Source of the DNA: a virus
Lineage: Duplodnaviria > Caudoviricetes
DNA length: 57,765 nucleotides
Direction: 5' to 3' (one strand)
Virus record (IMG/VR): IMGVR_UViG_3300047481_002095
Coordinates: 1-57,765 of that record
How positions within the stretch are numbered: position 1 is the first letter of the stretch; each line of letters begins with the position of its first letter. A program made the position numbers and the translations under genes. The notes beneath the pieces were generated by a model, which saw only the letters and a program-made list of their open reading frames with translations, had not been told where the DNA came from and did not search any database. Below are positions 1-57,765 of the stretch, in pieces.

Positions 1-2
1 AT

Positions 3-128
3 TTAGACCCATATAATGGAACTGGCACTACTACAAAAGTAGCGTTTCAAATGAATAGAAATTACATTGGAATAGATAATTCAGAAAAATATTGTAAAAT
101 AGCAGAAAAAAGGATTATTGATTCCTGA
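3..128 (+). CDS. 3' end of a DNA N4/N6 methyltransferase (partial, runs off window)
   Basis: Frame 3 reads LDPYNGTGTTTKVAFQMNRNYIGIDNSEKYCKIAEKR, the SAM-binding motif I (DPFxGxGTT) C-terminus of beta-class MTases. Confidence 0.85.
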   Translation, partial: LDPYNGTGTTTKVAFQMNRNYIGIDNSEKYCKIAEKRIIDS

Positions 129-210
129 TTTCCACATATTGGTTTGGATCGACCATTTTGAATCCATATCCGCTTATAATTTGTAAGGTAAGTAAAATTA
201 CTGTTATCAT
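115..210 (-). CDS. Possible 31-aa small protein with hydrophobic N-terminus
   Basis: GGAG ribosome-binding site before ATG; MITVILLTLQIISGYGFKMVDPNQYVEIRNQ. Confidence 0.3.
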   Translation of the reverse strand: MITVILLTLQIISGYGFKMVDPNQYVEIRNQ

Positions 211-237
211 AAAAATCTCCTAGGGAAATTATAAGTC

Positions 238-1620
238 ATGGAAAATATTTTGCAATTCCTATCTGAAAACAAAAAACTTAAAATTGCAGTTGTTGGAGAT
301 GCAATACTTGATGAATATTATGAAGTATCAGTAAAAAGAATTTCTCCAGAGTACCCAATTCCTATTCTTCTTGCTGAACAGGAAGTTCCTGAAACAAGAC
401 CGGGCGGTGCTGCAAATGTCGCATATCAATTCCAACACTTTGATGTTGATGTTAGTCTCCATTCATTTTGTGATTCAATTGCATTAAATTATTTTGATTC
501 AATAGAATTGAATGCCACACATAATTCTGTTTGTATTCCCAATAAGATTCCAAGGAAAAAAAGGTTTTTTCAGGAGAATGCACAATTAAGCAGGATTGAT
601 TTTGAAAAAGTAAATTGTGGTTTGTTGGATAATCTGTTGAAAATATATTTTGAAAATTTGTATAACAAGATGAGTGGTAAGCAATTTGATGCCATTATCT
701 ATTCGGACTACAACAAGGGTTTGTTCAACAACTTTGAAAATAATTTTTTGAGGAAAGATACGATTACAATTGTTGATTCCAAGAATGGTGACTTGAATAG
801 ATGGAAGGGTTGTACTGTTTTCAAGCCAAATGAAAAGGAAGCATTGGCTTATAGTGGAAAGAAAACTGTAGATGAAGCTGGCAAATACTTGTCTGATTTT
901 CTTGGATCATCTGTTGTTATCACACAAGCTGCAAATGGTGTAACTGTATTTGAAAATGGTAATATTCATAGGATTAAGCCAACAAAAAGTCCTGCTGTTG
1001 CAGAGTCAGTAATAGGTGCTGGCGATGCCTTTATTGCATTTCTTGCTATGGCATTGTGCAAGGGTTTTTCATTAGTTGATTCTTCTGAAATAGCTTTTAA
1101 GGCTGGAACATTGTATGTTCTCAACAAAAAGAACAAACCTTTAACGAAGAATGATATTCTGTATTCTATTGACCCATATTTAATGAAGAAGTTGAGTCCT
1201 CATGATTTGGGTTCAATAAAGAAAAAAGGCGAGAAATTGGTTTTCACGAATGGTTGTTTTGATATTTTTCATGCTGGTCATCTAGCAAGTTTGAAATTTG
1301 CCAAGAATTGTGGACACAAGTTGGTAGTTGGATTGAATTCCGATAAAAGTGTTTCTTCTTTGAAGCCGGGAAGGCCAATTATTCCAGAAAAGGAAAGAAT
1401 GGAAGTTTTGGCTTCTTGTGAGTATGTGGACTATGTTGTTTTATTTGATGAAAATACGCCTCTTCAGTTAATTCAAAAAATTAGTCCTGATGTTGTTGTC
1501 AAAGGTGCTGATTATAAAGAAGAAGATGTGGTTGGATATGGACTGGCAGAAATAAAAAGATGCCCTCTTGTGGAGGGCATCAGTACAACGAAAATTATTG
1601 AAAAGATAAAATCTGTTTAG
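238..1620 (+). CDS. hldE: Bifunctional heptose-7-phosphate kinase / heptose-1-phosphate adenylyltransferase (HldE/RfaE)
   Basis: PfkB domain (VVGDAILDEY, PGGAANVA, SDYNKG, GAGD) fused to cytidylyltransferase-like domain (FTNGCFDIFHAGH, VGLNSD, KGADY, GISTT). Confidence 0.92.
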   Translation: MENILQFLSENKKLKIAVVGDAILDEYYEVSVKRISPEYPIPILLAEQEVPETRPGGAANVAYQFQHFDVDVSLHSFCDSIALNYFDSIELNATHNSVCIPNKIPRKKRFFQENAQLSRIDFEKVNCGLLDNLLKIYFENLYNKMSGKQFDAIIYSDYNKGLFNNFENNFLRKDTITIVDSKNGDLNRWKGCTVFKPNEKEALAYSGKKTVDEAGKYLSDFLGSSVVITQAANGVTVFENGNIHRIKPTKSPAVAESVIGAGDAFIAFLAMALCKGFSLVDSSEIAFKAGTLYVLNKKNKPLTKNDILYSIDPYLMKKLSPHDLGSIKKKGEKLVFTNGCFDIFHAGHLASLKFAKNCGHKLVVGLNSDKSVSSLKPGRPIIPEKERMEVLASCEYVDYVVLFDENTPLQLIQKISPDVVVKGADYKEEDVVGYGLAEIKRCPLVEGISTTKIIEKIKSV

Positions 1621-2819
1621 CGTTTTCTTCTTTTCTTGAGATTGTTTTCAGCTTGCTCTATTGTCAAAACTCCTGAAAGAACAAGAAGTTGTTCATTCAT
1701 GCTTAAACCGGGATGGAATGTTGATGCTGTTTGCAATGCAGGGGTGGTTCCTCCCATATTTGCGCCTCCTGCGTTTGGAGCAGATGTCTGAATTGATTTA
1801 TTGAAATTTTGGTTGGGTTGAAATTGCACAGCAGAGCTAGAAGCGTTATTTGTGTTCTGCTGTGAAGATTGACCGTCCATTTTGGGAGCATTTATAGTTG
1901 TTGGATTTGCTTTGCCTGTAGTAACACCGCTATATGCGGCAACTCCAGAATCAGACAATGCTTTTCTAAGTGCTGCGCTAAGAGGAGATTTGATGTCAAG
2001 CATTCCATCATTAGCTGCTTTTGCAAGAGCTTGAAGAACTGCGTCTTTATCCATGCCATCAGGAGGCACGACTGGCATTTCCTCTCTAGGAAGATTGGTT
2101 TTATTCTGTTTTTGTTCTGCGCTAATATTGTCTATGTTTGTTAAAAGTATATTCAAACCAGTATTTGAGTCACCATTAGCACCTTCTATTTTTGCTAAAA
2201 GTTCTGGACTAATTTGTCGGACTTTGTTTTTTAAATTTTCAAAAGCTTCAGCAATACTTTCGCCTTTTGCTGAATTGCCTTGCATAACTCCTAGTTCACC
2301 TACAGTATATGCATTCAATACTGTAATAAGTTTTTTCAAAGGCAAGTTCATTTTTAGAACATTAACATTTTTATTTGGATATAAAACAAGAGCAGCAGCC
2401 CACCTATGGTGGCCGTCCATGATTGCATTATCTTCCGAAACAATAGCTTGCATATTTGAAAGGAATTCAGGTTTTGTAATACCTGTTTCTATCATTCCTT
2501 TGACTTTATCCGAAACCAAAGTTGCCTGTGTTGGGCTGAGAAGGCTTGGTTGTATAGGGGTAAATTTTGCTGTAATTTTATCGTCAGAAGGATTGTTATC
2601 ATTACCTCCACCCTTGGCTAAACTTTGTGCAATTTCTGGATTGGAAGCAAATTTTGAAAGAGGAATGGGGTCTGCTCCCATCCCTAATTCAACATCTCCA
2701 CTTTGGTCACTATCACCGGCTCCCATACCAAAAGCAGAAACAGCCTTTCCTGCCATATTATCTTCTCTCAAAAGTCTTGATCTGCTTACTTGACGATAAA
2801 ATTCAGCAAAACTTTTCAT
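1617..2819 (-). CDS. ParB/Srx-like domain protein with capsid-targeting-like N-terminus and low-complexity C-terminus
   Basis: LSPTQ...IVSEDNAIMDGHHRWAA ParB-like motif; begins MKSFAEFY. Confidence 0.6.
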   Translation of the reverse strand: MKSFAEFYRQVSRSRLLREDNMAGKAVSAFGMGAGDSDQSGDVELGMGADPIPLSKFASNPEIAQSLAKGGGNDNNPSDDKITAKFTPIQPSLLSPTQATLVSDKVKGMIETGITKPEFLSNMQAIVSEDNAIMDGHHRWAAALVLYPNKNVNVLKMNLPLKKLITVLNAYTVGELGVMQGNSAKGESIAEAFENLKNKVRQISPELLAKIEGANGDSNTGLNILLTNIDNISAEQKQNKTNLPREEMPVVPPDGMDKDAVLQALAKAANDGMLDIKSPLSAALRKALSDSGVAAYSGVTTGKANPTTINAPKMDGQSSQQNTNNASSSAVQFQPNQNFNKSIQTSAPNAGGANMGGTTPALQTASTFHPGLSMNEQLLVLSGVLTIEQAENNLKKRRKR

Positions 2820-2831
2820 GTTATTTTCCTT

Positions 2832-3062
2832 TTATTTGCAAGAGCATTCGGTTTTTCCACAAGATTTGCAACAAGTGCAAAGTTCACAACAGGCACCATT
2901 TGCAGAACAACATCCTTCTAGAGCGCAACATGGGCAACCACATTGGCAAAAACATTTTTCACAAAGGCATTTCTCATTTGATTTTATGAATCCGGCAAAT
3001 ATAAAACTTGAAATTATCAGTACAGCAATCGTACCTAACAAGGAATCTATCCAGTTATACAT
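2832..3062 (-). CDS. Membrane-anchored cysteine-rich (metallothionein-like) small protein
   Basis: N-terminal hydrophobic helix, then 18 Cys in the last 45 aa; GAGGAGG RBS. Confidence 0.6.
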   Translation of the reverse strand: MYNWIDSLLGTIAVLIISSFIFAGFIKSNEKCLCEKCFCQCGCPCCALEGCCSANGACCELCTCCKSCGKTECSCK

Positions 3063-3094
3063 GATGCCTCCTCATATAATTTATTTAGATATAT

Positions 3095-3382
3095 ATGCGT
3101 AAAAAACACAGAATAAATAAAATTGCAAAAAAAAAGGCAGAAGGCAAATGCCGTTTTTGTTCTTGTGACAACTATGAGCTTTTAGATGTTCATAGAATCA
3201 TAGAAGGAAATCAGGGTGGCATTTATAGCGATCAAAATACAGTTGTAGTATGTGCTAATTGCCACAGAAAAATTCATGCTGGTATAATCAAGATAGACAG
3301 GCAATATCCTACAATGTCTGGTAGACTGTCACTACATTATTGGATTGAAGGAAAAGAATACTGGTCAGTAGAGGAAAGGTGA
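3095..3382 (+). CDS. HNH endonuclease
   Basis: CRFC...LDVHRI...N..VVCANCHRKIH. Confidence 0.8.
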   Translation: MRKKHRINKIAKKKAEGKCRFCSCDNYELLDVHRIIEGNQGGIYSDQNTVVVCANCHRKIHAGIIKIDRQYPTMSGRLSLHYWIEGKEYWSVEER

Positions 3383-3777
3383 ATATGCGTACATTCAAGC
3401 AATTTTGCGAATCGATGGTTGATCTTGATCATTACGCACAAGTGAGCGATCAGGCATTGGATAATGAATATAAATATGGCAGATCAAAACCGGGTACATT
3501 TGGATATGAGGCCAATAAGGGAAGTGCAAAGTTTGCTCTTGAATTGATGCAGAAAGGTGAAACTGATATTGAGGTTCTTTCTGACGCAATCCATAAAGGT
3601 TGGTCAAGTGTAGCCACTACTTATGATGATCCGGTTTATGCCACAAAACCTGAGAAAAAATCAAATCGCCTTAAACTTGCAGAAACACCTTATTCTTCTT
3701 TGCCAGAACAAGAAAAAGAAAAGGATAGAGTTGTGGCCAGAGCTTTGCTTAAAGCATATCAAGAAAATCACGAATAA
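3379..3777 (+). CDS. RyR-domain-like protein with capsid-targeting-like N-terminus
   Basis: IHKGW...PYSSLPEQEKEKDR matches the RyR repeat signature; starts MRTFKQFCES. Confidence 0.6.
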   Translation: MNMRTFKQFCESMVDLDHYAQVSDQALDNEYKYGRSKPGTFGYEANKGSAKFALELMQKGETDIEVLSDAIHKGWSSVATTYDDPVYATKPEKKSNRLKLAETPYSSLPEQEKEKDRVVARALLKAYQENHE

Positions 3778-3793
3778 GTAACTAGCTTATTTC

Positions 3794-4384
3794 ATGATAT
3801 CTTCATTAGGAAATGGACTTACAGTTGTTATTGATTGTGATTACACAACACATCATGAATGGATGTCCTTTTTAACATTCTGGTCTTTGTTGAAAAACCT
3901 TCCTGAGGCAAGAGTTGTTGTTACTTGCGTCAGGAAAGGTATGAATATGGAAATATTTATTTGGCCAAGAAGATGCCAGATTCCCATCTTGTATCATAGG
4001 CCCATGACAAAAGAAGAACTTCATCATTTCGTAATAACTCATACCAAATCAAATGCAACCAAGAATGTTATCATTATTGATCCATCTATTGTTTTTTTAA
4101 GAGACTTTGAAGAAGGTTGTTTTGATCCAAATTCACTTTTGGATCATATTACAACTTGCGGAATAGAAGGACTGATAGATGATGTGAAAACTGATAATCC
4201 TGTTGTTTGTTGCGATTACTCAAATGGTTGGGGAAAGTTTGTTACATCTCAATGGATAAATAAATCAAGTGTCCCTCTTTCAAGTACAAACTTCGCAAGT
4301 ACGGACATGAGCGTAAATGAAAGAAGAATGTCCGATATTTGGAAATCAGCAACTAAGATATATCAAAATATATCAAGGGGTTAA
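3794..4384 (+). CDS. Hypothetical protein
   Basis: 196-aa ORF in a co-directional run. Confidence 0.55.
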   Translation: MISSLGNGLTVVIDCDYTTHHEWMSFLTFWSLLKNLPEARVVVTCVRKGMNMEIFIWPRRCQIPILYHRPMTKEELHHFVITHTKSNATKNVIIIDPSIVFLRDFEEGCFDPNSLLDHITTCGIEGLIDDVKTDNPVVCCDYSNGWGKFVTSQWINKSSVPLSSTNFASTDMSVNERRMSDIWKSATKIYQNISRG

Positions 4385-4385
4385 T

Positions 4386-4670
4386 ATGAGAAAATACAAT
4401 TACGATGACAATGATGAGTTTCGTGAGGACATTGACAAGTTCTTTTCAGATAACAATGACTCTCCTTCTAATTATGATGATATTTTGCATGAGGAATTTG
4501 CTCTTCAGCAAGAGAGAATTGATGTTCAGAACAGGGACATTGATATTAAGATCATGAGAACTGCTGTGAGAGTTTGTGAAAAGACATTTCTTTGGTGCTT
4601 TATGTCAATTCCTACTCGCATGAAAATGATTTCCGATGCATATAAGAAACTTAAAAAACTAGAGGAATAA
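4386..4670 (+). CDS. Hypothetical protein
   Basis: ATG at 4386 after AGGGG RBS, within ORF 4317-4670. Confidence 0.55.
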   Translation: MRKYNYDDNDEFREDIDKFFSDNNDSPSNYDDILHEEFALQQERIDVQNRDIDIKIMRTAVRVCEKTFLWCFMSIPTRMKMISDAYKKLKKLEE

Positions 4671-4671
4671 A

Positions 4672-5007
4672 ATGCCTTTTTACGAATTTTGTTGCAAGAA
4701 ATGTGATACAGTATATGATGAACTTTGTTCTCATGATCCATCAGGCAAATACAAGGATGTATCTTGCCCCAAATGCAAAAGCAAATCAAAGAAGAAATTG
4801 ATGTCTGCTTGCAAATATCAATTCTCAAATCCAGAAGGAACAGACCGCTGGAATAGTGAATCAAGCGGTCATGACTATAGGTTTAATCATAACTTGCCAA
4901 AAGTTCTGTCTGAAAGACAAAAGGCAGAAGAAGCAGGAAAGAACCCAAATCCTTACAATAATATCAATGATTTGAGTAGTGACGATTCTTGGGGCGAAGT
5001 GAAGTAG
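4672..5007 (+). CDS. FmdB-family zinc-ribbon protein
   Basis: MPFYEFCCKKC...CPKCKSK..KKLMS signature. Confidence 0.8.
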   Translation: MPFYEFCCKKCDTVYDELCSHDPSGKYKDVSCPKCKSKSKKKLMSACKYQFSNPEGTDRWNSESSGHDYRFNHNLPKVLSERQKAEEAGKNPNPYNNINDLSSDDSWGEVK

Positions 5008-5072
5008 ATTCTTCCAATCTAAGCCAATTCTTGAAGTTTAGTATTGTTTCACCCATTTAGGCTAGATACTGT

Positions 5073-5495
5073 ATGATGCGTTTTCATGAATGGCTGCGAC
5101 TCAGAGAAGGAGCAGTCACCTACAATTATGACCGAGTAGCATTCGCCCGATTGCCTTGGGACTGGCAAGCGATGCGGCGTTTGAAGATTGTCCAGCCAAT
5201 GTTCTACTTCCCAAAGAATACTTGGGTGAACGGTCAACCTCCGCAGGAGGAGGACTGGCAGTACGCCCTCATCACCAAGCAAAATTTGGACAACACGCCG
5301 TCAGATGAATTGTCTGCGACGAACCCGCATACTGGCAATCCACCAGACGAAGCTCACTTTCGTCAATACCTGACAAATCCGCAGGCATGGTATGACGACA
5401 AGATAGATCAGGTCTACAACAGCATTAAGATGGTCGGCAAAAGACCTGAAGACTTCGGCGGCAAGGACATTCGGCAATATTCTCAGAATTCCTGA
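5073..5495 (+). CDS. Hypothetical phage protein with capsid-targeting-like N-terminus
   Basis: MMRFHEWLRLREG; lies in a visibly GC-richer block shared with tnpB. Confidence 0.6.
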   Translation: MMRFHEWLRLREGAVTYNYDRVAFARLPWDWQAMRRLKIVQPMFYFPKNTWVNGQPPQEEDWQYALITKQNLDNTPSDELSATNPHTGNPPDEAHFRQYLTNPQAWYDDKIDQVYNSIKMVGKRPEDFGGKDIRQYSQNS

Positions 5496-5530
5496 CGAAA
5501 AATAAAGCCTGCCATACTAACTAATGCTGT

Positions 5531-6742
5531 ATGGCGAAGGAGCATAAACCAAACCTGTATTCGTACCGCTTTCGGCTCTACCCGAACAAAGAACAGCGTA
5601 TCTTGCTGTCCAAACACTTCGGGGCGATCCGTTTTGTGTACAACCACTTCCTCGCCAGCCGCAAGGACAAGTATCTAGCCAGCAAGAAGTCCAGCAACTA
5701 CTACGGCGATTGCAAACTCTTGACCGAGTTGAAGAAAAAGCACCTCTGGATGAAAGAGGTATACTCGCAGTCGTTGCAGTTTAGTCTCAAGTGCTTGGAC
5801 GCCGCCTACAACAATTTCTTTGCAGGACGAGGTAAGTTCCCTGTCTTCAAGAAGAAGCAAGGTCATCAGTCCTTCCGAATACCGCAGAATGTCAAAATTG
5901 GTGACAACCATCTGTATATCCCGAAGTTCTTGGAAGGGATCAAGATGGTCAAGCATCGTGAAGTCGAAGGCACAATCAAGTTTGCCACGATCAGCAGGAA
6001 CAAGGTTGGGCAGTATCATGTCAGCATCACCGTCGAGCGAGACATGCCTATGCTGCTACCAGTTGACGCTGAGATTGGTGTGGACTTAGGCATCAAGACG
6101 CTGGCGACTTGCAGCGACGGGAAGGTATATGAGAACATCAAGCCATACCGCCAGTTGAAACGCAAACTCAAGATGGCACAAAGGCGGTTAAGTAGGAAGA
6201 AGAAAGGTAGCAAGAACCAAGAGCGAGCCAGAAGGAAGTTAGCCAAGATACATCTGAAGGTGAAGAACATCAGGACTGACCATCTGCACAAGACGACAAC
6301 CAAGATCATCCGTGAAAACCAAACGGTCTATTTGGAGTCGTTGAATGTATTGGGCATGATGAAGAACCATTGTCTCGCAGGAGCGATTGCCGATGCCTCG
6401 TTCTATGAGATACGCAGGCAGTTGGAGTACAAGGCGGGTTGGTATGGGCGAACGGTCAAGTATCTGGATCGTTGGTTCCCGTCGAGCAAAACTTGTTCTG
6501 AGTGTGGCTTCATCAAGCAGGACTTGAAGTTGAAGGATCGGGAGTGGAATTGCCCTCGCTGCGGGACACATCATGACCGTGATCTGAACGCAGCGAGGAT
6601 GATCTTGAAGCAAGGTAAGATAGAAGGAAAACTACCGTTGGAACGACGGGAAGTAAAGCGTGTGGACTTAGAGGAAATCCGACTGAACTATCAGTCGGCT
6701 AAGGTTGAGACACGAAGCCACTCCCCTTTAGGGGGGCGGTAG
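5531..6742 (+). CDS. tnpB: IS200/IS605-family RNA-guided endonuclease TnpB
   Basis: N-terminal HTH (YRFRLYPNKEQ, RFVYN), RuvC-I GVDLGIK, RuvC-II LESLNV, zinc finger CSECG/CPRCG, RuvC-III DRDLNAA; all catalytic residues present. Confidence 0.95.
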   Translation: MAKEHKPNLYSYRFRLYPNKEQRILLSKHFGAIRFVYNHFLASRKDKYLASKKSSNYYGDCKLLTELKKKHLWMKEVYSQSLQFSLKCLDAAYNNFFAGRGKFPVFKKKQGHQSFRIPQNVKIGDNHLYIPKFLEGIKMVKHREVEGTIKFATISRNKVGQYHVSITVERDMPMLLPVDAEIGVDLGIKTLATCSDGKVYENIKPYRQLKRKLKMAQRRLSRKKKGSKNQERARRKLAKIHLKVKNIRTDHLHKTTTKIIRENQTVYLESLNVLGMMKNHCLAGAIADASFYEIRRQLEYKAGWYGRTVKYLDRWFPSSKTCSECGFIKQDLKLKDREWNCPRCGTHHDRDLNAARMILKQGKIEGKLPLERREVKRVDLEEIRLNYQSAKVETRSHSPLGGR

Positions 6743-6747
6743 TTCAC
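5531..6747 (+). mobile_element. Non-autonomous IS605/IS1341-like element (tnpB only)
   Basis: Right end GAAGCCACTCCCCTTTAGGGGGGCGGTAGTTCAC with hairpin and terminal TTCAC; abrupt return to AT-rich DNA after 6747; no tnpA; left end not identified. Confidence 0.7.
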
Positions 6748-6767
6748 ACTATGAAATAATTTGCCTT
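6600..6767 (+). ncRNA. Putative TnpB omegaRNA (reRNA) scaffold plus flanking guide
   Basis: Hairpins CCGACTGA-ACTA-TCAGTCGG (6679-6698) and CCCC-TTTA-GGGG overlap the tnpB 3' end; guide would start after TTCAC at 6748; 5' boundary approximate. Confidence 0.55.
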
Positions 6768-6895
6768 GAAACCAAATAAATGTTATCAATGAACTATAAT
6801 TGGTGCCACTATCATACATTTCGTCAGGACTGATATGTGTTTCCATTTTATTTCCTTAAAACTATTTAGCAAAATTAAATTTTTTATGCTTTGAT

Positions 6896-6924
6896 TTGTT
6901 CTTGATTTTTTGGGTTCTTATAAT
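6896..6924 (+). promoter_or_regulatory. Sigma70-type promoter for prkA-yeaH-spoVR
   Basis: TTGTTC-17 bp-TATAAT. Confidence 0.45.
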
Positions 6925-6971
6925 TAATTTGGGAAATCGTAAAAACCTTGTATTCTTATATCGGGGGCAAA

Positions 6972-9047
6972 ATGAGCAAACTCCAAAAAGTAATTTCAAA
7001 CTTCAATCGTCAACAATTTCGTGCAATCAATAAAGAGATGTCTTTTTCTGAATACATTGAACTTTGTTATCAAAATCCCAAGCTCATTCGCAACTCATGG
7101 CAAACCATCTATGACATGATCATGGAAAAGGGAAGCTACACAATTGAAGAGTATCGAAAAACATATGTAAATTACAAGTTTTTTGATGATCCTGAATGCC
7201 CAATTGTTGGCCTTACTCCTATGAAGGACTCTCTTGTCAAGTTCATCAAGGGTGCTGCTGGTGGTTATGGCACGGAAAGGAGAATTCTTCTTCTTCATGG
7301 GCCAGTAGGATCATCAAAGTCAACAATTCTCAGGCTTTTCAAGAGAAGTCTTGAAAAGTACAGCAGAAGCGATAGCGGAGCTTGGTATAGCTTTAAGTGG
7401 GTCAACCTTCCAACAGGAGCAGATGGCGTTTATAACAATCCAGAATGTGAATGCCCCATGCACGAACAACCACTTAAACTTCTTCCTATTGATGTTCGCT
7501 CACAAGTAGTGGCAGAACTCAATAAAATTCATGAGGAGCAAGCTTCTCCCGAACAAAGAAGTGATATTTATACTCTCAAGTGCAATGATGAACTTGACCC
7601 TCTTTGCAACTTATTTATGAATGAACTTCTCAAGAAGTATGATGGAGACCTTCAAAAGGTTCTTGAAAATCATATCAGGGTTGTAAGAAAGATTTATTCA
7701 GAAGCTGATCGTTGCGGAATCGCAACATTCCAGCCAAAGGATGAAAAGAATCAAGATTCCACAGAACTTACGGGAGATATCAATTTCCGTAATATTGGAA
7801 ACTTCGGGTCTGACAGCGATCCTCGTTCATTCTCATTCGATGGTGAGTTCTGCGCTGGAAATCGTGGAATTATTGAATTTATTGAAGCTCTTAAACTTGA
7901 TACTGCATTTCTTTATGATTTGCTTGGAGCAAGCCAAGAACAGAGCATCAAGCCCAAGAAATTTGCACAAGTCAGCATTGATGAAGCAATTTTTTCGCAC
8001 ACCAATGACCCAGAATTTCAAAAGCTGAAAAGCAATCAATATATGGAAGCATTCAGGGATCGCACAACTAAAATTGATGTTCCATATACGCTCAAGTGGA
8101 GCGAGGAACTCAGGATTCTAGAGAAGGATTATGGCCCCGGCAAGGTTCGCCAGCATATCGCTCCACACACACTTGAGATTGCAGCTTTGTGGAGTATCCT
8201 AACTCGTCTTGCCGATGATAAGGATGGAAAGATCAACCTTGTTGAAAAGGCTGAACTTTATGATGGCAAACTTCTCGCCGGATGGACTGAAGACTCAGTC
8301 AAGGAACTCAAGGACAAGTATCCAGAAGAAGGCATGAATGGTGGTGTTTCTGTTCGATATCTTCAGGACAAGATTTCCAACTGTCTTGCCAACAATCATG
8401 ACTATGTAAATATGTTCATGGTTCTTAATGAATTGCGTGATGGACTTGATCATTGCAGTCTTCTGACCAATAAGGAGCAAGTAGGTCGATATATTACTTG
8501 CATTGACCTTTCAGTCAAGAAGTTGACTGAAATTCTCAAGGCAGAAGTTCAGAAGGCCTTGGTTGGAGACAAGGAAGCAATCAAGCGTCTTTGCTCCAAT
8601 TATATTGACAATGTCATGGCCTATATCAATAAATCCAAGATTAAAGACCCAATCACAGGTCAAGATCGCAAGCCTGATGAAAGGCTTATGCGTCAAATCG
8701 AGGAAAAGATTCAGATTCCAGATACTGGATGCGATGATTTCCGTAGACAAATCGCAGCTTTCATTGGCCACCTCGCCCATGAAGGCAAGACTTTCACATG
8801 GGACAGCAATCCCAAGCTTCGCAAGGCACTTGAGGCCAAGCTTTTCGAGGATGTGAAGGACACAATCAAGTTGAGCGCACTCAACATGAGCGGAGCAACT
8901 GTTGTTGACAAGGACTTGCAGGAAAAGATTGATGCTGTCAAGACACGCCTTGTCAAGGACTTCGGTTACAATGAAAGAAGTGCCACAGATGTTCTAGACT
9001 TTGTTGGTGGCATATTCAGTCGTGGAGACCTTGCCGAAGACGAGTAA
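6972..9047 (+). CDS. prkA: PrkA/YeaG-family AAA+ serine protein kinase
   Basis: Walker A LHGPVGSSKST, CPMHEQPL, SDPR.F..DGE...NRG.IEF.E, YMEAFRDR; ATG 6972 with GGGGG RBS. Confidence 0.92.
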   Translation: MSKLQKVISNFNRQQFRAINKEMSFSEYIELCYQNPKLIRNSWQTIYDMIMEKGSYTIEEYRKTYVNYKFFDDPECPIVGLTPMKDSLVKFIKGAAGGYGTERRILLLHGPVGSSKSTILRLFKRSLEKYSRSDSGAWYSFKWVNLPTGADGVYNNPECECPMHEQPLKLLPIDVRSQVVAELNKIHEEQASPEQRSDIYTLKCNDELDPLCNLFMNELLKKYDGDLQKVLENHIRVVRKIYSEADRCGIATFQPKDEKNQDSTELTGDINFRNIGNFGSDSDPRSFSFDGEFCAGNRGIIEFIEALKLDTAFLYDLLGASQEQSIKPKKFAQVSIDEAIFSHTNDPEFQKLKSNQYMEAFRDRTTKIDVPYTLKWSEELRILEKDYGPGKVRQHIAPHTLEIAALWSILTRLADDKDGKINLVEKAELYDGKLLAGWTEDSVKELKDKYPEEGMNGGVSVRYLQDKISNCLANNHDYVNMFMVLNELRDGLDHCSLLTNKEQVGRYITCIDLSVKKLTEILKAEVQKALVGDKEAIKRLCSNYIDNVMAYINKSKIKDPITGQDRKPDERLMRQIEEKIQIPDTGCDDFRRQIAAFIGHLAHEGKTFTWDSNPKLRKALEAKLFEDVKDTIKLSALNMSGATVVDKDLQEKIDAVKTRLVKDFGYNERSATDVLDFVGGIFSRGDLAEDE

Positions 9048-9077
9048 GGTACTCTTAATTTTGAGCGGAGGACAGTC

Positions 9078-9293
9078 ATGCAGAATGTATGGTTGCAATC
9101 AGCACAAGCAAAGAAGCTTATGCAGGAAATCGATACAATTGCTATGGACATTTGGTCTCAGGACGGGACTCTTGGAGACTTGTTCTCCGCTCTTAATGAT
9201 GACCACACAGACCTTTTATTTTCTATGAAAATAAAGGAATTTTCAATAGACCCTACTGACAATTCATGTTCTATCACTCTTAATCCATCCTGA
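9078..9293 (+). CDS. Hypothetical protein
   Basis: GGAGG RBS; 71 aa between prkA and yeaH. Confidence 0.55.
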   Translation: MQNVWLQSAQAKKLMQEIDTIAMDIWSQDGTLGDLFSALNDDHTDLLFSMKIKEFSIDPTDNSCSITLNPS

Positions 9294-9307
9294 TAATTGG
9301 TGAAACT

Positions 9308-10525
9308 ATGCCTCGTCGTGTACATGAAGATTGGCAACATTTCCGTGATGTTGTTTCGGGCAGAATCAGAAAGGCCCTGAAAAAGTTCATCAAGAGCGGA
9401 CAAATTGTCAAAAATCGTGGAAAGAACGGCAAGATTTCCATAACTATTCCCAAGATTGATATTCCTCACATTGTTTATGGAAACAATGGAGAGGGAGTTG
9501 GAAGAGGAAAAGGCAAGGAAGGAGAAGTTATTGGAAAAGACCCTCAACCGGGAGATGGAAGCGGGAATGGTGCTGGACAAGGAGAGTCAGAGGGTATTGT
9601 TATCAATTTAGATTTGGAAGATGTTCTCAAGTTCATGCAAGATGAACTTCAGCTTCCAAACCTCAAGAAAAAGCCAAATGAAATTTATGATGAAGTTAAA
9701 ATCAAGTACAACAATATCAGCCTCATAGGCCCTGAATCTCTTAGACACAATAGGAGAACTCTCAGGCAAACCATGAAGCGTCAGGCAGCAGAGGGTACTC
9801 TAGGGAAATTAACTCATGTTGCTGGTGTCAAAGACCCCGTAAGGATTTTACAGCCAATCAATGAAGATAAGAGATACAGACAATATAATGAAATAAAAAT
9901 TCCAAGTAGTAACGCCCTTATAATTTTTGCCCGTGATGGCTCTGGTTCCATGGATCAGGCAAAGTGCGAAATTGTTAGTGATATGGCTTGGTGGATAGAT
10001 GTTTGGATTCGTCGTTTCTATGATCGTGTTGATCGTTTGTATGTTTGGCACGATAGTGAGGCCATGGAAGTTGATGAGGCCAAGTTTTATAAATATAGGT
10101 TTGGAGGAGGAACAACTTGTTCATCCGCTCTCAAGTTTATAACCAAGCAGTTTGAAAACAGGTATCCACCAGAAAAGTGGAACATCTATGTTTTTTACTT
10201 CACAGATGGCGAAAATTGGGGAGATGATAACCAAATTTTTATTGATACATTATCAAAAGAATTTGGAGCAAACATAGTCAATTTTACAGGAATCACTCAA
10301 ATACTAGCATCTTCATATTCAGATTCTGTCAAGTATCATGTTGATGAGGCAATCAAATCAGGAAAACTTGATAAGGATTGTGTGAGAACAGTTGCAGTAG
10401 GAGGAAGCGCAGATGGAAAGCCAATGTGGTCTGCTCCTTCTTTGAGCGAGGAAAATAGAAATGAACAAATCATAGAGGCAATACAGCAACTATTAGGCAA
10501 TCCAAGTAAGTTGTCACGGGAGTAA
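9308..10525 (+). CDS. yeaH: YeaH/YhbH (DUF444) VWA-like protein
   Basis: Gly-rich linker, MIDAS DGSGSM, GGGTTCSSA, YPPEKWNIY.FYFTDGENW; prkA context. Confidence 0.9.
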   Translation: MPRRVHEDWQHFRDVVSGRIRKALKKFIKSGQIVKNRGKNGKISITIPKIDIPHIVYGNNGEGVGRGKGKEGEVIGKDPQPGDGSGNGAGQGESEGIVINLDLEDVLKFMQDELQLPNLKKKPNEIYDEVKIKYNNISLIGPESLRHNRRTLRQTMKRQAAEGTLGKLTHVAGVKDPVRILQPINEDKRYRQYNEIKIPSSNALIIFARDGSGSMDQAKCEIVSDMAWWIDVWIRRFYDRVDRLYVWHDSEAMEVDEAKFYKYRFGGGTTCSSALKFITKQFENRYPPEKWNIYVFYFTDGENWGDDNQIFIDTLSKEFGANIVNFTGITQILASSYSDSVKYHVDEAIKSGKLDKDCVRTVAVGGSADGKPMWSAPSLSEENRNEQIIEAIQQLLGNPSKLSRE

Positions 10526-10527
10526 CA

Positions 10528-11052
10528 TTGCATTTTGTAGACATAAAATCTTACCCAGATAATTCAGTTCTAGAGAAACATAAGGAACTGTTGAATGAAC
10601 TTGAGTTTATATTTAATTCCATAGATGCCAAAGAACTTTTTATAAAACAATGCAAGGAAAAGAACAGGCTTGACAAGTTTTTATTTTGTCCAAAGTCTTG
10701 CAACAAATTGTGTAAAAAAATGCTTCGTGAAAAAAATTGGAAATCATATAAGCATAAATTCAAATACAAATCTGGAAATTTTAAACATGGAAGCTATGAA
10801 GTTGATTTTTTGAAAAATAGACTTGCTGTAGAGTTACAATTTGGTAAATATGCATTTATGCCAGATAATGTAATGAAGTTTGAAATATTTCACAAACACT
10901 TGAAACTTATTGATGTTGGCATTTTGATTGTTCCTTCCAAACACTTACAATTCAATATGAGTTCTGGCCCCGGTTGTTTTCAGCAAATAATTCAAAGACT
11001 TGATGATCTCAATTATCAAAATCCTTTGATTGTTATAGGTCTTGGAGGTTGA
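10528..11052 (+). CDS. BglII/BstYI-like type II restriction endonuclease
   Basis: YEVDFLKNRLAVELQFGKY...KF...IDVGILIVP, the E-x-D...E-x-Q catalytic signature. Confidence 0.7.
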   Translation: MHFVDIKSYPDNSVLEKHKELLNELEFIFNSIDAKELFIKQCKEKNRLDKFLFCPKSCNKLCKKMLREKNWKSYKHKFKYKSGNFKHGSYEVDFLKNRLAVELQFGKYAFMPDNVMKFEIFHKHLKLIDVGILIVPSKHLQFNMSSGPGCFQQIIQRLDDLNYQNPLIVIGLGG

Positions 11053-11053
11053 A

Positions 11054-14000
11054 ATGTCTTCCAAATTCTTTCACGGATCAAGCCTACTTGTTGGTGACAA
11101 TACTGTTCCCGGCGTTCAACTATCAAAAGAACTTAAAGAATATATTCCAAAGATTCTTCAGGCCTGTCGCAATTGGGGTCTTGATTTCTATCCTACTGTA
11201 GTCCAATTGCTCAATTATGACGAAATAAGCGAAGTAGCAGCTTATGGAGGATTTCCTGTTCGTTTTCCCCATTGGTCTTTTGGAATGGAATATGAAGAGC
11301 TACAGCGTGGATATGAGTTCGGTGGACATAAGATATATGAAATGGTAGTGAATTGCCTAAATTTTTCCGTAAATGTAAGCAGCGCAAGGGGTTACATCAA
11401 AGTTTCAGATGTAAAAATTGGTGATATTTTATTCAGTAAAAATGGTGGAAGAAGGGTAGTTGCTGTTAAAAAACAAGCAAAAAGCAAAGTTGTGAAAATT
11501 GATGCTTTTGGATATTTTCAGGACACGATATGTACGCCAAACCATAAGTGGCAAGTATTAAGAGGTTATAAACCAGAGTGGGTTGAAGCTAAAGATTTAG
11601 TTCAAGGAGATATTTTGATTGCTGGCGGAAAATATGATAATTTTCTTGGAAGCAGCCCACAAATTATATGGTCAAAACAAAAAGTTTATGAATCCACTTT
11701 GCCAAATGTAAGGTGGAAATTGTTTGATATTAATCCGCCAAAACATATGACTGTTGAATTAGCAGAGCTATTAGGCATTTGTGCTGGGGATGGAAGTTCT
11801 GGTGTGAGTGGATCAGAAAATATGATTGCCATTGCTGTTGGCAAAAAGAACAAGCAATATCAGCTTCATATTCAAAACATTTTTCACAAGGTCTTTAATA
11901 AAGAAGCTGCTATCTATGAAAAAGATTCAGGTGATACTGTCGTTTTGTGTTCCAAGTATGCAGTTGACTATTTTAATGAAATTGGAATGAAAAAAAATGT
12001 TACATTTGAATCTAAGAAAGTTCCCTCAATAATTTGGGAGTCTTCTAATGAATATAAAGCCGCTTTTCTTAGAGGAATTTTTGACACAGATGGTCATGTT
12101 AAGACCAGTTTGCAGATGTGCAGTAAGAGTTTTGAATTGATTAAAGATGTACAGTTGCTTTTGTTAGAGATTGGAATATTCAGTAAGGTTGTTCATGTAA
12201 ACAATAAACACAATAATATTTATGTTCTTTATATTTTAGGTAGAAGTAATCAACTTGCCTTTTCAAAATATGTAAATTTTTCAACAGAATATAAGCGTGA
12301 AGCTTTATTTAATTTGGTAAATTCTGGATATGCGATTGCCCACGGGAATAAACTTCCCAATGTACAAAAAGAAATTTTGAGAAGACTTGAAGAATTGCCT
12401 AATCAAAGAAAACTTCCTGCATGGATTAAGAGATGGAAATGGTTATCTAACAAAAAGGATGTTGGTTGTAACACTTTGTGGAGTTTTGTTTCTAGGCTCA
12501 TGAGTGCTGGATACGATGGATTTGAAGATATATTTGAAACATTGCAAAGTCCTATGTATGTGGTTGAAAAATGTGCCGAATATGGAGAGGAAGAAACAAT
12601 CGACATAGCATTGGATCATGACGAACATGATTTCTTGGCAAATGGATTGGTTTCTCATAACACCAACCCATGTTACATCTATAATCTTGCCTCAAATACA
12701 TTGGCAGATCACTTGACAGTAGTGGCTCATGCAACAGGACACAATGACTTTTTCAAAAACAACATTCATTTTAGTGCCACAGATACCAATATGCTGAACA
12801 AGATGGCGAATCATTCTGCTAGGATTCGCAACTATATGAGCAGATGGGGCAAGGAGCGTGTTACAGAATTTCTTGATCATGTTATGAGACTTGAAACCCT
12901 GATAGATGGATCAGAGGCTTGGACTGAAAAAGTTGTAAAAGACAGAAATATTCGTGATGAAAGAAAATACAATAAGCCACAAATGCTGAATGTTGACAGA
13001 AAAAGGCTATATATGGAGCCTTTCATCAATACTTCTTCTTATCGTAAAAAGAAAAATGAGGAGATACATGATAGAGACATTGCTGATGAAATCGGATTCT
13101 TCAAAGAGCCAACTAAGAACATTCTTGGTTTCATTCGTGACAATGCTCCATTGAAGCCATGGCAATCTGATATTGTTTCCATGCTTTATGAAGAGGCAAT
13201 CTATTTCTTCCCACAAAGACAAACTAAGGTCGCCAACGAAGGCTGGGCCTGTGGAAAAAGGGATACTCTTGTTTGTAGTGATTTGGGCATTTTGACCTTA
13301 GGAGAAATAGTCGAAAATAGAATGGCAGTAACCATTTACGATGGAGAACAAGAAAGAAAAGTTACGAATTGGTTTACTTTTGAAAATCGAGATGTGTATC
13401 GCATAGAAACTCGTCGTGGATATGTTTTTGAGGGTTCTAATAATCATCGCATCATGGGCCATGATGATTGGATTCGCATGGACGCAATGTCAGTTGGACA
13501 GTCATTGAAATTGTCTTATTCTGATATTTGGTCAAATGAATTGCAAGAAATTAATTATGAATTACCAGAAAAAAGAATTGAACTTGATGAGATTGCCGAA
13601 ATGGCATCTGTTACAAAATATCAAGTAAGCTATAGGAAATATCATTACAAAGGTGAAGAAAAAAATGATGTTTTAGGAAATCTGATTCAAGAATATGATA
13701 ATCAAAAAACTACTTTTATGCGAAACAAGAGGAACAAGATTAGTGTTCCTGATTATATGACTGAAGATTTTGCTTCATTTGTCGGCTACATGATTGGCGA
13801 TGGACATATTTCCCTAGTGAAAAGAACTATGGGTTTGACATCTGGGGACAAATCACAAATTGATCATTATGCTACTTTGCTTAAAGATTTATTTGGATTA
13901 GAATGTAAGATAAGATGGGATGGATCATCGAAAAATGGTAGGTATAGGGCTTCGGTTAGTTCTAAAGATTTGGAACTACTTCTTATCCATCTTGGCATGA

Positions 14001-15163
14001 AAACAGGAGTTTGTGCCAGAAGTAAAAATATACCAGAAATTATATTGAAATCGCCAAAGAATGTTGTTACGGCATTCATCAGGTCTTATTTTGACTGCGA
14101 TGGTTATGCTGGAAATGCGGGAGTGATACTCTCCACATCGAGCGAGAGTATGTCTCGACAAATCCAGAATGTGCTTTTGAATTTCAAGATTCTCTCAACA
14201 AGGAGAAAGCAAAAAGATTCATGTTGGCATATTCGGATTACTGGCTCAGAAGCGGTTAAATTTGAAGAACAAATTGGATTTGGTCTTCAAAGAAAACAAG
14301 ATAAATTAAGAAAATATGTTTCTGATCACAAATGGTTTCTGGAAAAGAATCTTGAAGATGAGATTGTTTCTGTTGAAAAAACTGGCACAGACACAGTTTA
14401 TGATATCACAGTTGAAACAAGTCATCGATATTCAGCTTGCGGATTTATAAATCATAACAGCACAGTTGACTCTGTCATCATGGCAGAACAAGGCTTCATT
14501 GGACTTGGTCAAAAGTCTGAGGATTGTGGCATTGTAGAGTATGCTGATCACAAGATGGGAGTTCTTGGTGGCAAGTATAGCATGAATCCTTACAAGCTGG
14601 GATTTTACTTGCTTGCCGATATTCGTGAGAGGTGGGACAAGGGCAGATTTGGAACCGAATATGATGAATGCACAGATATGCACAAGAAAGAGAATTGGGA
14701 CACGGGTGCCATGTTGGGCAAGGAGAAAATTTTCGAGGTTAGGAAGTATTATGATGATCTAACCATGATACATGAATTCTTTACAGAAGAGTTTTGTCGT
14801 AAACAAGAATATTTTCATTGGAAACATTATCCAAATGGCGAATACAGAATCGACACAAGAGACTACAAGACTATTAAAAAGAATTTGATGCAAAGACATC
14901 TTAATGGAGGACTGCCTGATATCAGGCTCATGGAGCCTAATTATCTTGGAAGAGGAATAATGCTATTGCAGCATTATCATGATGGTAGGCCTTTGTACGA
15001 GTCTTATCTAGAAGATGTTTTGTCTTCAATTCGATTCCTTTGGAATAATGATGTTGTTTTGGTTTCAAAGGATGAAAATAGTAAGGAAAAAATTTATTGG
15101 CAAAAAGCAAATTATTTTGAAGTAATGGACAGGGAAAAACTCAACAAACAAGCGAATGTTTGA
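11054..15163 (+). CDS. spoVR: SpoVR/YcgB-family protein containing two inteins
   Basis: AYGGFPVRFPHWSFG, KIYEMVVN|TNPC, HATGHNDFFKNN, QTKVANEGWA|S, NPYKLG; ATG 11054 after GGAGG. Confidence 0.92.
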   Translation: MSSKFFHGSSLLVGDNTVPGVQLSKELKEYIPKILQACRNWGLDFYPTVVQLLNYDEISEVAAYGGFPVRFPHWSFGMEYEELQRGYEFGGHKIYEMVVNCLNFSVNVSSARGYIKVSDVKIGDILFSKNGGRRVVAVKKQAKSKVVKIDAFGYFQDTICTPNHKWQVLRGYKPEWVEAKDLVQGDILIAGGKYDNFLGSSPQIIWSKQKVYESTLPNVRWKLFDINPPKHMTVELAELLGICAGDGSSGVSGSENMIAIAVGKKNKQYQLHIQNIFHKVFNKEAAIYEKDSGDTVVLCSKYAVDYFNEIGMKKNVTFESKKVPSIIWESSNEYKAAFLRGIFDTDGHVKTSLQMCSKSFELIKDVQLLLLEIGIFSKVVHVNNKHNNIYVLYILGRSNQLAFSKYVNFSTEYKREALFNLVNSGYAIAHGNKLPNVQKEILRRLEELPNQRKLPAWIKRWKWLSNKKDVGCNTLWSFVSRLMSAGYDGFEDIFETLQSPMYVVEKCAEYGEEETIDIALDHDEHDFLANGLVSHNTNPCYIYNLASNTLADHLTVVAHATGHNDFFKNNIHFSATDTNMLNKMANHSARIRNYMSRWGKERVTEFLDHVMRLETLIDGSEAWTEKVVKDRNIRDERKYNKPQMLNVDRKRLYMEPFINTSSYRKKKNEEIHDRDIADEIGFFKEPTKNILGFIRDNAPLKPWQSDIVSMLYEEAIYFFPQRQTKVANEGWACGKRDTLVCSDLGILTLGEIVENRMAVTIYDGEQERKVTNWFTFENRDVYRIETRRGYVFEGSNNHRIMGHDDWIRMDAMSVGQSLKLSYSDIWSNELQEINYELPEKRIELDEIAEMASVTKYQVSYRKYHYKGEEKNDVLGNLIQEYDNQKTTFMRNKRNKISVPDYMTEDFASFVGYMIGDGHISLVKRTMGLTSGDKSQIDHYATLLKDLFGLECKIRWDGSSKNGRYRASVSSKDLELLLIHLGMKTGVCARSKNIPEIILKSPKNVVTAFIRSYFDCDGYAGNAGVILSTSSESMSRQIQNVLLNFKILSTRRKQKDSCWHIRITGSEAVKFEEQIGFGLQRKQDKLRKYVSDHKWFLEKNLEDEIVSVEKTGTDTVYDITVETSHRYSACGFINHNSTVDSVIMAEQGFIGLGQKSEDCGIVEYADHKMGVLGGKYSMNPYKLGFYLLADIRERWDKGRFGTEYDECTDMHKKENWDTGAMLGKEKIFEVRKYYDDLTMIHEFFTEEFCRKQEYFHWKHYPNGEYRIDTRDYKTIKKNLMQRHLNGGLPDIRLMEPNYLGRGIMLLQHYHDGRPLYESYLEDVLSSIRFLWNNDVVLVSKDENSKEKIYWQKANYFEVMDREKLNKQANV
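11354..12661 (+). mobile_element. Intein 1 in SpoVR with LAGLIDADG homing endonuclease (436 aa)
   Basis: Starts CLNFSVNV, ends GLVSHN followed by Thr; LLGICAGDGS and FLRGIFDTDG motifs. Confidence 0.9.
13250..14458 (+). mobile_element. Intein 2 in SpoVR with LAGLIDADG homing endonuclease (403 aa)
   Basis: Starts CGKRDTLV, ends FINHN followed by Ser; FVGYMIGDGH and FIRSYFDCDG motifs. Confidence 0.9.
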
Positions 15164-15807
15164 TGTCAACATACATTAAAAACAATCAGATACATGGTCG
15201 TTTTAATTCCGAAAGGAATTCAAAATTTGAACATATTGGAAGAAATTCCAATATCGAATTTTGGGAAAGCAAAAAGGGAATAGTCAAGATAAATGATGTA
15301 AATGAAAAAGGGGAACTTGTTACAAATTGTTCTGACTTGATTGTTGAGTTCAAGTCGAAAATGCTTCTTATAGAGGCGGCAACAAAAAGAGCAGACTTGT
15401 TTAAGTATATTGAAGAAGGCGTTGATGTTGAAACAAGAAAGTTAAAGTATTGCAGAAAAGATCAAAAAGGTTTCGTTGGTATGTGTGATTATTATCTTGA
15501 TGAAAATAATGTTGCACATTCAGGAAATGAAATGCTTTTGATTCCCATGGAATGCCTACAATATGCACAAAACAGTTGCGGTAATAATTTCAAAGGGCAA
15601 GGTAGCGTGAAGTCTTCTATTGGTTTTACAATGCCAGAACATGGTTGCCATAGAGTTAGAAAACAATGCAGGAATGGTTTCAGGCAAACAGGTAGCGTTG
15701 AAGACTTTTACAGAATACCACTTGGATATGTTGCTCACTACAGGAAAAATGAAAAAGGTAACTATAATTTAATTAGGAAGCCAATTTGGAGAATTGAAAA
15801 TGGATGA
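15160..15807 (+). CDS. Hypothetical protein, possible PD-(D/E)XK nuclease fold
   Basis: SDLIVEF...LLIEAATKR resembles a D...ExK-type motif. Confidence 0.4.
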   Translation: MMSTYIKNNQIHGRFNSERNSKFEHIGRNSNIEFWESKKGIVKINDVNEKGELVTNCSDLIVEFKSKMLLIEAATKRADLFKYIEEGVDVETRKLKYCRKDQKGFVGMCDYYLDENNVAHSGNEMLLIPMECLQYAQNSCGNNFKGQGSVKSSIGFTMPEHGCHRVRKQCRNGFRQTGSVEDFYRIPLGYVAHYRKNEKGNYNLIRKPIWRIENG

Positions 15808-16015
15808 TACAAGTTTGTTGCTCACAGAGGAATTTCAAAACTTTTCGGCAAAAATCAAGACAATCTTTGAGGAAAAGAAAGCTAAGAAAGAACAGCTAAA
15901 GGCTTTGTATGACAAAGTTCAAGCTGAAATTAAGGCTTTAGATGCTAAAGCCAAAACAGCAGAAGAAGAATTCAACAAGTGGAAAGCATCACAAAAAGGC
16001 AAGCCACAAGATTGA
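15800..16015 (+). CDS. Small coiled-coil protein
   Basis: K/E/A-rich heptads; GGAG RBS before ATG 15800. Confidence 0.55.
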   Translation: MDDTSLLLTEEFQNFSAKIKTIFEEKKAKKEQLKALYDKVQAEIKALDAKAKTAEEEFNKWKASQKGKPQD

Positions 16016-16275
16016 TGAACGCACAATTAAATTTAATATCATTGTTGATTTCAATAACAACAGGCTTATTGATACTTTTCGGGCCTCACGATCTTTATTT
16101 TATTATCGTGACATTCTCGCTATGTGTTTTTCTTTCATCCATTTACAGTTTTGAAACTTTTTGCCGATTTGCAGAATCTAAACCATACTCTAGCACAGCA
16201 CTTGCATCACTATTGTGGTTGCTCAATACTTTTCTGCAATTTTTTACGCTCATAAATAAAATTTCAAATCCTTGA
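16015..16275 (+). CDS. Small membrane protein
   Basis: Three hydrophobic segments; TGATG coupling with the upstream stop. Confidence 0.5.
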   Translation: MNAQLNLISLLISITTGLLILFGPHDLYFIIVTFSLCVFLSSIYSFETFCRFAESKPYSSTALASLLWLLNTFLQFFTLINKISNP

Positions 16276-16284
16276 TATTTTTGC

Positions 16285-16313
16285 TTTACAATCAAAACTT
16301 TTGCCCCTATACT
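16285..16313 (+). promoter_or_regulatory. Sigma70-type promoter of the cas12i-like gene
   Basis: TTTACA (16285-90), 17 bp, TATACT (16308-13). Confidence 0.65.
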
Positions 16314-16321
16314 CAAATGTG

Positions 16322-16373
16322 AGGCAGCAATTTGCTGCCTTTATGAGGAAAATCCTGTATTTTTATATACAGG
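16322..16373 (+). promoter_or_regulatory. Two-hairpin 5' leader (second hairpin is CRISPR-repeat-like)
   Basis: AGGCAGCAA-T-TTGCTGCCT (16322-40) and GAAAAT-CCTGTAT-TTTTAT-ATACAGG (stem-loop 16354-73). Confidence 0.5.
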
Positions 16374-16380
16374 TTTATAT

Positions 16381-19300
16381 ATGGGGATAACAATGTCAGA
16401 TACCACTTTCAGGCCATACAAGTCAAAGTTGAATCCCAATGAACGAAAGATGCCCATGGTTGTTGACACCATGAACTGGTGTGACAATGCTTGCTCTGTG
16501 TTTTTCGACTTATTTGTGGGTCTTTATGGTGGTGTCAAGATAGGGGATGTGACTAACTTTTTGACAGAAAAGCAAGACACTACTACTGACGCTGACTTGC
16601 TTTGTGCCATCAACTGGTTTCGAGCTATGCCAGTCAGCAATCCCGATGCTGTTGTTGGTCCTGAGCAGTTGGTGGTTAGGTTTCGAGATTATTCTGGCCA
16701 CAATCCTAGCCCAATGGCGAGTATGTATCTGTCGGCACCTGTAAATCCAAGGTATACATGGGTGGATTGCCGGTTTTTATATCAACAGATGTGTCAGACA
16801 CTTGGTGCCAATCTTGATGTTGATATCTCCACTCTTGTTCAGACAGGTCTTTTGCCCATTCAAAAAGATACGCAGCTTAATGCCTACAGCTTCTGCTCTA
16901 ATGTTTTTGGAGAGGGCGTGAAAGAAGACCCATCTGCTAAGGTAACTTCATATACAGCAGCAGCAAATGCTCTGAGTGGTGCCACTAATCCAATCATCAC
17001 ATACGAGGATTATCGCCAAATATTGTCTAGTGCTATCACTAATCGTCCATCTCGTAAGGGGGCCAAAGACATTTTGGCTGCTGACCTCGACAGCACCAAG
17101 ACAGGAGTCTTACCGGGAAACTATGTGTCGCAAAGAATCGCAATGTATCAGGCAAGCGCAGCTTCCAAGGCAAGGGGAGTGGTGTTGCCAAATAGGCTTA
17201 GGGTTAAGGCATATTTGCAAAATTTGGTGGGACTGAATTATATCTGCACTACTTGGGCAGCCCCCATGCTCAGGGCAGTAGGAGATATCAAGAGCAAGAA
17301 TAGCAATAACTATCGGTTTGTGGGCGAGAGACTTGAAAGGCAACAGGAAATTGACAACCTTCTCGCAGTTTCAAATATTCGTTCTGCACAGGCTATTCTT
17401 CAACAGTTTCGAGCAAATGAATCCAATCAATTCTACATCAAAAAGAGGCATATTGGCAAGGGTTTGCCAAGTCTTTACGATATGTGGGATTTAATGGACG
17501 AGAAGGAAGGTATCGATAATTACATCCAGTCTCTAAAGGGTGACAAAACTGAAAGGCTACCTATTCGTGAACTATTGCAAATCATCTATCCTCATCGCAA
17601 AAGTGTGAGCGCAGAACTGTTTTTGTCAGCAGCGGAACTGACTGATGTTGAGGACAGGCAAAACAGGTGCATGGTTCATCCGACTGTCCGAGGCAGTTTG
17701 GTAATCAACTTTGGCAAGTCCAGCACAATATTCGGAGCAATTACTCCTCCAGACACCCTCATCAAATTTCGGGGAGAGATGGTTCCCGCTGGTCAGACTG
17801 GCATGATCTGGTTCACTATGCACTTGGTTGATGGTGGCAAATGGGTAAAGCACCACATTCCTTGCCATTCATCTCGATATTTTGAGGAAATTTACGCTTG
17901 GAAGAAAGACCTTCCAACTCTTCCATTTCCTCGCCGTTCCCTTTATGGATACGCTATTGGAAACAAGATTTCCGACACCCGCAAGATTGATTTAAGGAGG
18001 AAAAAAGCCTCCAAGCAATATCTTCGCACTCTCGAAAACATGACGCATAATGTCGAATTTGATCCAACCACTCAATTCATGGTGGACCAAGAACTGAATG
18101 TCACAATTACGGCAAGGGTCAAGAAAATACCTCCTGTTCGTGATGTGCCTGTTGGATCACGAATCATGGGTCTGAATAAGAATCAAACCATTCGTGATTG
18201 TTATTCCATTTGGGAAAGAGTGGAAGCCAACACAAGTGGGAGCTTTCAACATCCAGTAGTGCAAGATGTTTGGCTCAGGCTTGTAGCCGATGGTCATGTG
18301 ACTTCGACTGTCAATGGGCCTAATGGTCAAATTGATCAGATGAGTTATTCAGGCCCAGATGTCGCAAATTGTGGCAACTGGATGCAGGAAAGGTCGAATT
18401 TCATCACTAGCGTTGATGATGCTGACCAAAGCATCATGAAGCACTTCCTCTGGAATAATCGAGTCAAGCTCTACGCTTGGAACTGTGTGTACGCTGGCAC
18501 TTTGATGAAAGCCATCAGCAAGCAGATGACGACTGCCAATCGCAATTTATTCAGGAATGAGATTCTTTCATTCGTGGGAGGTCGATTTGGTTGCCGATTG
18601 GGCAGTTTGGCGCAAGTTTCCCTTGACCTTCTTCGTCGCATGAAGTCTGTTATTTCTTGCTATTTCAGCAGGAATAACGCATTTACAATTGAGGAAAGGT
18701 CTGCATTCGACAAAGAGCTTATGGAATTGTTTGAGTCTCTTGACAACAAGATGAACAACAAGAGAAAGGAAAAGGTCAATCGAACCCTTAGTTCTATTTT
18801 TCAGGTTGCCAAGCAGCACAATGTTGTGAGACTTGTGGTGACCAAGAATCTTCAGACTCCAGACGCAAATGTCAGGTCTGTGATGAATCAGAGGTCTGTT
18901 GACTGGTGTGCAAGGAAGATTGAGGAAAAGATCGTTGATTTAGGTAATGTGATTGGGATTTATGTGGACTTGGTTGAGGCTCTTGACCTGTCACATCTTG
19001 ATCCATTCATCTACATCGCCAAGGGTGATGTCGGCAAGGAGTGTCAGTTTGACGAGGTTGAGTCATCATCTCTTCTGCCTATCCACACTTCGATGTTTCG
19101 TGATTGGCATGGTTTGGTGAATAAGGGCAGAACAACTACTCCTATTTACCATTCAGCCTTGAGGTCATTTGCATCTCACTATGGACTTCGTTTTGATGAT
19201 CTTGCAAGGATCAAGGCAGCAGAACTTGCCAAGATGTTACCTGACCAAAAGGTTTTCATTCCTCACAGGGGAGGCAGATTCTTTATGTCCACTTATCCTG

Positions 19301-19416
19301 TCACCAGCACATCAAGGCCAGTCTCTTACGATGGAAGGCAGAGGTTTTTGAACAGCGGAGACATGGTTGCTCCTGTCAACACAATGCTTCGTGGTTTCCG
19401 ACGAGCTAGGTCTTGA
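16381..19416 (+). CDS. cas12i: Cas12i-family (type V-I) effector, predicted nuclease-dead
   Basis: Colinear with Cas12i1/i2 as remembered: YKSKLNPNERK, LCAINWFR, WVDCR, FGEGVKED, KWVKHHIP..SRYFEEIY, DQMSYSG, RLGSL, SVDWCAR, SHLDPF, IPHRGGRFF, GDMVAPVN. RuvC-I GLNKNQT (vs GYDQNQT) and RuvC-II VVTKNL (vs RGEGDL) lack the acidic residues. True start may be ATG 16393. Confidence 0.88.
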   Translation: MGITMSDTTFRPYKSKLNPNERKMPMVVDTMNWCDNACSVFFDLFVGLYGGVKIGDVTNFLTEKQDTTTDADLLCAINWFRAMPVSNPDAVVGPEQLVVRFRDYSGHNPSPMASMYLSAPVNPRYTWVDCRFLYQQMCQTLGANLDVDISTLVQTGLLPIQKDTQLNAYSFCSNVFGEGVKEDPSAKVTSYTAAANALSGATNPIITYEDYRQILSSAITNRPSRKGAKDILAADLDSTKTGVLPGNYVSQRIAMYQASAASKARGVVLPNRLRVKAYLQNLVGLNYICTTWAAPMLRAVGDIKSKNSNNYRFVGERLERQQEIDNLLAVSNIRSAQAILQQFRANESNQFYIKKRHIGKGLPSLYDMWDLMDEKEGIDNYIQSLKGDKTERLPIRELLQIIYPHRKSVSAELFLSAAELTDVEDRQNRCMVHPTVRGSLVINFGKSSTIFGAITPPDTLIKFRGEMVPAGQTGMIWFTMHLVDGGKWVKHHIPCHSSRYFEEIYAWKKDLPTLPFPRRSLYGYAIGNKISDTRKIDLRRKKASKQYLRTLENMTHNVEFDPTTQFMVDQELNVTITARVKKIPPVRDVPVGSRIMGLNKNQTIRDCYSIWERVEANTSGSFQHPVVQDVWLRLVADGHVTSTVNGPNGQIDQMSYSGPDVANCGNWMQERSNFITSVDDADQSIMKHFLWNNRVKLYAWNCVYAGTLMKAISKQMTTANRNLFRNEILSFVGGRFGCRLGSLAQVSLDLLRRMKSVISCYFSRNNAFTIEERSAFDKELMELFESLDNKMNNKRKEKVNRTLSSIFQVAKQHNVVRLVVTKNLQTPDANVRSVMNQRSVDWCARKIEEKIVDLGNVIGIYVDLVEALDLSHLDPFIYIAKGDVGKECQFDEVESSSLLPIHTSMFRDWHGLVNKGRTTTPIYHSALRSFASHYGLRFDDLARIKAAELAKMLPDQKVFIPHRGGRFFMSTYPVTSTSRPVSYDGRQRFLNSGDMVAPVNTMLRGFRRARS

Positions 19417-19441
19417 TTTGAATTCTTAATTTGTTAATTTG

Positions 19442-19478
19442 GAGGCAGGATTATTCCTGCCTCTTTTTTTTTTTTTTT
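19442..19478 (+). terminator. Rho-independent terminator after cas12i-like gene
   Basis: GAGGCAGGA-TTAT-TCCTGCCTC followed by a 15-T run. Confidence 0.85.
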
Positions 19479-19487
19479 GAGAGCATC

Positions 19488-19892
19488 ATGGAACTTATCA
19501 CAACAACTTGCCAAAAAAAGTGTTTTGGTTTTGATTCTTATCATGGAAGTTGTTGTCGATTAGAAAATCGAGATTATATTATTGGGCCTATTCATGATCC
19601 TCATGAATTTCTTGATCGACTCAATAAGCACTATTCCCAAAATTTTAAGTATTCAGACATTTTTATTGAATATGAGGAGGGAAGTAAGTTGTTTCCAAAC
19701 AAATTTAATTGGCAAAAGGAAAGTGCTTATCCTGCTTTGAGAATTAATTTGACCACAAGTGATAATTCTTGCATATTTTACAACAACCAATTAAAGCTTT
19801 GTACTGTTTATTCTATCAGGCCAAGCATTTGCTCTTCTTTTCTTTGTGATTATTTGCGTGGAGAGCTTGAAAAGACAAAGTCTTTGTCATAA
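19488..19892 (+). CDS. YkgJ-family (CxxCxxCC) Zn/Fe-chelating protein
   Basis: CQKKC...GSCC...CIFY...CTVYSIRPSICSSFLC. Confidence 0.75.
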   Translation: MELITTTCQKKCFGFDSYHGSCCRLENRDYIIGPIHDPHEFLDRLNKHYSQNFKYSDIFIEYEEGSKLFPNKFNWQKESAYPALRINLTTSDNSCIFYNNQLKLCTVYSIRPSICSSFLCDYLRGELEKTKSLS

Positions 19893-19915
19893 CATCAATT
19901 TTTTAGGAGAATCAA

Positions 19916-21330
19916 ATGGAAAAGAAAGGAGGCAAGCAAGTGGAGATTGTGGGCTACGAACATCTTCACTTGCACTAGCTAACACAGACTTTTCAACTCT
20001 TGATGGTTTTGGCCAAGTAGAAGAATATTGTGTTCGTGCCCCAAAAATAAATCAAAAGTTTCTTTGCATTTCTGACCATGGAATGATGGGTGCCATTCCA
20101 AGGCAAATCAAAGGTTGTGAAAAGATAAATGACAAGATGGGCAAAGATACTTTGTCTCCAATCTTTGCTTGTGAATTGTATTTAAATAGACTTCAAACAG
20201 AAATGACAGAAGAAGGAGAAGGCAAGAAAATATACTCAAGTCTGACAGAAGAAGAACAAAACGAATTTAAGGCAAGCAGTCACCTTCTTGCAATAGCAAC
20301 AAGTCAAGAAGGATATAAGAACCTAGTTCGTCTTTCGTCATGGGGTTGGACTAAGGGATTCTATAGAAGACCAAGAGTCAATTACGAACAACTGAAAAAG
20401 TACAAAGAAGGAATAATTTTCACATCCTGTTGCTATGCAAGCGAAATAGGAAAGGCTTTTGAAAGAGGAGGAGAAGACGAAGCTTTTAATATGGTTGAAA
20501 GATATATTGAAATGTTTGGCAAAGAACAATTTTACCTAGAAATTATGCTTCTCGACTTCAAAAAGCAAAAACCTTATGACGCATTCATTATCAAGGCTAA
20601 AGAAAAATATGGACTAAAGATTATACTGACAAATGATTGCCACTATTGCAACAAAGAAGATAGTCACTATCAAAGACTAATGTTGATGATTCAGACAAAC
20701 AGAACCATATCTGAGATTGAGAAGGCTCTTAAAGAAGATTCTGACCAAGATTTCTTTGAACTTCAGGATGCTAATCTTTGGATGAAATCTGAAGAAGAAT
20801 TAAATGAAAAGTGGTTGTCTGATTACAGCGATGTTATTCCTTACGAAATTTTTTGCGAGGCCAAGAGAACAACAGTTGAAATTTGTAATAAAGCCAAAGG
20901 TGTTCAGCTTGATAGAAGCCTCAAGTTGCCCATTATACCTGATGGTGACGAAAAGTTAAAAGAAGAGATAATTCTTGGCTTTCAAAGGCGTGGACTGCCT
21001 AAAACAAGAGAATACTTAGACAGAATAAAAGAGGAATATAGCCTTATTACGAGAAAGGGTTTTACTAGTTACTTTTTGATACAAAAAATGATGACAGATG
21101 AGGCTCGTAGGGTTTGTCGTGATCTTTTGGGATTTGGTGATGGTTCACAAGCAGTAGGGCCAGCAAGGGGATCAGCAGCAGCCTCTTTAATTTGCTATTG
21201 CCTAGGAATTACGAGTGTTGATCCTGTTAGAGAGGGATTGTTGTTCAGTCGATTTATGAGCGAGGCTAGAGGTGGAAGAACCTTGCAACTAGAATTTAAA
21301 AATATTGATCCATTACCTTCTGATGATTAA
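19916..21330 (+). CDS. dnaE: DNA polymerase III alpha, N-terminal half (PHP domain and start of palm); frame interrupted at 19976-19983
   Basis: AGGAG RBS and ATG 19916 give MEKK...YEHLHLH-stop; TDFSTLDG, SDHG, HLLAIA, TNDCHY, GPARGSAAASLICYCLGIT.VDP, LLFSRF follow in another frame. Confidence 0.85.
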
Positions 21331-21360
21331 ATAATTTTTTGCAGATAAGGTTTAGATTGA

Positions 21361-22014
21361 TTACCTTCTGTATCCTTTTGCATATTGACTTAAATTATCC
21401 TCATCTTCTTCTTCGATTTCATCGCAATTGTGAGAGTTGGGAGTTTTTCTAGAAGTAGGGCAAAGATACATATTTTTTAATTTTTCTTTGCAATTATATT
21501 CTGTCCACCTTATTGATAATACATTTTCTTTAAGACACTTTTGTCTTTTTGCTTCAGCAATAATTTCGGATGTTTCAAGTTCGATTGAATGAAAACTAGG
21601 GGGACTTTGAAGTTTAGGTAAAATAATTGAGTATTGTCCTTTTTCTTCAAGAATTGATTCAAATTGGTGACACATATCTTCAACAAGATGCAAACACATC
21701 TCATTGAGATTGTACATGGCACAAACTCTTGAGCATGAATTCTTTCCACCTTCTGGCAGTTTATTGTCTATTTCTCTAAGGATTTGGTCGTAATTTGTAA
21801 GTTCGTGTCTAAGAGTATTGACAAATTTTTGTACTTGATTTGAGGCTGGATATCTGCTTGTTATGTATTTTGTTTTTGCATAATCGAGTATATTTGTGTT
21901 TTTTGGTGCTGTTATGTGTAATTCGCTAATGTTAATGGGTTGGCCATCCAAACTGATTGAATATTCAAGTAAGGACTTTTTCTTAGTTTTAAGCCATTCA
22001 TGGAAAGTCAACAT
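21361..22014 (-). CDS. Hypothetical protein with capsid-targeting-like N-terminus
   Basis: MLTFHEWLKTKKKSLLE; CTAAATA box 4 nt upstream of ATG. Confidence 0.6.
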   Translation of the reverse strand: MLTFHEWLKTKKKSLLEYSISLDGQPINISELHITAPKNTNILDYAKTKYITSRYPASNQVQKFVNTLRHELTNYDQILREIDNKLPEGGKNSCSRVCAMYNLNEMCLHLVEDMCHQFESILEEKGQYSIILPKLQSPPSFHSIELETSEIIAEAKRQKCLKENVLSIRWTEYNCKEKLKNMYLCPTSRKTPNSHNCDEIEEEDEDNLSQYAKGYRR

Positions 22015-22811
22015 ATTCTATTTAGCACTTTTTGCATTAAAAATTTGGGGTCAATTTGATTGTTTATTGTGAGTAAAGATATGTTTCGAGGATTGCAGCA
22101 AGGAATAGTGCTAGGCATAAAAAGACTTATTTCAGGTTCATCGAATATGTACTTGATTATTTCTTTTTGCCAACTAATTCTTTTCTGTACTTCTGTTTCA
22201 TCAGGATAAATTAATATCATGTTTGGGTGATTAATGCTTCCTGCATAGTGACTTGTTCCTGTGTCACATCCTATATAAATTTTGCTTTTTTCTATTATTT
22301 TAAAAGTTGTGTATATGTTGTCGCTAAAAAATACATTATTGTTATTGTCCTTGAACAAATGCTTTTTTTCTTTGTCAACGATGCATATTGAATTTTTGTA
22401 TTGGTTTTTGATGGCTTGGAATATTTCTTCTGGATTGGATATGGCTCTTTTTTCATTATATTCTGGTGATAAACATGGTATGAAAACACAATCGTTTTTG
22501 TGATTAAAAAGGTTTTGTGTTTCTGTAAAAAAACCTTTGTGTTGTAAAAAAGGAGACCACACCCAAAGGTTGATGAAATTAATTTGTGGGAAATAACTTT
22601 CTTGAGTGAATCTTACAAGATTGTCAGGAAATAAGTTGAGTGTAGAAATATATGGGTTACAGTCTTTGTAATCAATTTGTATTTTTTTTGATTTAAAGTA
22701 TTTGTATAAGGCTGTTAATTGAATTTCGTCTCCAATTCTGTGTTGGGGATGACATTCAAATATACCTGTTGTTACTGATTGCCAAGTTTTTCTGTAGATT
22801 GAAAAGTCCAT
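22008..22811 (-). CDS. Glycosyltransferase family 9 (heptosyltransferase-like)
   Basis: RIGDEI and IYIGCDTGTSHYAGS motifs. Confidence 0.7.
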   Translation of the reverse strand: MDFSIYRKTWQSVTTGIFECHPQHRIGDEIQLTALYKYFKSKKIQIDYKDCNPYISTLNLFPDNLVRFTQESYFPQINFINLWVWSPFLQHKGFFTETQNLFNHKNDCVFIPCLSPEYNEKRAISNPEEIFQAIKNQYKNSICIVDKEKKHLFKDNNNNVFFSDNIYTTFKIIEKSKIYIGCDTGTSHYAGSINHPNMILIYPDETEVQKRISWQKEIIKYIFDEPEISLFMPSTIPCCNPRNISLLTINNQIDPKFLMQKVLNRIC

Positions 22812-22842
22812 AAAATAAGGGGAGTCATGCTCCCCTTATTTT
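22812..22842. terminator. Perfect 13-bp inverted repeat, likely terminator
   Basis: AAAATAAGGGGAG-TCATG-CTCCCCTTATTTT between two minus-strand genes. Confidence 0.7.
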
Positions 22843-22861
22843 AACTTAAATTTGGCTAATT

Positions 22862-23764
22862 TCAGTCATCTTCATCTTCATCTTCATCTTCATCTTCATC
22901 TTCGTCTTCGTCATGATCTTCGTCTTCGTCATGATCTTCGTCTTCGTCATGATCTTCGTCTTCGTCATCATATTCGTCTTCGTCATCATATTCGTCTTCG
23001 TCATCATATTCGTCATGATCTTCGTCATGATCTTCGTCTTCGTCATGATCATCGTCTTCGTCTTCGTCATGATCATCGTCTTTGTCTTCGTCGCCGTAAG
23101 AATCTTCTGATGCAGCAACTTCAAAAATTGATTGATTGAGTTTGCGGTTGAATGATTCATTTGTAGAAAGAAGGTGGGCGATAAGGTCGAATGATTCATT
23201 TTGTTGTGTCATGGCAACAAAGAATTCTTCAAAAATGTCGCTTCTTTTCATTTCAAGAATTGTGTCAAGGATGTATTTCTTATTTGAGGCACAAACTTCA
23301 ACTGCTTCCTTGATTGCGTCTATGGCTTCAGATGGGCTGTTTTCCAGACCAGCTAATCTTTCAGAACGAACTCTTTTTGTAAATTCAGCCAAGCTAAGGT
23401 TCTTTTTCTTGTCGAGCCATTCCATGGTTGTATTTTTGGGATATGATCCAAGAACCTTTTCTTTTTCACCATGAGCGGTCTTTGGCATACTTTCGTAGCC
23501 TTTTTTGCCTTTGTGTCCAAGGCCGTCTGTGCCAAAACCCTTGTTGGGATCAGGTGCATCTTTTCCGCCTTTATAAGGAGAAATTTTACCAGATTGGGCA
23601 ACGCCTCCTGCATTTTGTGGGAACTTGCCAAGACTAGGAGATGATGGTGAAGGGCCATCATAGTCAGGTGTAAGTTCTGTTTTGGCCTTCATTCCCTTTT
23701 CATTGGCCTTTTCTCTCATCTCTTCTACATAACGCTGGAAGTTTTGTTTCATAGTTTTCTCCAT
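22862..23764 (-). CDS. Hypothetical protein with about 75-aa Asp/Glu tail (possible prohead core/scaffold or DNA mimic)
   Basis: C-terminal DEDEDH/DEDEYD repeats; N-terminus MKQNFQRYVEE. Confidence 0.6.
   Translation of the reverse strand: MEKTMKQNFQRYVEEMREKANEKGMKAKTELTPDYDGPSPSSPSLGKFPQNAGGVAQSGKISPYKGGKDAPDPNKGFGTDGLGHKGKKGYESMPKTAHGEKEKVLGSYPKNTTMEWLDKKKNLSLAEFTKRVRSERLAGLENSPSEAIDAIKEAVEVCASNKKYILDTILEMKRSDIFEEFFVAMTQQNESFDLIAHLLSTNESFNRKLNQSIFEVAASEDSYGDEDKDDDHDEDEDDDHDEDEDHDEDHDEYDDEDEYDDEDEYDDEDEDHDEDEDHDEDEDHDEDEDEDEDEDEDEDD
22865..23092. repeat. Coding low-complexity tandem repeat (6- and 18-bp units)
   Basis: TCATCT and TCTTCGTCTTCGTCATGA units encoding the acidic tail. Confidence 0.9.
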
Positions 23765-23898
23765 ATCCTTAATAAAAGGACTAATTTCAGAACTTAAACT
23801 ATATAAGGTTCAAATTATAAAAATTAAAATGAATATTTTATTTGTTTTTTAAGTCAAAAAATAAAATTTGATATTTTTGGTGAAATTATCTAAACTTT

Positions 23899-24225
23899 TT
23901 GAAAACAATTCCAGATAATACTATTGTGCTAGACATTAAAGGAGATTTTATGAAAAGTTATTTACATGAAACAGAGCGTTTTATTATCAATGAGGCATTG
24001 GATCGTTTGTTGTCTGATATGAAAAAAGACCCTGAAAATGTACGCAAGCCTTTCGATGAAATGATCGAAATGTGTACCGACTATGCTATTCCAGAATCAT
24101 GGGACAGCTATATTGAAATAAATTCAATAAGATTGAATCTGAAAAATCTTGCGAGTCAGAAGTCATTTCCTATAAAACCTTTGAGGAATCTTTTGGTTCT
24201 GATATTGACTAAAATATTATCATAA
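23899..24225 (+). CDS. Hypothetical protein
   Basis: ORF; probable ATG at 23950 after AGGAG. Confidence 0.5.
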   Translation: MKTIPDNTIVLDIKGDFMKSYLHETERFIINEALDRLLSDMKKDPENVRKPFDEMIEMCTDYAIPESWDSYIEINSIRLNLKNLASQKSFPIKPLRNLLVLILTKILS

Positions 24226-24270
24226 ATTATGAATAATATCAGTCGATTTAGATTAAGGATTGGTGATAGC

Positions 24271-25116
24271 ATGAGAGGGAAAATGGTAGCATTTTCATGG
24301 TATGGAGGCAAAACATCGCACTTGAAGTGGTTGTTGCCGATGATTGACGCTACTCCTCACACTTCCTATGTGGAGTCATTTGGCGGGTCAGCGGCGGTTC
24401 TTTTGAACAAAAAACCGAGTCCTGTTGAAATTTACAACGACTTGTACAGTGATGTTGTAAATTTCTTCTCGGTATTGAGAACTAAACGGGAGGAACTGCT
24501 TCCATTATTGGAACTAACTCCGTATAGCCGTGAAGAGTTTGCGGACTCTTGTGAGAACGGCAAAACCGACGACGAGTTAGAATGTGCAAGGAAATTTTTC
24601 ATTCGTGCGAGACAAGTTCGTACTGGTCTTGCCACTACTGCTTCGGCTGGTCGGTGGGCTTATGTGACAAAAGATAGCCGTCGTGGGATGGCGTTGGTCG
24701 TATCTCGGTGGCTAAGTGCCATTGATGGGCTTGAAGACATTTGTGTACGGCTGAGGCAAGTCCAACTGGAAAACTTAGAGGCTGTTGATGTAATCAATCG
24801 TTATGACACAGACGACACGCTTCACTACATTGATCCGCCGTATTTGATGACAACAAGAAGTGGTGGAGTTGGGTATGCCCATGAGTTTAACGAAGAAAAG
24901 CACTTACAACTGCTATCTGTAGTTAAGTTTTTGAAAGGCAAAGTGATTTTGTCGGGTTATTCCAACGAAACATACGATGACACTCTTTCCGGTTGGCAGA
25001 GATATGAAGCAGATGCTAAATTTGCGGCTGCTACTAGGCAGGACGGTAAACCGGCTCTCAGACAGGAAGTTGTTTGGACGAATTACGACTTGAAAGGACT
25101 GCTGTGCTGCAAGTAG
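24271..25116 (+). CDS. dam: Dam-like (D12 class) DNA adenine methyltransferase
   Basis: WYGGKT, YVESFGGSAAV, EIYND, HYIDPPY; visibly GC-richer than flanks. Confidence 0.88.
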   Translation: MRGKMVAFSWYGGKTSHLKWLLPMIDATPHTSYVESFGGSAAVLLNKKPSPVEIYNDLYSDVVNFFSVLRTKREELLPLLELTPYSREEFADSCENGKTDDELECARKFFIRARQVRTGLATTASAGRWAYVTKDSRRGMALVVSRWLSAIDGLEDICVRLRQVQLENLEAVDVINRYDTDDTLHYIDPPYLMTTRSGGVGYAHEFNEEKHLQLLSVVKFLKGKVILSGYSNETYDDTLSGWQRYEADAKFAAATRQDGKPALRQEVVWTNYDLKGLLCCK

Positions 25117-25187
25117 AGCGTCACCACTATAAAGGCAACGATCAAATCGTCGCCCTCTGTAAGACTCATATTTTTTATAAAAATTAA
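25104..25187 (+). pseudogene. Possible truncated N-terminal remnant of an IS1341-type tnpB
   Basis: AAAGGA RBS, GTG; MLQVERHHYKGNDQIVALCK then abrupt AT-rich sequence. Confidence 0.3.
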
Positions 25188-25201
25188 CTAAATAAAATTA
25201 C

Positions 25202-25552
25202 GGGGCCGTATTAGAATTCGATTCGGATATGCGTCTTGGGAGTGGCATGTAGTGGTTGGTCAGATGGCCACTATAAAATCTGACTAAAGCCTTAACTGGC
25301 GAAACTGTTTACGCTTTGGCTGCTTGATTGCGGTCACGAATTTAGGTAGCTCGTCATAGGCGACCGAAAATTCGATGTAAATTATGACTGGTCTTTTGAT
25401 TCTCAACGGTCATAGACGAGACAAAGTTGATAGTGCTGAAATAGGTTTTGTTTGTTGTGCCTATTCAGATGACATTAAACAATAAAATAAACATGTAGAA
25501 GCTCTCTTGATGTTATGCGAAGACGGCGGGGCAGAACCGCCCGGCTCCACTA
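25202..25552 (+). ncRNA. ssrA: tmRNA
   Basis: 5' GGGGCCG pairs with 3' CGGCTCC-A (G3-U70 Ala identity); tag frame GGC GAA ACT GTT TAC GCT TTG GCT GCT TGA = (A)GETVYALAA at 25298-25327; T-arm GGCGG-GGCAGAA-CCGCC. Confidence 0.92.
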
Positions 25553-25917
25553 TGACTATAATTATTTTTTATTTATCATTAATGATCTTGGTTGCAAACC
25601 TTAAATTTTATGGTTATCAGCCAAGATCATTGATGTTTTCTCCAAGAAGTTCAAGATGGCGTAAGGTCAGGAATGCACATCTTCTCAAAAATCCAAATTG
25701 TGCAATTTGTGGTTCTGATGAAAATTTAACTGTTCATCACTTAAAAAGTTTTAGTCAATATCCAGAACTTGAATTGAGTGTTGATAATTTAATTACTTTG
25801 TGCGAAAATAAAAACTTAAATTGTCATTTTGTGTTTGGTCATCACATGAGATGGACAAATCTCAATGATACTCTTTTAAGTGATATTGAAAAAATCAAGC
25901 ATTATGTAAAAGGTTGA
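25552..25917 (+). CDS. HNH endonuclease with hydrophobic N-terminus
   Basis: RSSRWRKVR..HL...CAICG....LTVHH...NLITLC...CHFVFGH. Confidence 0.8.
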   Translation: MTIIIFYLSLMILVANLKFYGYQPRSLMFSPRSSRWRKVRNAHLLKNPNCAICGSDENLTVHHLKSFSQYPELELSVDNLITLCENKNLNCHFVFGHHMRWTNLNDTLLSDIEKIKHYVKG

Positions 25918-25919
25918 AA

Positions 25920-26789
25920 ATGCCAAATACAAAAATCATATCTGGCGATTGTGTTAAAAAAATTAAAGAATTACCTGAAAATTCTGTAAATTGTTGTATT
26001 ACAAGTCCTCCATATTTTAGTTTGCGTGATTATGGGATTGAAGGACAGATAGGATTAGAAGAATTTCCAGAACAGTATATTCCCAAGATAGTGGAGGTTT
26101 TTTCAGAAGTTAAAAGAGTTTTGCGTAAAGATGGAACTCTTTGGCTTAATTTGGGAGACAGTTGGTGGAATAATTATGGTGGCGGATCAGTAACTATGAA
26201 AACTGGTAATGCGGAAGCAGTATCAATTCGTGGTAGGTGCAACAGGCCAAAACATAGTTATCTTAAATTAAAGGATTTGATAGGAATACCATGGATGGTT
26301 GCCTTTGCTCTTCAAAAAGATGGATGGTATTTAAGGCAGGAAATAATATGGAGTAAGCCAAATGCTTGTCCAGAAAGTGTTTTTGATCGCTGTACAAAGT
26401 CACATGAAACTATATTTTTGTTGAGCAAATCACCAAAATATTATTTTGATGCTCAGGCTATAGCAGAGCCATCTGTAACAACAGCCAATAAACCAGATGG
26501 TGAAAAAACTAAAAGAAATAAAAGATCAGTTTGGACAATACCTGTTGCAAGATTGAAGGAAGCTCACTTTGCAACATTCCCAATTGAATTAATTGAGCCT
26601 TGTGTTTTGGCGGGATGTCCAGAAAATGGAGTAATACTTGATCCTTTTGGGGGAGCAGGAACTACTGCCCTTGTTGCAAATCAGCACAACAGGAATGCGA
26701 TTTTATGTGAGATAAATGCAGAATACATTGAAATAGCTAGAAAAAGACTTTCCAAAACTTTATTTGCCCAAGATATTGAAATAATTTGA
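25920..26789 (+). CDS. DNA N4-cytosine/N6-adenine methyltransferase (beta class)
   Basis: TSPPY, IIWSKPN, HFATFP, ILDPFGGAGTT. Confidence 0.92.
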   Translation: MPNTKIISGDCVKKIKELPENSVNCCITSPPYFSLRDYGIEGQIGLEEFPEQYIPKIVEVFSEVKRVLRKDGTLWLNLGDSWWNNYGGGSVTMKTGNAEAVSIRGRCNRPKHSYLKLKDLIGIPWMVAFALQKDGWYLRQEIIWSKPNACPESVFDRCTKSHETIFLLSKSPKYYFDAQAIAEPSVTTANKPDGEKTKRNKRSVWTIPVARLKEAHFATFPIELIEPCVLAGCPENGVILDPFGGAGTTALVANQHNRNAILCEINAEYIEIARKRLSKTLFAQDIEII

Positions 26790-26814
26790 CTAAAAGAGCA
26801 AAATTATTTACAAT
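26786..26814 (+). promoter_or_regulatory. Sigma70-type promoter
   Basis: TTGACT-17 bp-TACAAT. Confidence 0.55.
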
Positions 26815-26835
26815 GAAATACACAAGGGCATAAGC

Positions 26836-28053
26836 ATGAAAATTTCCATATTTACACCAACTCACAACACCAAGTATTTGCAAAGGCTTTATCAAACAAT
26901 AAAAAAACAAAGTTATCAGAATTGGGAATGGATTATTTGTCCAAATAATGGTGCTGTTGTTGATATAAAGGACGATCCAAGAGTTGTTGTTTATCCATGT
27001 TCTGGCTCAACAAATATTGGATATTTGAAAAAGTTTGCTTGTTCAAAGGCAATTGGCGAAGTTGTAATTGAAGTTGATCATGATGACGAACTTTTTTCAA
27101 ATGCATTAGAGGAGTGTGCCAAGGCATTTGAAGACCCAACAGTAGACTTTGCCTTTTCAAATTGCTGCGATGTAACAGAAGGATATCAGCCTAGATTTTT
27201 TAATGAAAAGTTTGGATGGGTAAATAGGCCATGTGTGTATGAAGGCAAGCAATTAGTTGAAATGGTTGCATTTCCTCCTGATCCAGCAAGTGTAAGTAAA
27301 ATTTGGTATGCTCCGAATCATTTCAGAGCTTGGAGAAAGTCATTTTATGAACGCATAGGTGGCCATGACGAAAGCATGGATATCTTGGATGACCAAGATA
27401 TTATGTGTAGAACTTATATTCATGGCAAAATGCATCACATAGACAAGCCTCTTTATGTTTATCACTTGCATCCAGAAAATACTTGCTATGGTGAAAAGAA
27501 TGGCAAAATACAAGAATTGTGTGTTGAACTTCATGACAAATATATTTATAAGTTGGTTGACAAGTGGTGTAATATAAACAAATTGAGGAAGATTGACCTT
27601 TGTGGCGGTTTTGACAAGCCATTTGGATATGAAAGCATTGATTTGGCAAATGCGGATATAATTGCAAATCTTAATGATAGATGGCCATTTGAGGATGGAA
27701 GTGTTGGTGTTTTCAGGGCGCATGATGCGCTTGAGCATCTCAAAGACCCAATTCATGTTATGAAAGAGGCCTATAGGTGTCTTGCTCCAAATGGTTGGTT
27801 TTTGACTCAAACTCCTAGCACAGATGGAAGAGGAGCATTCCAAGACCCAACTCATATTTCATTCTGGAACAGTAATAGTTTTTGGTATTACACAAAAGAA
27901 CAAGCAAGATATATCGGCACTCCTGTTAAGTTTCAGTTAAACAGGATCAAGAATTTTTATCCAACTGAATGGCATAAGTTTCATCAAATTGTTTATGTAA
28001 AGGCTGATTTGTTGAAGCCTTCTGGTCGTGTTGCTGGTGGAATGGAAATCTGA
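26836..28053 (+). CDS. GT2 glycosyltransferase fused to a SAM-methyltransferase-like domain
   Basis: ISIFTPTHN, EVDHDD, IGGHD..DD; C-terminal DLCGG...ALEHL.DP..MKE.YR.LAPNG...DPTH. Confidence 0.8.
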   Translation: MKISIFTPTHNTKYLQRLYQTIKKQSYQNWEWIICPNNGAVVDIKDDPRVVVYPCSGSTNIGYLKKFACSKAIGEVVIEVDHDDELFSNALEECAKAFEDPTVDFAFSNCCDVTEGYQPRFFNEKFGWVNRPCVYEGKQLVEMVAFPPDPASVSKIWYAPNHFRAWRKSFYERIGGHDESMDILDDQDIMCRTYIHGKMHHIDKPLYVYHLHPENTCYGEKNGKIQELCVELHDKYIYKLVDKWCNINKLRKIDLCGGFDKPFGYESIDLANADIIANLNDRWPFEDGSVGVFRAHDALEHLKDPIHVMKEAYRCLAPNGWFLTQTPSTDGRGAFQDPTHISFWNSNSFWYYTKEQARYIGTPVKFQLNRIKNFYPTEWHKFHQIVYVKADLLKPSGRVAGGMEI

Positions 28054-28057
28054 GGCA

Positions 28058-29044
28058 ATGATGCAAAACAATAAAAAATTAGATGATTACTTAAAAACCA
28101 CAAAATTGAATCCAAAATCATACAAGAATTTATTTGAATTCGATTCTGATGAATTGGATGAGTATAGTGACAAGAGATTAACTGCATATAGTCAATGGTC
28201 TACATCTGATAATATACACTTTTTTCCAACTGCAAGAACAATTGATAGGCTAATGCCGGGAACATACGATATTAAGAGCAGTCAAAATCACGGCATTTAC
28301 TTTGAAAAGATACCAGTTATAACAAAAGGAATACTTAGGTTTCCAGAAACGAATTCAGATAAAATTGTTCTTGAAATACAAAAGTTTTGGGAAAGAGAAA
28401 ATATATTCAAGGAATACAATTTGACTCATAAGCGTGGGGTTATGTTGTTTGGGCCTCCCGGCTCAGGTAAAAGTTCAACAATAGCATTGGTGATGAAAGA
28501 TGTAATCGAAAGAGGAGGTTTGGTAATCAATTTTGTGAACCCATCTTTGTTTTTGGCTGGAATTAGAAAGTTAAGGGAAATTCAAAAAGAAACTCCTATT
28601 GTTGTTTTGATGGAAGATATTGATTCTATTATTCAAACAACTTCTGAAAGTGAAGTTCTTAATGTTCTTGATGGTGTTAATCAAATAGAAAAAGTTGTAT
28701 TTCTGGCTACTACCAATTATCCAGAAAGGCTTGGAGACAGGATTATCAATCGCCCTAGTCGTTTTGACAAAAGGTTCAAGATAGGACACCCAAATGAAGA
28801 AAGTCGCCGTTTATACTTGGATTTCATCATAGGTGGACAAGAAAAGATAGAAAATCTTGGTATTGATATTGACACTTGGGTCAAGGATACCGATAACTTT
28901 TCAATTGCACACTTGAAGGAATTGTTTATTGCAGTTGTAATACTTGGAGACAAGTATGAGGACGCAATTGAAACATTGACAAGTATGCGTGAAGAGAACT
29001 TGTCGTCAAGTGATGATGACAATAAGAGAAAGATGGGATTCTAA
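28058..29044 (+). CDS. AAA+ ATPase
   Basis: Walker A GPPGSGKS, Walker B VLMEDID, LNVLDG, TTNYPE, RPSRFD. Confidence 0.88.
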   Translation: MMQNNKKLDDYLKTTKLNPKSYKNLFEFDSDELDEYSDKRLTAYSQWSTSDNIHFFPTARTIDRLMPGTYDIKSSQNHGIYFEKIPVITKGILRFPETNSDKIVLEIQKFWERENIFKEYNLTHKRGVMLFGPPGSGKSSTIALVMKDVIERGGLVINFVNPSLFLAGIRKLREIQKETPIVVLMEDIDSIIQTTSESEVLNVLDGVNQIEKVVFLATTNYPERLGDRIINRPSRFDKRFKIGHPNEESRRLYLDFIIGGQEKIENLGIDIDTWVKDTDNFSIAHLKELFIAVVILGDKYEDAIETLTSMREENLSSSDDDNKRKMGF

Positions 29045-29565
29045 TGGAAAAAATTCTTCTTTCAACTGAGTTTATTGTGGTTCTTGACACTAATTCTCCT
29101 TCTTTTGAATTTGCAGAAGATTTGTGTGCTTATTGCACAGGATTTGAATCGGAAAATACAAAAGATAGTTGTATGATGCAGAAATACTACGAATCTTTAT
29201 CAATCAACTGTGGTTTACTTGATCCTGAAAAAGTAAAATATAATATTTTCTCTGGTTATGTTACTGACAAAATGAATCAAGATGGAAACTATTCACCATG
29301 TACTGTTTGGTTAAATAAAAAGTATGGATGCAATACTGATGGAGAATATGCAGAATTAACAGAAAACAATTATGAAGACTTTTCCATGCCAGCACCCTTT
29401 AGCGTTGGAATTTACTTTGAATTAGAACCATCAGATAATCACATTAGACTTCTAAGAGAAAGAGCTATCAAATTTTTTAGTGAGGAATGGAAAACTCCAG
29501 TTCAGTTGGAGGGCATAAGGCTCATCACTAAAACCCTTTATGGCCAAGAAAAAAATCTTGATTGA
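29044..29565 (+). CDS. Hypothetical protein
   Basis: 173-aa ORF coupled by TAATG. Confidence 0.55.
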   Translation: MEKILLSTEFIVVLDTNSPSFEFAEDLCAYCTGFESENTKDSCMMQKYYESLSINCGLLDPEKVKYNIFSGYVTDKMNQDGNYSPCTVWLNKKYGCNTDGEYAELTENNYEDFSMPAPFSVGIYFELEPSDNHIRLLRERAIKFFSEEWKTPVQLEGIRLITKTLYGQEKNLD

Positions 29566-29590
29566 TTGACTTCTCAAATTTTGCTATAAA
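29562..29590 (+). promoter_or_regulatory. Sigma70-type promoter of the dnaE C-terminal gene
   Basis: TTGATT-17 bp-TATAAA with TG extended -10. Confidence 0.5.
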
Positions 29591-29622
29591 AGTCAGATGC
29601 CAAAAACCTTGGATTTGACTTT

Positions 29623-32349
29623 ATGACAGTACAAAAATTTTTGAGTATTTGTGAACAGTCCCTTAAAAGCAAGGGCTTGCATGAAAATCAATCTTATCAA
29701 AAAAGATTGAAGTGGGAAACAGAAGAAATAATTGCCAAAGAAAAGCATCTATATTTCCTTGATTTATATGATAGGAAAGTCAAGTATTCTCACAATCAAA
29801 ACAATTTGCTGGTTTGTTGGTTGATGGGCATAGTTCCCGACCATGACATCAACAAGGAACCAGCTAACTTATTCACAGGCGATTTGCCTGATGTTGATAT
29901 TGATTATATTCCTGTTGTTCGTGACTACTTGAAAAATGAGTGGGCACCTAAAACATTTGGAGAGGAATATGTTTGCAACATTGGCAACTATACAACATTT
30001 GGAATAAAGTCTGCATTGATTGATATGGCAAGAGTTCACGATGAGGATCGTGATGAGGTAATGGCAATCACTAAAAATCTAGATGCAAAGGATGATGAGG
30101 GAAATCCAATCACATGGGACGCAGCACTTAGGCTTGATCCTGAATTCAAGGCATATGTTGAAAAGTATCCTGCTGTTGCAGAAGCCACCAAGAAACTTAT
30201 CAATAGAAACAGAGGAATGGGAGTTCATGCTGGTGGATTGATTGTATCAAGGATTCCTCTTCATGATCTTGTTCCTCTCACAAAAAGAAAAGATAATCCT
30301 CAGGCAAGTGCATGGGTAGAAGGTTTGCATGGACAAGACTTGCAGCCTGTTGGACTTGTTAAATTCGATCTTCTTGTTGTATCGAACTTGTTGCAAATAG
30401 CTCGTTGTTGCGAGATGATCAAAAAGCGTCATGGTCTAGAAAACATTTGTGGCAAAAAAGGAGAACCTGATTGGTCTGATGTTGATGCTTGGAGAAATGA
30501 TCCAAAATCATTGGAAATGGCAAATAATGCAGACTTGAAGTGCATATTCCAATTTGATTCAGAAGGAATTCGTGGATTGGTAAGATCGGGAGGTGTGGAC
30601 AGATTTGAGGACTTGGTTGCTTTTGCGGCGATTTGGAGGCCCGGTTGCTTAAAAGTGTCAATGGATAAGAGGTATGTTGAAAGAAAAAGAGGTCGTGAAA
30701 AGTTTGAAATTCATCCCCTGATAAAACCTGTTCTCGAAAAAACATATGGAGTTATGATTTATCAAGAACAAATTATGCAAATATTAAATCTTGTAGGAAA
30801 TATTCCTCTCAAAGATTGCGAGGCAGTTAGAAAGGCCATTAGCAAAAAGAAATTAGACGCAATTGTCAAGTATAAGGATATGTTCATAGAAAATGGCCAA
30901 AAGAATTTGCAATACACTAAAGAACAGATGGAAGAGTTTTTTAATCAAATACTTTCGTGGTCAGAGTATGGATTTAACGCTGCACATGCAACTGCTTATA
31001 GTTACATATCAGCTTATCTTTTATATTTGAAAGCTCATTATCCATCTGAATTTTATGCAAGCATACTTTCATGTGAAACTGTAACAGAAAAAATTAAAGA
31101 CATTAAGATGGAAGCTAGGATACATGGCATTGATATGCATCGCTTGGATATCAACAAGTCTAAGGAAAATTTTGAGTTGGTGAGAGAAACCATATATTAT
31201 GGTTTTTCAAATGTTAAAGGAATAGGAGAGGGGCCTGCCAAAAAAATTGTTTCAGGACAGCCATATTCATCTTTTGAGGACTTTCTTTTTAGGTGTGGCA
31301 CAGATGCAGCAGTATTAAAACCACTTTTGGGACTTCGCTGTTTTAGGGATCGTGATCCTGTTACTCTTTGGAAATTTGCTGAATATTTCAAAGATAGTCT
31401 CAAGAAAAACACAGACAGAAAAAAGAGATATGACAATTCAATGGAAAGTTATGATTTAGAGTTAGAGGAATTGCTTCCTAATTGTGGCTTCAAATTGCAA
31501 GACCTTTCTGGAGATAGTCCATTTGATAGCGATCAATTCAAATCAAAGTATGACAAAGACGAAGAAATCGAAATAGTTAAAGAATATGAATGTGAAAAGT
31601 CAGAGGGATATGGCAGAATCGAAATGGTATCAGTACCAGTTGTGGAAGGAGAAGTTTTTATTGAAAAGGAAATGATGAGATATTATAAAAAAGTCACAAC
31701 CAAAAAAGTATGGAATAAATGGAAAGAACTCAAGAAGTTGTGGATAAAGAGAACTAGGACAATACAAAAGTTTTCGCAATTTGTTGAAAAGGAAATGCCA
31801 AGATTAACTGAATTTGATCCTGACAAGTATGAAATATCAAAAGAACTTGAAAAGGAATTTAAGAACCCGATAGTTTGTGAAGAAAAGTATTATGGATTTG
31901 CATGGATACATGAGTTGGAAAGAAGTCCTGATTATAAAGGAAATATGACATTTGAATCACTTAGACATTCAGATGGAGTTGTAAGTCCTGTTGAGGTCAG
32001 GGTTTTGAAAGTTGAAAAGAAAACAAGTAAAAAGGGGTCAAGTTATTATCAGGTTTTAGCAGAAGATGTGACTGGACAACAAAATAAAATTAATTTATGG
32101 TCTGATGATTATGAAAGATTTGGTAGAGAATTTGTAAAAGGTAACTTACTTAGATTAAGACTCCAGCCTCCTTCTGGAGGTTTTCCAACATTCTTGTTAG
32201 AGTCAAACTCTGGTATTGGAAGAATGCGATATCAAAAGAAATATCGTGATAAAGAGGATGATCCAAGAGTTTTTGTCATGGCTTTTGGCAAAAAAGAAGA
32301 AGAGAAGTTCATGACAGAACAAGAAGTTTTAGATTCTTTCAAATTATAG
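29623..32349 (+). CDS. dnaE: DNA polymerase III alpha, C-terminal half (catalytic palm, fingers, HhH, OB)
   Basis: PDVDIDY, GVHAGG, GLVKFDLL, IFQFDS, TYGVMIYQEQIM, YGFNAAHATAY, VKGIGE. Confidence 0.92.
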   Translation: MTVQKFLSICEQSLKSKGLHENQSYQKRLKWETEEIIAKEKHLYFLDLYDRKVKYSHNQNNLLVCWLMGIVPDHDINKEPANLFTGDLPDVDIDYIPVVRDYLKNEWAPKTFGEEYVCNIGNYTTFGIKSALIDMARVHDEDRDEVMAITKNLDAKDDEGNPITWDAALRLDPEFKAYVEKYPAVAEATKKLINRNRGMGVHAGGLIVSRIPLHDLVPLTKRKDNPQASAWVEGLHGQDLQPVGLVKFDLLVVSNLLQIARCCEMIKKRHGLENICGKKGEPDWSDVDAWRNDPKSLEMANNADLKCIFQFDSEGIRGLVRSGGVDRFEDLVAFAAIWRPGCLKVSMDKRYVERKRGREKFEIHPLIKPVLEKTYGVMIYQEQIMQILNLVGNIPLKDCEAVRKAISKKKLDAIVKYKDMFIENGQKNLQYTKEQMEEFFNQILSWSEYGFNAAHATAYSYISAYLLYLKAHYPSEFYASILSCETVTEKIKDIKMEARIHGIDMHRLDINKSKENFELVRETIYYGFSNVKGIGEGPAKKIVSGQPYSSFEDFLFRCGTDAAVLKPLLGLRCFRDRDPVTLWKFAEYFKDSLKKNTDRKKRYDNSMESYDLELEELLPNCGFKLQDLSGDSPFDSDQFKSKYDKDEEIEIVKEYECEKSEGYGRIEMVSVPVVEGEVFIEKEMMRYYKKVTTKKVWNKWKELKKLWIKRTRTIQKFSQFVEKEMPRLTEFDPDKYEISKELEKEFKNPIVCEEKYYGFAWIHELERSPDYKGNMTFESLRHSDGVVSPVEVRVLKVEKKTSKKGSSYYQVLAEDVTGQQNKINLWSDDYERFGREFVKGNLLRLRLQPPSGGFPTFLLESNSGIGRMRYQKKYRDKEDDPRVFVMAFGKKEEEKFMTEQEVLDSFKL

Positions 32350-32357
32350 GAATAAAA

Positions 32358-32858
32358 ATGGATAATGATTTTGTAATTGATTCAACTAATTTTGAAAAAT
32401 ACTTTAGGGATTGTCGTATAAGTCGCCCTGAAAGAGGCGATGTAATGGCGAGGTATTCTGCCATAGCTGAGTTTGTTGATGGAAAGATGAAACAGGATAT
32501 TATACATTTGTTGACCAATCATGATAACAAGGCAATAGCAGCAACAAATGTAATGAGAAAGTTGGGCTGTGCCACAGAAAGTGAAGCAATAAGAATATGC
32601 AAGGAAGTAACAGAAGATTTGGCAAATGGAATGACTGAAAAGGAAGTAGAGGAAAAAGCTTACAGATATAAGATGGAAATATTTTATTATGTGAAGAAAG
32701 AGTATGTTCCAGAAAATGATCCTCATTGGACAATAATCAGTATTACAAATTTAGACAAATTTTTGGATAGTACAAATCAATTGGTATCAATTAAAAGCAA
32801 GATTATTGAACAGGAGTGTTCAAGTGAAGACAAAAAAGTGCAAGAAGCAAGCGTATGA
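32358..32858 (+). CDS. Hypothetical protein
   Basis: 166-aa ORF with RBS. Confidence 0.55.
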   Translation: MDNDFVIDSTNFEKYFRDCRISRPERGDVMARYSAIAEFVDGKMKQDIIHLLTNHDNKAIAATNVMRKLGCATESEAIRICKEVTEDLANGMTEKEVEEKAYRYKMEIFYYVKKEYVPENDPHWTIISITNLDKFLDSTNQLVSIKSKIIEQECSSEDKKVQEASV

Positions 32859-33408
32859 TTCTGAAGTAATACTAATTGAAACACCATATAAGCCTAGTTT
32901 CGGAGCTTTTGCACGAACACAAAAAATAGATGATAACATTCACAAAGTGGATCATTGGTTTTTTTGCAGGGACTTGTTTCATAATGTTTTGTGGAATTTG
33001 AAATTATTTTTTTATAGCATAAAGGCTAATAAGTGTAATTCAGTATCAGCCTTTATGCAAGAAATAGAAGAAAAGTTAAATGTAAATCCAAGATCGCAAT
33101 TCGGAATTACACAAAACAATAAGATTATGTGGGTCAAGCCAAGTCCATGGTGGACTGCATTTGGAATGAGAAGGTCTCTTTTTACAATATTGTTAAGAGC
33201 GGCTCTGAATTACAGCACATCAAAGAAAAATTTCATGGAAGCTGTAAATTCTGAAAAGTATTTGTCTACAACCACTTATGCTTTTGAAAGGTTCATGTCT
33301 GGCAATACTAAATACGCCGGACACAAAAGAGGATGGTATAAACAGTTTTGCGAAAAGAATTTAAGTCATGAAGAAATTGATAAGCTATTGATAAAACCTA
33401 TCAAGTAG
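32806..33408 (+). CDS. Hypothetical protein
   Basis: About 200-aa ORF; start uncertain. Confidence 0.5.
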   Translation: MNRSVQVKTKKCKKQAYDSEVILIETPYKPSFGAFARTQKIDDNIHKVDHWFFCRDLFHNVLWNLKLFFYSIKANKCNSVSAFMQEIEEKLNVNPRSQFGITQNNKIMWVKPSPWWTAFGMRRSLFTILLRAALNYSTSKKNFMEAVNSEKYLSTTTYAFERFMSGNTKYAGHKRGWYKQFCEKNLSHEEIDKLLIKPIK

Positions 33409-33477
33409 TGACATATATAATTTAATCTGCATTTCAGAAAATAAATGTATAAAGGATTCATAATATAGAGGTACAAT

Positions 33478-34083
33478 ATGAGCAGCATGATGGATGATAT
33501 CAATAAGTACGCTAAAATTTGGGATAGTGCTTTGGCAAAAGGCATTTTTGATAATGCTCCCAAACCTCCAGCACCAGCAGAACCAGAAGCTAGTGCAGAC
33601 TTTTTTGGGCAACTAAAAACAGGCGAATATGATATTGATGGCCCTCTTCATTTAAATGAAGGTGAGGTAAAGTATTGGGCAGAAATGGCTAAGTCCGCTG
33701 GCATTCGTTCTGCTTATCATATGCCATTGAATGAAGAAAAAGAAATGGACAAGCCAACCATCAAGAAAAGGTCTAACAAACTTGGCAGTACATTTAATCC
33801 TGTTTATCCTAATACAGTTGGCAAAGATCAAGACTTAGGCACACCTGTCAAGGTCACTCAGAATTGGGGTGTGGGTGGCAAAGAGTTGAATGATCTTGAG
33901 GACTTGAAAAAGAGGTTTTACGACTTGGAAGTCAAACTCAGTCAGGCTGGTATTATCAAGGCTGAAAAAGGCAAAAAGAAAAAAGCAGACTCTGAAAGCA
34001 CAATACTAAAAGGAATGGATGACCTTAAAAAGCAAATAGATGAGTTGAGCGACAAGCTCAATGGAAATAATTCAGACGATTGA
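33478..34083 (+). CDS. Hypothetical protein, possible head-associated protein
   Basis: GAGG RBS; repeated LNE motifs and a coiled-coil C-terminus. Confidence 0.5.
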   Translation: MSSMMDDINKYAKIWDSALAKGIFDNAPKPPAPAEPEASADFFGQLKTGEYDIDGPLHLNEGEVKYWAEMAKSAGIRSAYHMPLNEEKEMDKPTIKKRSNKLGSTFNPVYPNTVGKDQDLGTPVKVTQNWGVGGKELNDLEDLKKRFYDLEVKLSQAGIIKAEKGKKKKADSESTILKGMDDLKKQIDELSDKLNGNNSDD

Positions 34084-34169
34084 TGTGCTTTAAAAAATAA
34101 AATAAAGAACCTTTTTAAAAAAGAGGCTTTTTATTTTTTGGTGCATATAATTTCTTAGGGGGAAATTAT

Positions 34170-34700
34170 ATGTCTATGCCATGGAAAGCGAATAATGAAG
34201 TATTTCAACTATTGTCTATTGTAAAGAGCAAGCATCATTCTCCACGATTGGATGATTGTTCTGTAGCTGTGTGTTTCGATGAAACAAAAGCATTTGTTAA
34301 AAACAAATTGAATTTAGGAAAGTTGAATAAGTTTAGTGCTACTGCTAAATTGTGGCAAGTTGAAAAATATGACTTTTGTTTAACAATATCAATTGATTTG
34401 TGGACAGATGTTTTGAAGCCTTCTGACAGGGAAGCATATCTTGATTTAATGCTTACAAGAATTGATATGGAATACATTCCTGAAACAATTGAGGAAAATG
34501 GAAAGAACAAGAAAGTATTGGATGAGTTTGGAAGAATCCAATATAGCAATGTTCCTAAAACAGACAAGGATGGTCATGTCAAGTGGAAGATTGATCCTCT
34601 TGATTTGGAAGTTTTTGCCAAGAATGTTCGTAAATATGGTTTGTGGCAAGAAGATTTGCTTGTTTTGAAAGAAGCTATTCTTGCCGCTGACGGGGGGTAA
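34170..34700 (+). CDS. Putative phage metallopeptidase-like protein (degenerate)
   Basis: KHHSPRL, YDFCLTI..D.W, DLEVF...VRKYGLW; no HELxH. Confidence 0.45.
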   Translation: MSMPWKANNEVFQLLSIVKSKHHSPRLDDCSVAVCFDETKAFVKNKLNLGKLNKFSATAKLWQVEKYDFCLTISIDLWTDVLKPSDREAYLDLMLTRIDMEYIPETIEENGKNKKVLDEFGRIQYSNVPKTDKDGHVKWKIDPLDLEVFAKNVRKYGLWQEDLLVLKEAILAADGG

Positions 34701-35121
34701 TTTGAAAAATTCCAAGATTATTGAACTTACAGTTTTAGGACTATGGCTACTGATAGCCATAGTCTTGTTGTTAAGAACAAAGTCACAAGATGAAGTTATC
34801 AATCCCATCAATAACAATTCAATTGTTGAGGCAAATAAAAATTACGAAATTAAAAAAATAACAGTATTTGATGCAAACACATTTGATATAACATTAAAAG
34901 ATGATCTTTTAAAAAGAATATCTGCTTGCTTGTCTGTTAAGTCTTCTCTTGATTCAAAGAAAAAGATAATTGAATTATTCAATCATGCTCAAAATCCAGT
35001 AGTCTCTCTCAAACAAAAAAATAGTGATGGCAAATGGTTGGTTGAAATATTTTTGGATCATGATGGCAAAAAAGTTCAAATGACAGAATGGTTGAAAAAC
35101 AACAATCTTGTTTATCAGTAA
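34681..35121 (+). CDS. Membrane-anchored thermonuclease (SNase)-fold-like protein, degenerate
   Basis: TM helix, then ITVFDANTFDITL...DGKWLVEIF...TEWLKNNNL. Confidence 0.4.
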   Translation: MPLTGGNLKNSKIIELTVLGLWLLIAIVLLLRTKSQDEVINPINNNSIVEANKNYEIKKITVFDANTFDITLKDDLLKRISACLSVKSSLDSKKKIIELFNHAQNPVVSLKQKNSDGKWLVEIFLDHDGKKVQMTEWLKNNNLVYQ

Positions 35122-35133
35122 CTCTATTATCTT

Positions 35134-35319
35134 ATGCAAAATTTCATGATTAGATGCCATAAGTGCAGATGGGCAAGGCTTTCTAGTGGACTAACACCAG
35201 ATTTGGCAGATTTGACTGAAATTAAAAAGTGTCAGACTTGTGGTTCTGTTCGCCAATTCAAGTGTCCAAAGTGCGGTCTTCCTGCTAAAATGACAAGGAT
35301 TAAGAGAAACAATACATGA
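35134..35319 (+). CDS. Small zinc-finger protein
   Basis: CHKC, CQTC, CPKC. Confidence 0.6.
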   Translation: MQNFMIRCHKCRWARLSSGLTPDLADLTEIKKCQTCGSVRQFKCPKCGLPAKMTRIKRNNT

Positions 35320-36485
35320 AGTTTTTTTCGTCATGTAAAAGAAATATGGGAAATGGCGAGTTGCTTGAAAAAGAAGACTTGCTAACTGATCTCAAATTTT
35401 ATGTTCATAAATTCAACAAAAGACCAAGGCCAGAAAACAAAGATAGGATTTTGATAATCAGTTGTTTCTCAGAGTTTGGATGTGAAACAATTGGATTGAT
35501 GTACTGCATACCAAAACTTCTTGCAAGTAATCCCGGTGCTTATGTTATTTGTGTTGGGTGGCATGGAAGAGAATATTTATACAGGCATTTATCTGATGAG
35601 TTTTGGGAAGTAGAAGAAAAGGCCATGCAGTTCAGGGATTGTGCCAATGCATTTTCCAACACATCACGAAATATAAAAAAACTTGAAAAAATGCTTGAAG
35701 CATATGGAAATGTCACACAAGTTTCAAGAATGGGTTATATGTGCGTTGGCAATACCTGTGACATATGCAAGAAATTCTGGTTTGCGGGAGATGTGGTAAT
35801 TTGCCCTAATTGTTATTCACATAGCGTTACAAAAGGCATATTGGCAGATGTTTCATACCATAAAAAGTTTGCAGTCCAAGTGCCGAGGCCTTCAATTAAA
35901 AAACAGGAAATGGCCAAGAAGTATTTGAAAGAAAATTCTGTTGGCATATTTGCAAGGGGTAGAAAGCTTTATGGCCGTAATTTACAACCTGAATTTTATG
36001 TCAAGTTGATAAAGTTTCTTGAAGACAAAGGATACAATCCTATTTGGCTTGGAGAAAAACAAAGCACATTGAAATGTCCTCTTGAACACATCACCGATTT
36101 TAGCAGGATGCCAGAATCAAGAGACTTGGAATTGACTTTGGCATTGATAACAAACTTGAAGTTCACAGTTCAATTCTGGACTGCATCAACAAGGCTTGCA
36201 AGTATGATGGGAGTGCCTTGGATACTTTTTGAAAGTCCAGATCAGATAGTCGGAAATGGTCAGGAAGGAAAGAGAATAGCACTCACAACTGATCAAAATA
36301 AGAAAAAGTTGATATTGGCACACTTTTGTAAAGTTTATGAAAACCATGATATGGCTTTGTCAGTATTGAATGATGGAATAGAACAGATAAAACAAGACAA
36401 TTGGGATGATATAGTGGGAATGGTTGATTTTGAAGATATAGTTGGAAGTATGTTGAAAAAACAAGATGAGTGGAGGGGGATGTGA
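35316..36485 (+). CDS. GT-B (GT9-like) glycosyltransferase with zinc-ribbon insert
   Basis: SEFGCE, VGIFARGR, PIWLGE, TASTRLASMMGVP; CDIC/CPNC insert. Confidence 0.55.
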   Translation: MKFFSSCKRNMGNGELLEKEDLLTDLKFYVHKFNKRPRPENKDRILIISCFSEFGCETIGLMYCIPKLLASNPGAYVICVGWHGREYLYRHLSDEFWEVEEKAMQFRDCANAFSNTSRNIKKLEKMLEAYGNVTQVSRMGYMCVGNTCDICKKFWFAGDVVICPNCYSHSVTKGILADVSYHKKFAVQVPRPSIKKQEMAKKYLKENSVGIFARGRKLYGRNLQPEFYVKLIKFLEDKGYNPIWLGEKQSTLKCPLEHITDFSRMPESRDLELTLALITNLKFTVQFWTASTRLASMMGVPWILFESPDQIVGNGQEGKRIALTTDQNKKKLILAHFCKVYENHDMALSVLNDGIEQIKQDNWDDIVGMVDFEDIVGSMLKKQDEWRGM

Positions 36486-37624
36486 ATTCTGTTGCTGAGT
36501 TTTTAAGAAGGGCATCAGAGAGAAATGGTTTCAACAGAGACTATTTTGAGGAACGCAAGATACCAACTGACTTTACAAATGTTTGTATAATGCCTTTTTT
36601 TGGCGATTTAAGGTCAACAACGATTTTGTCTTCATATTTGTTGCAAAGAATTAGGCAAGAAACAAGAGGCTCCAAGTATTTCATACTTGCATCATGGCCG
36701 GGATTAGGGGGACTATTTCCTTATACTGATGAGTATTGGTCTTTGAATGATGATTCAATAATTAAAAAGTTTTATGAGAACTCTGAGGGACTAAGAAATA
36801 GGTCTGACTTGAACACCATTTATATTCGCAATATGAATGAGTTTTTCAGGGATGTATTGGATGGAAGTGAATTGCAAAAGTATTACAGAAATGGATTCTT
36901 GAACAACTTTTTTGAAAAGTTTACAAATACAAAAAGATTTTTGCCATTCATACCAAGTTCAACGATTATTGGCAAGGAATTCAACAAGTACATGACTATC
37001 AAGTCTGGTTATAAAATCTTCATTCATCCAACTTATTTTTCAAAAGTATGGCAAAATGGAATTAGTGAAAATGTAAGATCAAGCAAAGAATTTTATATTG
37101 AGTTATGCAAGTTTTTGTCTGAAAACAATATGACTCCTGTTGTGTGGCAAAACTTTTTGTCACATGACATATCGGAGGAAGTAAAAGAATACTCAATCAT
37201 TTTGAGAGAAACAGATATTATCAAAGCAATGTCTGCAATGAGGTCTTGCAGTTGTGCTTTGGATACATTCAATGGTATTTCAAGACTTGCTTTAATAGCT
37301 AGGTGTCCTTTCATGTGCATGGATGAAAGGTCTAGGTATTCTGGCACAAGAGAATATGAGATTGATGATTTGAGTGGTCAAAATATTCCTCGTCATTATA
37401 TTTTTTCATTTTCTACTATTTTAACAGAGGGCGATATTTCAATTTGGAACAGGGACACATTTCCAACAATAAAAAATAAGTTGGATAACTTTTTGCCCGA
37501 TCTAAATCGTGATGATTGGCCTACAACTGTGGAATCTAATGAAAATTTACCATATGAAAAGTTTGTGCTGCCACATAAGAAAAAAAAGATAGGCACAAGG
37601 TTCATAAGGGTTCCAAAAGAATAG
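36470..37624 (+). CDS. GT-B (GT9-like) glycosyltransferase-related protein
   Basis: FFGDL, IFIHP, DTFNGISRLALIARCP; adjacent paralog-like gene. Confidence 0.45.
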   Translation: MEGDVNSVAEFLRRASERNGFNRDYFEERKIPTDFTNVCIMPFFGDLRSTTILSSYLLQRIRQETRGSKYFILASWPGLGGLFPYTDEYWSLNDDSIIKKFYENSEGLRNRSDLNTIYIRNMNEFFRDVLDGSELQKYYRNGFLNNFFEKFTNTKRFLPFIPSSTIIGKEFNKYMTIKSGYKIFIHPTYFSKVWQNGISENVRSSKEFYIELCKFLSENNMTPVVWQNFLSHDISEEVKEYSIILRETDIIKAMSAMRSCSCALDTFNGISRLALIARCPFMCMDERSRYSGTREYEIDDLSGQNIPRHYIFSFSTILTEGDISIWNRDTFPTIKNKLDNFLPDLNRDDWPTTVESNENLPYEKFVLPHKKKKIGTRFIRVPKE

Positions 37625-37636
37625 GACTTATAAAAA

Positions 37637-37921
37637 ATGGCTTGTAAGGTAGAGCTTCGTGATCTTCCCCATAATCCTAGTTGGTATGAAAGGGAAGTAG
37701 CATTTAAGAAAATGTTTACGGCATTCAAAAAGGCAGTTGCCGAAGCTGGCATTCTTCATGAATTCAAGAAAAGGGAATACTACGAAACTCCCGGTGAAGA
37801 AAAGAGAAGAAAAAAGAGAGAATCTGAAAATGTTCGCATGAAGGAAAAGTTGCGTGAAAACTTTCCTGAAAGGCGAAGGGCCAAGAAAGTAGAAAAGAAA
37901 GACAAGAAAAAAGGTGAATAA
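37637..37921 (+). CDS. rpsU: Ribosomal protein bS21
   Basis: FKKAVAEAGILHEFKKREYYETPGEEKRRKK. Confidence 0.85.
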   Translation: MACKVELRDLPHNPSWYEREVAFKKMFTAFKKAVAEAGILHEFKKREYYETPGEEKRRKKRESENVRMKEKLRENFPERRRAKKVEKKDKKKGE

Positions 37922-38181
37922 TGCCAACAAAAAAACCAAAGATCATGAGCCTTGCAGTTGACTTGGATATCCAAGATAAAATGAAGGCTGTTGCTAAAAA
38001 GAGAAACATAAGTGTTTCAAAACTTATTCGTGATATGGTCGAAAAAAACCTTCCAAATGTAGATGAGGAAGTTGATATTGTTGTTTTCAAAGTGCCATTT
38101 TCTCAAAAAACAAGTTCAGAAGGTTTGAGAAATTGGCTTTTGCCTCGCATGGAAGCAGTTGTCAAAGCTCTTACAACATGA
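37921..38181 (+). CDS. Ribbon-helix-helix (CopG-like) DNA-binding protein
   Basis: IMSLAVD...MKAVAKKRNISVSKLIRDMV. Confidence 0.7.
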   Translation: MPTKKPKIMSLAVDLDIQDKMKAVAKKRNISVSKLIRDMVEKNLPNVDEEVDIVVFKVPFSQKTSSEGLRNWLLPRMEAVVKALTT

Positions 38182-38675
38182 AATTCAAAGAACCAATAAA
38201 TCTTGTTCCTGTTCAGGATATTCCAAAGGCACAGGATGTGCCTCTTGATAATCTCATGGATATATTCAGGCTTTGTAACAAGTTGGAGGTTATCTGTGAA
38301 AAAAATAATGGAATAGGCTTATCTGCTGTACAGGTAGGAATACCATGGAAATTGTTTATCATCAAAAGAAACAGACATTATGAGTATTATGTAAATTGTG
38401 ATTACGAAGGTAGTGGCGAAAAGCTGAAATCCCTTGAGGGATGCTTGTCAATTAAAAAAGAAAATAATGAATATCGTAGGTTTGAAGTTGAAAGGTATTC
38501 ACTTGTAAAGATTACAGGAAAACAACTAATTGTTTCTGGTACTCCATCACTAATTTTACAAGATGTTAACACAACTGAAAAAGAATTATATTCAATTGTT
38601 TTTCAGCATGAAATAGATCATAGTAGAGACATACTCATTTCAACAATAGGTCGTGAAATTGAAATTTTGGAGTAG
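38178..38675 (+). CDS. def: Peptide deformylase
   Basis: GIGLSAVQVG, EGCLS, QHEIDH. Confidence 0.92.
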   Translation: MKFKEPINLVPVQDIPKAQDVPLDNLMDIFRLCNKLEVICEKNNGIGLSAVQVGIPWKLFIIKRNRHYEYYVNCDYEGSGEKLKSLEGCLSIKKENNEYRRFEVERYSLVKITGKQLIVSGTPSLILQDVNTTEKELYSIVFQHEIDHSRDILISTIGREIEILE

Positions 38676-38957
38676 ATGATGCTAAGTCTCAAACAATTAA
38701 AAGATGTTTGTTTGGTAAACAATAACACTTATCGTCGCTGTCGTTATCTTTGCCAAGATGATATAGACCCCCAAAAGTTTTATTGTATGAAAATGTCTGC
38801 AAAAGCTAAAAGTATTGATCATGAAATACAAAGCTATGTTGACTTAATGAAACTAAAAGGCAAAGACCCAACTAGGGATAATTTGCCTCTAGGAGACAAT
38901 TGTCAGGGATATCCTTTGCTAAGGCATCTTGAGCAAGGTTATGATGTCAAAGATTAA
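38676..38957 (+). CDS. Hypothetical Cys-containing protein
   Basis: 93-aa ORF with RBS. Confidence 0.5.
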   Translation: MMLSLKQLKDVCLVNNNTYRRCRYLCQDDIDPQKFYCMKMSAKAKSIDHEIQSYVDLMKLKGKDPTRDNLPLGDNCQGYPLLRHLEQGYDVKD

Positions 38958-39442
38958 CTTTGCAGTCTTTTTTTAATTAATTCGTAGATTTCTTGTGATG
39001 TCCCTGTTTCAGCAGAAGATTGTATGAGTTCTGATTCCAATTTAGCATTATTGAAACGAGCTATTTCTCTTGCCATAAGTTGGTTAGTTTTTTCGCTTTT
39101 AATCGCTCTGTCTCTATAATAAAATAAAAACATCCCAATCACAACAATAGAAAAAATGAATATGAGAGCGCCATCTCCTTGAATTATTTGGATTCCTGTG
39201 TTCTCATTTCTGGAAACAGCAGCATTAATGTTGAGTAGTCCGCTTTGTATTTCTTTAAGTTTACTGTTTTGTGCAGAAATTTCTTGTCTAACTTGCCCAA
39301 GTTCAACCATAAGCCCATTTTGATTGTTTTTTATATCCTCTATTTTACCATTTTGATTTTGAATTCTTGGTTTGTTAAGAGGATTGAAATTGGCGCATCC
39401 AGTCAAAAATAATAATATGAATAATATGGTGAATTTGTACAT
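38954..39442 (-). CDS. Lipoprotein with coiled coil and second TM segment
   Basis: Lipobox LFLTGC; C-terminal hydrophobic helix. Confidence 0.6.
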   Translation of the reverse strand: MYKFTILFILLFLTGCANFNPLNKPRIQNQNGKIEDIKNNQNGLMVELGQVRQEISAQNSKLKEIQSGLLNINAAVSRNENTGIQIIQGDGALIFIFSIVVIGMFLFYYRDRAIKSEKTNQLMAREIARFNNAKLESELIQSSAETGTSQEIYELIKKRLQS

Positions 39443-39557
39443 TTTGCCTCAATATATCTATGGTTATCAATAATTTTTTTGTAAAAGGATATGGCACTTA
39501 AAAAGGCTTTTCACTATAGTTGTCTCAGGTACTTATTTTTATGCTGGAGGATTCGGC

Positions 39558-40001
39558 GTGACGAATTCGAGGGTTGAATTTTATGACGATGAATTTGATC
39601 ATGAAGAATCACTTTCCTTGTCAGAAAGTGAAGCAATAGCAGAGGAATTCAAAAACAATGCAAAAGCCTTAGTGCTAAAGCATATTTGTAATTATTTTCA
39701 AAACAAGTCTCTTCACACAGGCGGTAAAATTCCAACACAGATTCTAAAGACTGAGAAAAGAATTTCACTCGTATTAAACTCAGATATGTGTACTGGTATT
39801 GATCGTGCCTATGCAGCATTGGAAAGTTCTTGTCCTTCTGTTGTACAAACAAAAAAAGTTAAAGAACAAATTCCTGTACATTATGAGCAAGTGAAAACTG
39901 TTTTGGATAATATTTGCAAGAGTCGTATTCCTAAGGAATTTGCTGGTGGCATTTTATGTTTGCATCTTGAGTTAGTGGACGGAGTTGTATTTGAGTCGTG
40001 A
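39558..40001 (+). CDS. Hypothetical protein
   Basis: GGAGG RBS, GTG start. Confidence 0.55.
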   Translation: MTNSRVEFYDDEFDHEESLSLSESEAIAEEFKNNAKALVLKHICNYFQNKSLHTGGKIPTQILKTEKRISLVLNSDMCTGIDRAYAALESSCPSVVQTKKVKEQIPVHYEQVKTVLDNICKSRIPKEFAGGILCLHLELVDGVVFES

Positions 40002-40305
40002 CTTAATTTTATTGTCTAGGCACTTTGAGGTATTTCAAGTGCCCAAAGAAAAGAAGTACCTCTTGAAATACTTTGATACGCCCATACAAGAGGCGTTTTT
40101 GAAGTATTTCATGGTTTTTCAAGAATATAAAAATTTTACGGATCACACAGGATTGGCAGTACAACCTCATTATCTTAAAAGTTTGTTTGATAAATTACAG
40201 ATTATTGAAAAAGCACATAAAGAAGCAAAATCGAATTTGGATATGGCTGGTGTCTTGCAAATCGAAAAAGGTAAGTTTAAATTCAATAAACATAGAACTA
40301 AATAG
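39985..40305 (+). CDS. Hypothetical protein
   Basis: 106-aa ORF. Confidence 0.5.
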   Translation: MYLSRDLILLSRHFEVFQVPKEKKYLLKYFDTPIQEAFLKYFMVFQEYKNFTDHTGLAVQPHYLKSLFDKLQIIEKAHKEAKSNLDMAGVLQIEKGKFKFNKHRTK

Positions 40306-40308
40306 TGC

Positions 40309-40530
40309 ATGGCACTAATATCATTTAAAGATTGGCGAAAAAAAATAGATGAGGCAAGTCCAACCACCCGATTGAGGGCTGGCATCATGATGGGAAATTA
40401 TCCCATGAGTGCTGGAGTTGCTATGTCTCGATCAACTCCTAGTCCTGCTTTTGTTGAAAAAGCTGTTAAAGAATTAGGATCACCAGATAAGCCAAAAAAG
40501 AAAAAAAGAAGAAAGAAAAAAAGAAAATGA
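40309..40530 (+). CDS. Small basic-tailed protein with capsid-targeting-like N-terminus
   Basis: MALISFKDWRKKIDEA; KKKKRRKKKRK tail; CTAAATA upstream. Confidence 0.6.
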   Translation: MALISFKDWRKKIDEASPTTRLRAGIMMGNYPMSAGVAMSRSTPSPAFVEKAVKELGSPDKPKKKKRRKKKRK

Positions 40531-41018
40531 TATCATTTGATGAATGGATGCTTCTTAAAGTAAATGAGGCAAAAGGAAAGACTCGTCCTGTTCCTGTTGC
40601 CCACAGAGACATTGAAAAATGGTTAAGGTCATTAGAATTATTGAAGCGTGATTTGGAAGACTTTGAAAAAGCAAAGAAACAAGCTGCACAAAAGTTGGCA
40701 AATATTGTAAAATTTGATCGTAAAAAAGACAAAGAAGAAGAGTCTGATAAGAAGAAAAAGGATGATGATAAATTAGCGAAAAGTGATGAAAAGAAAAAGG
40801 ATAATGATAAACCAGCGAAAAGTGATGAAAAGAAAAAGGATGATGATAAACCAGCGAAAAGTGATGAAAAGAAAAAGGATGATGATAAACCATTGAAAAG
40901 TGATGAAAAGAAAAAACCAGAAAAGAAAGATGATAAAGAAAAAGATTCTGACAAAAACGATAAGAGTCAAATTACAAAAAAGAAAAAAAATAAAAAGACT
41001 GATAAGAAGCCTTTATAG
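40527..41018 (+). CDS. Lys/Asp-rich repeat protein with capsid-targeting-like N-terminus
   Basis: MISFDEWMLLKVNEA; KSDEKKKDDDKPA repeats. Confidence 0.6.
   Translation: MISFDEWMLLKVNEAKGKTRPVPVAHRDIEKWLRSLELLKRDLEDFEKAKKQAAQKLANIVKFDRKKDKEEESDKKKKDDDKLAKSDEKKKDNDKPAKSDEKKKDDDKPAKSDEKKKDDDKPLKSDEKKKPEKKDDKEKDSDKNDKSQITKKKKNKKTDKKPL
40741..40917 (+). repeat. 39-bp coding tandem repeat, about 4.5 copies
   Basis: AAAAGTGATGAAAAGAAAAAGGATGATGATAAACCAGCG units, head to tail. Confidence 0.9.
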
Positions 41019-41063
41019 GTTTTTGAGCGCACTTTCTCTTATAATTAAGCAGAGAGGTGTGTT

Positions 41064-41513
41064 ATGAGCGAAACATCACAACAAACAAACGCTGATGACG
41101 CAGCAAAACTACAAAATAAAATAATTAGAGAAGTTCACAATAGTCTTGTTGTGAATATGGTAAATTCTGAAACTTATGTTATTGCCGTTGCTGTTTGCAA
41201 GGATGGCACAAAAAACTTTATAAATCGAATAAGTTGTAAAAAAGGCATACCAATTGAGGGCTACATTTATGACGCACAATCAGATTGTTATTTCATAGAA
41301 TGTAGTGATTATTTACATATTGGAAACATATCTGTTTCATTTGTTGCATCTTCTAAAAGTAGAAATTGTTGGAAAATTAATGTTCCTTTGCCAGAAAATG
41401 TCATAAAAAAGTATTTGTCTGAAACACAAAAGAAAGACCTTAAAAATTTCAAGGCTCATTTCAATAATGATGAATACACAATAAACTACATACAAATGGT
41501 TGCCCCGAATTGA
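41064..41513 (+). CDS. Hypothetical protein
   Basis: GAGG RBS, 149 aa. Confidence 0.55.
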   Translation: MSETSQQTNADDAAKLQNKIIREVHNSLVVNMVNSETYVIAVAVCKDGTKNFINRISCKKGIPIEGYIYDAQSDCYFIECSDYLHIGNISVSFVASSKSRNCWKINVPLPENVIKKYLSETQKKDLKNFKAHFNNDEYTINYIQMVAPN

Positions 41514-41956
41514 AATTAACCAAAGATAAGTTTTGGCATGATGTGGATGCTCATGATTATTGGATGGGCATGGCATTCATGTTTGCATCTAAATCAAAAG
41601 TAAAAAATGCAACATTGCTTGTTGAAAATGGAGATAAATTAATTTCTTATGGTCTTGAAAATCCTTTTACTATTACTTCTAGTTCCACATATATGGTTCC
41701 AAGTCAAATTAGAGCAATCTTAAATTGTAATGTTGAACATTATAATACAACCATGTACTGCACATCTCCTCCTACTATGGAATCAGTTTATACAATAGTG
41801 GCAAAAAATTCCATAAAACAAGTTGTATTCTATCCTTGCAAAGAATGTGATCAAGATGTTATTGATGTTTTTCTTTCTGTATTTTGTGAAATAAATGCTT
41901 ATAAATGCAATTTGAATTGGATGAGGGATTATTTTGATACAATAGAACATAAATAG
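41510..41956 (+). CDS. dCMP-deaminase-fold protein lacking zinc ligands
   Basis: DYWMGMAFMFASKS...LISYG.N...TMYCT.PP...IKQVVF; HAE and PCxxC are replaced. Confidence 0.55.
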   Translation: MKLTKDKFWHDVDAHDYWMGMAFMFASKSKVKNATLLVENGDKLISYGLENPFTITSSSTYMVPSQIRAILNCNVEHYNTTMYCTSPPTMESVYTIVAKNSIKQVVFYPCKECDQDVIDVFLSVFCEINAYKCNLNWMRDYFDTIEHK

Positions 41957-41960
41957 CTTT

Positions 41961-42782
41961 ATGGCTTGTTCATCTACAGGAATTGGTTGCACCACACCAC
42001 CATCTGGTTGTCCTGATCAATATGGTTGCATAAGTGGCAAATGCCCTGACTTTACTATCAGGAGACATGATACTAAACCAGCATTCAAAGTCAAAGTTGA
42101 GGACTGCGATGGCCCACTTGATTTGACAGGTCTTGTTTTGGAAGCAACTATGTGGGCGAAAGGCAAACTCAAGGTTTCATTGGATCAAGATGATACTGTT
42201 TTGGCTTTTGCAGACAATATAGGATTCAATCAAATCATGCAAGGTGATGTTTTGATTATGGATCAGGCGAGGTTGCCTGAAAAGATGCTTGTTGTTGGTT
42301 TTGATGAAATCAACAGGCTTGTTCATGTGCAAAGAGGATATCACGGAACATTTGTGCAAAACTGGAAAAAAGGCACACCAGTCAAAATTATAAAGTTTTC
42401 AAATGCAACAGCCACAACTGAAATGATTTACCAAGACATAATAAACATAGATGGAAGTACAACAGAAGATGTTTTGACTGAAAGTTTTTTGGTTTATGAG
42501 TGGCAAAATAATGATACTTGTTTGCCCGGTTGTTATTACTTAGAATTTAAGTTGATGAAAATGCTTGTAATGGGTGTTTCAATGCAATCGACTGTTCCAA
42601 GTAATCAAATACCTAGCAACTTGCTTCCTGATGGCGTTATTCCCAGCTTTACAGAAACATCATTTACTCCATCTACATTTGGTTGTGGTTTGGGATCAGA
42701 AATTGATTGGATAAGAAGGTTTCCAGTTGATAAAGAAGGTTTTTACTTGAAAATTGTTGATACAATTACAATAAATGATTGA
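41961..42782 (+). CDS. Probable virion structural (baseplate/tail-like) protein
   Basis: FTIRRHDTKP...LDLTG...YEWQ.NDT..PG.Y.LEF pattern; late-type box upstream. Confidence 0.5.
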   Translation: MACSSTGIGCTTPPSGCPDQYGCISGKCPDFTIRRHDTKPAFKVKVEDCDGPLDLTGLVLEATMWAKGKLKVSLDQDDTVLAFADNIGFNQIMQGDVLIMDQARLPEKMLVVGFDEINRLVHVQRGYHGTFVQNWKKGTPVKIIKFSNATATTEMIYQDIINIDGSTTEDVLTESFLVYEWQNNDTCLPGCYYLEFKLMKMLVMGVSMQSTVPSNQIPSNLLPDGVIPSFTETSFTPSTFGCGLGSEIDWIRRFPVDKEGFYLKIVDTITIND

Positions 42783-42839
42783 CTTGTGTTTCTAGGATTG
42801 GTACTTTTGTTTAACTACATTGAGGTGCGAATTTAAAAG

Positions 42840-43391
42840 ATGAATATGAATACTGGAAGGTTTCAAAAAGATCGTCGTGAAGATCAAACAAGAGTTAATT
42901 GGCAAATAAAGTCCCCACAAGTAAGAGTTGTTCGTGATGAGGAACAATTAGGCGTATTGCCAATAGATCAAGCAAGAAAGTTGGCTATGGATCAAGGCTT
43001 AGACCTTGTTGAAATTGCGCCAACAGCAAAGCCCCCTGTTTGTAGAATCATGGATTATGGAAGATTCAAGTACGAACAAAATATCAAGAAAAAGGATGCT
43101 GCCAAAAAACAAAAGGAATCACAAGTACAAGTCAAAGAAATTAGGCTAAGGCCAGCCATTCAAGATCATGATATTGAAACCAAGGTAAACCAAGCCAAAA
43201 AGTTTATTGAAGACAAAAGCAAAGTTCAATTCAATCTTTTATTTAAGGGCTTTCGTGAACTTGGACATAAAGAGCAGGGCTTCATGGTTATGCAAAAGAT
43301 TTTGAAGAGCATGGAGGATTTTGCAACTGTAGAGAAAATGCCTGTTTTGGAAGGCAATCGCATAACCTGTTCTTTCACACCCAAAGAGTGA
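42840..43391 (+). CDS. infC: Translation initiation factor IF-3
   Basis: LDLVEIAPTAKPPVCRIMDYGRFKYE, VKEIRLRPAI..HD. Confidence 0.95.
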   Translation: MNMNTGRFQKDRREDQTRVNWQIKSPQVRVVRDEEQLGVLPIDQARKLAMDQGLDLVEIAPTAKPPVCRIMDYGRFKYEQNIKKKDAAKKQKESQVQVKEIRLRPAIQDHDIETKVNQAKKFIEDKSKVQFNLLFKGFRELGHKEQGFMVMQKILKSMEDFATVEKMPVLEGNRITCSFTPKE

Positions 43392-44605
43392 CGGATGTCA
43401 TCATGTCAGAAATACTGAAACAAAAAGTTTATGAATTACAGAATGAATTTAATCGTCGTTTGAATTACACATATCATTCTCCGTCATCAACAACAACTCC
43501 TGTATTGCTTCAAATACTGCATGATTCAAGTCAGGAACTTCTTGAATTTGCTTTTGGAAACTTTGGCAAAAATTTAAGCGAGTTGACCCATGTTCTAGAC
43601 ATGATGCATCCAGACCTTGTCAATATATTCGATGGCAATTTTTCCGATGAAAATCAATTCTCAAAAGTTTGTATTCAATTTCTAGCGATGGCTGAATACG
43701 CCAAAAACAATGATTTGAATCATGTCTTTCCATTGCTTGGAACATTGCTTATCAAAGATTCTTTGGACAAGAATGTTGCCAAAAAAATTGAGTGCGCCAA
43801 TTACAGTAAATCCTATGTAAGGATGATTAATGATGATAATGTAAGAGAGCAAATTCGTTTTTCCAAAAAAATGCAAGTTATTGACTTGCAAACTTTTTAC
43901 AAGAAAGGCGAAGAGTCATGGAATGCACAACCTGATAACTTCAAGACTTTTATTCGTTATGATTCTGCTTATATGCATGAATTGAAACAAGCAGAAAAGA
44001 AAATGAAAAGGTATCAGGAATTAGGTTGCCAAAGTTTGGCATCTGAAATAGCCAAAAGCATTGAGTCTTTTAAAGAAAATATGGAACAGACTTATTATGG
44101 TTTCAATCGCATAACCATGACAAATGCTGCTATAATCTTGGCCAAGTCCATGGGCTATAAGTACAATCCATCATATGCCTTGACTGCTGGCAACTACTCC
44201 ATGTCAACAGAACCACAAGTGATGATTGAAAGAACATTTTTCAAGGATTATTACTTTGATGTTTCAAATGTGGTAGAAGCAGTATACAGATATGAGCCGA
44301 AAGTTTATCCTTATCATGAACTGAAAAGCGTTGCGTCTGATGAAGTGTTGAATACTATCAAGACTCTTGAAAGTTTTCCCGAAGCTAACAACAAGCCTAT
44401 ATTTGATCACTTTGGAGTTATAGTTCCAAGTATCAATTACAGGGGAACGATGTTTAAAAGTATTTCTGGAATATTGCAAGATCATGTTAGCAATGAATTG
44501 TGTTGTAAAGAATTAGACAAGGTACTAATTAAAAACAAATATTATTATCCGATTATTATTGGTGAGAAAGATGGAAAATGCTTTTTCATTTGCTATTGGA
44601 CTTAA
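43388..44605 (+). CDS. Hypothetical protein
   Basis: 405-aa ORF ending PIIIGEKDGKCFFICYW. Confidence 0.55.
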   Translation: MTDVIMSEILKQKVYELQNEFNRRLNYTYHSPSSTTTPVLLQILHDSSQELLEFAFGNFGKNLSELTHVLDMMHPDLVNIFDGNFSDENQFSKVCIQFLAMAEYAKNNDLNHVFPLLGTLLIKDSLDKNVAKKIECANYSKSYVRMINDDNVREQIRFSKKMQVIDLQTFYKKGEESWNAQPDNFKTFIRYDSAYMHELKQAEKKMKRYQELGCQSLASEIAKSIESFKENMEQTYYGFNRITMTNAAIILAKSMGYKYNPSYALTAGNYSMSTEPQVMIERTFFKDYYFDVSNVVEAVYRYEPKVYPYHELKSVASDEVLNTIKTLESFPEANNKPIFDHFGVIVPSINYRGTMFKSISGILQDHVSNELCCKELDKVLIKNKYYYPIIIGEKDGKCFFICYWT

Positions 44606-44617
44606 AAGGAAAACAAA

Positions 44618-44869
44618 ATGACATATAATCTCACGAAACAACAACTGCTTGAATTTGCAAACTTAGTGTATGAGCAATCTGTGAATGGCTACATGGACTT
44701 GAAGGAAAGTTCATGTGAGGGTCTTGTTGCAAATTTTCTTTCTGACAAAAAAAGTTCTGCAAGCAATACTCATTTATCGCTGACAACAAATTCCGTCACA
44801 ACTTCGGAAATTTTTACATCTGATGTATTCACGATATCTGACGGAATGAGTATAAACCAGAACCGCTAG
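44618..44869 (+). CDS. Hypothetical protein
   Basis: AGGA RBS, 83 aa. Confidence 0.5.
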   Translation: MTYNLTKQQLLEFANLVYEQSVNGYMDLKESSCEGLVANFLSDKKSSASNTHLSLTTNSVTTSEIFTSDVFTISDGMSINQNR

Positions 44870-44890
44870 GTTTTTGTAGGAAAGGCGAAA

Positions 44891-45247
44891 ATGTCGAAAA
44901 ATAAAATTCTGACTCCTCTTGGTACAGAGTATACAAACTCATCACCAGTACCTAAGGTCAAGGGCGTAAGGCCTTGTGGCGCTCAAGTTTTGATTGAGTT
45001 TTTGACTTCTCAGGAAATGCTAGGAACATCTCTTGTTGTTAATGACAAGACTGATCTGAAGGTTCCATTGCAGGGTTATGTTCGTGCTACTGGCCCCAAC
45101 TTCAAGTCATCGGATTATGGTTTTGATGTTGGTGATCGTGTAACTGTTTCTGGTGCAGGAATCCATGTTCCAAATTGGGATGGAATAGCCCGTGATCGCT
45201 TCCTTATGGAGCCATCATCCGTGAAAGGCGTTATTGTTGAAGAATGA
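44891..45247 (+). CDS. groS: GroES/Cpn10-like co-chaperonin
   Basis: VRPCGAQVLI...QGYVRATGP...FDVGDRV; adjacent to dnaJ. Confidence 0.65.
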   Translation: MSKNKILTPLGTEYTNSSPVPKVKGVRPCGAQVLIEFLTSQEMLGTSLVVNDKTDLKVPLQGYVRATGPNFKSSDYGFDVGDRVTVSGAGIHVPNWDGIARDRFLMEPSSVKGVIVEE

Positions 45248-46308
45248 AAGACTTCTACGCTATTCTTGGCGTTCAGAAAAATGCTTCCAAGGATGAAATT
45301 GTTAAAGCCTATAGAAAAGGCGCACAGCAGCATCACCCTGATAGGAACCCCGGTGATGCTGAATCTGAAAAGAGATTCAGGGAAATCCAAGAAGCATATG
45401 ATACTCTAAGCGATCCCAATAAAAGAGCGGATTATGACATGGGTGGTCACACCATGCAATTCCGCACTAGAAATGGATTTCAAGGAAATCCATTTTCTTC
45501 TTTTGGTGATATGGGAGACTTCTTTTCTAATAGTTCATACAGAGGTCGCAATCTAACAATCAAACAAGAAATAGAACTAGAAGAAGCATATCAAGGATGT
45601 TCAAAAGAAATTTCAATCAAGATCAAGAATACTTGCACTACTTGCAAAGGTTTGGGACAAGTTAGCAAAGAAGATTGTGCTAATTGCAATGGGCAAGGAT
45701 TTGTCAAGACATTCAATGCTCCTTTTGAGTTTAGAACAAATTGTAGCGTATGTCATGGCTTGGGAAAAATAAATCCAATTCCATGCAATGACTGCAATCA
45801 AACAGGTTTCTTGGCTGGATACAAAGAGAAAAAAATCAAGATAGAAATTCCATGTGGAATTGACAATGGAATAAATATCAAGTTTACCGGAGAAGGAGAA
45901 GAATCAATAAGAGGTGGAAGGTCTGGTGACTTAGTTGTTCATATTCTCATTCGTGACCATCCAATTTACACAAGAGAAGGAATTGATTTGTTTGTGGATG
46001 TTCCTATGTCATATTCGCAAATGGTATTGGGATGCGATATTGATGTTCCAACAATAAGCAAGGAAATAGTGACCATCAAAATACCAGAAGGAACACAAAC
46101 TCATACTAAGTTCAAGGTCAGAGGAAAGGGAATGATGCTTCCAAATGGAATTTTGGGAGATATGTTTGTAACAGTAAAACTTGAAATACCAAAGAAAATA
46201 TCCGAAGATTACAAGGAATCAATCAAAAAGCTGATGGTTCATGAAATGGGCAATCTTGGCTTCAAAAGAGAACAATGGATCAAAAATATAAAAGAAAAAT
46301 CTAAATAA
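45244..46308 (+). CDS. dnaJ: Chaperone DnaJ
   Basis: J domain HPDRNPGD, four CxxCxGxG-type repeats, C-terminal domain. Confidence 0.95.
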   Translation: MKDFYAILGVQKNASKDEIVKAYRKGAQQHHPDRNPGDAESEKRFREIQEAYDTLSDPNKRADYDMGGHTMQFRTRNGFQGNPFSSFGDMGDFFSNSSYRGRNLTIKQEIELEEAYQGCSKEISIKIKNTCTTCKGLGQVSKEDCANCNGQGFVKTFNAPFEFRTNCSVCHGLGKINPIPCNDCNQTGFLAGYKEKKIKIEIPCGIDNGINIKFTGEGEESIRGGRSGDLVVHILIRDHPIYTREGIDLFVDVPMSYSQMVLGCDIDVPTISKEIVTIKIPEGTQTHTKFKVRGKGMMLPNGILGDMFVTVKLEIPKKISEDYKESIKKLMVHEMGNLGFKREQWIKNIKEKSK

Positions 46309-46315
46309 AAAAGAG

Positions 46316-46528
46316 GTGATCATGAATAACACATTGAATAACAAGTTCTTTTGGATCGTGGCTGGACTTACTGGAGCAATGCTTGTTATTGGGATTGGTG
46401 GCAAGATTTTTGTGGACAAGGTCGCAGATGTTGTTATCAGCAAACTTAAAAAGGAATATAGCCCATCTCCCTACGGGCCGGGCCTTGATCCTGACAAAAT
46501 TGATGTCAATAAAATTAAAGGCTTTTAA
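46316..46528 (+). CDS. Small single-pass membrane protein
   Basis: TM helix, then YSPSPYGPGLDPDK. Confidence 0.55.
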   Translation: MIMNNTLNNKFFWIVAGLTGAMLVIGIGGKIFVDKVADVVISKLKKEYSPSPYGPGLDPDKIDVNKIKGF

Positions 46529-46872
46529 TCAACTTCGCAACTTTTTATTTGTGATGGATAAGGACTGCCATCTGTTGGCAGTCTTATCATTTTTACAGTC
46601 ATGACCTTCCCAACTAATGGCTCAGGGTTTATTCTTCTAAACTCGTCATGTGTAAAATATAGTTTTGTGCCATCTTTTAACTGTATGTGTATTGGATTTT
46701 TCTTCTTGATTATAATTTGAATTGGAGACTTTTTTGTGACCAATGGCAAATCCAATTCAAGATTTGGAAGAACTATAGATTTGGCCCATGAAAAGTTTTC
46801 GTCCACGGCTATTGCACCATGAAACTCAACTAAGTCACATAAATTGACAAATTCAGAAAAATTGCTGGTCAT
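46525..46872 (-). CDS. Hypothetical protein with capsid-targeting-like N-terminus
   Basis: MTSNFSEFV; CTAAATA box upstream. Confidence 0.55.
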   Translation of the reverse strand: MTSNFSEFVNLCDLVEFHGAIAVDENFSWAKSIVLPNLELDLPLVTKKSPIQIIIKKKNPIHIQLKDGTKLYFTHDEFRRINPEPLVGKVMTVKMIRLPTDGSPYPSQIKSCEVD

Positions 46873-46892
46873 TATTACTTATTTAGTTGTAC

Positions 46893-47204
46893 ATGGAAAG
46901 AAAATATAAAATCACATCTTCTTCTCACATTATCACAATGATAGTGAATTTTGAGGATGAAAGTGGAACATCGCACAATATGTCAGTTGGCGTTGATTAT
47001 CTGATGAACAAAGTTTACTTTCTCGACAAATCAAATTCAGATTTGGACTACGATAGTTTAGAAAAGGAAATATTGATAAGCCTTAGGCCAGAAGAAGTGG
47101 TAGTTCCAGAAATTCCAAGCACACTTATGAATCGTGTCAAGGAAGTAAGACAAGGCAAATTTGACAACGAATATTTTTACAATAAGGACATCTATGGGAA
47201 ATAG
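46893..47204 (+). CDS. Hypothetical protein
   Basis: ORF in a co-directional run. Confidence 0.5.
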   Translation: MERKYKITSSSHIITMIVNFEDESGTSHNMSVGVDYLMNKVYFLDKSNSDLDYDSLEKEILISLRPEEVVVPEIPSTLMNRVKEVRQGKFDNEYFYNKDIYGK

Positions 47205-47532
47205 TGCTGAAAAGTTTGGTTTCAAGGTTGGAATTGCAGGCGATGAACAAAAAAAGCCTTGCAATCTTCAAATCATGACCTTAGAGAGAGTCAACAACTT
47301 TATTGACAATAAAAAGTTTGATGCCAAGTTGTCCGTAGAACTCAAGAAGTTGGCAGCAAGATATCCCCAACAAGCACTTGAAAATTTTATTCAAAATTTC
47401 AATACTCATTTACTGAATGCAAGAAAAACAATAAGATTGAGCAAGCCAACAACAACAATTCTTCCCGAATTAGGTGAAGATAAAGTTGAAAAGGAATTGA
47501 ATAATGCCCCGAAAATCAATGAATTTGAATAA
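47194..47532 (+). CDS. Hypothetical protein
   Basis: AAGGA RBS before ATG. Confidence 0.5.
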   Translation: MGNSAEKFGFKVGIAGDEQKKPCNLQIMTLERVNNFIDNKKFDAKLSVELKKLAARYPQQALENFIQNFNTHLLNARKTIRLSKPTTTILPELGEDKVEKELNNAPKINEFE

Positions 47533-48001
47533 TCCCATAGGCAGCAAAGTGCCTGTTGATATAGTTGCAGATTCAGATTTTTTCATACCAGTTTATAAGA
47601 CAGAGGGTGCTGCTGCTTGTGATTTGAGAGCAAACATAGAAAAGAATGATGCCGGACATGATTTTATAAGCATCATGCCAAATCAAACAGAAGTTATAGA
47701 TGTTGGTTTTAGTATGGCCATTCCAAGAGGATGGGAAGCTCAAATAAGAGTAAGAAGCAGTCTTGCCATCATGGGTTTACAAGTTACAAACTCACCCGGC
47801 ACCATTGATTCTGATTATAGAGGAAGAGTAAAGGTTATTGTAAACAGCACAAGCAAGCATATAATTAAAATAAGCCATGGTGATAGATTCGCACAAATGT
47901 TAATCAAACCAGTTTGGCAAATAGATTGGCAAAAAGTTCAAGAACTTGATGCCACTACTAGGAACACAGGCGGTTTTGGTTCCACAGGAAAAAATACATG
48001 A
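47504..48001 (+). CDS. dut: dUTPase (trimeric)
   Basis: AACDL, RSSLA, PGTIDSDYRG, RFAQML, RNTGGFGSTG. Confidence 0.95.
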   Translation: MPRKSMNLNNPIGSKVPVDIVADSDFFIPVYKTEGAAACDLRANIEKNDAGHDFISIMPNQTEVIDVGFSMAIPRGWEAQIRVRSSLAIMGLQVTNSPGTIDSDYRGRVKVIVNSTSKHIIKISHGDRFAQMLIKPVWQIDWQKVQELDATTRNTGGFGSTGKNT

Positions 48002-48207
48002 AAGTATTTGCCATCATAAGCATTGCAAGACAAGTGCAAGGCGAGTATGTTATTTGCAAAGTAGAAAAAGCATTTACTAGCTCTGTCAAGGCAGGGGAGT
48101 ATGCCAATTCTTTGGCAAGACAATACGCAGAAACAATTCAAACAGCCTCTGGCCCTTTGCAATGTGTTTGCGAAAGAGGCGTTTTTGAAATAGAAGTTAC
48201 CGAATAA
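47998..48207 (+). CDS. Hypothetical protein
   Basis: ATGA-coupled 69-aa ORF. Confidence 0.5.
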   Translation: MKVFAIISIARQVQGEYVICKVEKAFTSSVKAGEYANSLARQYAETIQTASGPLQCVCERGVFEIEVTE

Positions 48208-48219
48208 TAGGAGTTAAGA

Positions 48220-48948
48220 ATGACAGTACATAATCCTCTTGAAGGTGATCGCCCAGAAATGACAGTCAAGTTGCATGAAAATTCTGACGATCATATTTCA
48301 ATTATCGTTGTTCATAGGGATAGGCCCGAATACCTGAACATATGCCTTCAATCAATAGCAGTAACATCATTCAACAATAATTATGAAATTATTGTTGTTG
48401 ACAATGCTAGTGGCAAGGAATCACAAGACTTCCTCAAAGACATAGAGGGAGAAGTCAAGGTCGTAAGAAATGACAAAAACTTGTATTGGAGTGCCGCTTG
48501 CAATAGAGGAGTGCAGGCTGCTGACAAGAATAGCAAGTATTTCATTTTCATGCATTGCGATGTTGTAATACTGAATCCTGCATGGATTGATCTTATGATC
48601 AATGTCTCAGAAGCACAAGGATCAGGATTTGTTGGAATAGATACTCAGTCCTATATGATGGGTAGCCAAAAAGTAGACTTCCTACAAGACCATCTTACCC
48701 TTATGTCAAGAGAGGCATGGAATGATATTGGCCCTTGGCCCGAACAACTCCCACAAATCGGAACAACTTTTATCATGACAATAAAGGCCCAACAAAAAGG
48801 CCATAAACCACAAATCATGAAAAATCCAATTGTACATCATTATAAGATATTCAGTATGGATATATCAGAGTATGAGAGAATGACAGAACAGGCAATGTCA
48901 ACTTTGCCCAAACTTATGACAGATGTATATTCCAAGGCCGTTGGATGA
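48220..48948 (+). CDS. GT2 glycosyltransferase
   Basis: ISIIVV, YEIIVVDNAS, N.YWSAACNRG, FMHCDV. Confidence 0.85.
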   Translation: MTVHNPLEGDRPEMTVKLHENSDDHISIIVVHRDRPEYLNICLQSIAVTSFNNNYEIIVVDNASGKESQDFLKDIEGEVKVVRNDKNLYWSAACNRGVQAADKNSKYFIFMHCDVVILNPAWIDLMINVSEAQGSGFVGIDTQSYMMGSQKVDFLQDHLTLMSREAWNDIGPWPEQLPQIGTTFIMTIKAQQKGHKPQIMKNPIVHHYKIFSMDISEYERMTEQAMSTLPKLMTDVYSKAVG

Positions 48949-49601
48949 AACTAACTCATAAAGCTCATAATTTTATAATTTTAGACGAAGTCTTTGAACA
49001 AGAATCTTTTGATAAGATTGTCAAATACTTTTGTGGACTTGATTACGCAAAAAATAACAAGTTGGAAAAAGTTTGGCGAATATGCGATGGAGAACATTAT
49101 TCAAGCTCAACTAGCTATGCAAGCAAGTTTCCATTTGGCAGTCCCCTTGATAATATTCATCATGTAATCAAATACTTGACAGAAAATCATGCATCTGAGA
49201 TTGTTGGAAAGCAAAATGAGGATTGGAGCGAAATAACATATAGGCCATACATTTATCCTAGTGGATCAAGAATATCTTGGCATAATGATTTTGGATATAC
49301 AGCAGCGTGTATTTTTTATTGCCATAAAGAATGGAACCCTAGTTGGGGTGGAGAACTTATGGTCGCCAACACCATTCAACATGGAGATATGCCAAAAGTA
49401 ATAAGTCCAGACAATGACTTATCAAGAAATTCAATAAAGCCTACCTTGGATTATTATGGATATGGAAATTATATTTCTTGTTTGCCAAACAGAATGGTTT
49501 TCACCAGAGGTAAAACTTGGCACATGATAAACAGAGTCGATAAAGACGCAGGAGAAAATCTAAGATGCTCTTTTGTTGCCTTTTTTCATGAAAAGAAGTA
49601 G
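48945..49601 (+). CDS. 2OG-Fe(II) oxygenase (prolyl-hydroxylase-like)
   Basis: ISWHND, WNPSWGGEL, PNRMV, WHMI..V, R.S. Confidence 0.85.
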   Translation: MKLTHKAHNFIILDEVFEQESFDKIVKYFCGLDYAKNNKLEKVWRICDGEHYSSSTSYASKFPFGSPLDNIHHVIKYLTENHASEIVGKQNEDWSEITYRPYIYPSGSRISWHNDFGYTAACIFYCHKEWNPSWGGELMVANTIQHGDMPKVISPDNDLSRNSIKPTLDYYGYGNYISCLPNRMVFTRGKTWHMINRVDKDAGENLRCSFVAFFHEKK

Positions 49602-49602
49602 T

Positions 49603-50082
49603 TCACTTTTTCTTTAAATTTTCAATCTTCTTGATAAATTTGTCCCATTCCTCATTCATCCATATTGCTGGTGCATGAGAACAATAATGAGCAGCATAGC
49701 TCATGCAAAATATTTCGTCTGCTTCTTGCCTTAATGCGTGTTTTTGTGACTTTCTTTCAAACTTGTCAATTTGTTTTTGTTTGGTTTTCTTGACAATTTC
49801 ACGCCATTCTTTTTTCATATCATCAGTAACAAGATGTTCCCATATTAAATGAGCTATTTCGTGTAGTGTTGTGAACTCTCTTCCATAATTCCAAGGAGCA
49901 GCAACCACAATTTTAGTGTTGATAATATATCCTATGTGTTCATTATCTCCATCTAATGTATTTCCAGAAGTGTACTTGAAATGAAATCCATCAAGAAGGT
50001 CACGATGTCCTTTCGGCAATTTTGCCAAAAGTTCATCAACATTTTTTTGTTCTTCTGATTCTAAAAACAATTTGAAATTCAT
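49603..50082 (-). CDS. HExxH zinc-metallopeptidase-like protein with capsid-targeting-like N-terminus
   Basis: MNFKLFLESEE; TTLHEIAHLIW; EIFC; GAGG RBS. Confidence 0.65.
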   Translation of the reverse strand: MNFKLFLESEEQKNVDELLAKLPKGHRDLLDGFHFKYTSGNTLDGDNEHIGYIINTKIVVAAPWNYGREFTTLHEIAHLIWEHLVTDDMKKEWREIVKKTKQKQIDKFERKSQKHALRQEADEIFCMSYAAHYCSHAPAIWMNEEWDKFIKKIENLKKK

Positions 50083-50198
50083 TATTTCCTCTATAGTAGC
50101 TATGAAAAAAGACAATGATTTTTTAGATTTTTTCCAAAACATATGAATTACAAAATAACTTTTTGTAAGAACCGATAAATATATCTAAGAGGTATATT

Positions 50199-51662
50199 AT
50201 GGATCATATTCTTAATTTTCCAAATGGTGTTGGACAAGTTCAACTTTCAAATTCAAGCGGTGCCATAACAAGTGGAAATCCTTTGTCTGTGGACATAGGA
50301 AATTCTACTGTTAATTTGAATGTTTCTTCTGGAAATTTAAATGTATCAGTCACATCTGGCGCTGTTTCTGTTATTCATAGCGGATCATTCGTAAGTGCTA
50401 ACAATCCATTTCCTGTAACTTTTAGTGGCAATCCAGTCAACATTGGTTATTCCGATACCGCTGCTCTTGATGCATTCGGAAGATTAAGAGTTAGCAATCC
50501 CATGACCTTGTTTGATTGCCAGCTTGTTTATGGGTTGGAAAACATGATCTTCAATGATGTGATAACCGGAGGGGCTTCTATTTCAGCAAACACAAATGAA
50601 GCTTGCGCTGTTTTGGCAGTTGGCGGAACTTTGAATGACAAGGCAGTTCGACAAAGCAAACAGTATTTCAGATATCAGCCCGGCAAGTCTCATTTAATTT
50701 TGCAAACATTTGTTTTCGGAGCAGCAACAAATGGAATTCGCAAAAGAATTGGATACTTTGACGGAAGCGATGGTCTTTTCCTTGAGCAAATACCATCTGG
50801 AGTTGGTACTTCTGGTCTAAGATTTGTTGTAAGATCATCCACTACTGGAAGTCCAATTGACATAGCTGTTGACTCTACTGAATGGAACATTGATAACATG
50901 GATGGCACAGGGCCATCAGGAATCAATCTTGATATTACAAAGTCACAAATTTTGCTTATTGATTTGGAATGGCTAGGAGTTGGAAGAGTAAGGTTTGGTT
51001 TCGTAATTGATGGCAACATTTATTATGCACATCAAGTTTTGAACACAAATAATTTGAACAAAGTTTACATGACAACAGCAGACCTACCTGTTCGTTCTGA
51101 AATTGAAAACACAAGTGGTGGCAATATTGATTCAATGAAGATGATATGCTCATCTGTGAATAGTGAAGGTGGATTTAATAAAGCTGGCTTGCCTTTTAGT
51201 GTTGGAAATGGAATTGGAGTAAAAACAGTAACAACAAGAAGACCAATTATAAGCATCAAGCCAAATACAACATTCAACTCTGTGACAAATAGAATGGAGT
51301 TTAACATTTCTGACATCAATGTTTTTTCACAAACGAACACAGCATATTATGAAATTGTTTTGAATGGAATCCTCAATAGCGGTTCTTTTTCAAATGTTCA
51401 AAGTGGTTATAGCTGTATGTCATATGATACTAATTCAACAGTTATAAGTGGTGGAATTGTTTTGGCTTGTGGCTATGCTGTTGCAGGAGGGCCGGGAAGC
51501 AATGCCATTGGAGAAATATCTTCACACCTTGCAAGAGTTCCATTTACAGTCAACTATGCTGCCACAGATGCAGATGTTTTGACAGTTGTTGCCACTTGCA
51601 TAGAGGCTGCTCCTAAGACATCAACAGTAGGTGCAGTATTCAATTGGCAGGAAATAAGATAA
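50199..51662 (+). CDS. Probable virion structural protein (beta-rich, tail/fibre-associated)
   Basis: DAFGRLRVS, YQPGK, EWLGVGRVRFG; G/S/N/T-rich; late-type box upstream. Confidence 0.55.
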   Translation: MDHILNFPNGVGQVQLSNSSGAITSGNPLSVDIGNSTVNLNVSSGNLNVSVTSGAVSVIHSGSFVSANNPFPVTFSGNPVNIGYSDTAALDAFGRLRVSNPMTLFDCQLVYGLENMIFNDVITGGASISANTNEACAVLAVGGTLNDKAVRQSKQYFRYQPGKSHLILQTFVFGAATNGIRKRIGYFDGSDGLFLEQIPSGVGTSGLRFVVRSSTTGSPIDIAVDSTEWNIDNMDGTGPSGINLDITKSQILLIDLEWLGVGRVRFGFVIDGNIYYAHQVLNTNNLNKVYMTTADLPVRSEIENTSGGNIDSMKMICSSVNSEGGFNKAGLPFSVGNGIGVKTVTTRRPIISIKPNTTFNSVTNRMEFNISDINVFSQTNTAYYEIVLNGILNSGSFSNVQSGYSCMSYDTNSTVISGGIVLACGYAVAGGPGSNAIGEISSHLARVPFTVNYAATDADVLTVVATCIEAAPKTSTVGAVFNWQEIR

Positions 51663-51699
51663 TTTCTCAAAAATGTAATTGTGTTTAGTACATAGTTGT

Positions 51700-53652
51700 A
51701 TGGCTAAACCAAGAAAAAAACCTGTAAAGCAGGAAAAGCAACCTCAAAACAATCAACACGCAAATGTCAAGAAACAACAGTTTCATGTTGAGTTTTTGAA
51801 TGCAGCACAAAAATTAGCTTGGTCTGCTTTTGATCAACATGAAATTCTGTTTTTGTTGGGTAGTGCAGGTTCTGGAAAAAGTCATCTCGGTTGTGCTTTT
51901 GCCATTAGTGAAATACTTGCAAAAAGAAAACAAAAGATTGTCATAACAAGACCAACCATTGAGGCCGGGGGTACTGGACTTGGATATCTTCCCGGATGCC
52001 AACCCCTTACACAATCAATACTTACAGCAAGTGGTTGGACTACTATGGGTCAGATAAAACTAGGAGACAGAGTTATAGGCAGAGACGGAATGCCTACAGA
52101 GGTAATTGGTATTTATCCAAAAGGAAAGAAAGATACATATAAGGTTACAACATTCGATGGAACTTCTACTATTTGTTGCCTTGATCATTTGTGGTACACG
52201 CAGACAAAAGAAGAAAAGAACAAAAAGCAACAAGGAAAAGTTAGATCAACCAATGAAATTATTTCTGATCTAAAAAATGGTATTAAGCATTATCTTCCAA
52301 GGAATGAACCAGTTCATTATGACAAGAGGAATTTATATATTCCTCCATATACTCTTGGAGTTTTGTTGGGAGATGGTCACACAGAAAAAACTCGTGTCAG
52401 ATTTGCTAGTGCAGACCAAGAAATAGTGGAAAGGGTTACTAAAGAAGTTAAAAGCATGGGAGTTTATTGCAAGCAAGCAAAAAAACAATATAGTAAGGCT
52501 TGGTCTTATACTTTATCAAGTTCTGAAGGATATCGGGAAGGTATAAAGCCGGTAAAATTAACAGAAATAGAAAATGGGCATGAGTTTTATTTTGCGACAA
52601 ACGAAAAAGTAAGAGATTTTGTTTCTTGTAAAAAAGGAACTATTGATTCTAGGATCAATAAAGGAGCTATTGTTGATGGTTATAAGTATGAAAAATATGG
52701 TGAAGTTTGGAGAAATCCAGTATTAAAGCATTTGAAGCAATACGATCTTTATAAAAAGAAGGCGTGGGATAAATTTATTCCAGATGATTACAAGTATTCA
52801 AGTGTTCAGGACAGAATTGATATTCTTCGTGGACTTTGTGATACTGATGGTTCATGTCGCAAAAGGATAAAAGATCAAGTTACTTTTTATACTACTTCTC
52901 TTAGACTTGCAAACGATGTAATTGAGATTGTCCGATCACTTGGCGGGAGAGCAAGGTCGAGAAGCAGAGATAGGACTAAAGAAGAGAATAGAAATATTTT
53001 TGCTAGAAGGGTTTCGTATGAAGTTTCGATAGCGATGCCAAAACAAATTAACCCTTTTTATTTGAAAAGAAAAGCGGATAGATTTAATGGTAAAAATGTT
53101 TCTAATTTAGAAATTACATCTATAGAAAAAATTGGACATGAAGATGTTCAATGTATAAAAATTGACAATCAAGAACATTTATATTTGACTGATGATTTTA
53201 TTGTTACGCACAATACTGCCGACGAAAAATTACATCCATATATGCTTCCTTTATTTGATTGTATGGATAGGTGTTTGGGTGCCAATTCTCCATTAAGGGA
53301 ATACATAGCCAAATGCGTGGAAATAGCACCTTTGCAATTCATGAGAGGAAGGACATTTCATGATGCTGTTTGTATTTTGGATGAAGCCCAAAATTGCAAT
53401 TACAATGAAATCAAATTGTTTTTGACAAGATTTGGCCAGAACAGCAAGGTTATTATAACAGGTGATCCTATGCAAAGCGATTTGCATCCAAGAGATAGAG
53501 CGTTGATGCATGTTGTTGAAAGACTGTCAGGATTGAAAGGCGTGGGAGTTATTCATTTCAAACCAAGTTCCATAGTTCGTCATCCTTTGATTGCTGGAAT
53601 CTTGGAAAGACTAGAGGACAAGGAGAATACAGATGGCACTAGTAGTACCTGA
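51700..53652 (+). CDS. phoH: PhoH-family ATPase with one intein
   Basis: GSAGSGKS, ITRP, LGYLPG|T.DEK..PY, FMRGRTF, ILDEAQN, TGDPMQSD, VRHPLI. Confidence 0.92.
   Translation: MAKPRKKPVKQEKQPQNNQHANVKKQQFHVEFLNAAQKLAWSAFDQHEILFLLGSAGSGKSHLGCAFAISEILAKRKQKIVITRPTIEAGGTGLGYLPGCQPLTQSILTASGWTTMGQIKLGDRVIGRDGMPTEVIGIYPKGKKDTYKVTTFDGTSTICCLDHLWYTQTKEEKNKKQQGKVRSTNEIISDLKNGIKHYLPRNEPVHYDKRNLYIPPYTLGVLLGDGHTEKTRVRFASADQEIVERVTKEVKSMGVYCKQAKKQYSKAWSYTLSSSEGYREGIKPVKLTEIENGHEFYFATNEKVRDFVSCKKGTIDSRINKGAIVDGYKYEKYGEVWRNPVLKHLKQYDLYKKKAWDKFIPDDYKYSSVQDRIDILRGLCDTDGSCRKRIKDQVTFYTTSLRLANDVIEIVRSLGGRARSRSRDRTKEENRNIFARRVSYEVSIAMPKQINPFYLKRKADRFNGKNVSNLEITSIEKIGHEDVQCIKIDNQEHLYLTDDFIVTHNTADEKLHPYMLPLFDCMDRCLGANSPLREYIAKCVEIAPLQFMRGRTFHDAVCILDEAQNCNYNEIKLFLTRFGQNSKVIITGDPMQSDLHPRDRALMHVVERLSGLKGVGVIHFKPSSIVRHPLIAGILERLEDKENTDGTSST
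51997..53214 (+). mobile_element. Intein in PhoH with LAGLIDADG endonuclease (406 aa)
   Basis: Starts CQPL, ends FIVTHN followed by Thr; LGVLLGDGH and LRGLCDTDG motifs. Confidence 0.9.
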
Positions 53653-54043
53653 TCTTGGAGAAATTGAACTTCTTACAAAGTTGTTGAAAAACACAACTGA
53701 TACAGAAGACTATATTATTAGATTATACAAAAATAATTATAGTCCAATCAATACAACAGTTGTTGGAGACTTTACAGAGGCTGACTTTACTTCTTATGCT
53801 GAGAAAACAGTAGCAAGAGGAGATTGGTCATCACCTTCTACTGTTGCTATTAAAGCAGAATCAAGCGTTACAGCCCAATCTTGGACTTGTGGAGTCACAG
53901 GTAACACCGTTTATGGCTATTATGTGGTAGGGGCAACAAGTGGAGTTTGCCTTTGGGCAGAACAGTTTGCTGCTGCCAGAGTTCTAGCAGATGGTGATGT
54001 CCTGAATCTGACCCCCAAGTTTAATCTTGCAAGCGCAAACTAA
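53633..54043 (+). CDS. Probable virion structural protein
   Basis: IRLYKNN...FTEADF..Y...VYGYYV...WAE.F pattern; AAGGAG RBS. Confidence 0.5.
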   Translation: MALVVPDLGEIELLTKLLKNTTDTEDYIIRLYKNNYSPINTTVVGDFTEADFTSYAEKTVARGDWSSPSTVAIKAESSVTAQSWTCGVTGNTVYGYYVVGATSGVCLWAEQFAAARVLADGDVLNLTPKFNLASAN

Positions 54044-54105
54044 TTGCTTTAAGGCTTTGTCCCTGAATTTATGCGGATTTTAGCATAAGACAGTAAATAG
54101 TTTAT

Positions 54106-55677
54106 ATGACCATTTTCAATGAAACTATGAGCGATGGTTCACTAATAGATGGTGAGGCCATAGTTTCATTGGTGTCACAAGAAAGCGGAATTGATGGTTC
54201 ACTAATAGATGGATTGTCATCTTTATCTGTTGAATCATCATATGTCATGGAAGATGGCGTTTTGTTAAATGGAAGTTCTCTTCTTTCAGTTAATTTCGAT
54301 GAGTATGGAGAATCTGGAGTTGAGTTAGATGGCTCATATAGTGCAGTTGTTTCTTTAAGTGTTGACTTATTTACAAATTATTCAATAAACAATGAAATTG
54401 ATGTAGACGCATCATTTTTTTATAGTGTTGGGGAATTACCATTATATTGGTGGCAAATTGAAGGGTATGTTTGGCCACCTGATGACACAAGATGTCTTGG
54501 AATTACGCCATCTACGGAGAGACAAAACTTTATACAAACAATTCTTGCGAGAACACCAAAAGAAGTTTGTGAATACTTTGATCGTGAAAATAGAAACTGG
54601 CAGATTGTAAGTGTAAAAAGATTTACGCAACCCGCAGATGCATTTTTGGCAGATCAAACAGATAATTGCAATCAATTATATCAAATAAATGCAATTTGTC
54701 CTAATTTTACAATTAGCAATAGGCCTCTTATTCAAATAGGAGCAAAGGTAAGAGTAAGTCAATTATTCAAAAGATATACGGGAAGTGGAGGGGCAACTTT
54801 TTATGGACAGGCAGATGCATCAATCATAAGTGGTGGAGTAACACCAACAGCATCATCATATTCCTATGCAAGTAGTGGTTTTGTTGTAACAACAGGAGGT
54901 TCTGCTGATTCAGAATCAAGCTTTGATGTTTCATATGTGACATATGGTGGAGTCAAAGTTTTGCTGGATGAGTATATTCTATTTGGATTGGGAACAGCGC
55001 CTTTGCTACCTGTTCCCGCTGATTTAGTAGAAACGGCTTGCGGTACTTGTATTGCATTTCCTCTCAATCTTTATATCGAAGATAATTTGGAAAATCCAAG
55101 TATATTTGCCAACTTTTTGAGAAGAAATGCATTTGAAATGCCTGATTTGATGAAGGTCTCATATAGCAATAGACTTGAGTTCTGGTCTCAATCACAACAC
55201 TTCACAGGACTTTCTACTGATAGTTCCGCAGAAGAATTGTGGAGAGTTCAATATGAGTTTGGTTGTACATCCAATTATGATGGAGAAACAGGTTCATATC
55301 CTCTTTTGAAGTTTTCAATACTTATAACTAAAAAAAACCTAACAACAAATGCAACATCTGACACAAAGGTTTTAGTTTATTTGCCACCAGAACAAGTTTG
55401 TAATATAATAAGAAATTTTTCTCAGGATTTAATTTTTCAAGTTAATGTAAGAACACAAAACCTAACTAATATCAATAATATTACGGCAGAGAGCGTTTTG
55501 ATAATGGATAATATAGGAATATTTTCATCAACTTATTGGGCATCAAACCCAAATTTGGAAATCAGAATTACTGCAATAGACACTACTACAACTGTGAATA
55601 CTGTAGATATTTTCCCTATTTTCCCGACTAATCCTGTTGTTTTTAGTGGAGAAGAGGGATTAATTGCCTTGGTTTGA
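54106..55677 (+). CDS. Probable virion structural protein
   Basis: Acidic, S/G/T-rich, N-terminal GSLIDG repeats; late-type box upstream. Confidence 0.45.
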   Translation: MTIFNETMSDGSLIDGEAIVSLVSQESGIDGSLIDGLSSLSVESSYVMEDGVLLNGSSLLSVNFDEYGESGVELDGSYSAVVSLSVDLFTNYSINNEIDVDASFFYSVGELPLYWWQIEGYVWPPDDTRCLGITPSTERQNFIQTILARTPKEVCEYFDRENRNWQIVSVKRFTQPADAFLADQTDNCNQLYQINAICPNFTISNRPLIQIGAKVRVSQLFKRYTGSGGATFYGQADASIISGGVTPTASSYSYASSGFVVTTGGSADSESSFDVSYVTYGGVKVLLDEYILFGLGTAPLLPVPADLVETACGTCIAFPLNLYIEDNLENPSIFANFLRRNAFEMPDLMKVSYSNRLEFWSQSQHFTGLSTDSSAEELWRVQYEFGCTSNYDGETGSYPLLKFSILITKKNLTTNATSDTKVLVYLPPEQVCNIIRNFSQDLIFQVNVRTQNLTNINNITAESVLIMDNIGIFSSTYWASNPNLEIRITAIDTTTTVNTVDIFPIFPTNPVVFSGEEGLIALV

Positions 55678-55680
55678 AAA

Positions 55681-55974
55681 ATGGAAATCTTCATGTTGTA
55701 TTTAATTTTTTTCGCTATATTGGCGAACATTATTTTGATGTTTTTCATAGGCGTTTATGTTGTCAGGATGAATGAAAGAATCAACAAGATGATAACAGAA
55801 CTTGTTGAGATTATATCTGGAATGGATTCAAGTTCTCCTCCAGTAGTAGATGCAAAGCAAAAAACTTGGGATCAAAAGTACGAGGATGAATTAGAGCAAA
55901 TAACAAAAAGAATGAGACAAGCATCGGGACTATTGGATTTGCCTTCTGGACGATCCTATGATGCTCCTAATTGA
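55681..55974 (+). CDS. Single-pass membrane protein
   Basis: Long N-terminal hydrophobic helix. Confidence 0.55.
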   Translation: MEIFMLYLIFFAILANIILMFFIGVYVVRMNERINKMITELVEIISGMDSSSPPVVDAKQKTWDQKYEDELEQITKRMRQASGLLDLPSGRSYDAPN

Positions 55975-56016
55975 AATCACAAAAATTAATTGATTTAAGG
56001 GCAAAAAAAGGCTAAT

Positions 56017-57030
56017 GTGTCCTCAAGAGAGGACTTGCCCGTGACCAAAAAAATTAAATATTTGATGTTCCAAAGCACTAGAAGGTTTGGTGTAGAGATA
56101 GAGGTTGGAAGTGAAGTAAAAAAGAATGATGTTAAGTTCGCAATAGAAGAATCAATGAACCAAAAAGCTTATGTAAGCAGATATGCTCTTTCAAACAATA
56201 ACAAGTATTGGCATATAAAGGATGATGCTTCTTGTGGCATCAAAGGCAGAAAAGGCCCTAAGGGTGTTGAAATAGCATCATTTGTTGGTAGTGGCTTGTC
56301 TGATATAGACAACATATCAGAAGTAGCAGTTGTTTTAGAAGGCATTGGATGCAAGATTAATGATAATTGTGGTTTTCATGTTCATGTAGAAGTTAATGAT
56401 TTGTCTCTTAAGCAAGTTGTTGTTTTGATGGCTCATTGGATCAAGATTGAAAAAATACTAAGCATGACTTTGCCAGTTAGAAGAATCAACAATGAGCATT
56501 GCAAGTTTGTTTGCAATCCATTCGATAAGAAAAAAGCTGTAATGGAACACGGCAACTCATACACTCTTGAACAAATATGGGAATGCGTTTGTCCCAAGAA
56601 TTTAAGTTATTATGACAATGATGATAGAAGGTTCAATTTGAATCTTGTTAATTTAGTTCGATCAATGAGAGACAATACTCATAGTAGACGAACATTAGAG
56701 CTTAGATGGCCAGAGGGAACTCTGAATGCTGTTGACATTCGTTGTTGGGTCAAATTGTTCATTATGTTTATTGAGAATTGCAAGGATCGTTCTGTTCCTT
56801 TTGATTTAACATCTTATGAACTCGAAAAAACATTAGAATGTTTTGGGTTGGATCACTATCCCGAATGCTTTTTCATTTATAGCGATTCTATACAAGAGCT
56901 TAAAACATGGTTCTTAGAAAGAATACTTTTGCATGGCATAGAACTCAAGGATTTGTTTGATGTTGAAAACACGATTAAAAGAGCAAAGATTATTTTGAAT
57001 AAAATGTGGAATCCAGAAAGGAAATATTGA
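56017..57030 (+). CDS. Putative amidoligase-family enzyme
   Basis: RRFGVEIE, W.IKDDAS, GVEIAS, CGFHVHV, TLELR. Confidence 0.8.
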   Translation: MSSREDLPVTKKIKYLMFQSTRRFGVEIEVGSEVKKNDVKFAIEESMNQKAYVSRYALSNNNKYWHIKDDASCGIKGRKGPKGVEIASFVGSGLSDIDNISEVAVVLEGIGCKINDNCGFHVHVEVNDLSLKQVVVLMAHWIKIEKILSMTLPVRRINNEHCKFVCNPFDKKKAVMEHGNSYTLEQIWECVCPKNLSYYDNDDRRFNLNLVNLVRSMRDNTHSRRTLELRWPEGTLNAVDIRCWVKLFIMFIENCKDRSVPFDLTSYELEKTLECFGLDHYPECFFIYSDSIQELKTWFLERILLHGIELKDLFDVENTIKRAKIILNKMWNPERKY

Positions 57031-57055
57031 ATTGCGATTGAAAAAACTATATAAT
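57027..57055 (+). promoter_or_regulatory. Sigma70-type promoter of the sigma factor gene
   Basis: TTGAAT-17 bp-TATAAT. Confidence 0.55.
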
Positions 57056-57093
57056 TTAACTGTTTAACTTTCACCTAACTTTCAAGGACTTTT

Positions 57094-57615
57094 ATGAAAC
57101 AAACTGTTAATGAACTGATTATTTCCCACTTGTCTTTAGCCAACAGTATCGCATACAAAATTAGATATAAATATAAAAAATTTACAATTGATGAACTTCA
57201 ATCAGCAGCTTATATGGGTTTGGTTGAGGCTGCAAACAAGTATGATGAAAAAAATGGTGTCAAATTCATTACATTTGCAACCAGTAAAATAAGATGGGCT
57301 ATTCTTGATTATGCTGTGGAAGTGCGTTTTTCTAACAATACAAATTTGAAGTTTATAAGTTTGGATGATAATCAATACTCAAGAAAAGAAAGTGGCAACA
57401 GAGAGGAAATTTATAAGATTTTGACTCAAGACATGAATGAAAGGGAAAAAGAGATTTTTATATCTTACTATGTTAAAGAAAAGAAAATGCATGAGATAGC
57501 AGTTTCTTATAATGTCAAAGAATCAAGAATAAGTCAGATTTTGTCAAAAGTAGTTAAAAGATTGCAAGAAAAGTTACAAAGTCGCAAAGAAGAATTATAT
57601 GATATTGCCGCTTAA
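57094..57615 (+). CDS. Compact sigma70-family sigma factor (FliA/SigF-like regions 2 and 4)
   Basis: DELQSAAYMGLVEAANKYD...VKFITFA...IRWAILDY; EIAVSYNVKESRISQI. Confidence 0.88.
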   Translation: MKQTVNELIISHLSLANSIAYKIRYKYKKFTIDELQSAAYMGLVEAANKYDEKNGVKFITFATSKIRWAILDYAVEVRFSNNTNLKFISLDDNQYSRKESGNREEIYKILTQDMNEREKEIFISYYVKEKKMHEIAVSYNVKESRISQILSKVVKRLQEKLQSRKEELYDIAA

Positions 57616-57640
57616 ATAATTCAGGCAAACAAGGTGAATT

Positions 57641-57765
57641 ATGCTTCATAACATATTGTTTTTAATGCTTACAACACAGAATATGTTTAATCAAGAATCT
57701 AGTTCTCAACCAATTGAAGTTGCAGACCCGCAAATTAAAAATCTTGAATGGAACAGGTATGTCAG
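57641..57765 (+). CDS. Partial ORF running off the window end
   Basis: AAGGTG RBS, ATG, hydrophobic N-terminus MLHNILFLMLTTQNMF. Confidence 0.4.
   Translation, partial: MLHNILFLMLTTQNMFNQESSSQPIEVADPQIKNLEWNRYV

Follow-up and report, generated by a model that had tools for sequence, protein, structure and literature searches.

A naturally nuclease-dead Cas12i, kept under purifying selection and encoded without an adjoining array in a huge-phage fragment

A fragment of a huge freshwater phage encodes a Cas12i protein in which three residues required for cleavage have been replaced. This is very probably a non-cutting Cas12i that selection has kept complete and well folded, with its RNA-handling residues intact. 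Judged by its sequence and predicted fold, the protein is a Cas12i by descent and fold but not an active nuclease, since N599, T821 and Q889 stand in the place of cleavage residues. The window, that is, the whole stretch of DNA analysed here, corresponds to the complete IMG/VR record (57.8 kb), with a CheckV completeness of 13%; the full phage genome amounts to ~440 kb, 87% of which lies outside the record. The original prediction of a large-phage origin is borne out. Megablast and tblastn searches against the INPHARED phages returned zero matches.

The features of the locus are given below. Residue numbering throughout counts from position 16381.

16285..16313, plus strand: promoter-like site TTTACA-17-TATACT, a consensus match only (10 of 12 consensus positions)
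16321..16341, plus strand: first leader hairpin, with a 9-pair stem and a 3-nt loop, from the ViennaRNA fold of the leader
16346..16373, plus strand: A-rich lead-in GGAAAAT and CC...GG hairpin (7-pair stem, 6-nt loop), a candidate crRNA-handle-like element
16393..19416, plus strand: nuclease-dead cas12i coding sequence, from the ORF, homology, the AlphaFold model and Foldseek
16447..16449, plus strand: K23, equivalent by alignment to Cas12i2 K18 (pre-crRNA processing, a role reported in PMC7567891), retained
17851..17856, plus strand: H491 and H492, equivalent by alignment to Cas12i2 H485 and H486 (pre-crRNA processing, PMC7567891), retained
18175..18180, plus strand: N599-K600 replacing the RuvC-I Asp-Gln (GLNKNQT versus GYDQNQT), by alignment to Cas12i2
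18841..18846, plus strand: T821-K822 replacing the RuvC-II Glu-Gly, by alignment to Cas12i2
19045..19047, plus strand: Q889 replacing the Nuc-domain Arg (Cas12i2 R900), by alignment
19360..19362, plus strand: D994, the third RuvC Asp, retained, by alignment
19441..19478, plus strand: terminator-like hairpin and T run, a consensus match only, in the leader/array interval of sister phages

Homology to Cas12i extends from end to end, as had been proposed. In phmmer comparisons, residues 8-1003 of the query aligned with residues 4-1029 of the Cas12i2 chain (E 2.2e-86), Cas12i1 matched with an E of about 1e-44, and 42 library proteins were homologous at E <= 1e-30. The AlphaFold2 model (pLDDT 89.3, pTM 0.78) contains the REC lobe, WED, RuvC and Nuc parts of the family fold. 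Foldseek matched it to Cas12i2 (6LTU) at TM 0.82/0.80 and to Cas12i1 (7D3J) at TM 0.82/0.78, the next family, Cas12b, reaching TM <=0.60. Neither Pfam nor PHROGs gave a match for the protein, and Pfam evidently has no Cas12i model able to reach it. With Cas12i2 and Cas12i1 (6LTU, 6LTR, 7D3J) the protein shares whole-length colinearity, the predicted fold, the Lys/His/His of pre-crRNA processing and a number of crRNA contacts. However, the dead protein is ~24% identical to them, has the RuvC-I Asp, RuvC-II Glu and Nuc Arg replaced, and is encoded by a gene without an adjoining array.

The ORF is uninterrupted over 1011 codons (16381-19416, plus strand) and open from ATG 16381. Its homologues begin at the equivalent of ATG 16393 (MSDTT...), which is preceded by a GGGGA ribosome-binding site (16383-16387), so that the true protein is probably 1007 aa long. 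The gene has a GC content of 0.448, compared with 0.354 and 0.344 in its flanks and 0.364 in the window, whereas the active cas12i allele of the sister phage L002 (0.353) resembles its own flanks. From its composition, this GC-distinct cassette looks like a self-contained import. The original prediction of an intact, GC-richer ORF is upheld; its proposed promoter and terminator do bracket the gene, but as consensus matches only. An alignment with L002 and L009 shows that active sister-phage cas12i loci have the promoter core in common with this one. Downstream, the terminator-like hairpin proper (19441-19464) is followed by a run of 15 T. An Rfam search of positions 15800-19700 retrieved nothing near gathering scores.

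Alignment to Cas12i2 places codon 18175-18177 (AAT, N599) opposite Asp599 of the GYDQNQT motif, and codon 18841-18843 (ACC, T821) opposite the Glu (E833) of RGEGDL. Both of these catalytic losses had been called from the sequence and are real; to them we add a third loss among the cleavage residues, R900 to Q889. Cas12i2 is reported to lose cleavage when R900 or any one of the catalytic residues is changed to alanine (PMC7567891). Residues were counted in alignment A3 over 38 near-full-length homologues out of 47 (at least 600 aa), after dropping the fragments P0009, P0030 and P0040 and the remote proteins P0048, P0050, P0051, P0053, P0054 and P0055. The non-dead rows carry the RuvC-I Asp in 35/35 cases, the RuvC-II Glu in 35/35 and the Nuc Arg in 34/35, while the respective positions are N/N/N, T/T/V and Q/Q/Q in the three rows of the dead clade. 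Two of the remote proteins, P0050 and P0054, also have non-canonical residues at the RuvC positions, but in unreliable alignments (E 2e-8 and 2e-5, over the N-terminal 170-180 residues).

The alignments also confirmed the proposed retention of D994 and of H491/H492, and at the sequence level the processing triad K23, H491 and H492 is present in all dead-clade members. The equivalents of the Cas12i2 crRNA contacts, K537 and Q648, are retained in the dead protein. The Q809 contact is a Glu in the dead clade and likewise in the active sisters P0006-P0008, of which P0007 and P0008 cluster with two loci that bear arrays, L004 and L006. Within the pocket, D994, N601, Q602, T603, S871, H872 and R966 remain and two lysines, K600 and K822, have been gained, which may stabilise R-loops.

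The dead pattern is kept in all ten full-length proteins (10/10), which belong to three lineages 56-66% identical. The dead clade is monophyletic (SH-aLRT 100) and lies inside a 10-row clade of active, array-bearing phage Cas12i, with a stem branch (0.45) that is not longer than those of its sisters. Natural variants in contigs from four other freshwater runs differed at 34 codons, 24 of them synonymously and 10 non-synonymously, among the differences listed (40 of 96). These variants contained no indels and gave a pN/pS of about 0.12 (binomial P 1.9e-9, again among the differences listed); runs X1 and X2 were excluded from the count, as they may be the source sample. Codon 599 was unchanged in the X6 contig spanning it, which had zero differences. 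Conservation, expressed relative to the mean of each clade, is spread across all domains and peaks at residues 451-600 (1.28-1.30). The REC lobe and the PI region are conserved as strongly as in the active sisters, and residues 801-900 slightly less so (0.87-0.89 versus 1.10-1.12). Given a loss shared by the whole clade and purifying selection on the gene, this is exaptation and not decay, in agreement with the original prediction.

No CRISPR array was found in the 57.8-kb window by Tandem Repeats Finder, two direct-repeat searches or a covariance model of the sister repeats, and Cas1, Cas2 and Cas4 had zero Pfam matches in its six frames. Their predicted absence holds for the window; since the record represents 13% of the genome, 'no array' applies to about one eighth of it. 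Within the dead clade, the lack of an array at cas12i is known from the locus of this record alone. The best window match of repeat model R1, at 5360-5385 (E 0.15), lies inside an ORF and has no hairpin, and was attributed to chance, as was the next one at 3640-3657 (E 1.1).

The genes around cas12i are 59-90% identical to those of the sister huge phages L002/L003, their Cas12i being 39% identical. The common neighbours include PrkA, DUF444 and SpoVR, as well as a CxxCxxCC gene and a PHP/DnaE part. The L002/L003 proteins and those of L004, L006 and L008 belong to the same 10-row clade as the dead Cas12i, and L002/L003 additionally have the same locus, neighbours and promoter core. In contrast, the active sisters keep the D, E and R residues, and 180-190 bp past their stop codon lies an array with 6 to 29 repeats. 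In L002/L003, an array of 13 repeats separates the active cas12i from the next gene, whereas here the interval holds the terminator only and the adjoining array, a feature of type V-I loci, is absent. These two phages also include solitary handle units. The sister repeats terminate in a handle that starts with AGAAAU, in agreement with the first handle nucleotides reported for Cas12i2 (A-23, G-22, A-21, A-20 ... U-18; PMC7567891), and continues with a stem-loop. Far from the arrays, three ORFs (93-352 aa) are each preceded by a canonical sister handle, 15-17 nt from the ATG, and one such handle starts at the stop codon of the upstream gene. When IMG/VR was searched for relatives, the single protein found nothing and alignment A1 found active relatives only.

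The original prediction offered two roles, an RNA-guided DNA binder or a decoy for crRNAs. The explanation that we tentatively prefer is that the protein acts as an effector-derived, dominant-negative anti-CRISPR or shield, which captures crRNAs in trans. The dead Cas12i would still recognise the 23-nt handle of V-I crRNAs, would probably still trim pre-crRNA through K23, H491 and H492, and would still make PAM-dependent R-loops, its cleavage pocket having lost two metal ligands and the Nuc Arg and acquired two lysines. As the cassette has no array and a composition unlike the rest of the phage, its guides would come in trans, supplied by the V-I arrays of close phages infecting the same hosts or by a host array. 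Once loaded, the protein would withhold crRNAs from the active nuclease and occupy matching protospacers without cutting them. The locus would then be a 'sword or shield' polymorphism, with an active Cas12i and its array in some phages and the dead Cas12i alone in this one. Three features that a decoy would have are seen: the protein is phage-borne, its nuclease is disabled and no array accompanies it in the window. Active V-I systems occur in sister phages. The existence of these V-I-armed relatives means that a system to counter is at hand.

A comparable case is that of phage Cas9 proteins with an inactivated RuvC (variant II-C2), also disabled phage effectors, for which crRNA sequestration has been proposed (PMC11656645, PMC12669027). 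However, they belong to another effector family, their HNH is described as active, and they need a phage tracrRNA, whereas Cas12i needs none.

On the side of potential targets, the 56 spacers of four sister arrays gave chance matches only in the window, of up to 18 nt. Two of the 56 were scanned in IMG/VR, where one matched its own arrays only and the other nothing, so that the scanned spacers, having no protospacer in the window or in IMG/VR, give no direct sign that the sisters target this phage. Two peptide patterns of alignment A1 found no active V-I system in 185,579 prokaryote species genomes. Further considerations speak against a shield: the conservation of the REC lobe fits DNA binding but would be superfluous in a pure RNA sponge, binding to the DNA of its own phage could cost replication or transcription, and the unseen 87% of the genome could carry an array.

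The main rival to crRNA capture is a programmable repressor, in effect a natural CRISPRi, served by an unseen array; we regard it as possible but rather unlikely. The crRNAs would derive from the phage's own array or from solitary guides elsewhere in the ~440-kb genome, and the complex would block the transcription or replication of host or competitor genes, in the manner of Cas12m, TldR and the proposed phage dCas14. The retained RNA-processing and crRNA-contact residues and the conservation over the whole length, REC lobe included, fit such a role, and the record covers only 13% of the genome. For a phage Cas14 without one catalytic residue, a repressor function has been proposed (Al-Shayeb 2020, PMC7162821). 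Since the solitary handles of the sister phages are distant from their arrays, guides need not adjoin the gene. However, the array is gone from the syntenic site, the 57.8 kb contain neither an array nor a canonical solitary handle, both syntenic solitary-handle sites are empty in this phage and the cassette resembles a self-contained import. Moreover, the natural dead effectors known to us encode their guide beside the gene. Cas12m, Cas12k, TldR/dCas12f and 'dCas14' are natural type V or TnpB-derived DNA binders that are RNA-guided and non-cutting, as is proposed here for the dead Cas12i (PMC10442227, 10.1101/2021.07.07.451486, 10.1101/2023.11.30.569447, PMC7162821), but they come from other Cas12/TnpB branches and none is a Cas12i.

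It is also conceivable, though we doubt it, that Cas12i in these huge phages has a second job at the RNA level, for which the dead clade is the specialised form. Cas12i would cut handle-bearing mRNA leaders and then stay on them, thereby determining how well phage messages are translated or how stable they are, and the dead, array-less Cas12i would be a pure RNA-recognising regulator made from a CRISPR effector. We give little credence to the narrower version, in which hairpins resembling handles in mRNA leaders, its own (16346-16373) first, would be bound and perhaps cut by the protein, covering the ribosome-binding site and so controlling translation without any DNA targeting. The layout is suggestive: the GGAAAAT and CC...GG hairpin stops 19 nt short of ATG 16393, this spacer holds the ribosome-binding site, and the same handle-RBS-ATG order (15-19 nt) is seen at the sister solitary handles before the three ORFs. 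Standalone repeat-like sequences have also been described upstream of cas12a in about half of V-A loci (PMC10120712).

Nevertheless, repeat model R1 had no match to the leader hairpin at E <= 10, similar hairpins show no enrichment across the window (4 versus 1.9 +/- 1.4 expected), and the leader-hairpin pattern occurs in IMG/VR at 53 loci, all of them single sites with no array. The sole contig covering the leader (X3 record 3) is identical, leaving no covariation to count, and this reading would not explain why the PAM-side and REC domains are conserved. In genome contigs, the handle pattern was found at single sites only, among the matches listed (80 of at least 120 stretches), which is uninformative. 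If the 31 nt downstream of the leader hairpin are taken as a guide, the window contains no seed match with a TTN PAM. The leader hairpin and the sister solitary handles are comparable to RNA anti-CRISPRs (Racr) and to the crRNA-like RNAs that regulate cas genes (CreR, crlRNA), in which single repeats, carried by phages or lying ahead of cas genes, interact with Cas proteins (PMC10651486, 10.1101/2023.03.10.532045, PMC10120712). Those RNAs are described as acting on a host effector or a cas promoter, whereas the candidate elements here precede ribosome-binding sites in phage genomes, and the leader hairpin cannot be recognised as a copy of the repeat.

Altered catalysis, in which the residual pocket would use a single metal to nick DNA, or would cleave RNA in a metal-free reaction, appears very improbable. 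The remaining pocket residues and both new lysines are kept in the three dead lineages, but both metal B ligands and one metal A ligand are lost, Cas12i2 alanine mutants of D599, E833 or R900 are reported as inactive (PMC7567891), and the kept residues are conserved family-wide and may have a structural role or contact the displaced strand. Lastly, a decaying pseudogene left after array loss, to which the missing array and the three lost cleavage residues might point, is already contradicted by ten intact genes of ~1000 codons in such divergent lineages, by the low pN/pS and zero indels of the natural variants, by a branch that is not long and by a confident full-length predicted fold.

Al-Shayeb 2020 (PMC7162821) already covers both type V-I systems of huge phages and a proposed phage repressor, 'dCas14', and two reviews present phage Cas9 with a dead RuvC as a proposed crRNA-sequestering anti-CRISPR (PMC11656645, PMC12669027). 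The suggested novelty is to be qualified accordingly; no dead Cas12i was found in the literature searched. The protein would be the first natural dead effector from the Cas12i branch, and it combines three unusual traits, namely no array in the window, a locus that houses the active system in sister phages, and purifying selection shown from natural variation. It also offers a ready-made dCas12i scaffold tuned by evolution. To our knowledge, each natural dead effector known so far (Cas12k, Cas12m, TldR, dCas12f) has led to a new mechanism or tool, and such nuclease-dead proteins reveal other uses of RNA-guided proteins. If the dead Cas12i does capture the crRNAs of rival phages, the effector itself would have been turned into an anti-CRISPR, and this would show directly that huge phages fight one another with CRISPR and counter such attacks.

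Alignments and a structural model together show that the predicted cas12i product is a full-length Cas12i maintained by selection. Residues for cleavage are replaced in it and those for RNA processing retained, and the window holds no CRISPR array in cis. The gene is an uninterrupted ORF of 1011 codons and is GC-richer (0.448) than its flanks (0.354 and 0.344) and the window (0.364), both as the original prediction had it. A promoter and terminator of its own had also been claimed; candidate signals do bracket the gene, and they are known as consensus matches only.

16381-19416, + strand, cas12i ORF
16285-16313, + strand, promoter-like site TTTACA-17-TATACT (consensus match only)
16346-16373, + strand, GGAAAAT and CC...GG hairpin in the cas12i leader, resembling the handle AGAAAT-CCGTC...GACGG
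16383-16387, + strand, ribosome-binding-site-like GGGGA upstream of the ATG at 16393
19441-19464, + strand, terminator-like hairpin followed by 15 T (consensus match only)

Because homologues begin at the equivalent ATG and GGGGA precedes it, the second ATG (16393; MSDTT...) is probably the real start, giving a protein of 1007 aa; residue numbers here count from 16381. No match was found in Pfam or PHROGs. Against the PDB (phmmer), residues 8-1003 aligned with 4-1029 of the Cas12i2 chain (E 2.2e-86), which bears out the proposed end-to-end colinearity with Cas12i, and Cas12i1 was matched at E about 1e-44. An AlphaFold2 model with 38 homologues as input (mean pLDDT 89.3, pTM 0.78) was matched by Foldseek to the Cas12i2 ternary complex 6LTU (TM 0.82/0.80) and to Cas12i1 (TM 0.82/0.78), the next family being Cas12b (TM <= 0.60). 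HMM and structure alignment agree, and by descent and predicted fold the protein is a Cas12i. It is like type V-I systems in these respects, whereas it lacks the intact cleavage site (RuvC triad and Nuc arginine) and, in the window, the adjoining array that also define them.

The HMMER alignment to Cas12i2, whose PDB chain numbering is the native numbering plus 1, recovered everything the original prediction had read at the catalytic site (D599 replaced by N599, E833 by T821, the third RuvC Asp retained as D994) and added a third loss of a cleavage residue, Q889 at Cas12i2 R900.

18175-18177, + strand, codon AAT, N599 in place of the RuvC Asp of GYDQNQT
18841-18843, + strand, codon ACC, T821 in place of the RuvC Glu of RGEGDL
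19045-19047, + strand, Q889 in place of the Nuc-domain Arg (Cas12i2 R900)

In Cas12i2, D599 is a ligand of both metals and E833 of metal B, while the Nuc-domain arginine R900 keeps hold of the scissile region and cleavage is lost in its Ala mutant (PMC7567891). Since the equivalents of D599 and E833 are replaced, DNA cleavage by the usual mechanism is very unlikely, judging from the alignment. Residues were counted in 38 near-full-length sequences from 47 homologues of at least 600 aa, leaving out three fragments and six remote hits with unreliable alignment, two of which have odd letters in the catalytic columns. The RuvC-I Asp is present in 35/35 non-dead homologues, the RuvC-II Glu in 35/35 and the Nuc Arg in 34/35; in the three dead sequences these positions are N/N/N, T/T/V and Q/Q/Q. 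Lysines have been gained beside the lost carboxylates, K600 in all three dead lineages and K822 in two.

Pre-crRNA trimming by Cas12i2 is metal-free and involves K18, H485 and H486 (PMC7567891). All dead-clade proteins have the equivalents K23, H491 and H492, so the processing HH noted in the original prediction is kept throughout. The main text of the Cas12i2 study (PMC7567891) names four contacts to bases of the repeat. The equivalents of K537 and Q648 are retained in the dead clade, that of Q809 is Glu as in the active sister proteins P0006-P0008, and the region of the E640 contact varies in dead and active proteins alike. From these few residues, the dead proteins should recognise a handle (the 3' part of the V-I repeat kept in mature crRNA) resembling that of their active sisters.

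In IMG/VR the window is an entire, linear record, with a completeness rating of 13%. Besides cas12i it encodes a DNA polymerase, a PhoH-like protein, a virion structural protein (phrog_1645, E 3e-97) and a tmRNA:

25202-25552, + strand, tmRNA (Rfam RF00023, 95.3 bits vs a gathering score of 47)

ARAGORN did not report this tmRNA and found zero tRNAs in the window. Syntenic with the window are two IMG/VR contigs, one of 168 kb (39% complete) and one of 226 kb (52% complete), from sister phages with active Cas12i and an array. The neighbouring genes are close (PrkA 90%, DUF444 87%, SpoVR 86%, PHP/DnaE part 88%, two small ORFs 61% and 71%, CxxCxxCC protein 59%), whereas the Cas12i between them is only 39% identical. 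Compared with the sister loci L002 (10001-13090) and L008, the product of 16381-19416 is 39-42% identical against 59-90% for the neighbours, and no other gene of the syntenic block has diverged nearly as much; active Cas12i alleles are just 44-48% identical among themselves. In this family of phages, the cas12i locus has the look of a hot spot, either for exchange of cassettes or for diversifying selection.

In the syntenic sisters, a 13-unit array of 36-nt repeats extends from about 130 bp past cas12i to the next gene. In L002, the first repeat is closely preceded by an inverted copy of the repeat 5' part (13254-13267, - strand), and a degenerate terminal repeat directly adjoins the beginning of the following gene (14181-14199, + strand). 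In the window, the 71 bases after the cas12i stop contain nothing but the terminator, and homology to the sisters is regained within the following gene. The promoter core is common to dead and active loci, and the leaders diverge downstream of it. The active L002 cas12i has a GC content of 0.353 against 0.368 in its flanks, compared with 0.448 against 0.35 for the dead allele. These comparisons suggest, as the simplest history, replacement of a cas12i-array cassette by a pre-formed dead one (leader, gene and terminator) at a strongly variable locus.

Other features of the region were also recorded. The PrkA, DUF444 and SpoVR genes form a phage-borne trio at 6948-15163. SpoVR (11042-15163, 1373 aa) is interrupted by LAGLIDADG and intein-splicing domains, its residues 135-539 matching L002 weakly (24% over about 190 residues), and a BglII-like endonuclease ORF between DUF444 and SpoVR (10528-11052) has no match in L002. 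A GC-rich island (5001-6900, 0.45-0.48), absent from the syntenic contigs, holds tnpB (5531-6742; OrfB_IS605, Cas12f1-like TNB and HTH domains), with a handle-like hairpin at its 3' end (6674-6700) that is probably part of the TnpB guide-RNA scaffold. A long acidic Asp/Glu-coding tandem repeat (22830-23129, - strand, periods 9-18), within ORF 22862-23764 (- strand), is conserved in position in sister phages (L002 17597-17780).

A source of guides was sought with R1, a covariance model of the sister-phage repeat for which four sister arrays supplied 16 repeat variants. With filters off, it detected zero arrays and zero full repeats in the window, in which no other dispersed or spaced repeat family pointed to an array and cas1, cas2 and cas4 were absent; the claim that the 57 kb contain none of these stands, for 13% of the genome. 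The best R1 matches, 5360-5385 (E 0.15) and 3640-3657 (E 1.1), are hairpin-less repeat 5' halves inside ORFs and were treated as chance; the first falls in ORF 5073-5495, which has no Pfam match. Cas12i relatives were found neither among INPHARED phages nor, with the patterns used, in 185,579 prokaryote species genomes.

We tentatively favour guides supplied in trans, by V-I arrays of related phages or of the host. The dead Cas12i would still load V-I crRNAs and, since its REC lobe is conserved as strongly as in active sisters, would still bind DNA, holding it without cutting; the two lysines gained at what was the metal site may assist in this. With such guides the protein would compete for crRNAs in a dominant-negative manner and would also shield protospacers. 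This is suggested because the cassette has no array and seems to have been brought in as one piece, because V-I-armed relatives with near-identical neighbour genes exist, and because a nuclease carrying anti-self crRNAs would be useful only if dead. Among published cases, only a phage Cas9 with inactive RuvC offers a parallel for a dead phage effector that lacks an array, and it has been interpreted likewise (PMC11656645, PMC12669027). Against supply in trans, 0/56 sister spacers match the window, and two sister spacers found no protospacer in IMG/VR, one matching its own arrays only and the other nothing; the remaining 87% of the genome was also counted against it. The main rival is CRISPRi using guides from another part of the phage genome, a role that we consider rather unlikely and for which repression by phage dCas14 is a precedent already proposed (PMC7162821).

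The leader hairpin raises a role at the RNA level. Sister phages carry solitary mature handles far from the array (R1, E 4.5e-6 to 6.3e-4), in records G001 and G002:

L063 1513-1544 (= L067 1500-1531), solitary handle
L064 1498-1519, solitary handle
L065 1496-1519, solitary handle
L066 1461-1482, solitary handle

At three sites out of four distinct ones, 15-17 nt separate the end of the handle from the ATG of an ORF, and this gap holds a ribosome-binding site; the ORFs encode 93 aa (unknown), 352 aa (amidoligase-like) and 276 aa (unknown). One handle starts at the stop codon of an upstream ORF whose window homologue is peptide-deformylase-like. Solitary handles may mark mRNAs for Cas12i binding or cutting, and the window leader shares their layout (hairpin, 19 nt with GGGGA, ATG). 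R1 gave the leader hairpin no score at E <= 10, handle-like hairpins are not enriched in the window (4 vs 1.9 +/- 1.4 expected), an IMG/VR scan with the hairpin returned 53 single sites and zero arrays, and within the window the 31 nt downstream of it lack any match flanked by a PAM. The window sites syntenic with solitary handles (about 38660-38680 and 56000-56045) lack them. The leader element is a lead, not a finding, and an RNA-level role through such handles appears improbable.

Three close relatives (66%, 56% and 41% identical) were found in 5.8 billion proteins, and 54 matches in total among 1.84 billion cluster representatives. In a maximum-likelihood tree of 41 rows, the window protein, P0003 and P0004 form one clade (SH-aLRT 100), nested in a 10-row clade (support 100) whose other rows keep D, E and R, three of them being genes adjoining CRISPR arrays (L002, L004 and L006). 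The dead-clade stem (0.45) is no longer than its sister stems (0.39-0.53), so there was no burst of change. With members added from several sources through the 90%-identity clusters of P0003 and P0004, the dead pattern with retained K, HH and D is found in 10/10 full-length proteins, and fragments agree at every site they cover; the loss of RuvC residues is thus clade-wide, a point that the original prediction had proposed to check. Other pocket residues (N601, Q602, T603, S871, H872, R966 and D994) are also retained, and altered catalysis seems very improbable.

Contigs from four freshwater metagenome runs of three studies (X3, X4, X6 and X9), possible source runs being excluded, cover the gene at 90-100% identity with zero indels. 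Among the differences listed (40 of 96), 39 lie in the ORF and alter 34 codons, 24 synonymously and 10 non-synonymously, against a neutral expectation of 3.56 non-synonymous sites per synonymous site; pN/pS is about 0.12 (binomial P 1.9e-9), below 1 as the original prediction would have it. Identity within the dead trio is spread across the whole length. As a ratio to the mean it peaks at 1.28-1.30 for residues 451-600 (WED and processing site), and for residues 801-900 (RuvC-II and Nuc) it is 0.87-0.89, slightly below the 1.10-1.12 of active sisters. Such an alignment profile is the signature of a protein retaining its predicted job except catalysis. Neutral decay, with the clade-wide loss, the low pN/pS and the zero indels all favouring exaptation as first proposed, is excluded for practical purposes.

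Type V-I systems are already known in huge phages, whose effectors mostly, not always, keep their catalytic residues (PMC7162821). Full-text searches of the literature, supplementary listings aside, yielded no natural nuclease-dead Cas12i, consistent with the earlier statement that none was known to be described in phage, and V-I and Cas12i are unmentioned in a mobile-element CRISPR review and the 2025 classification. Natural dead type V or TnpB-derived binders described so far include Cas12k, Cas12m and TldR/dCas12f. The dead Cas12i files with these as a protein that would work like a natural dCas, in an unusual orphan, allelic setting.
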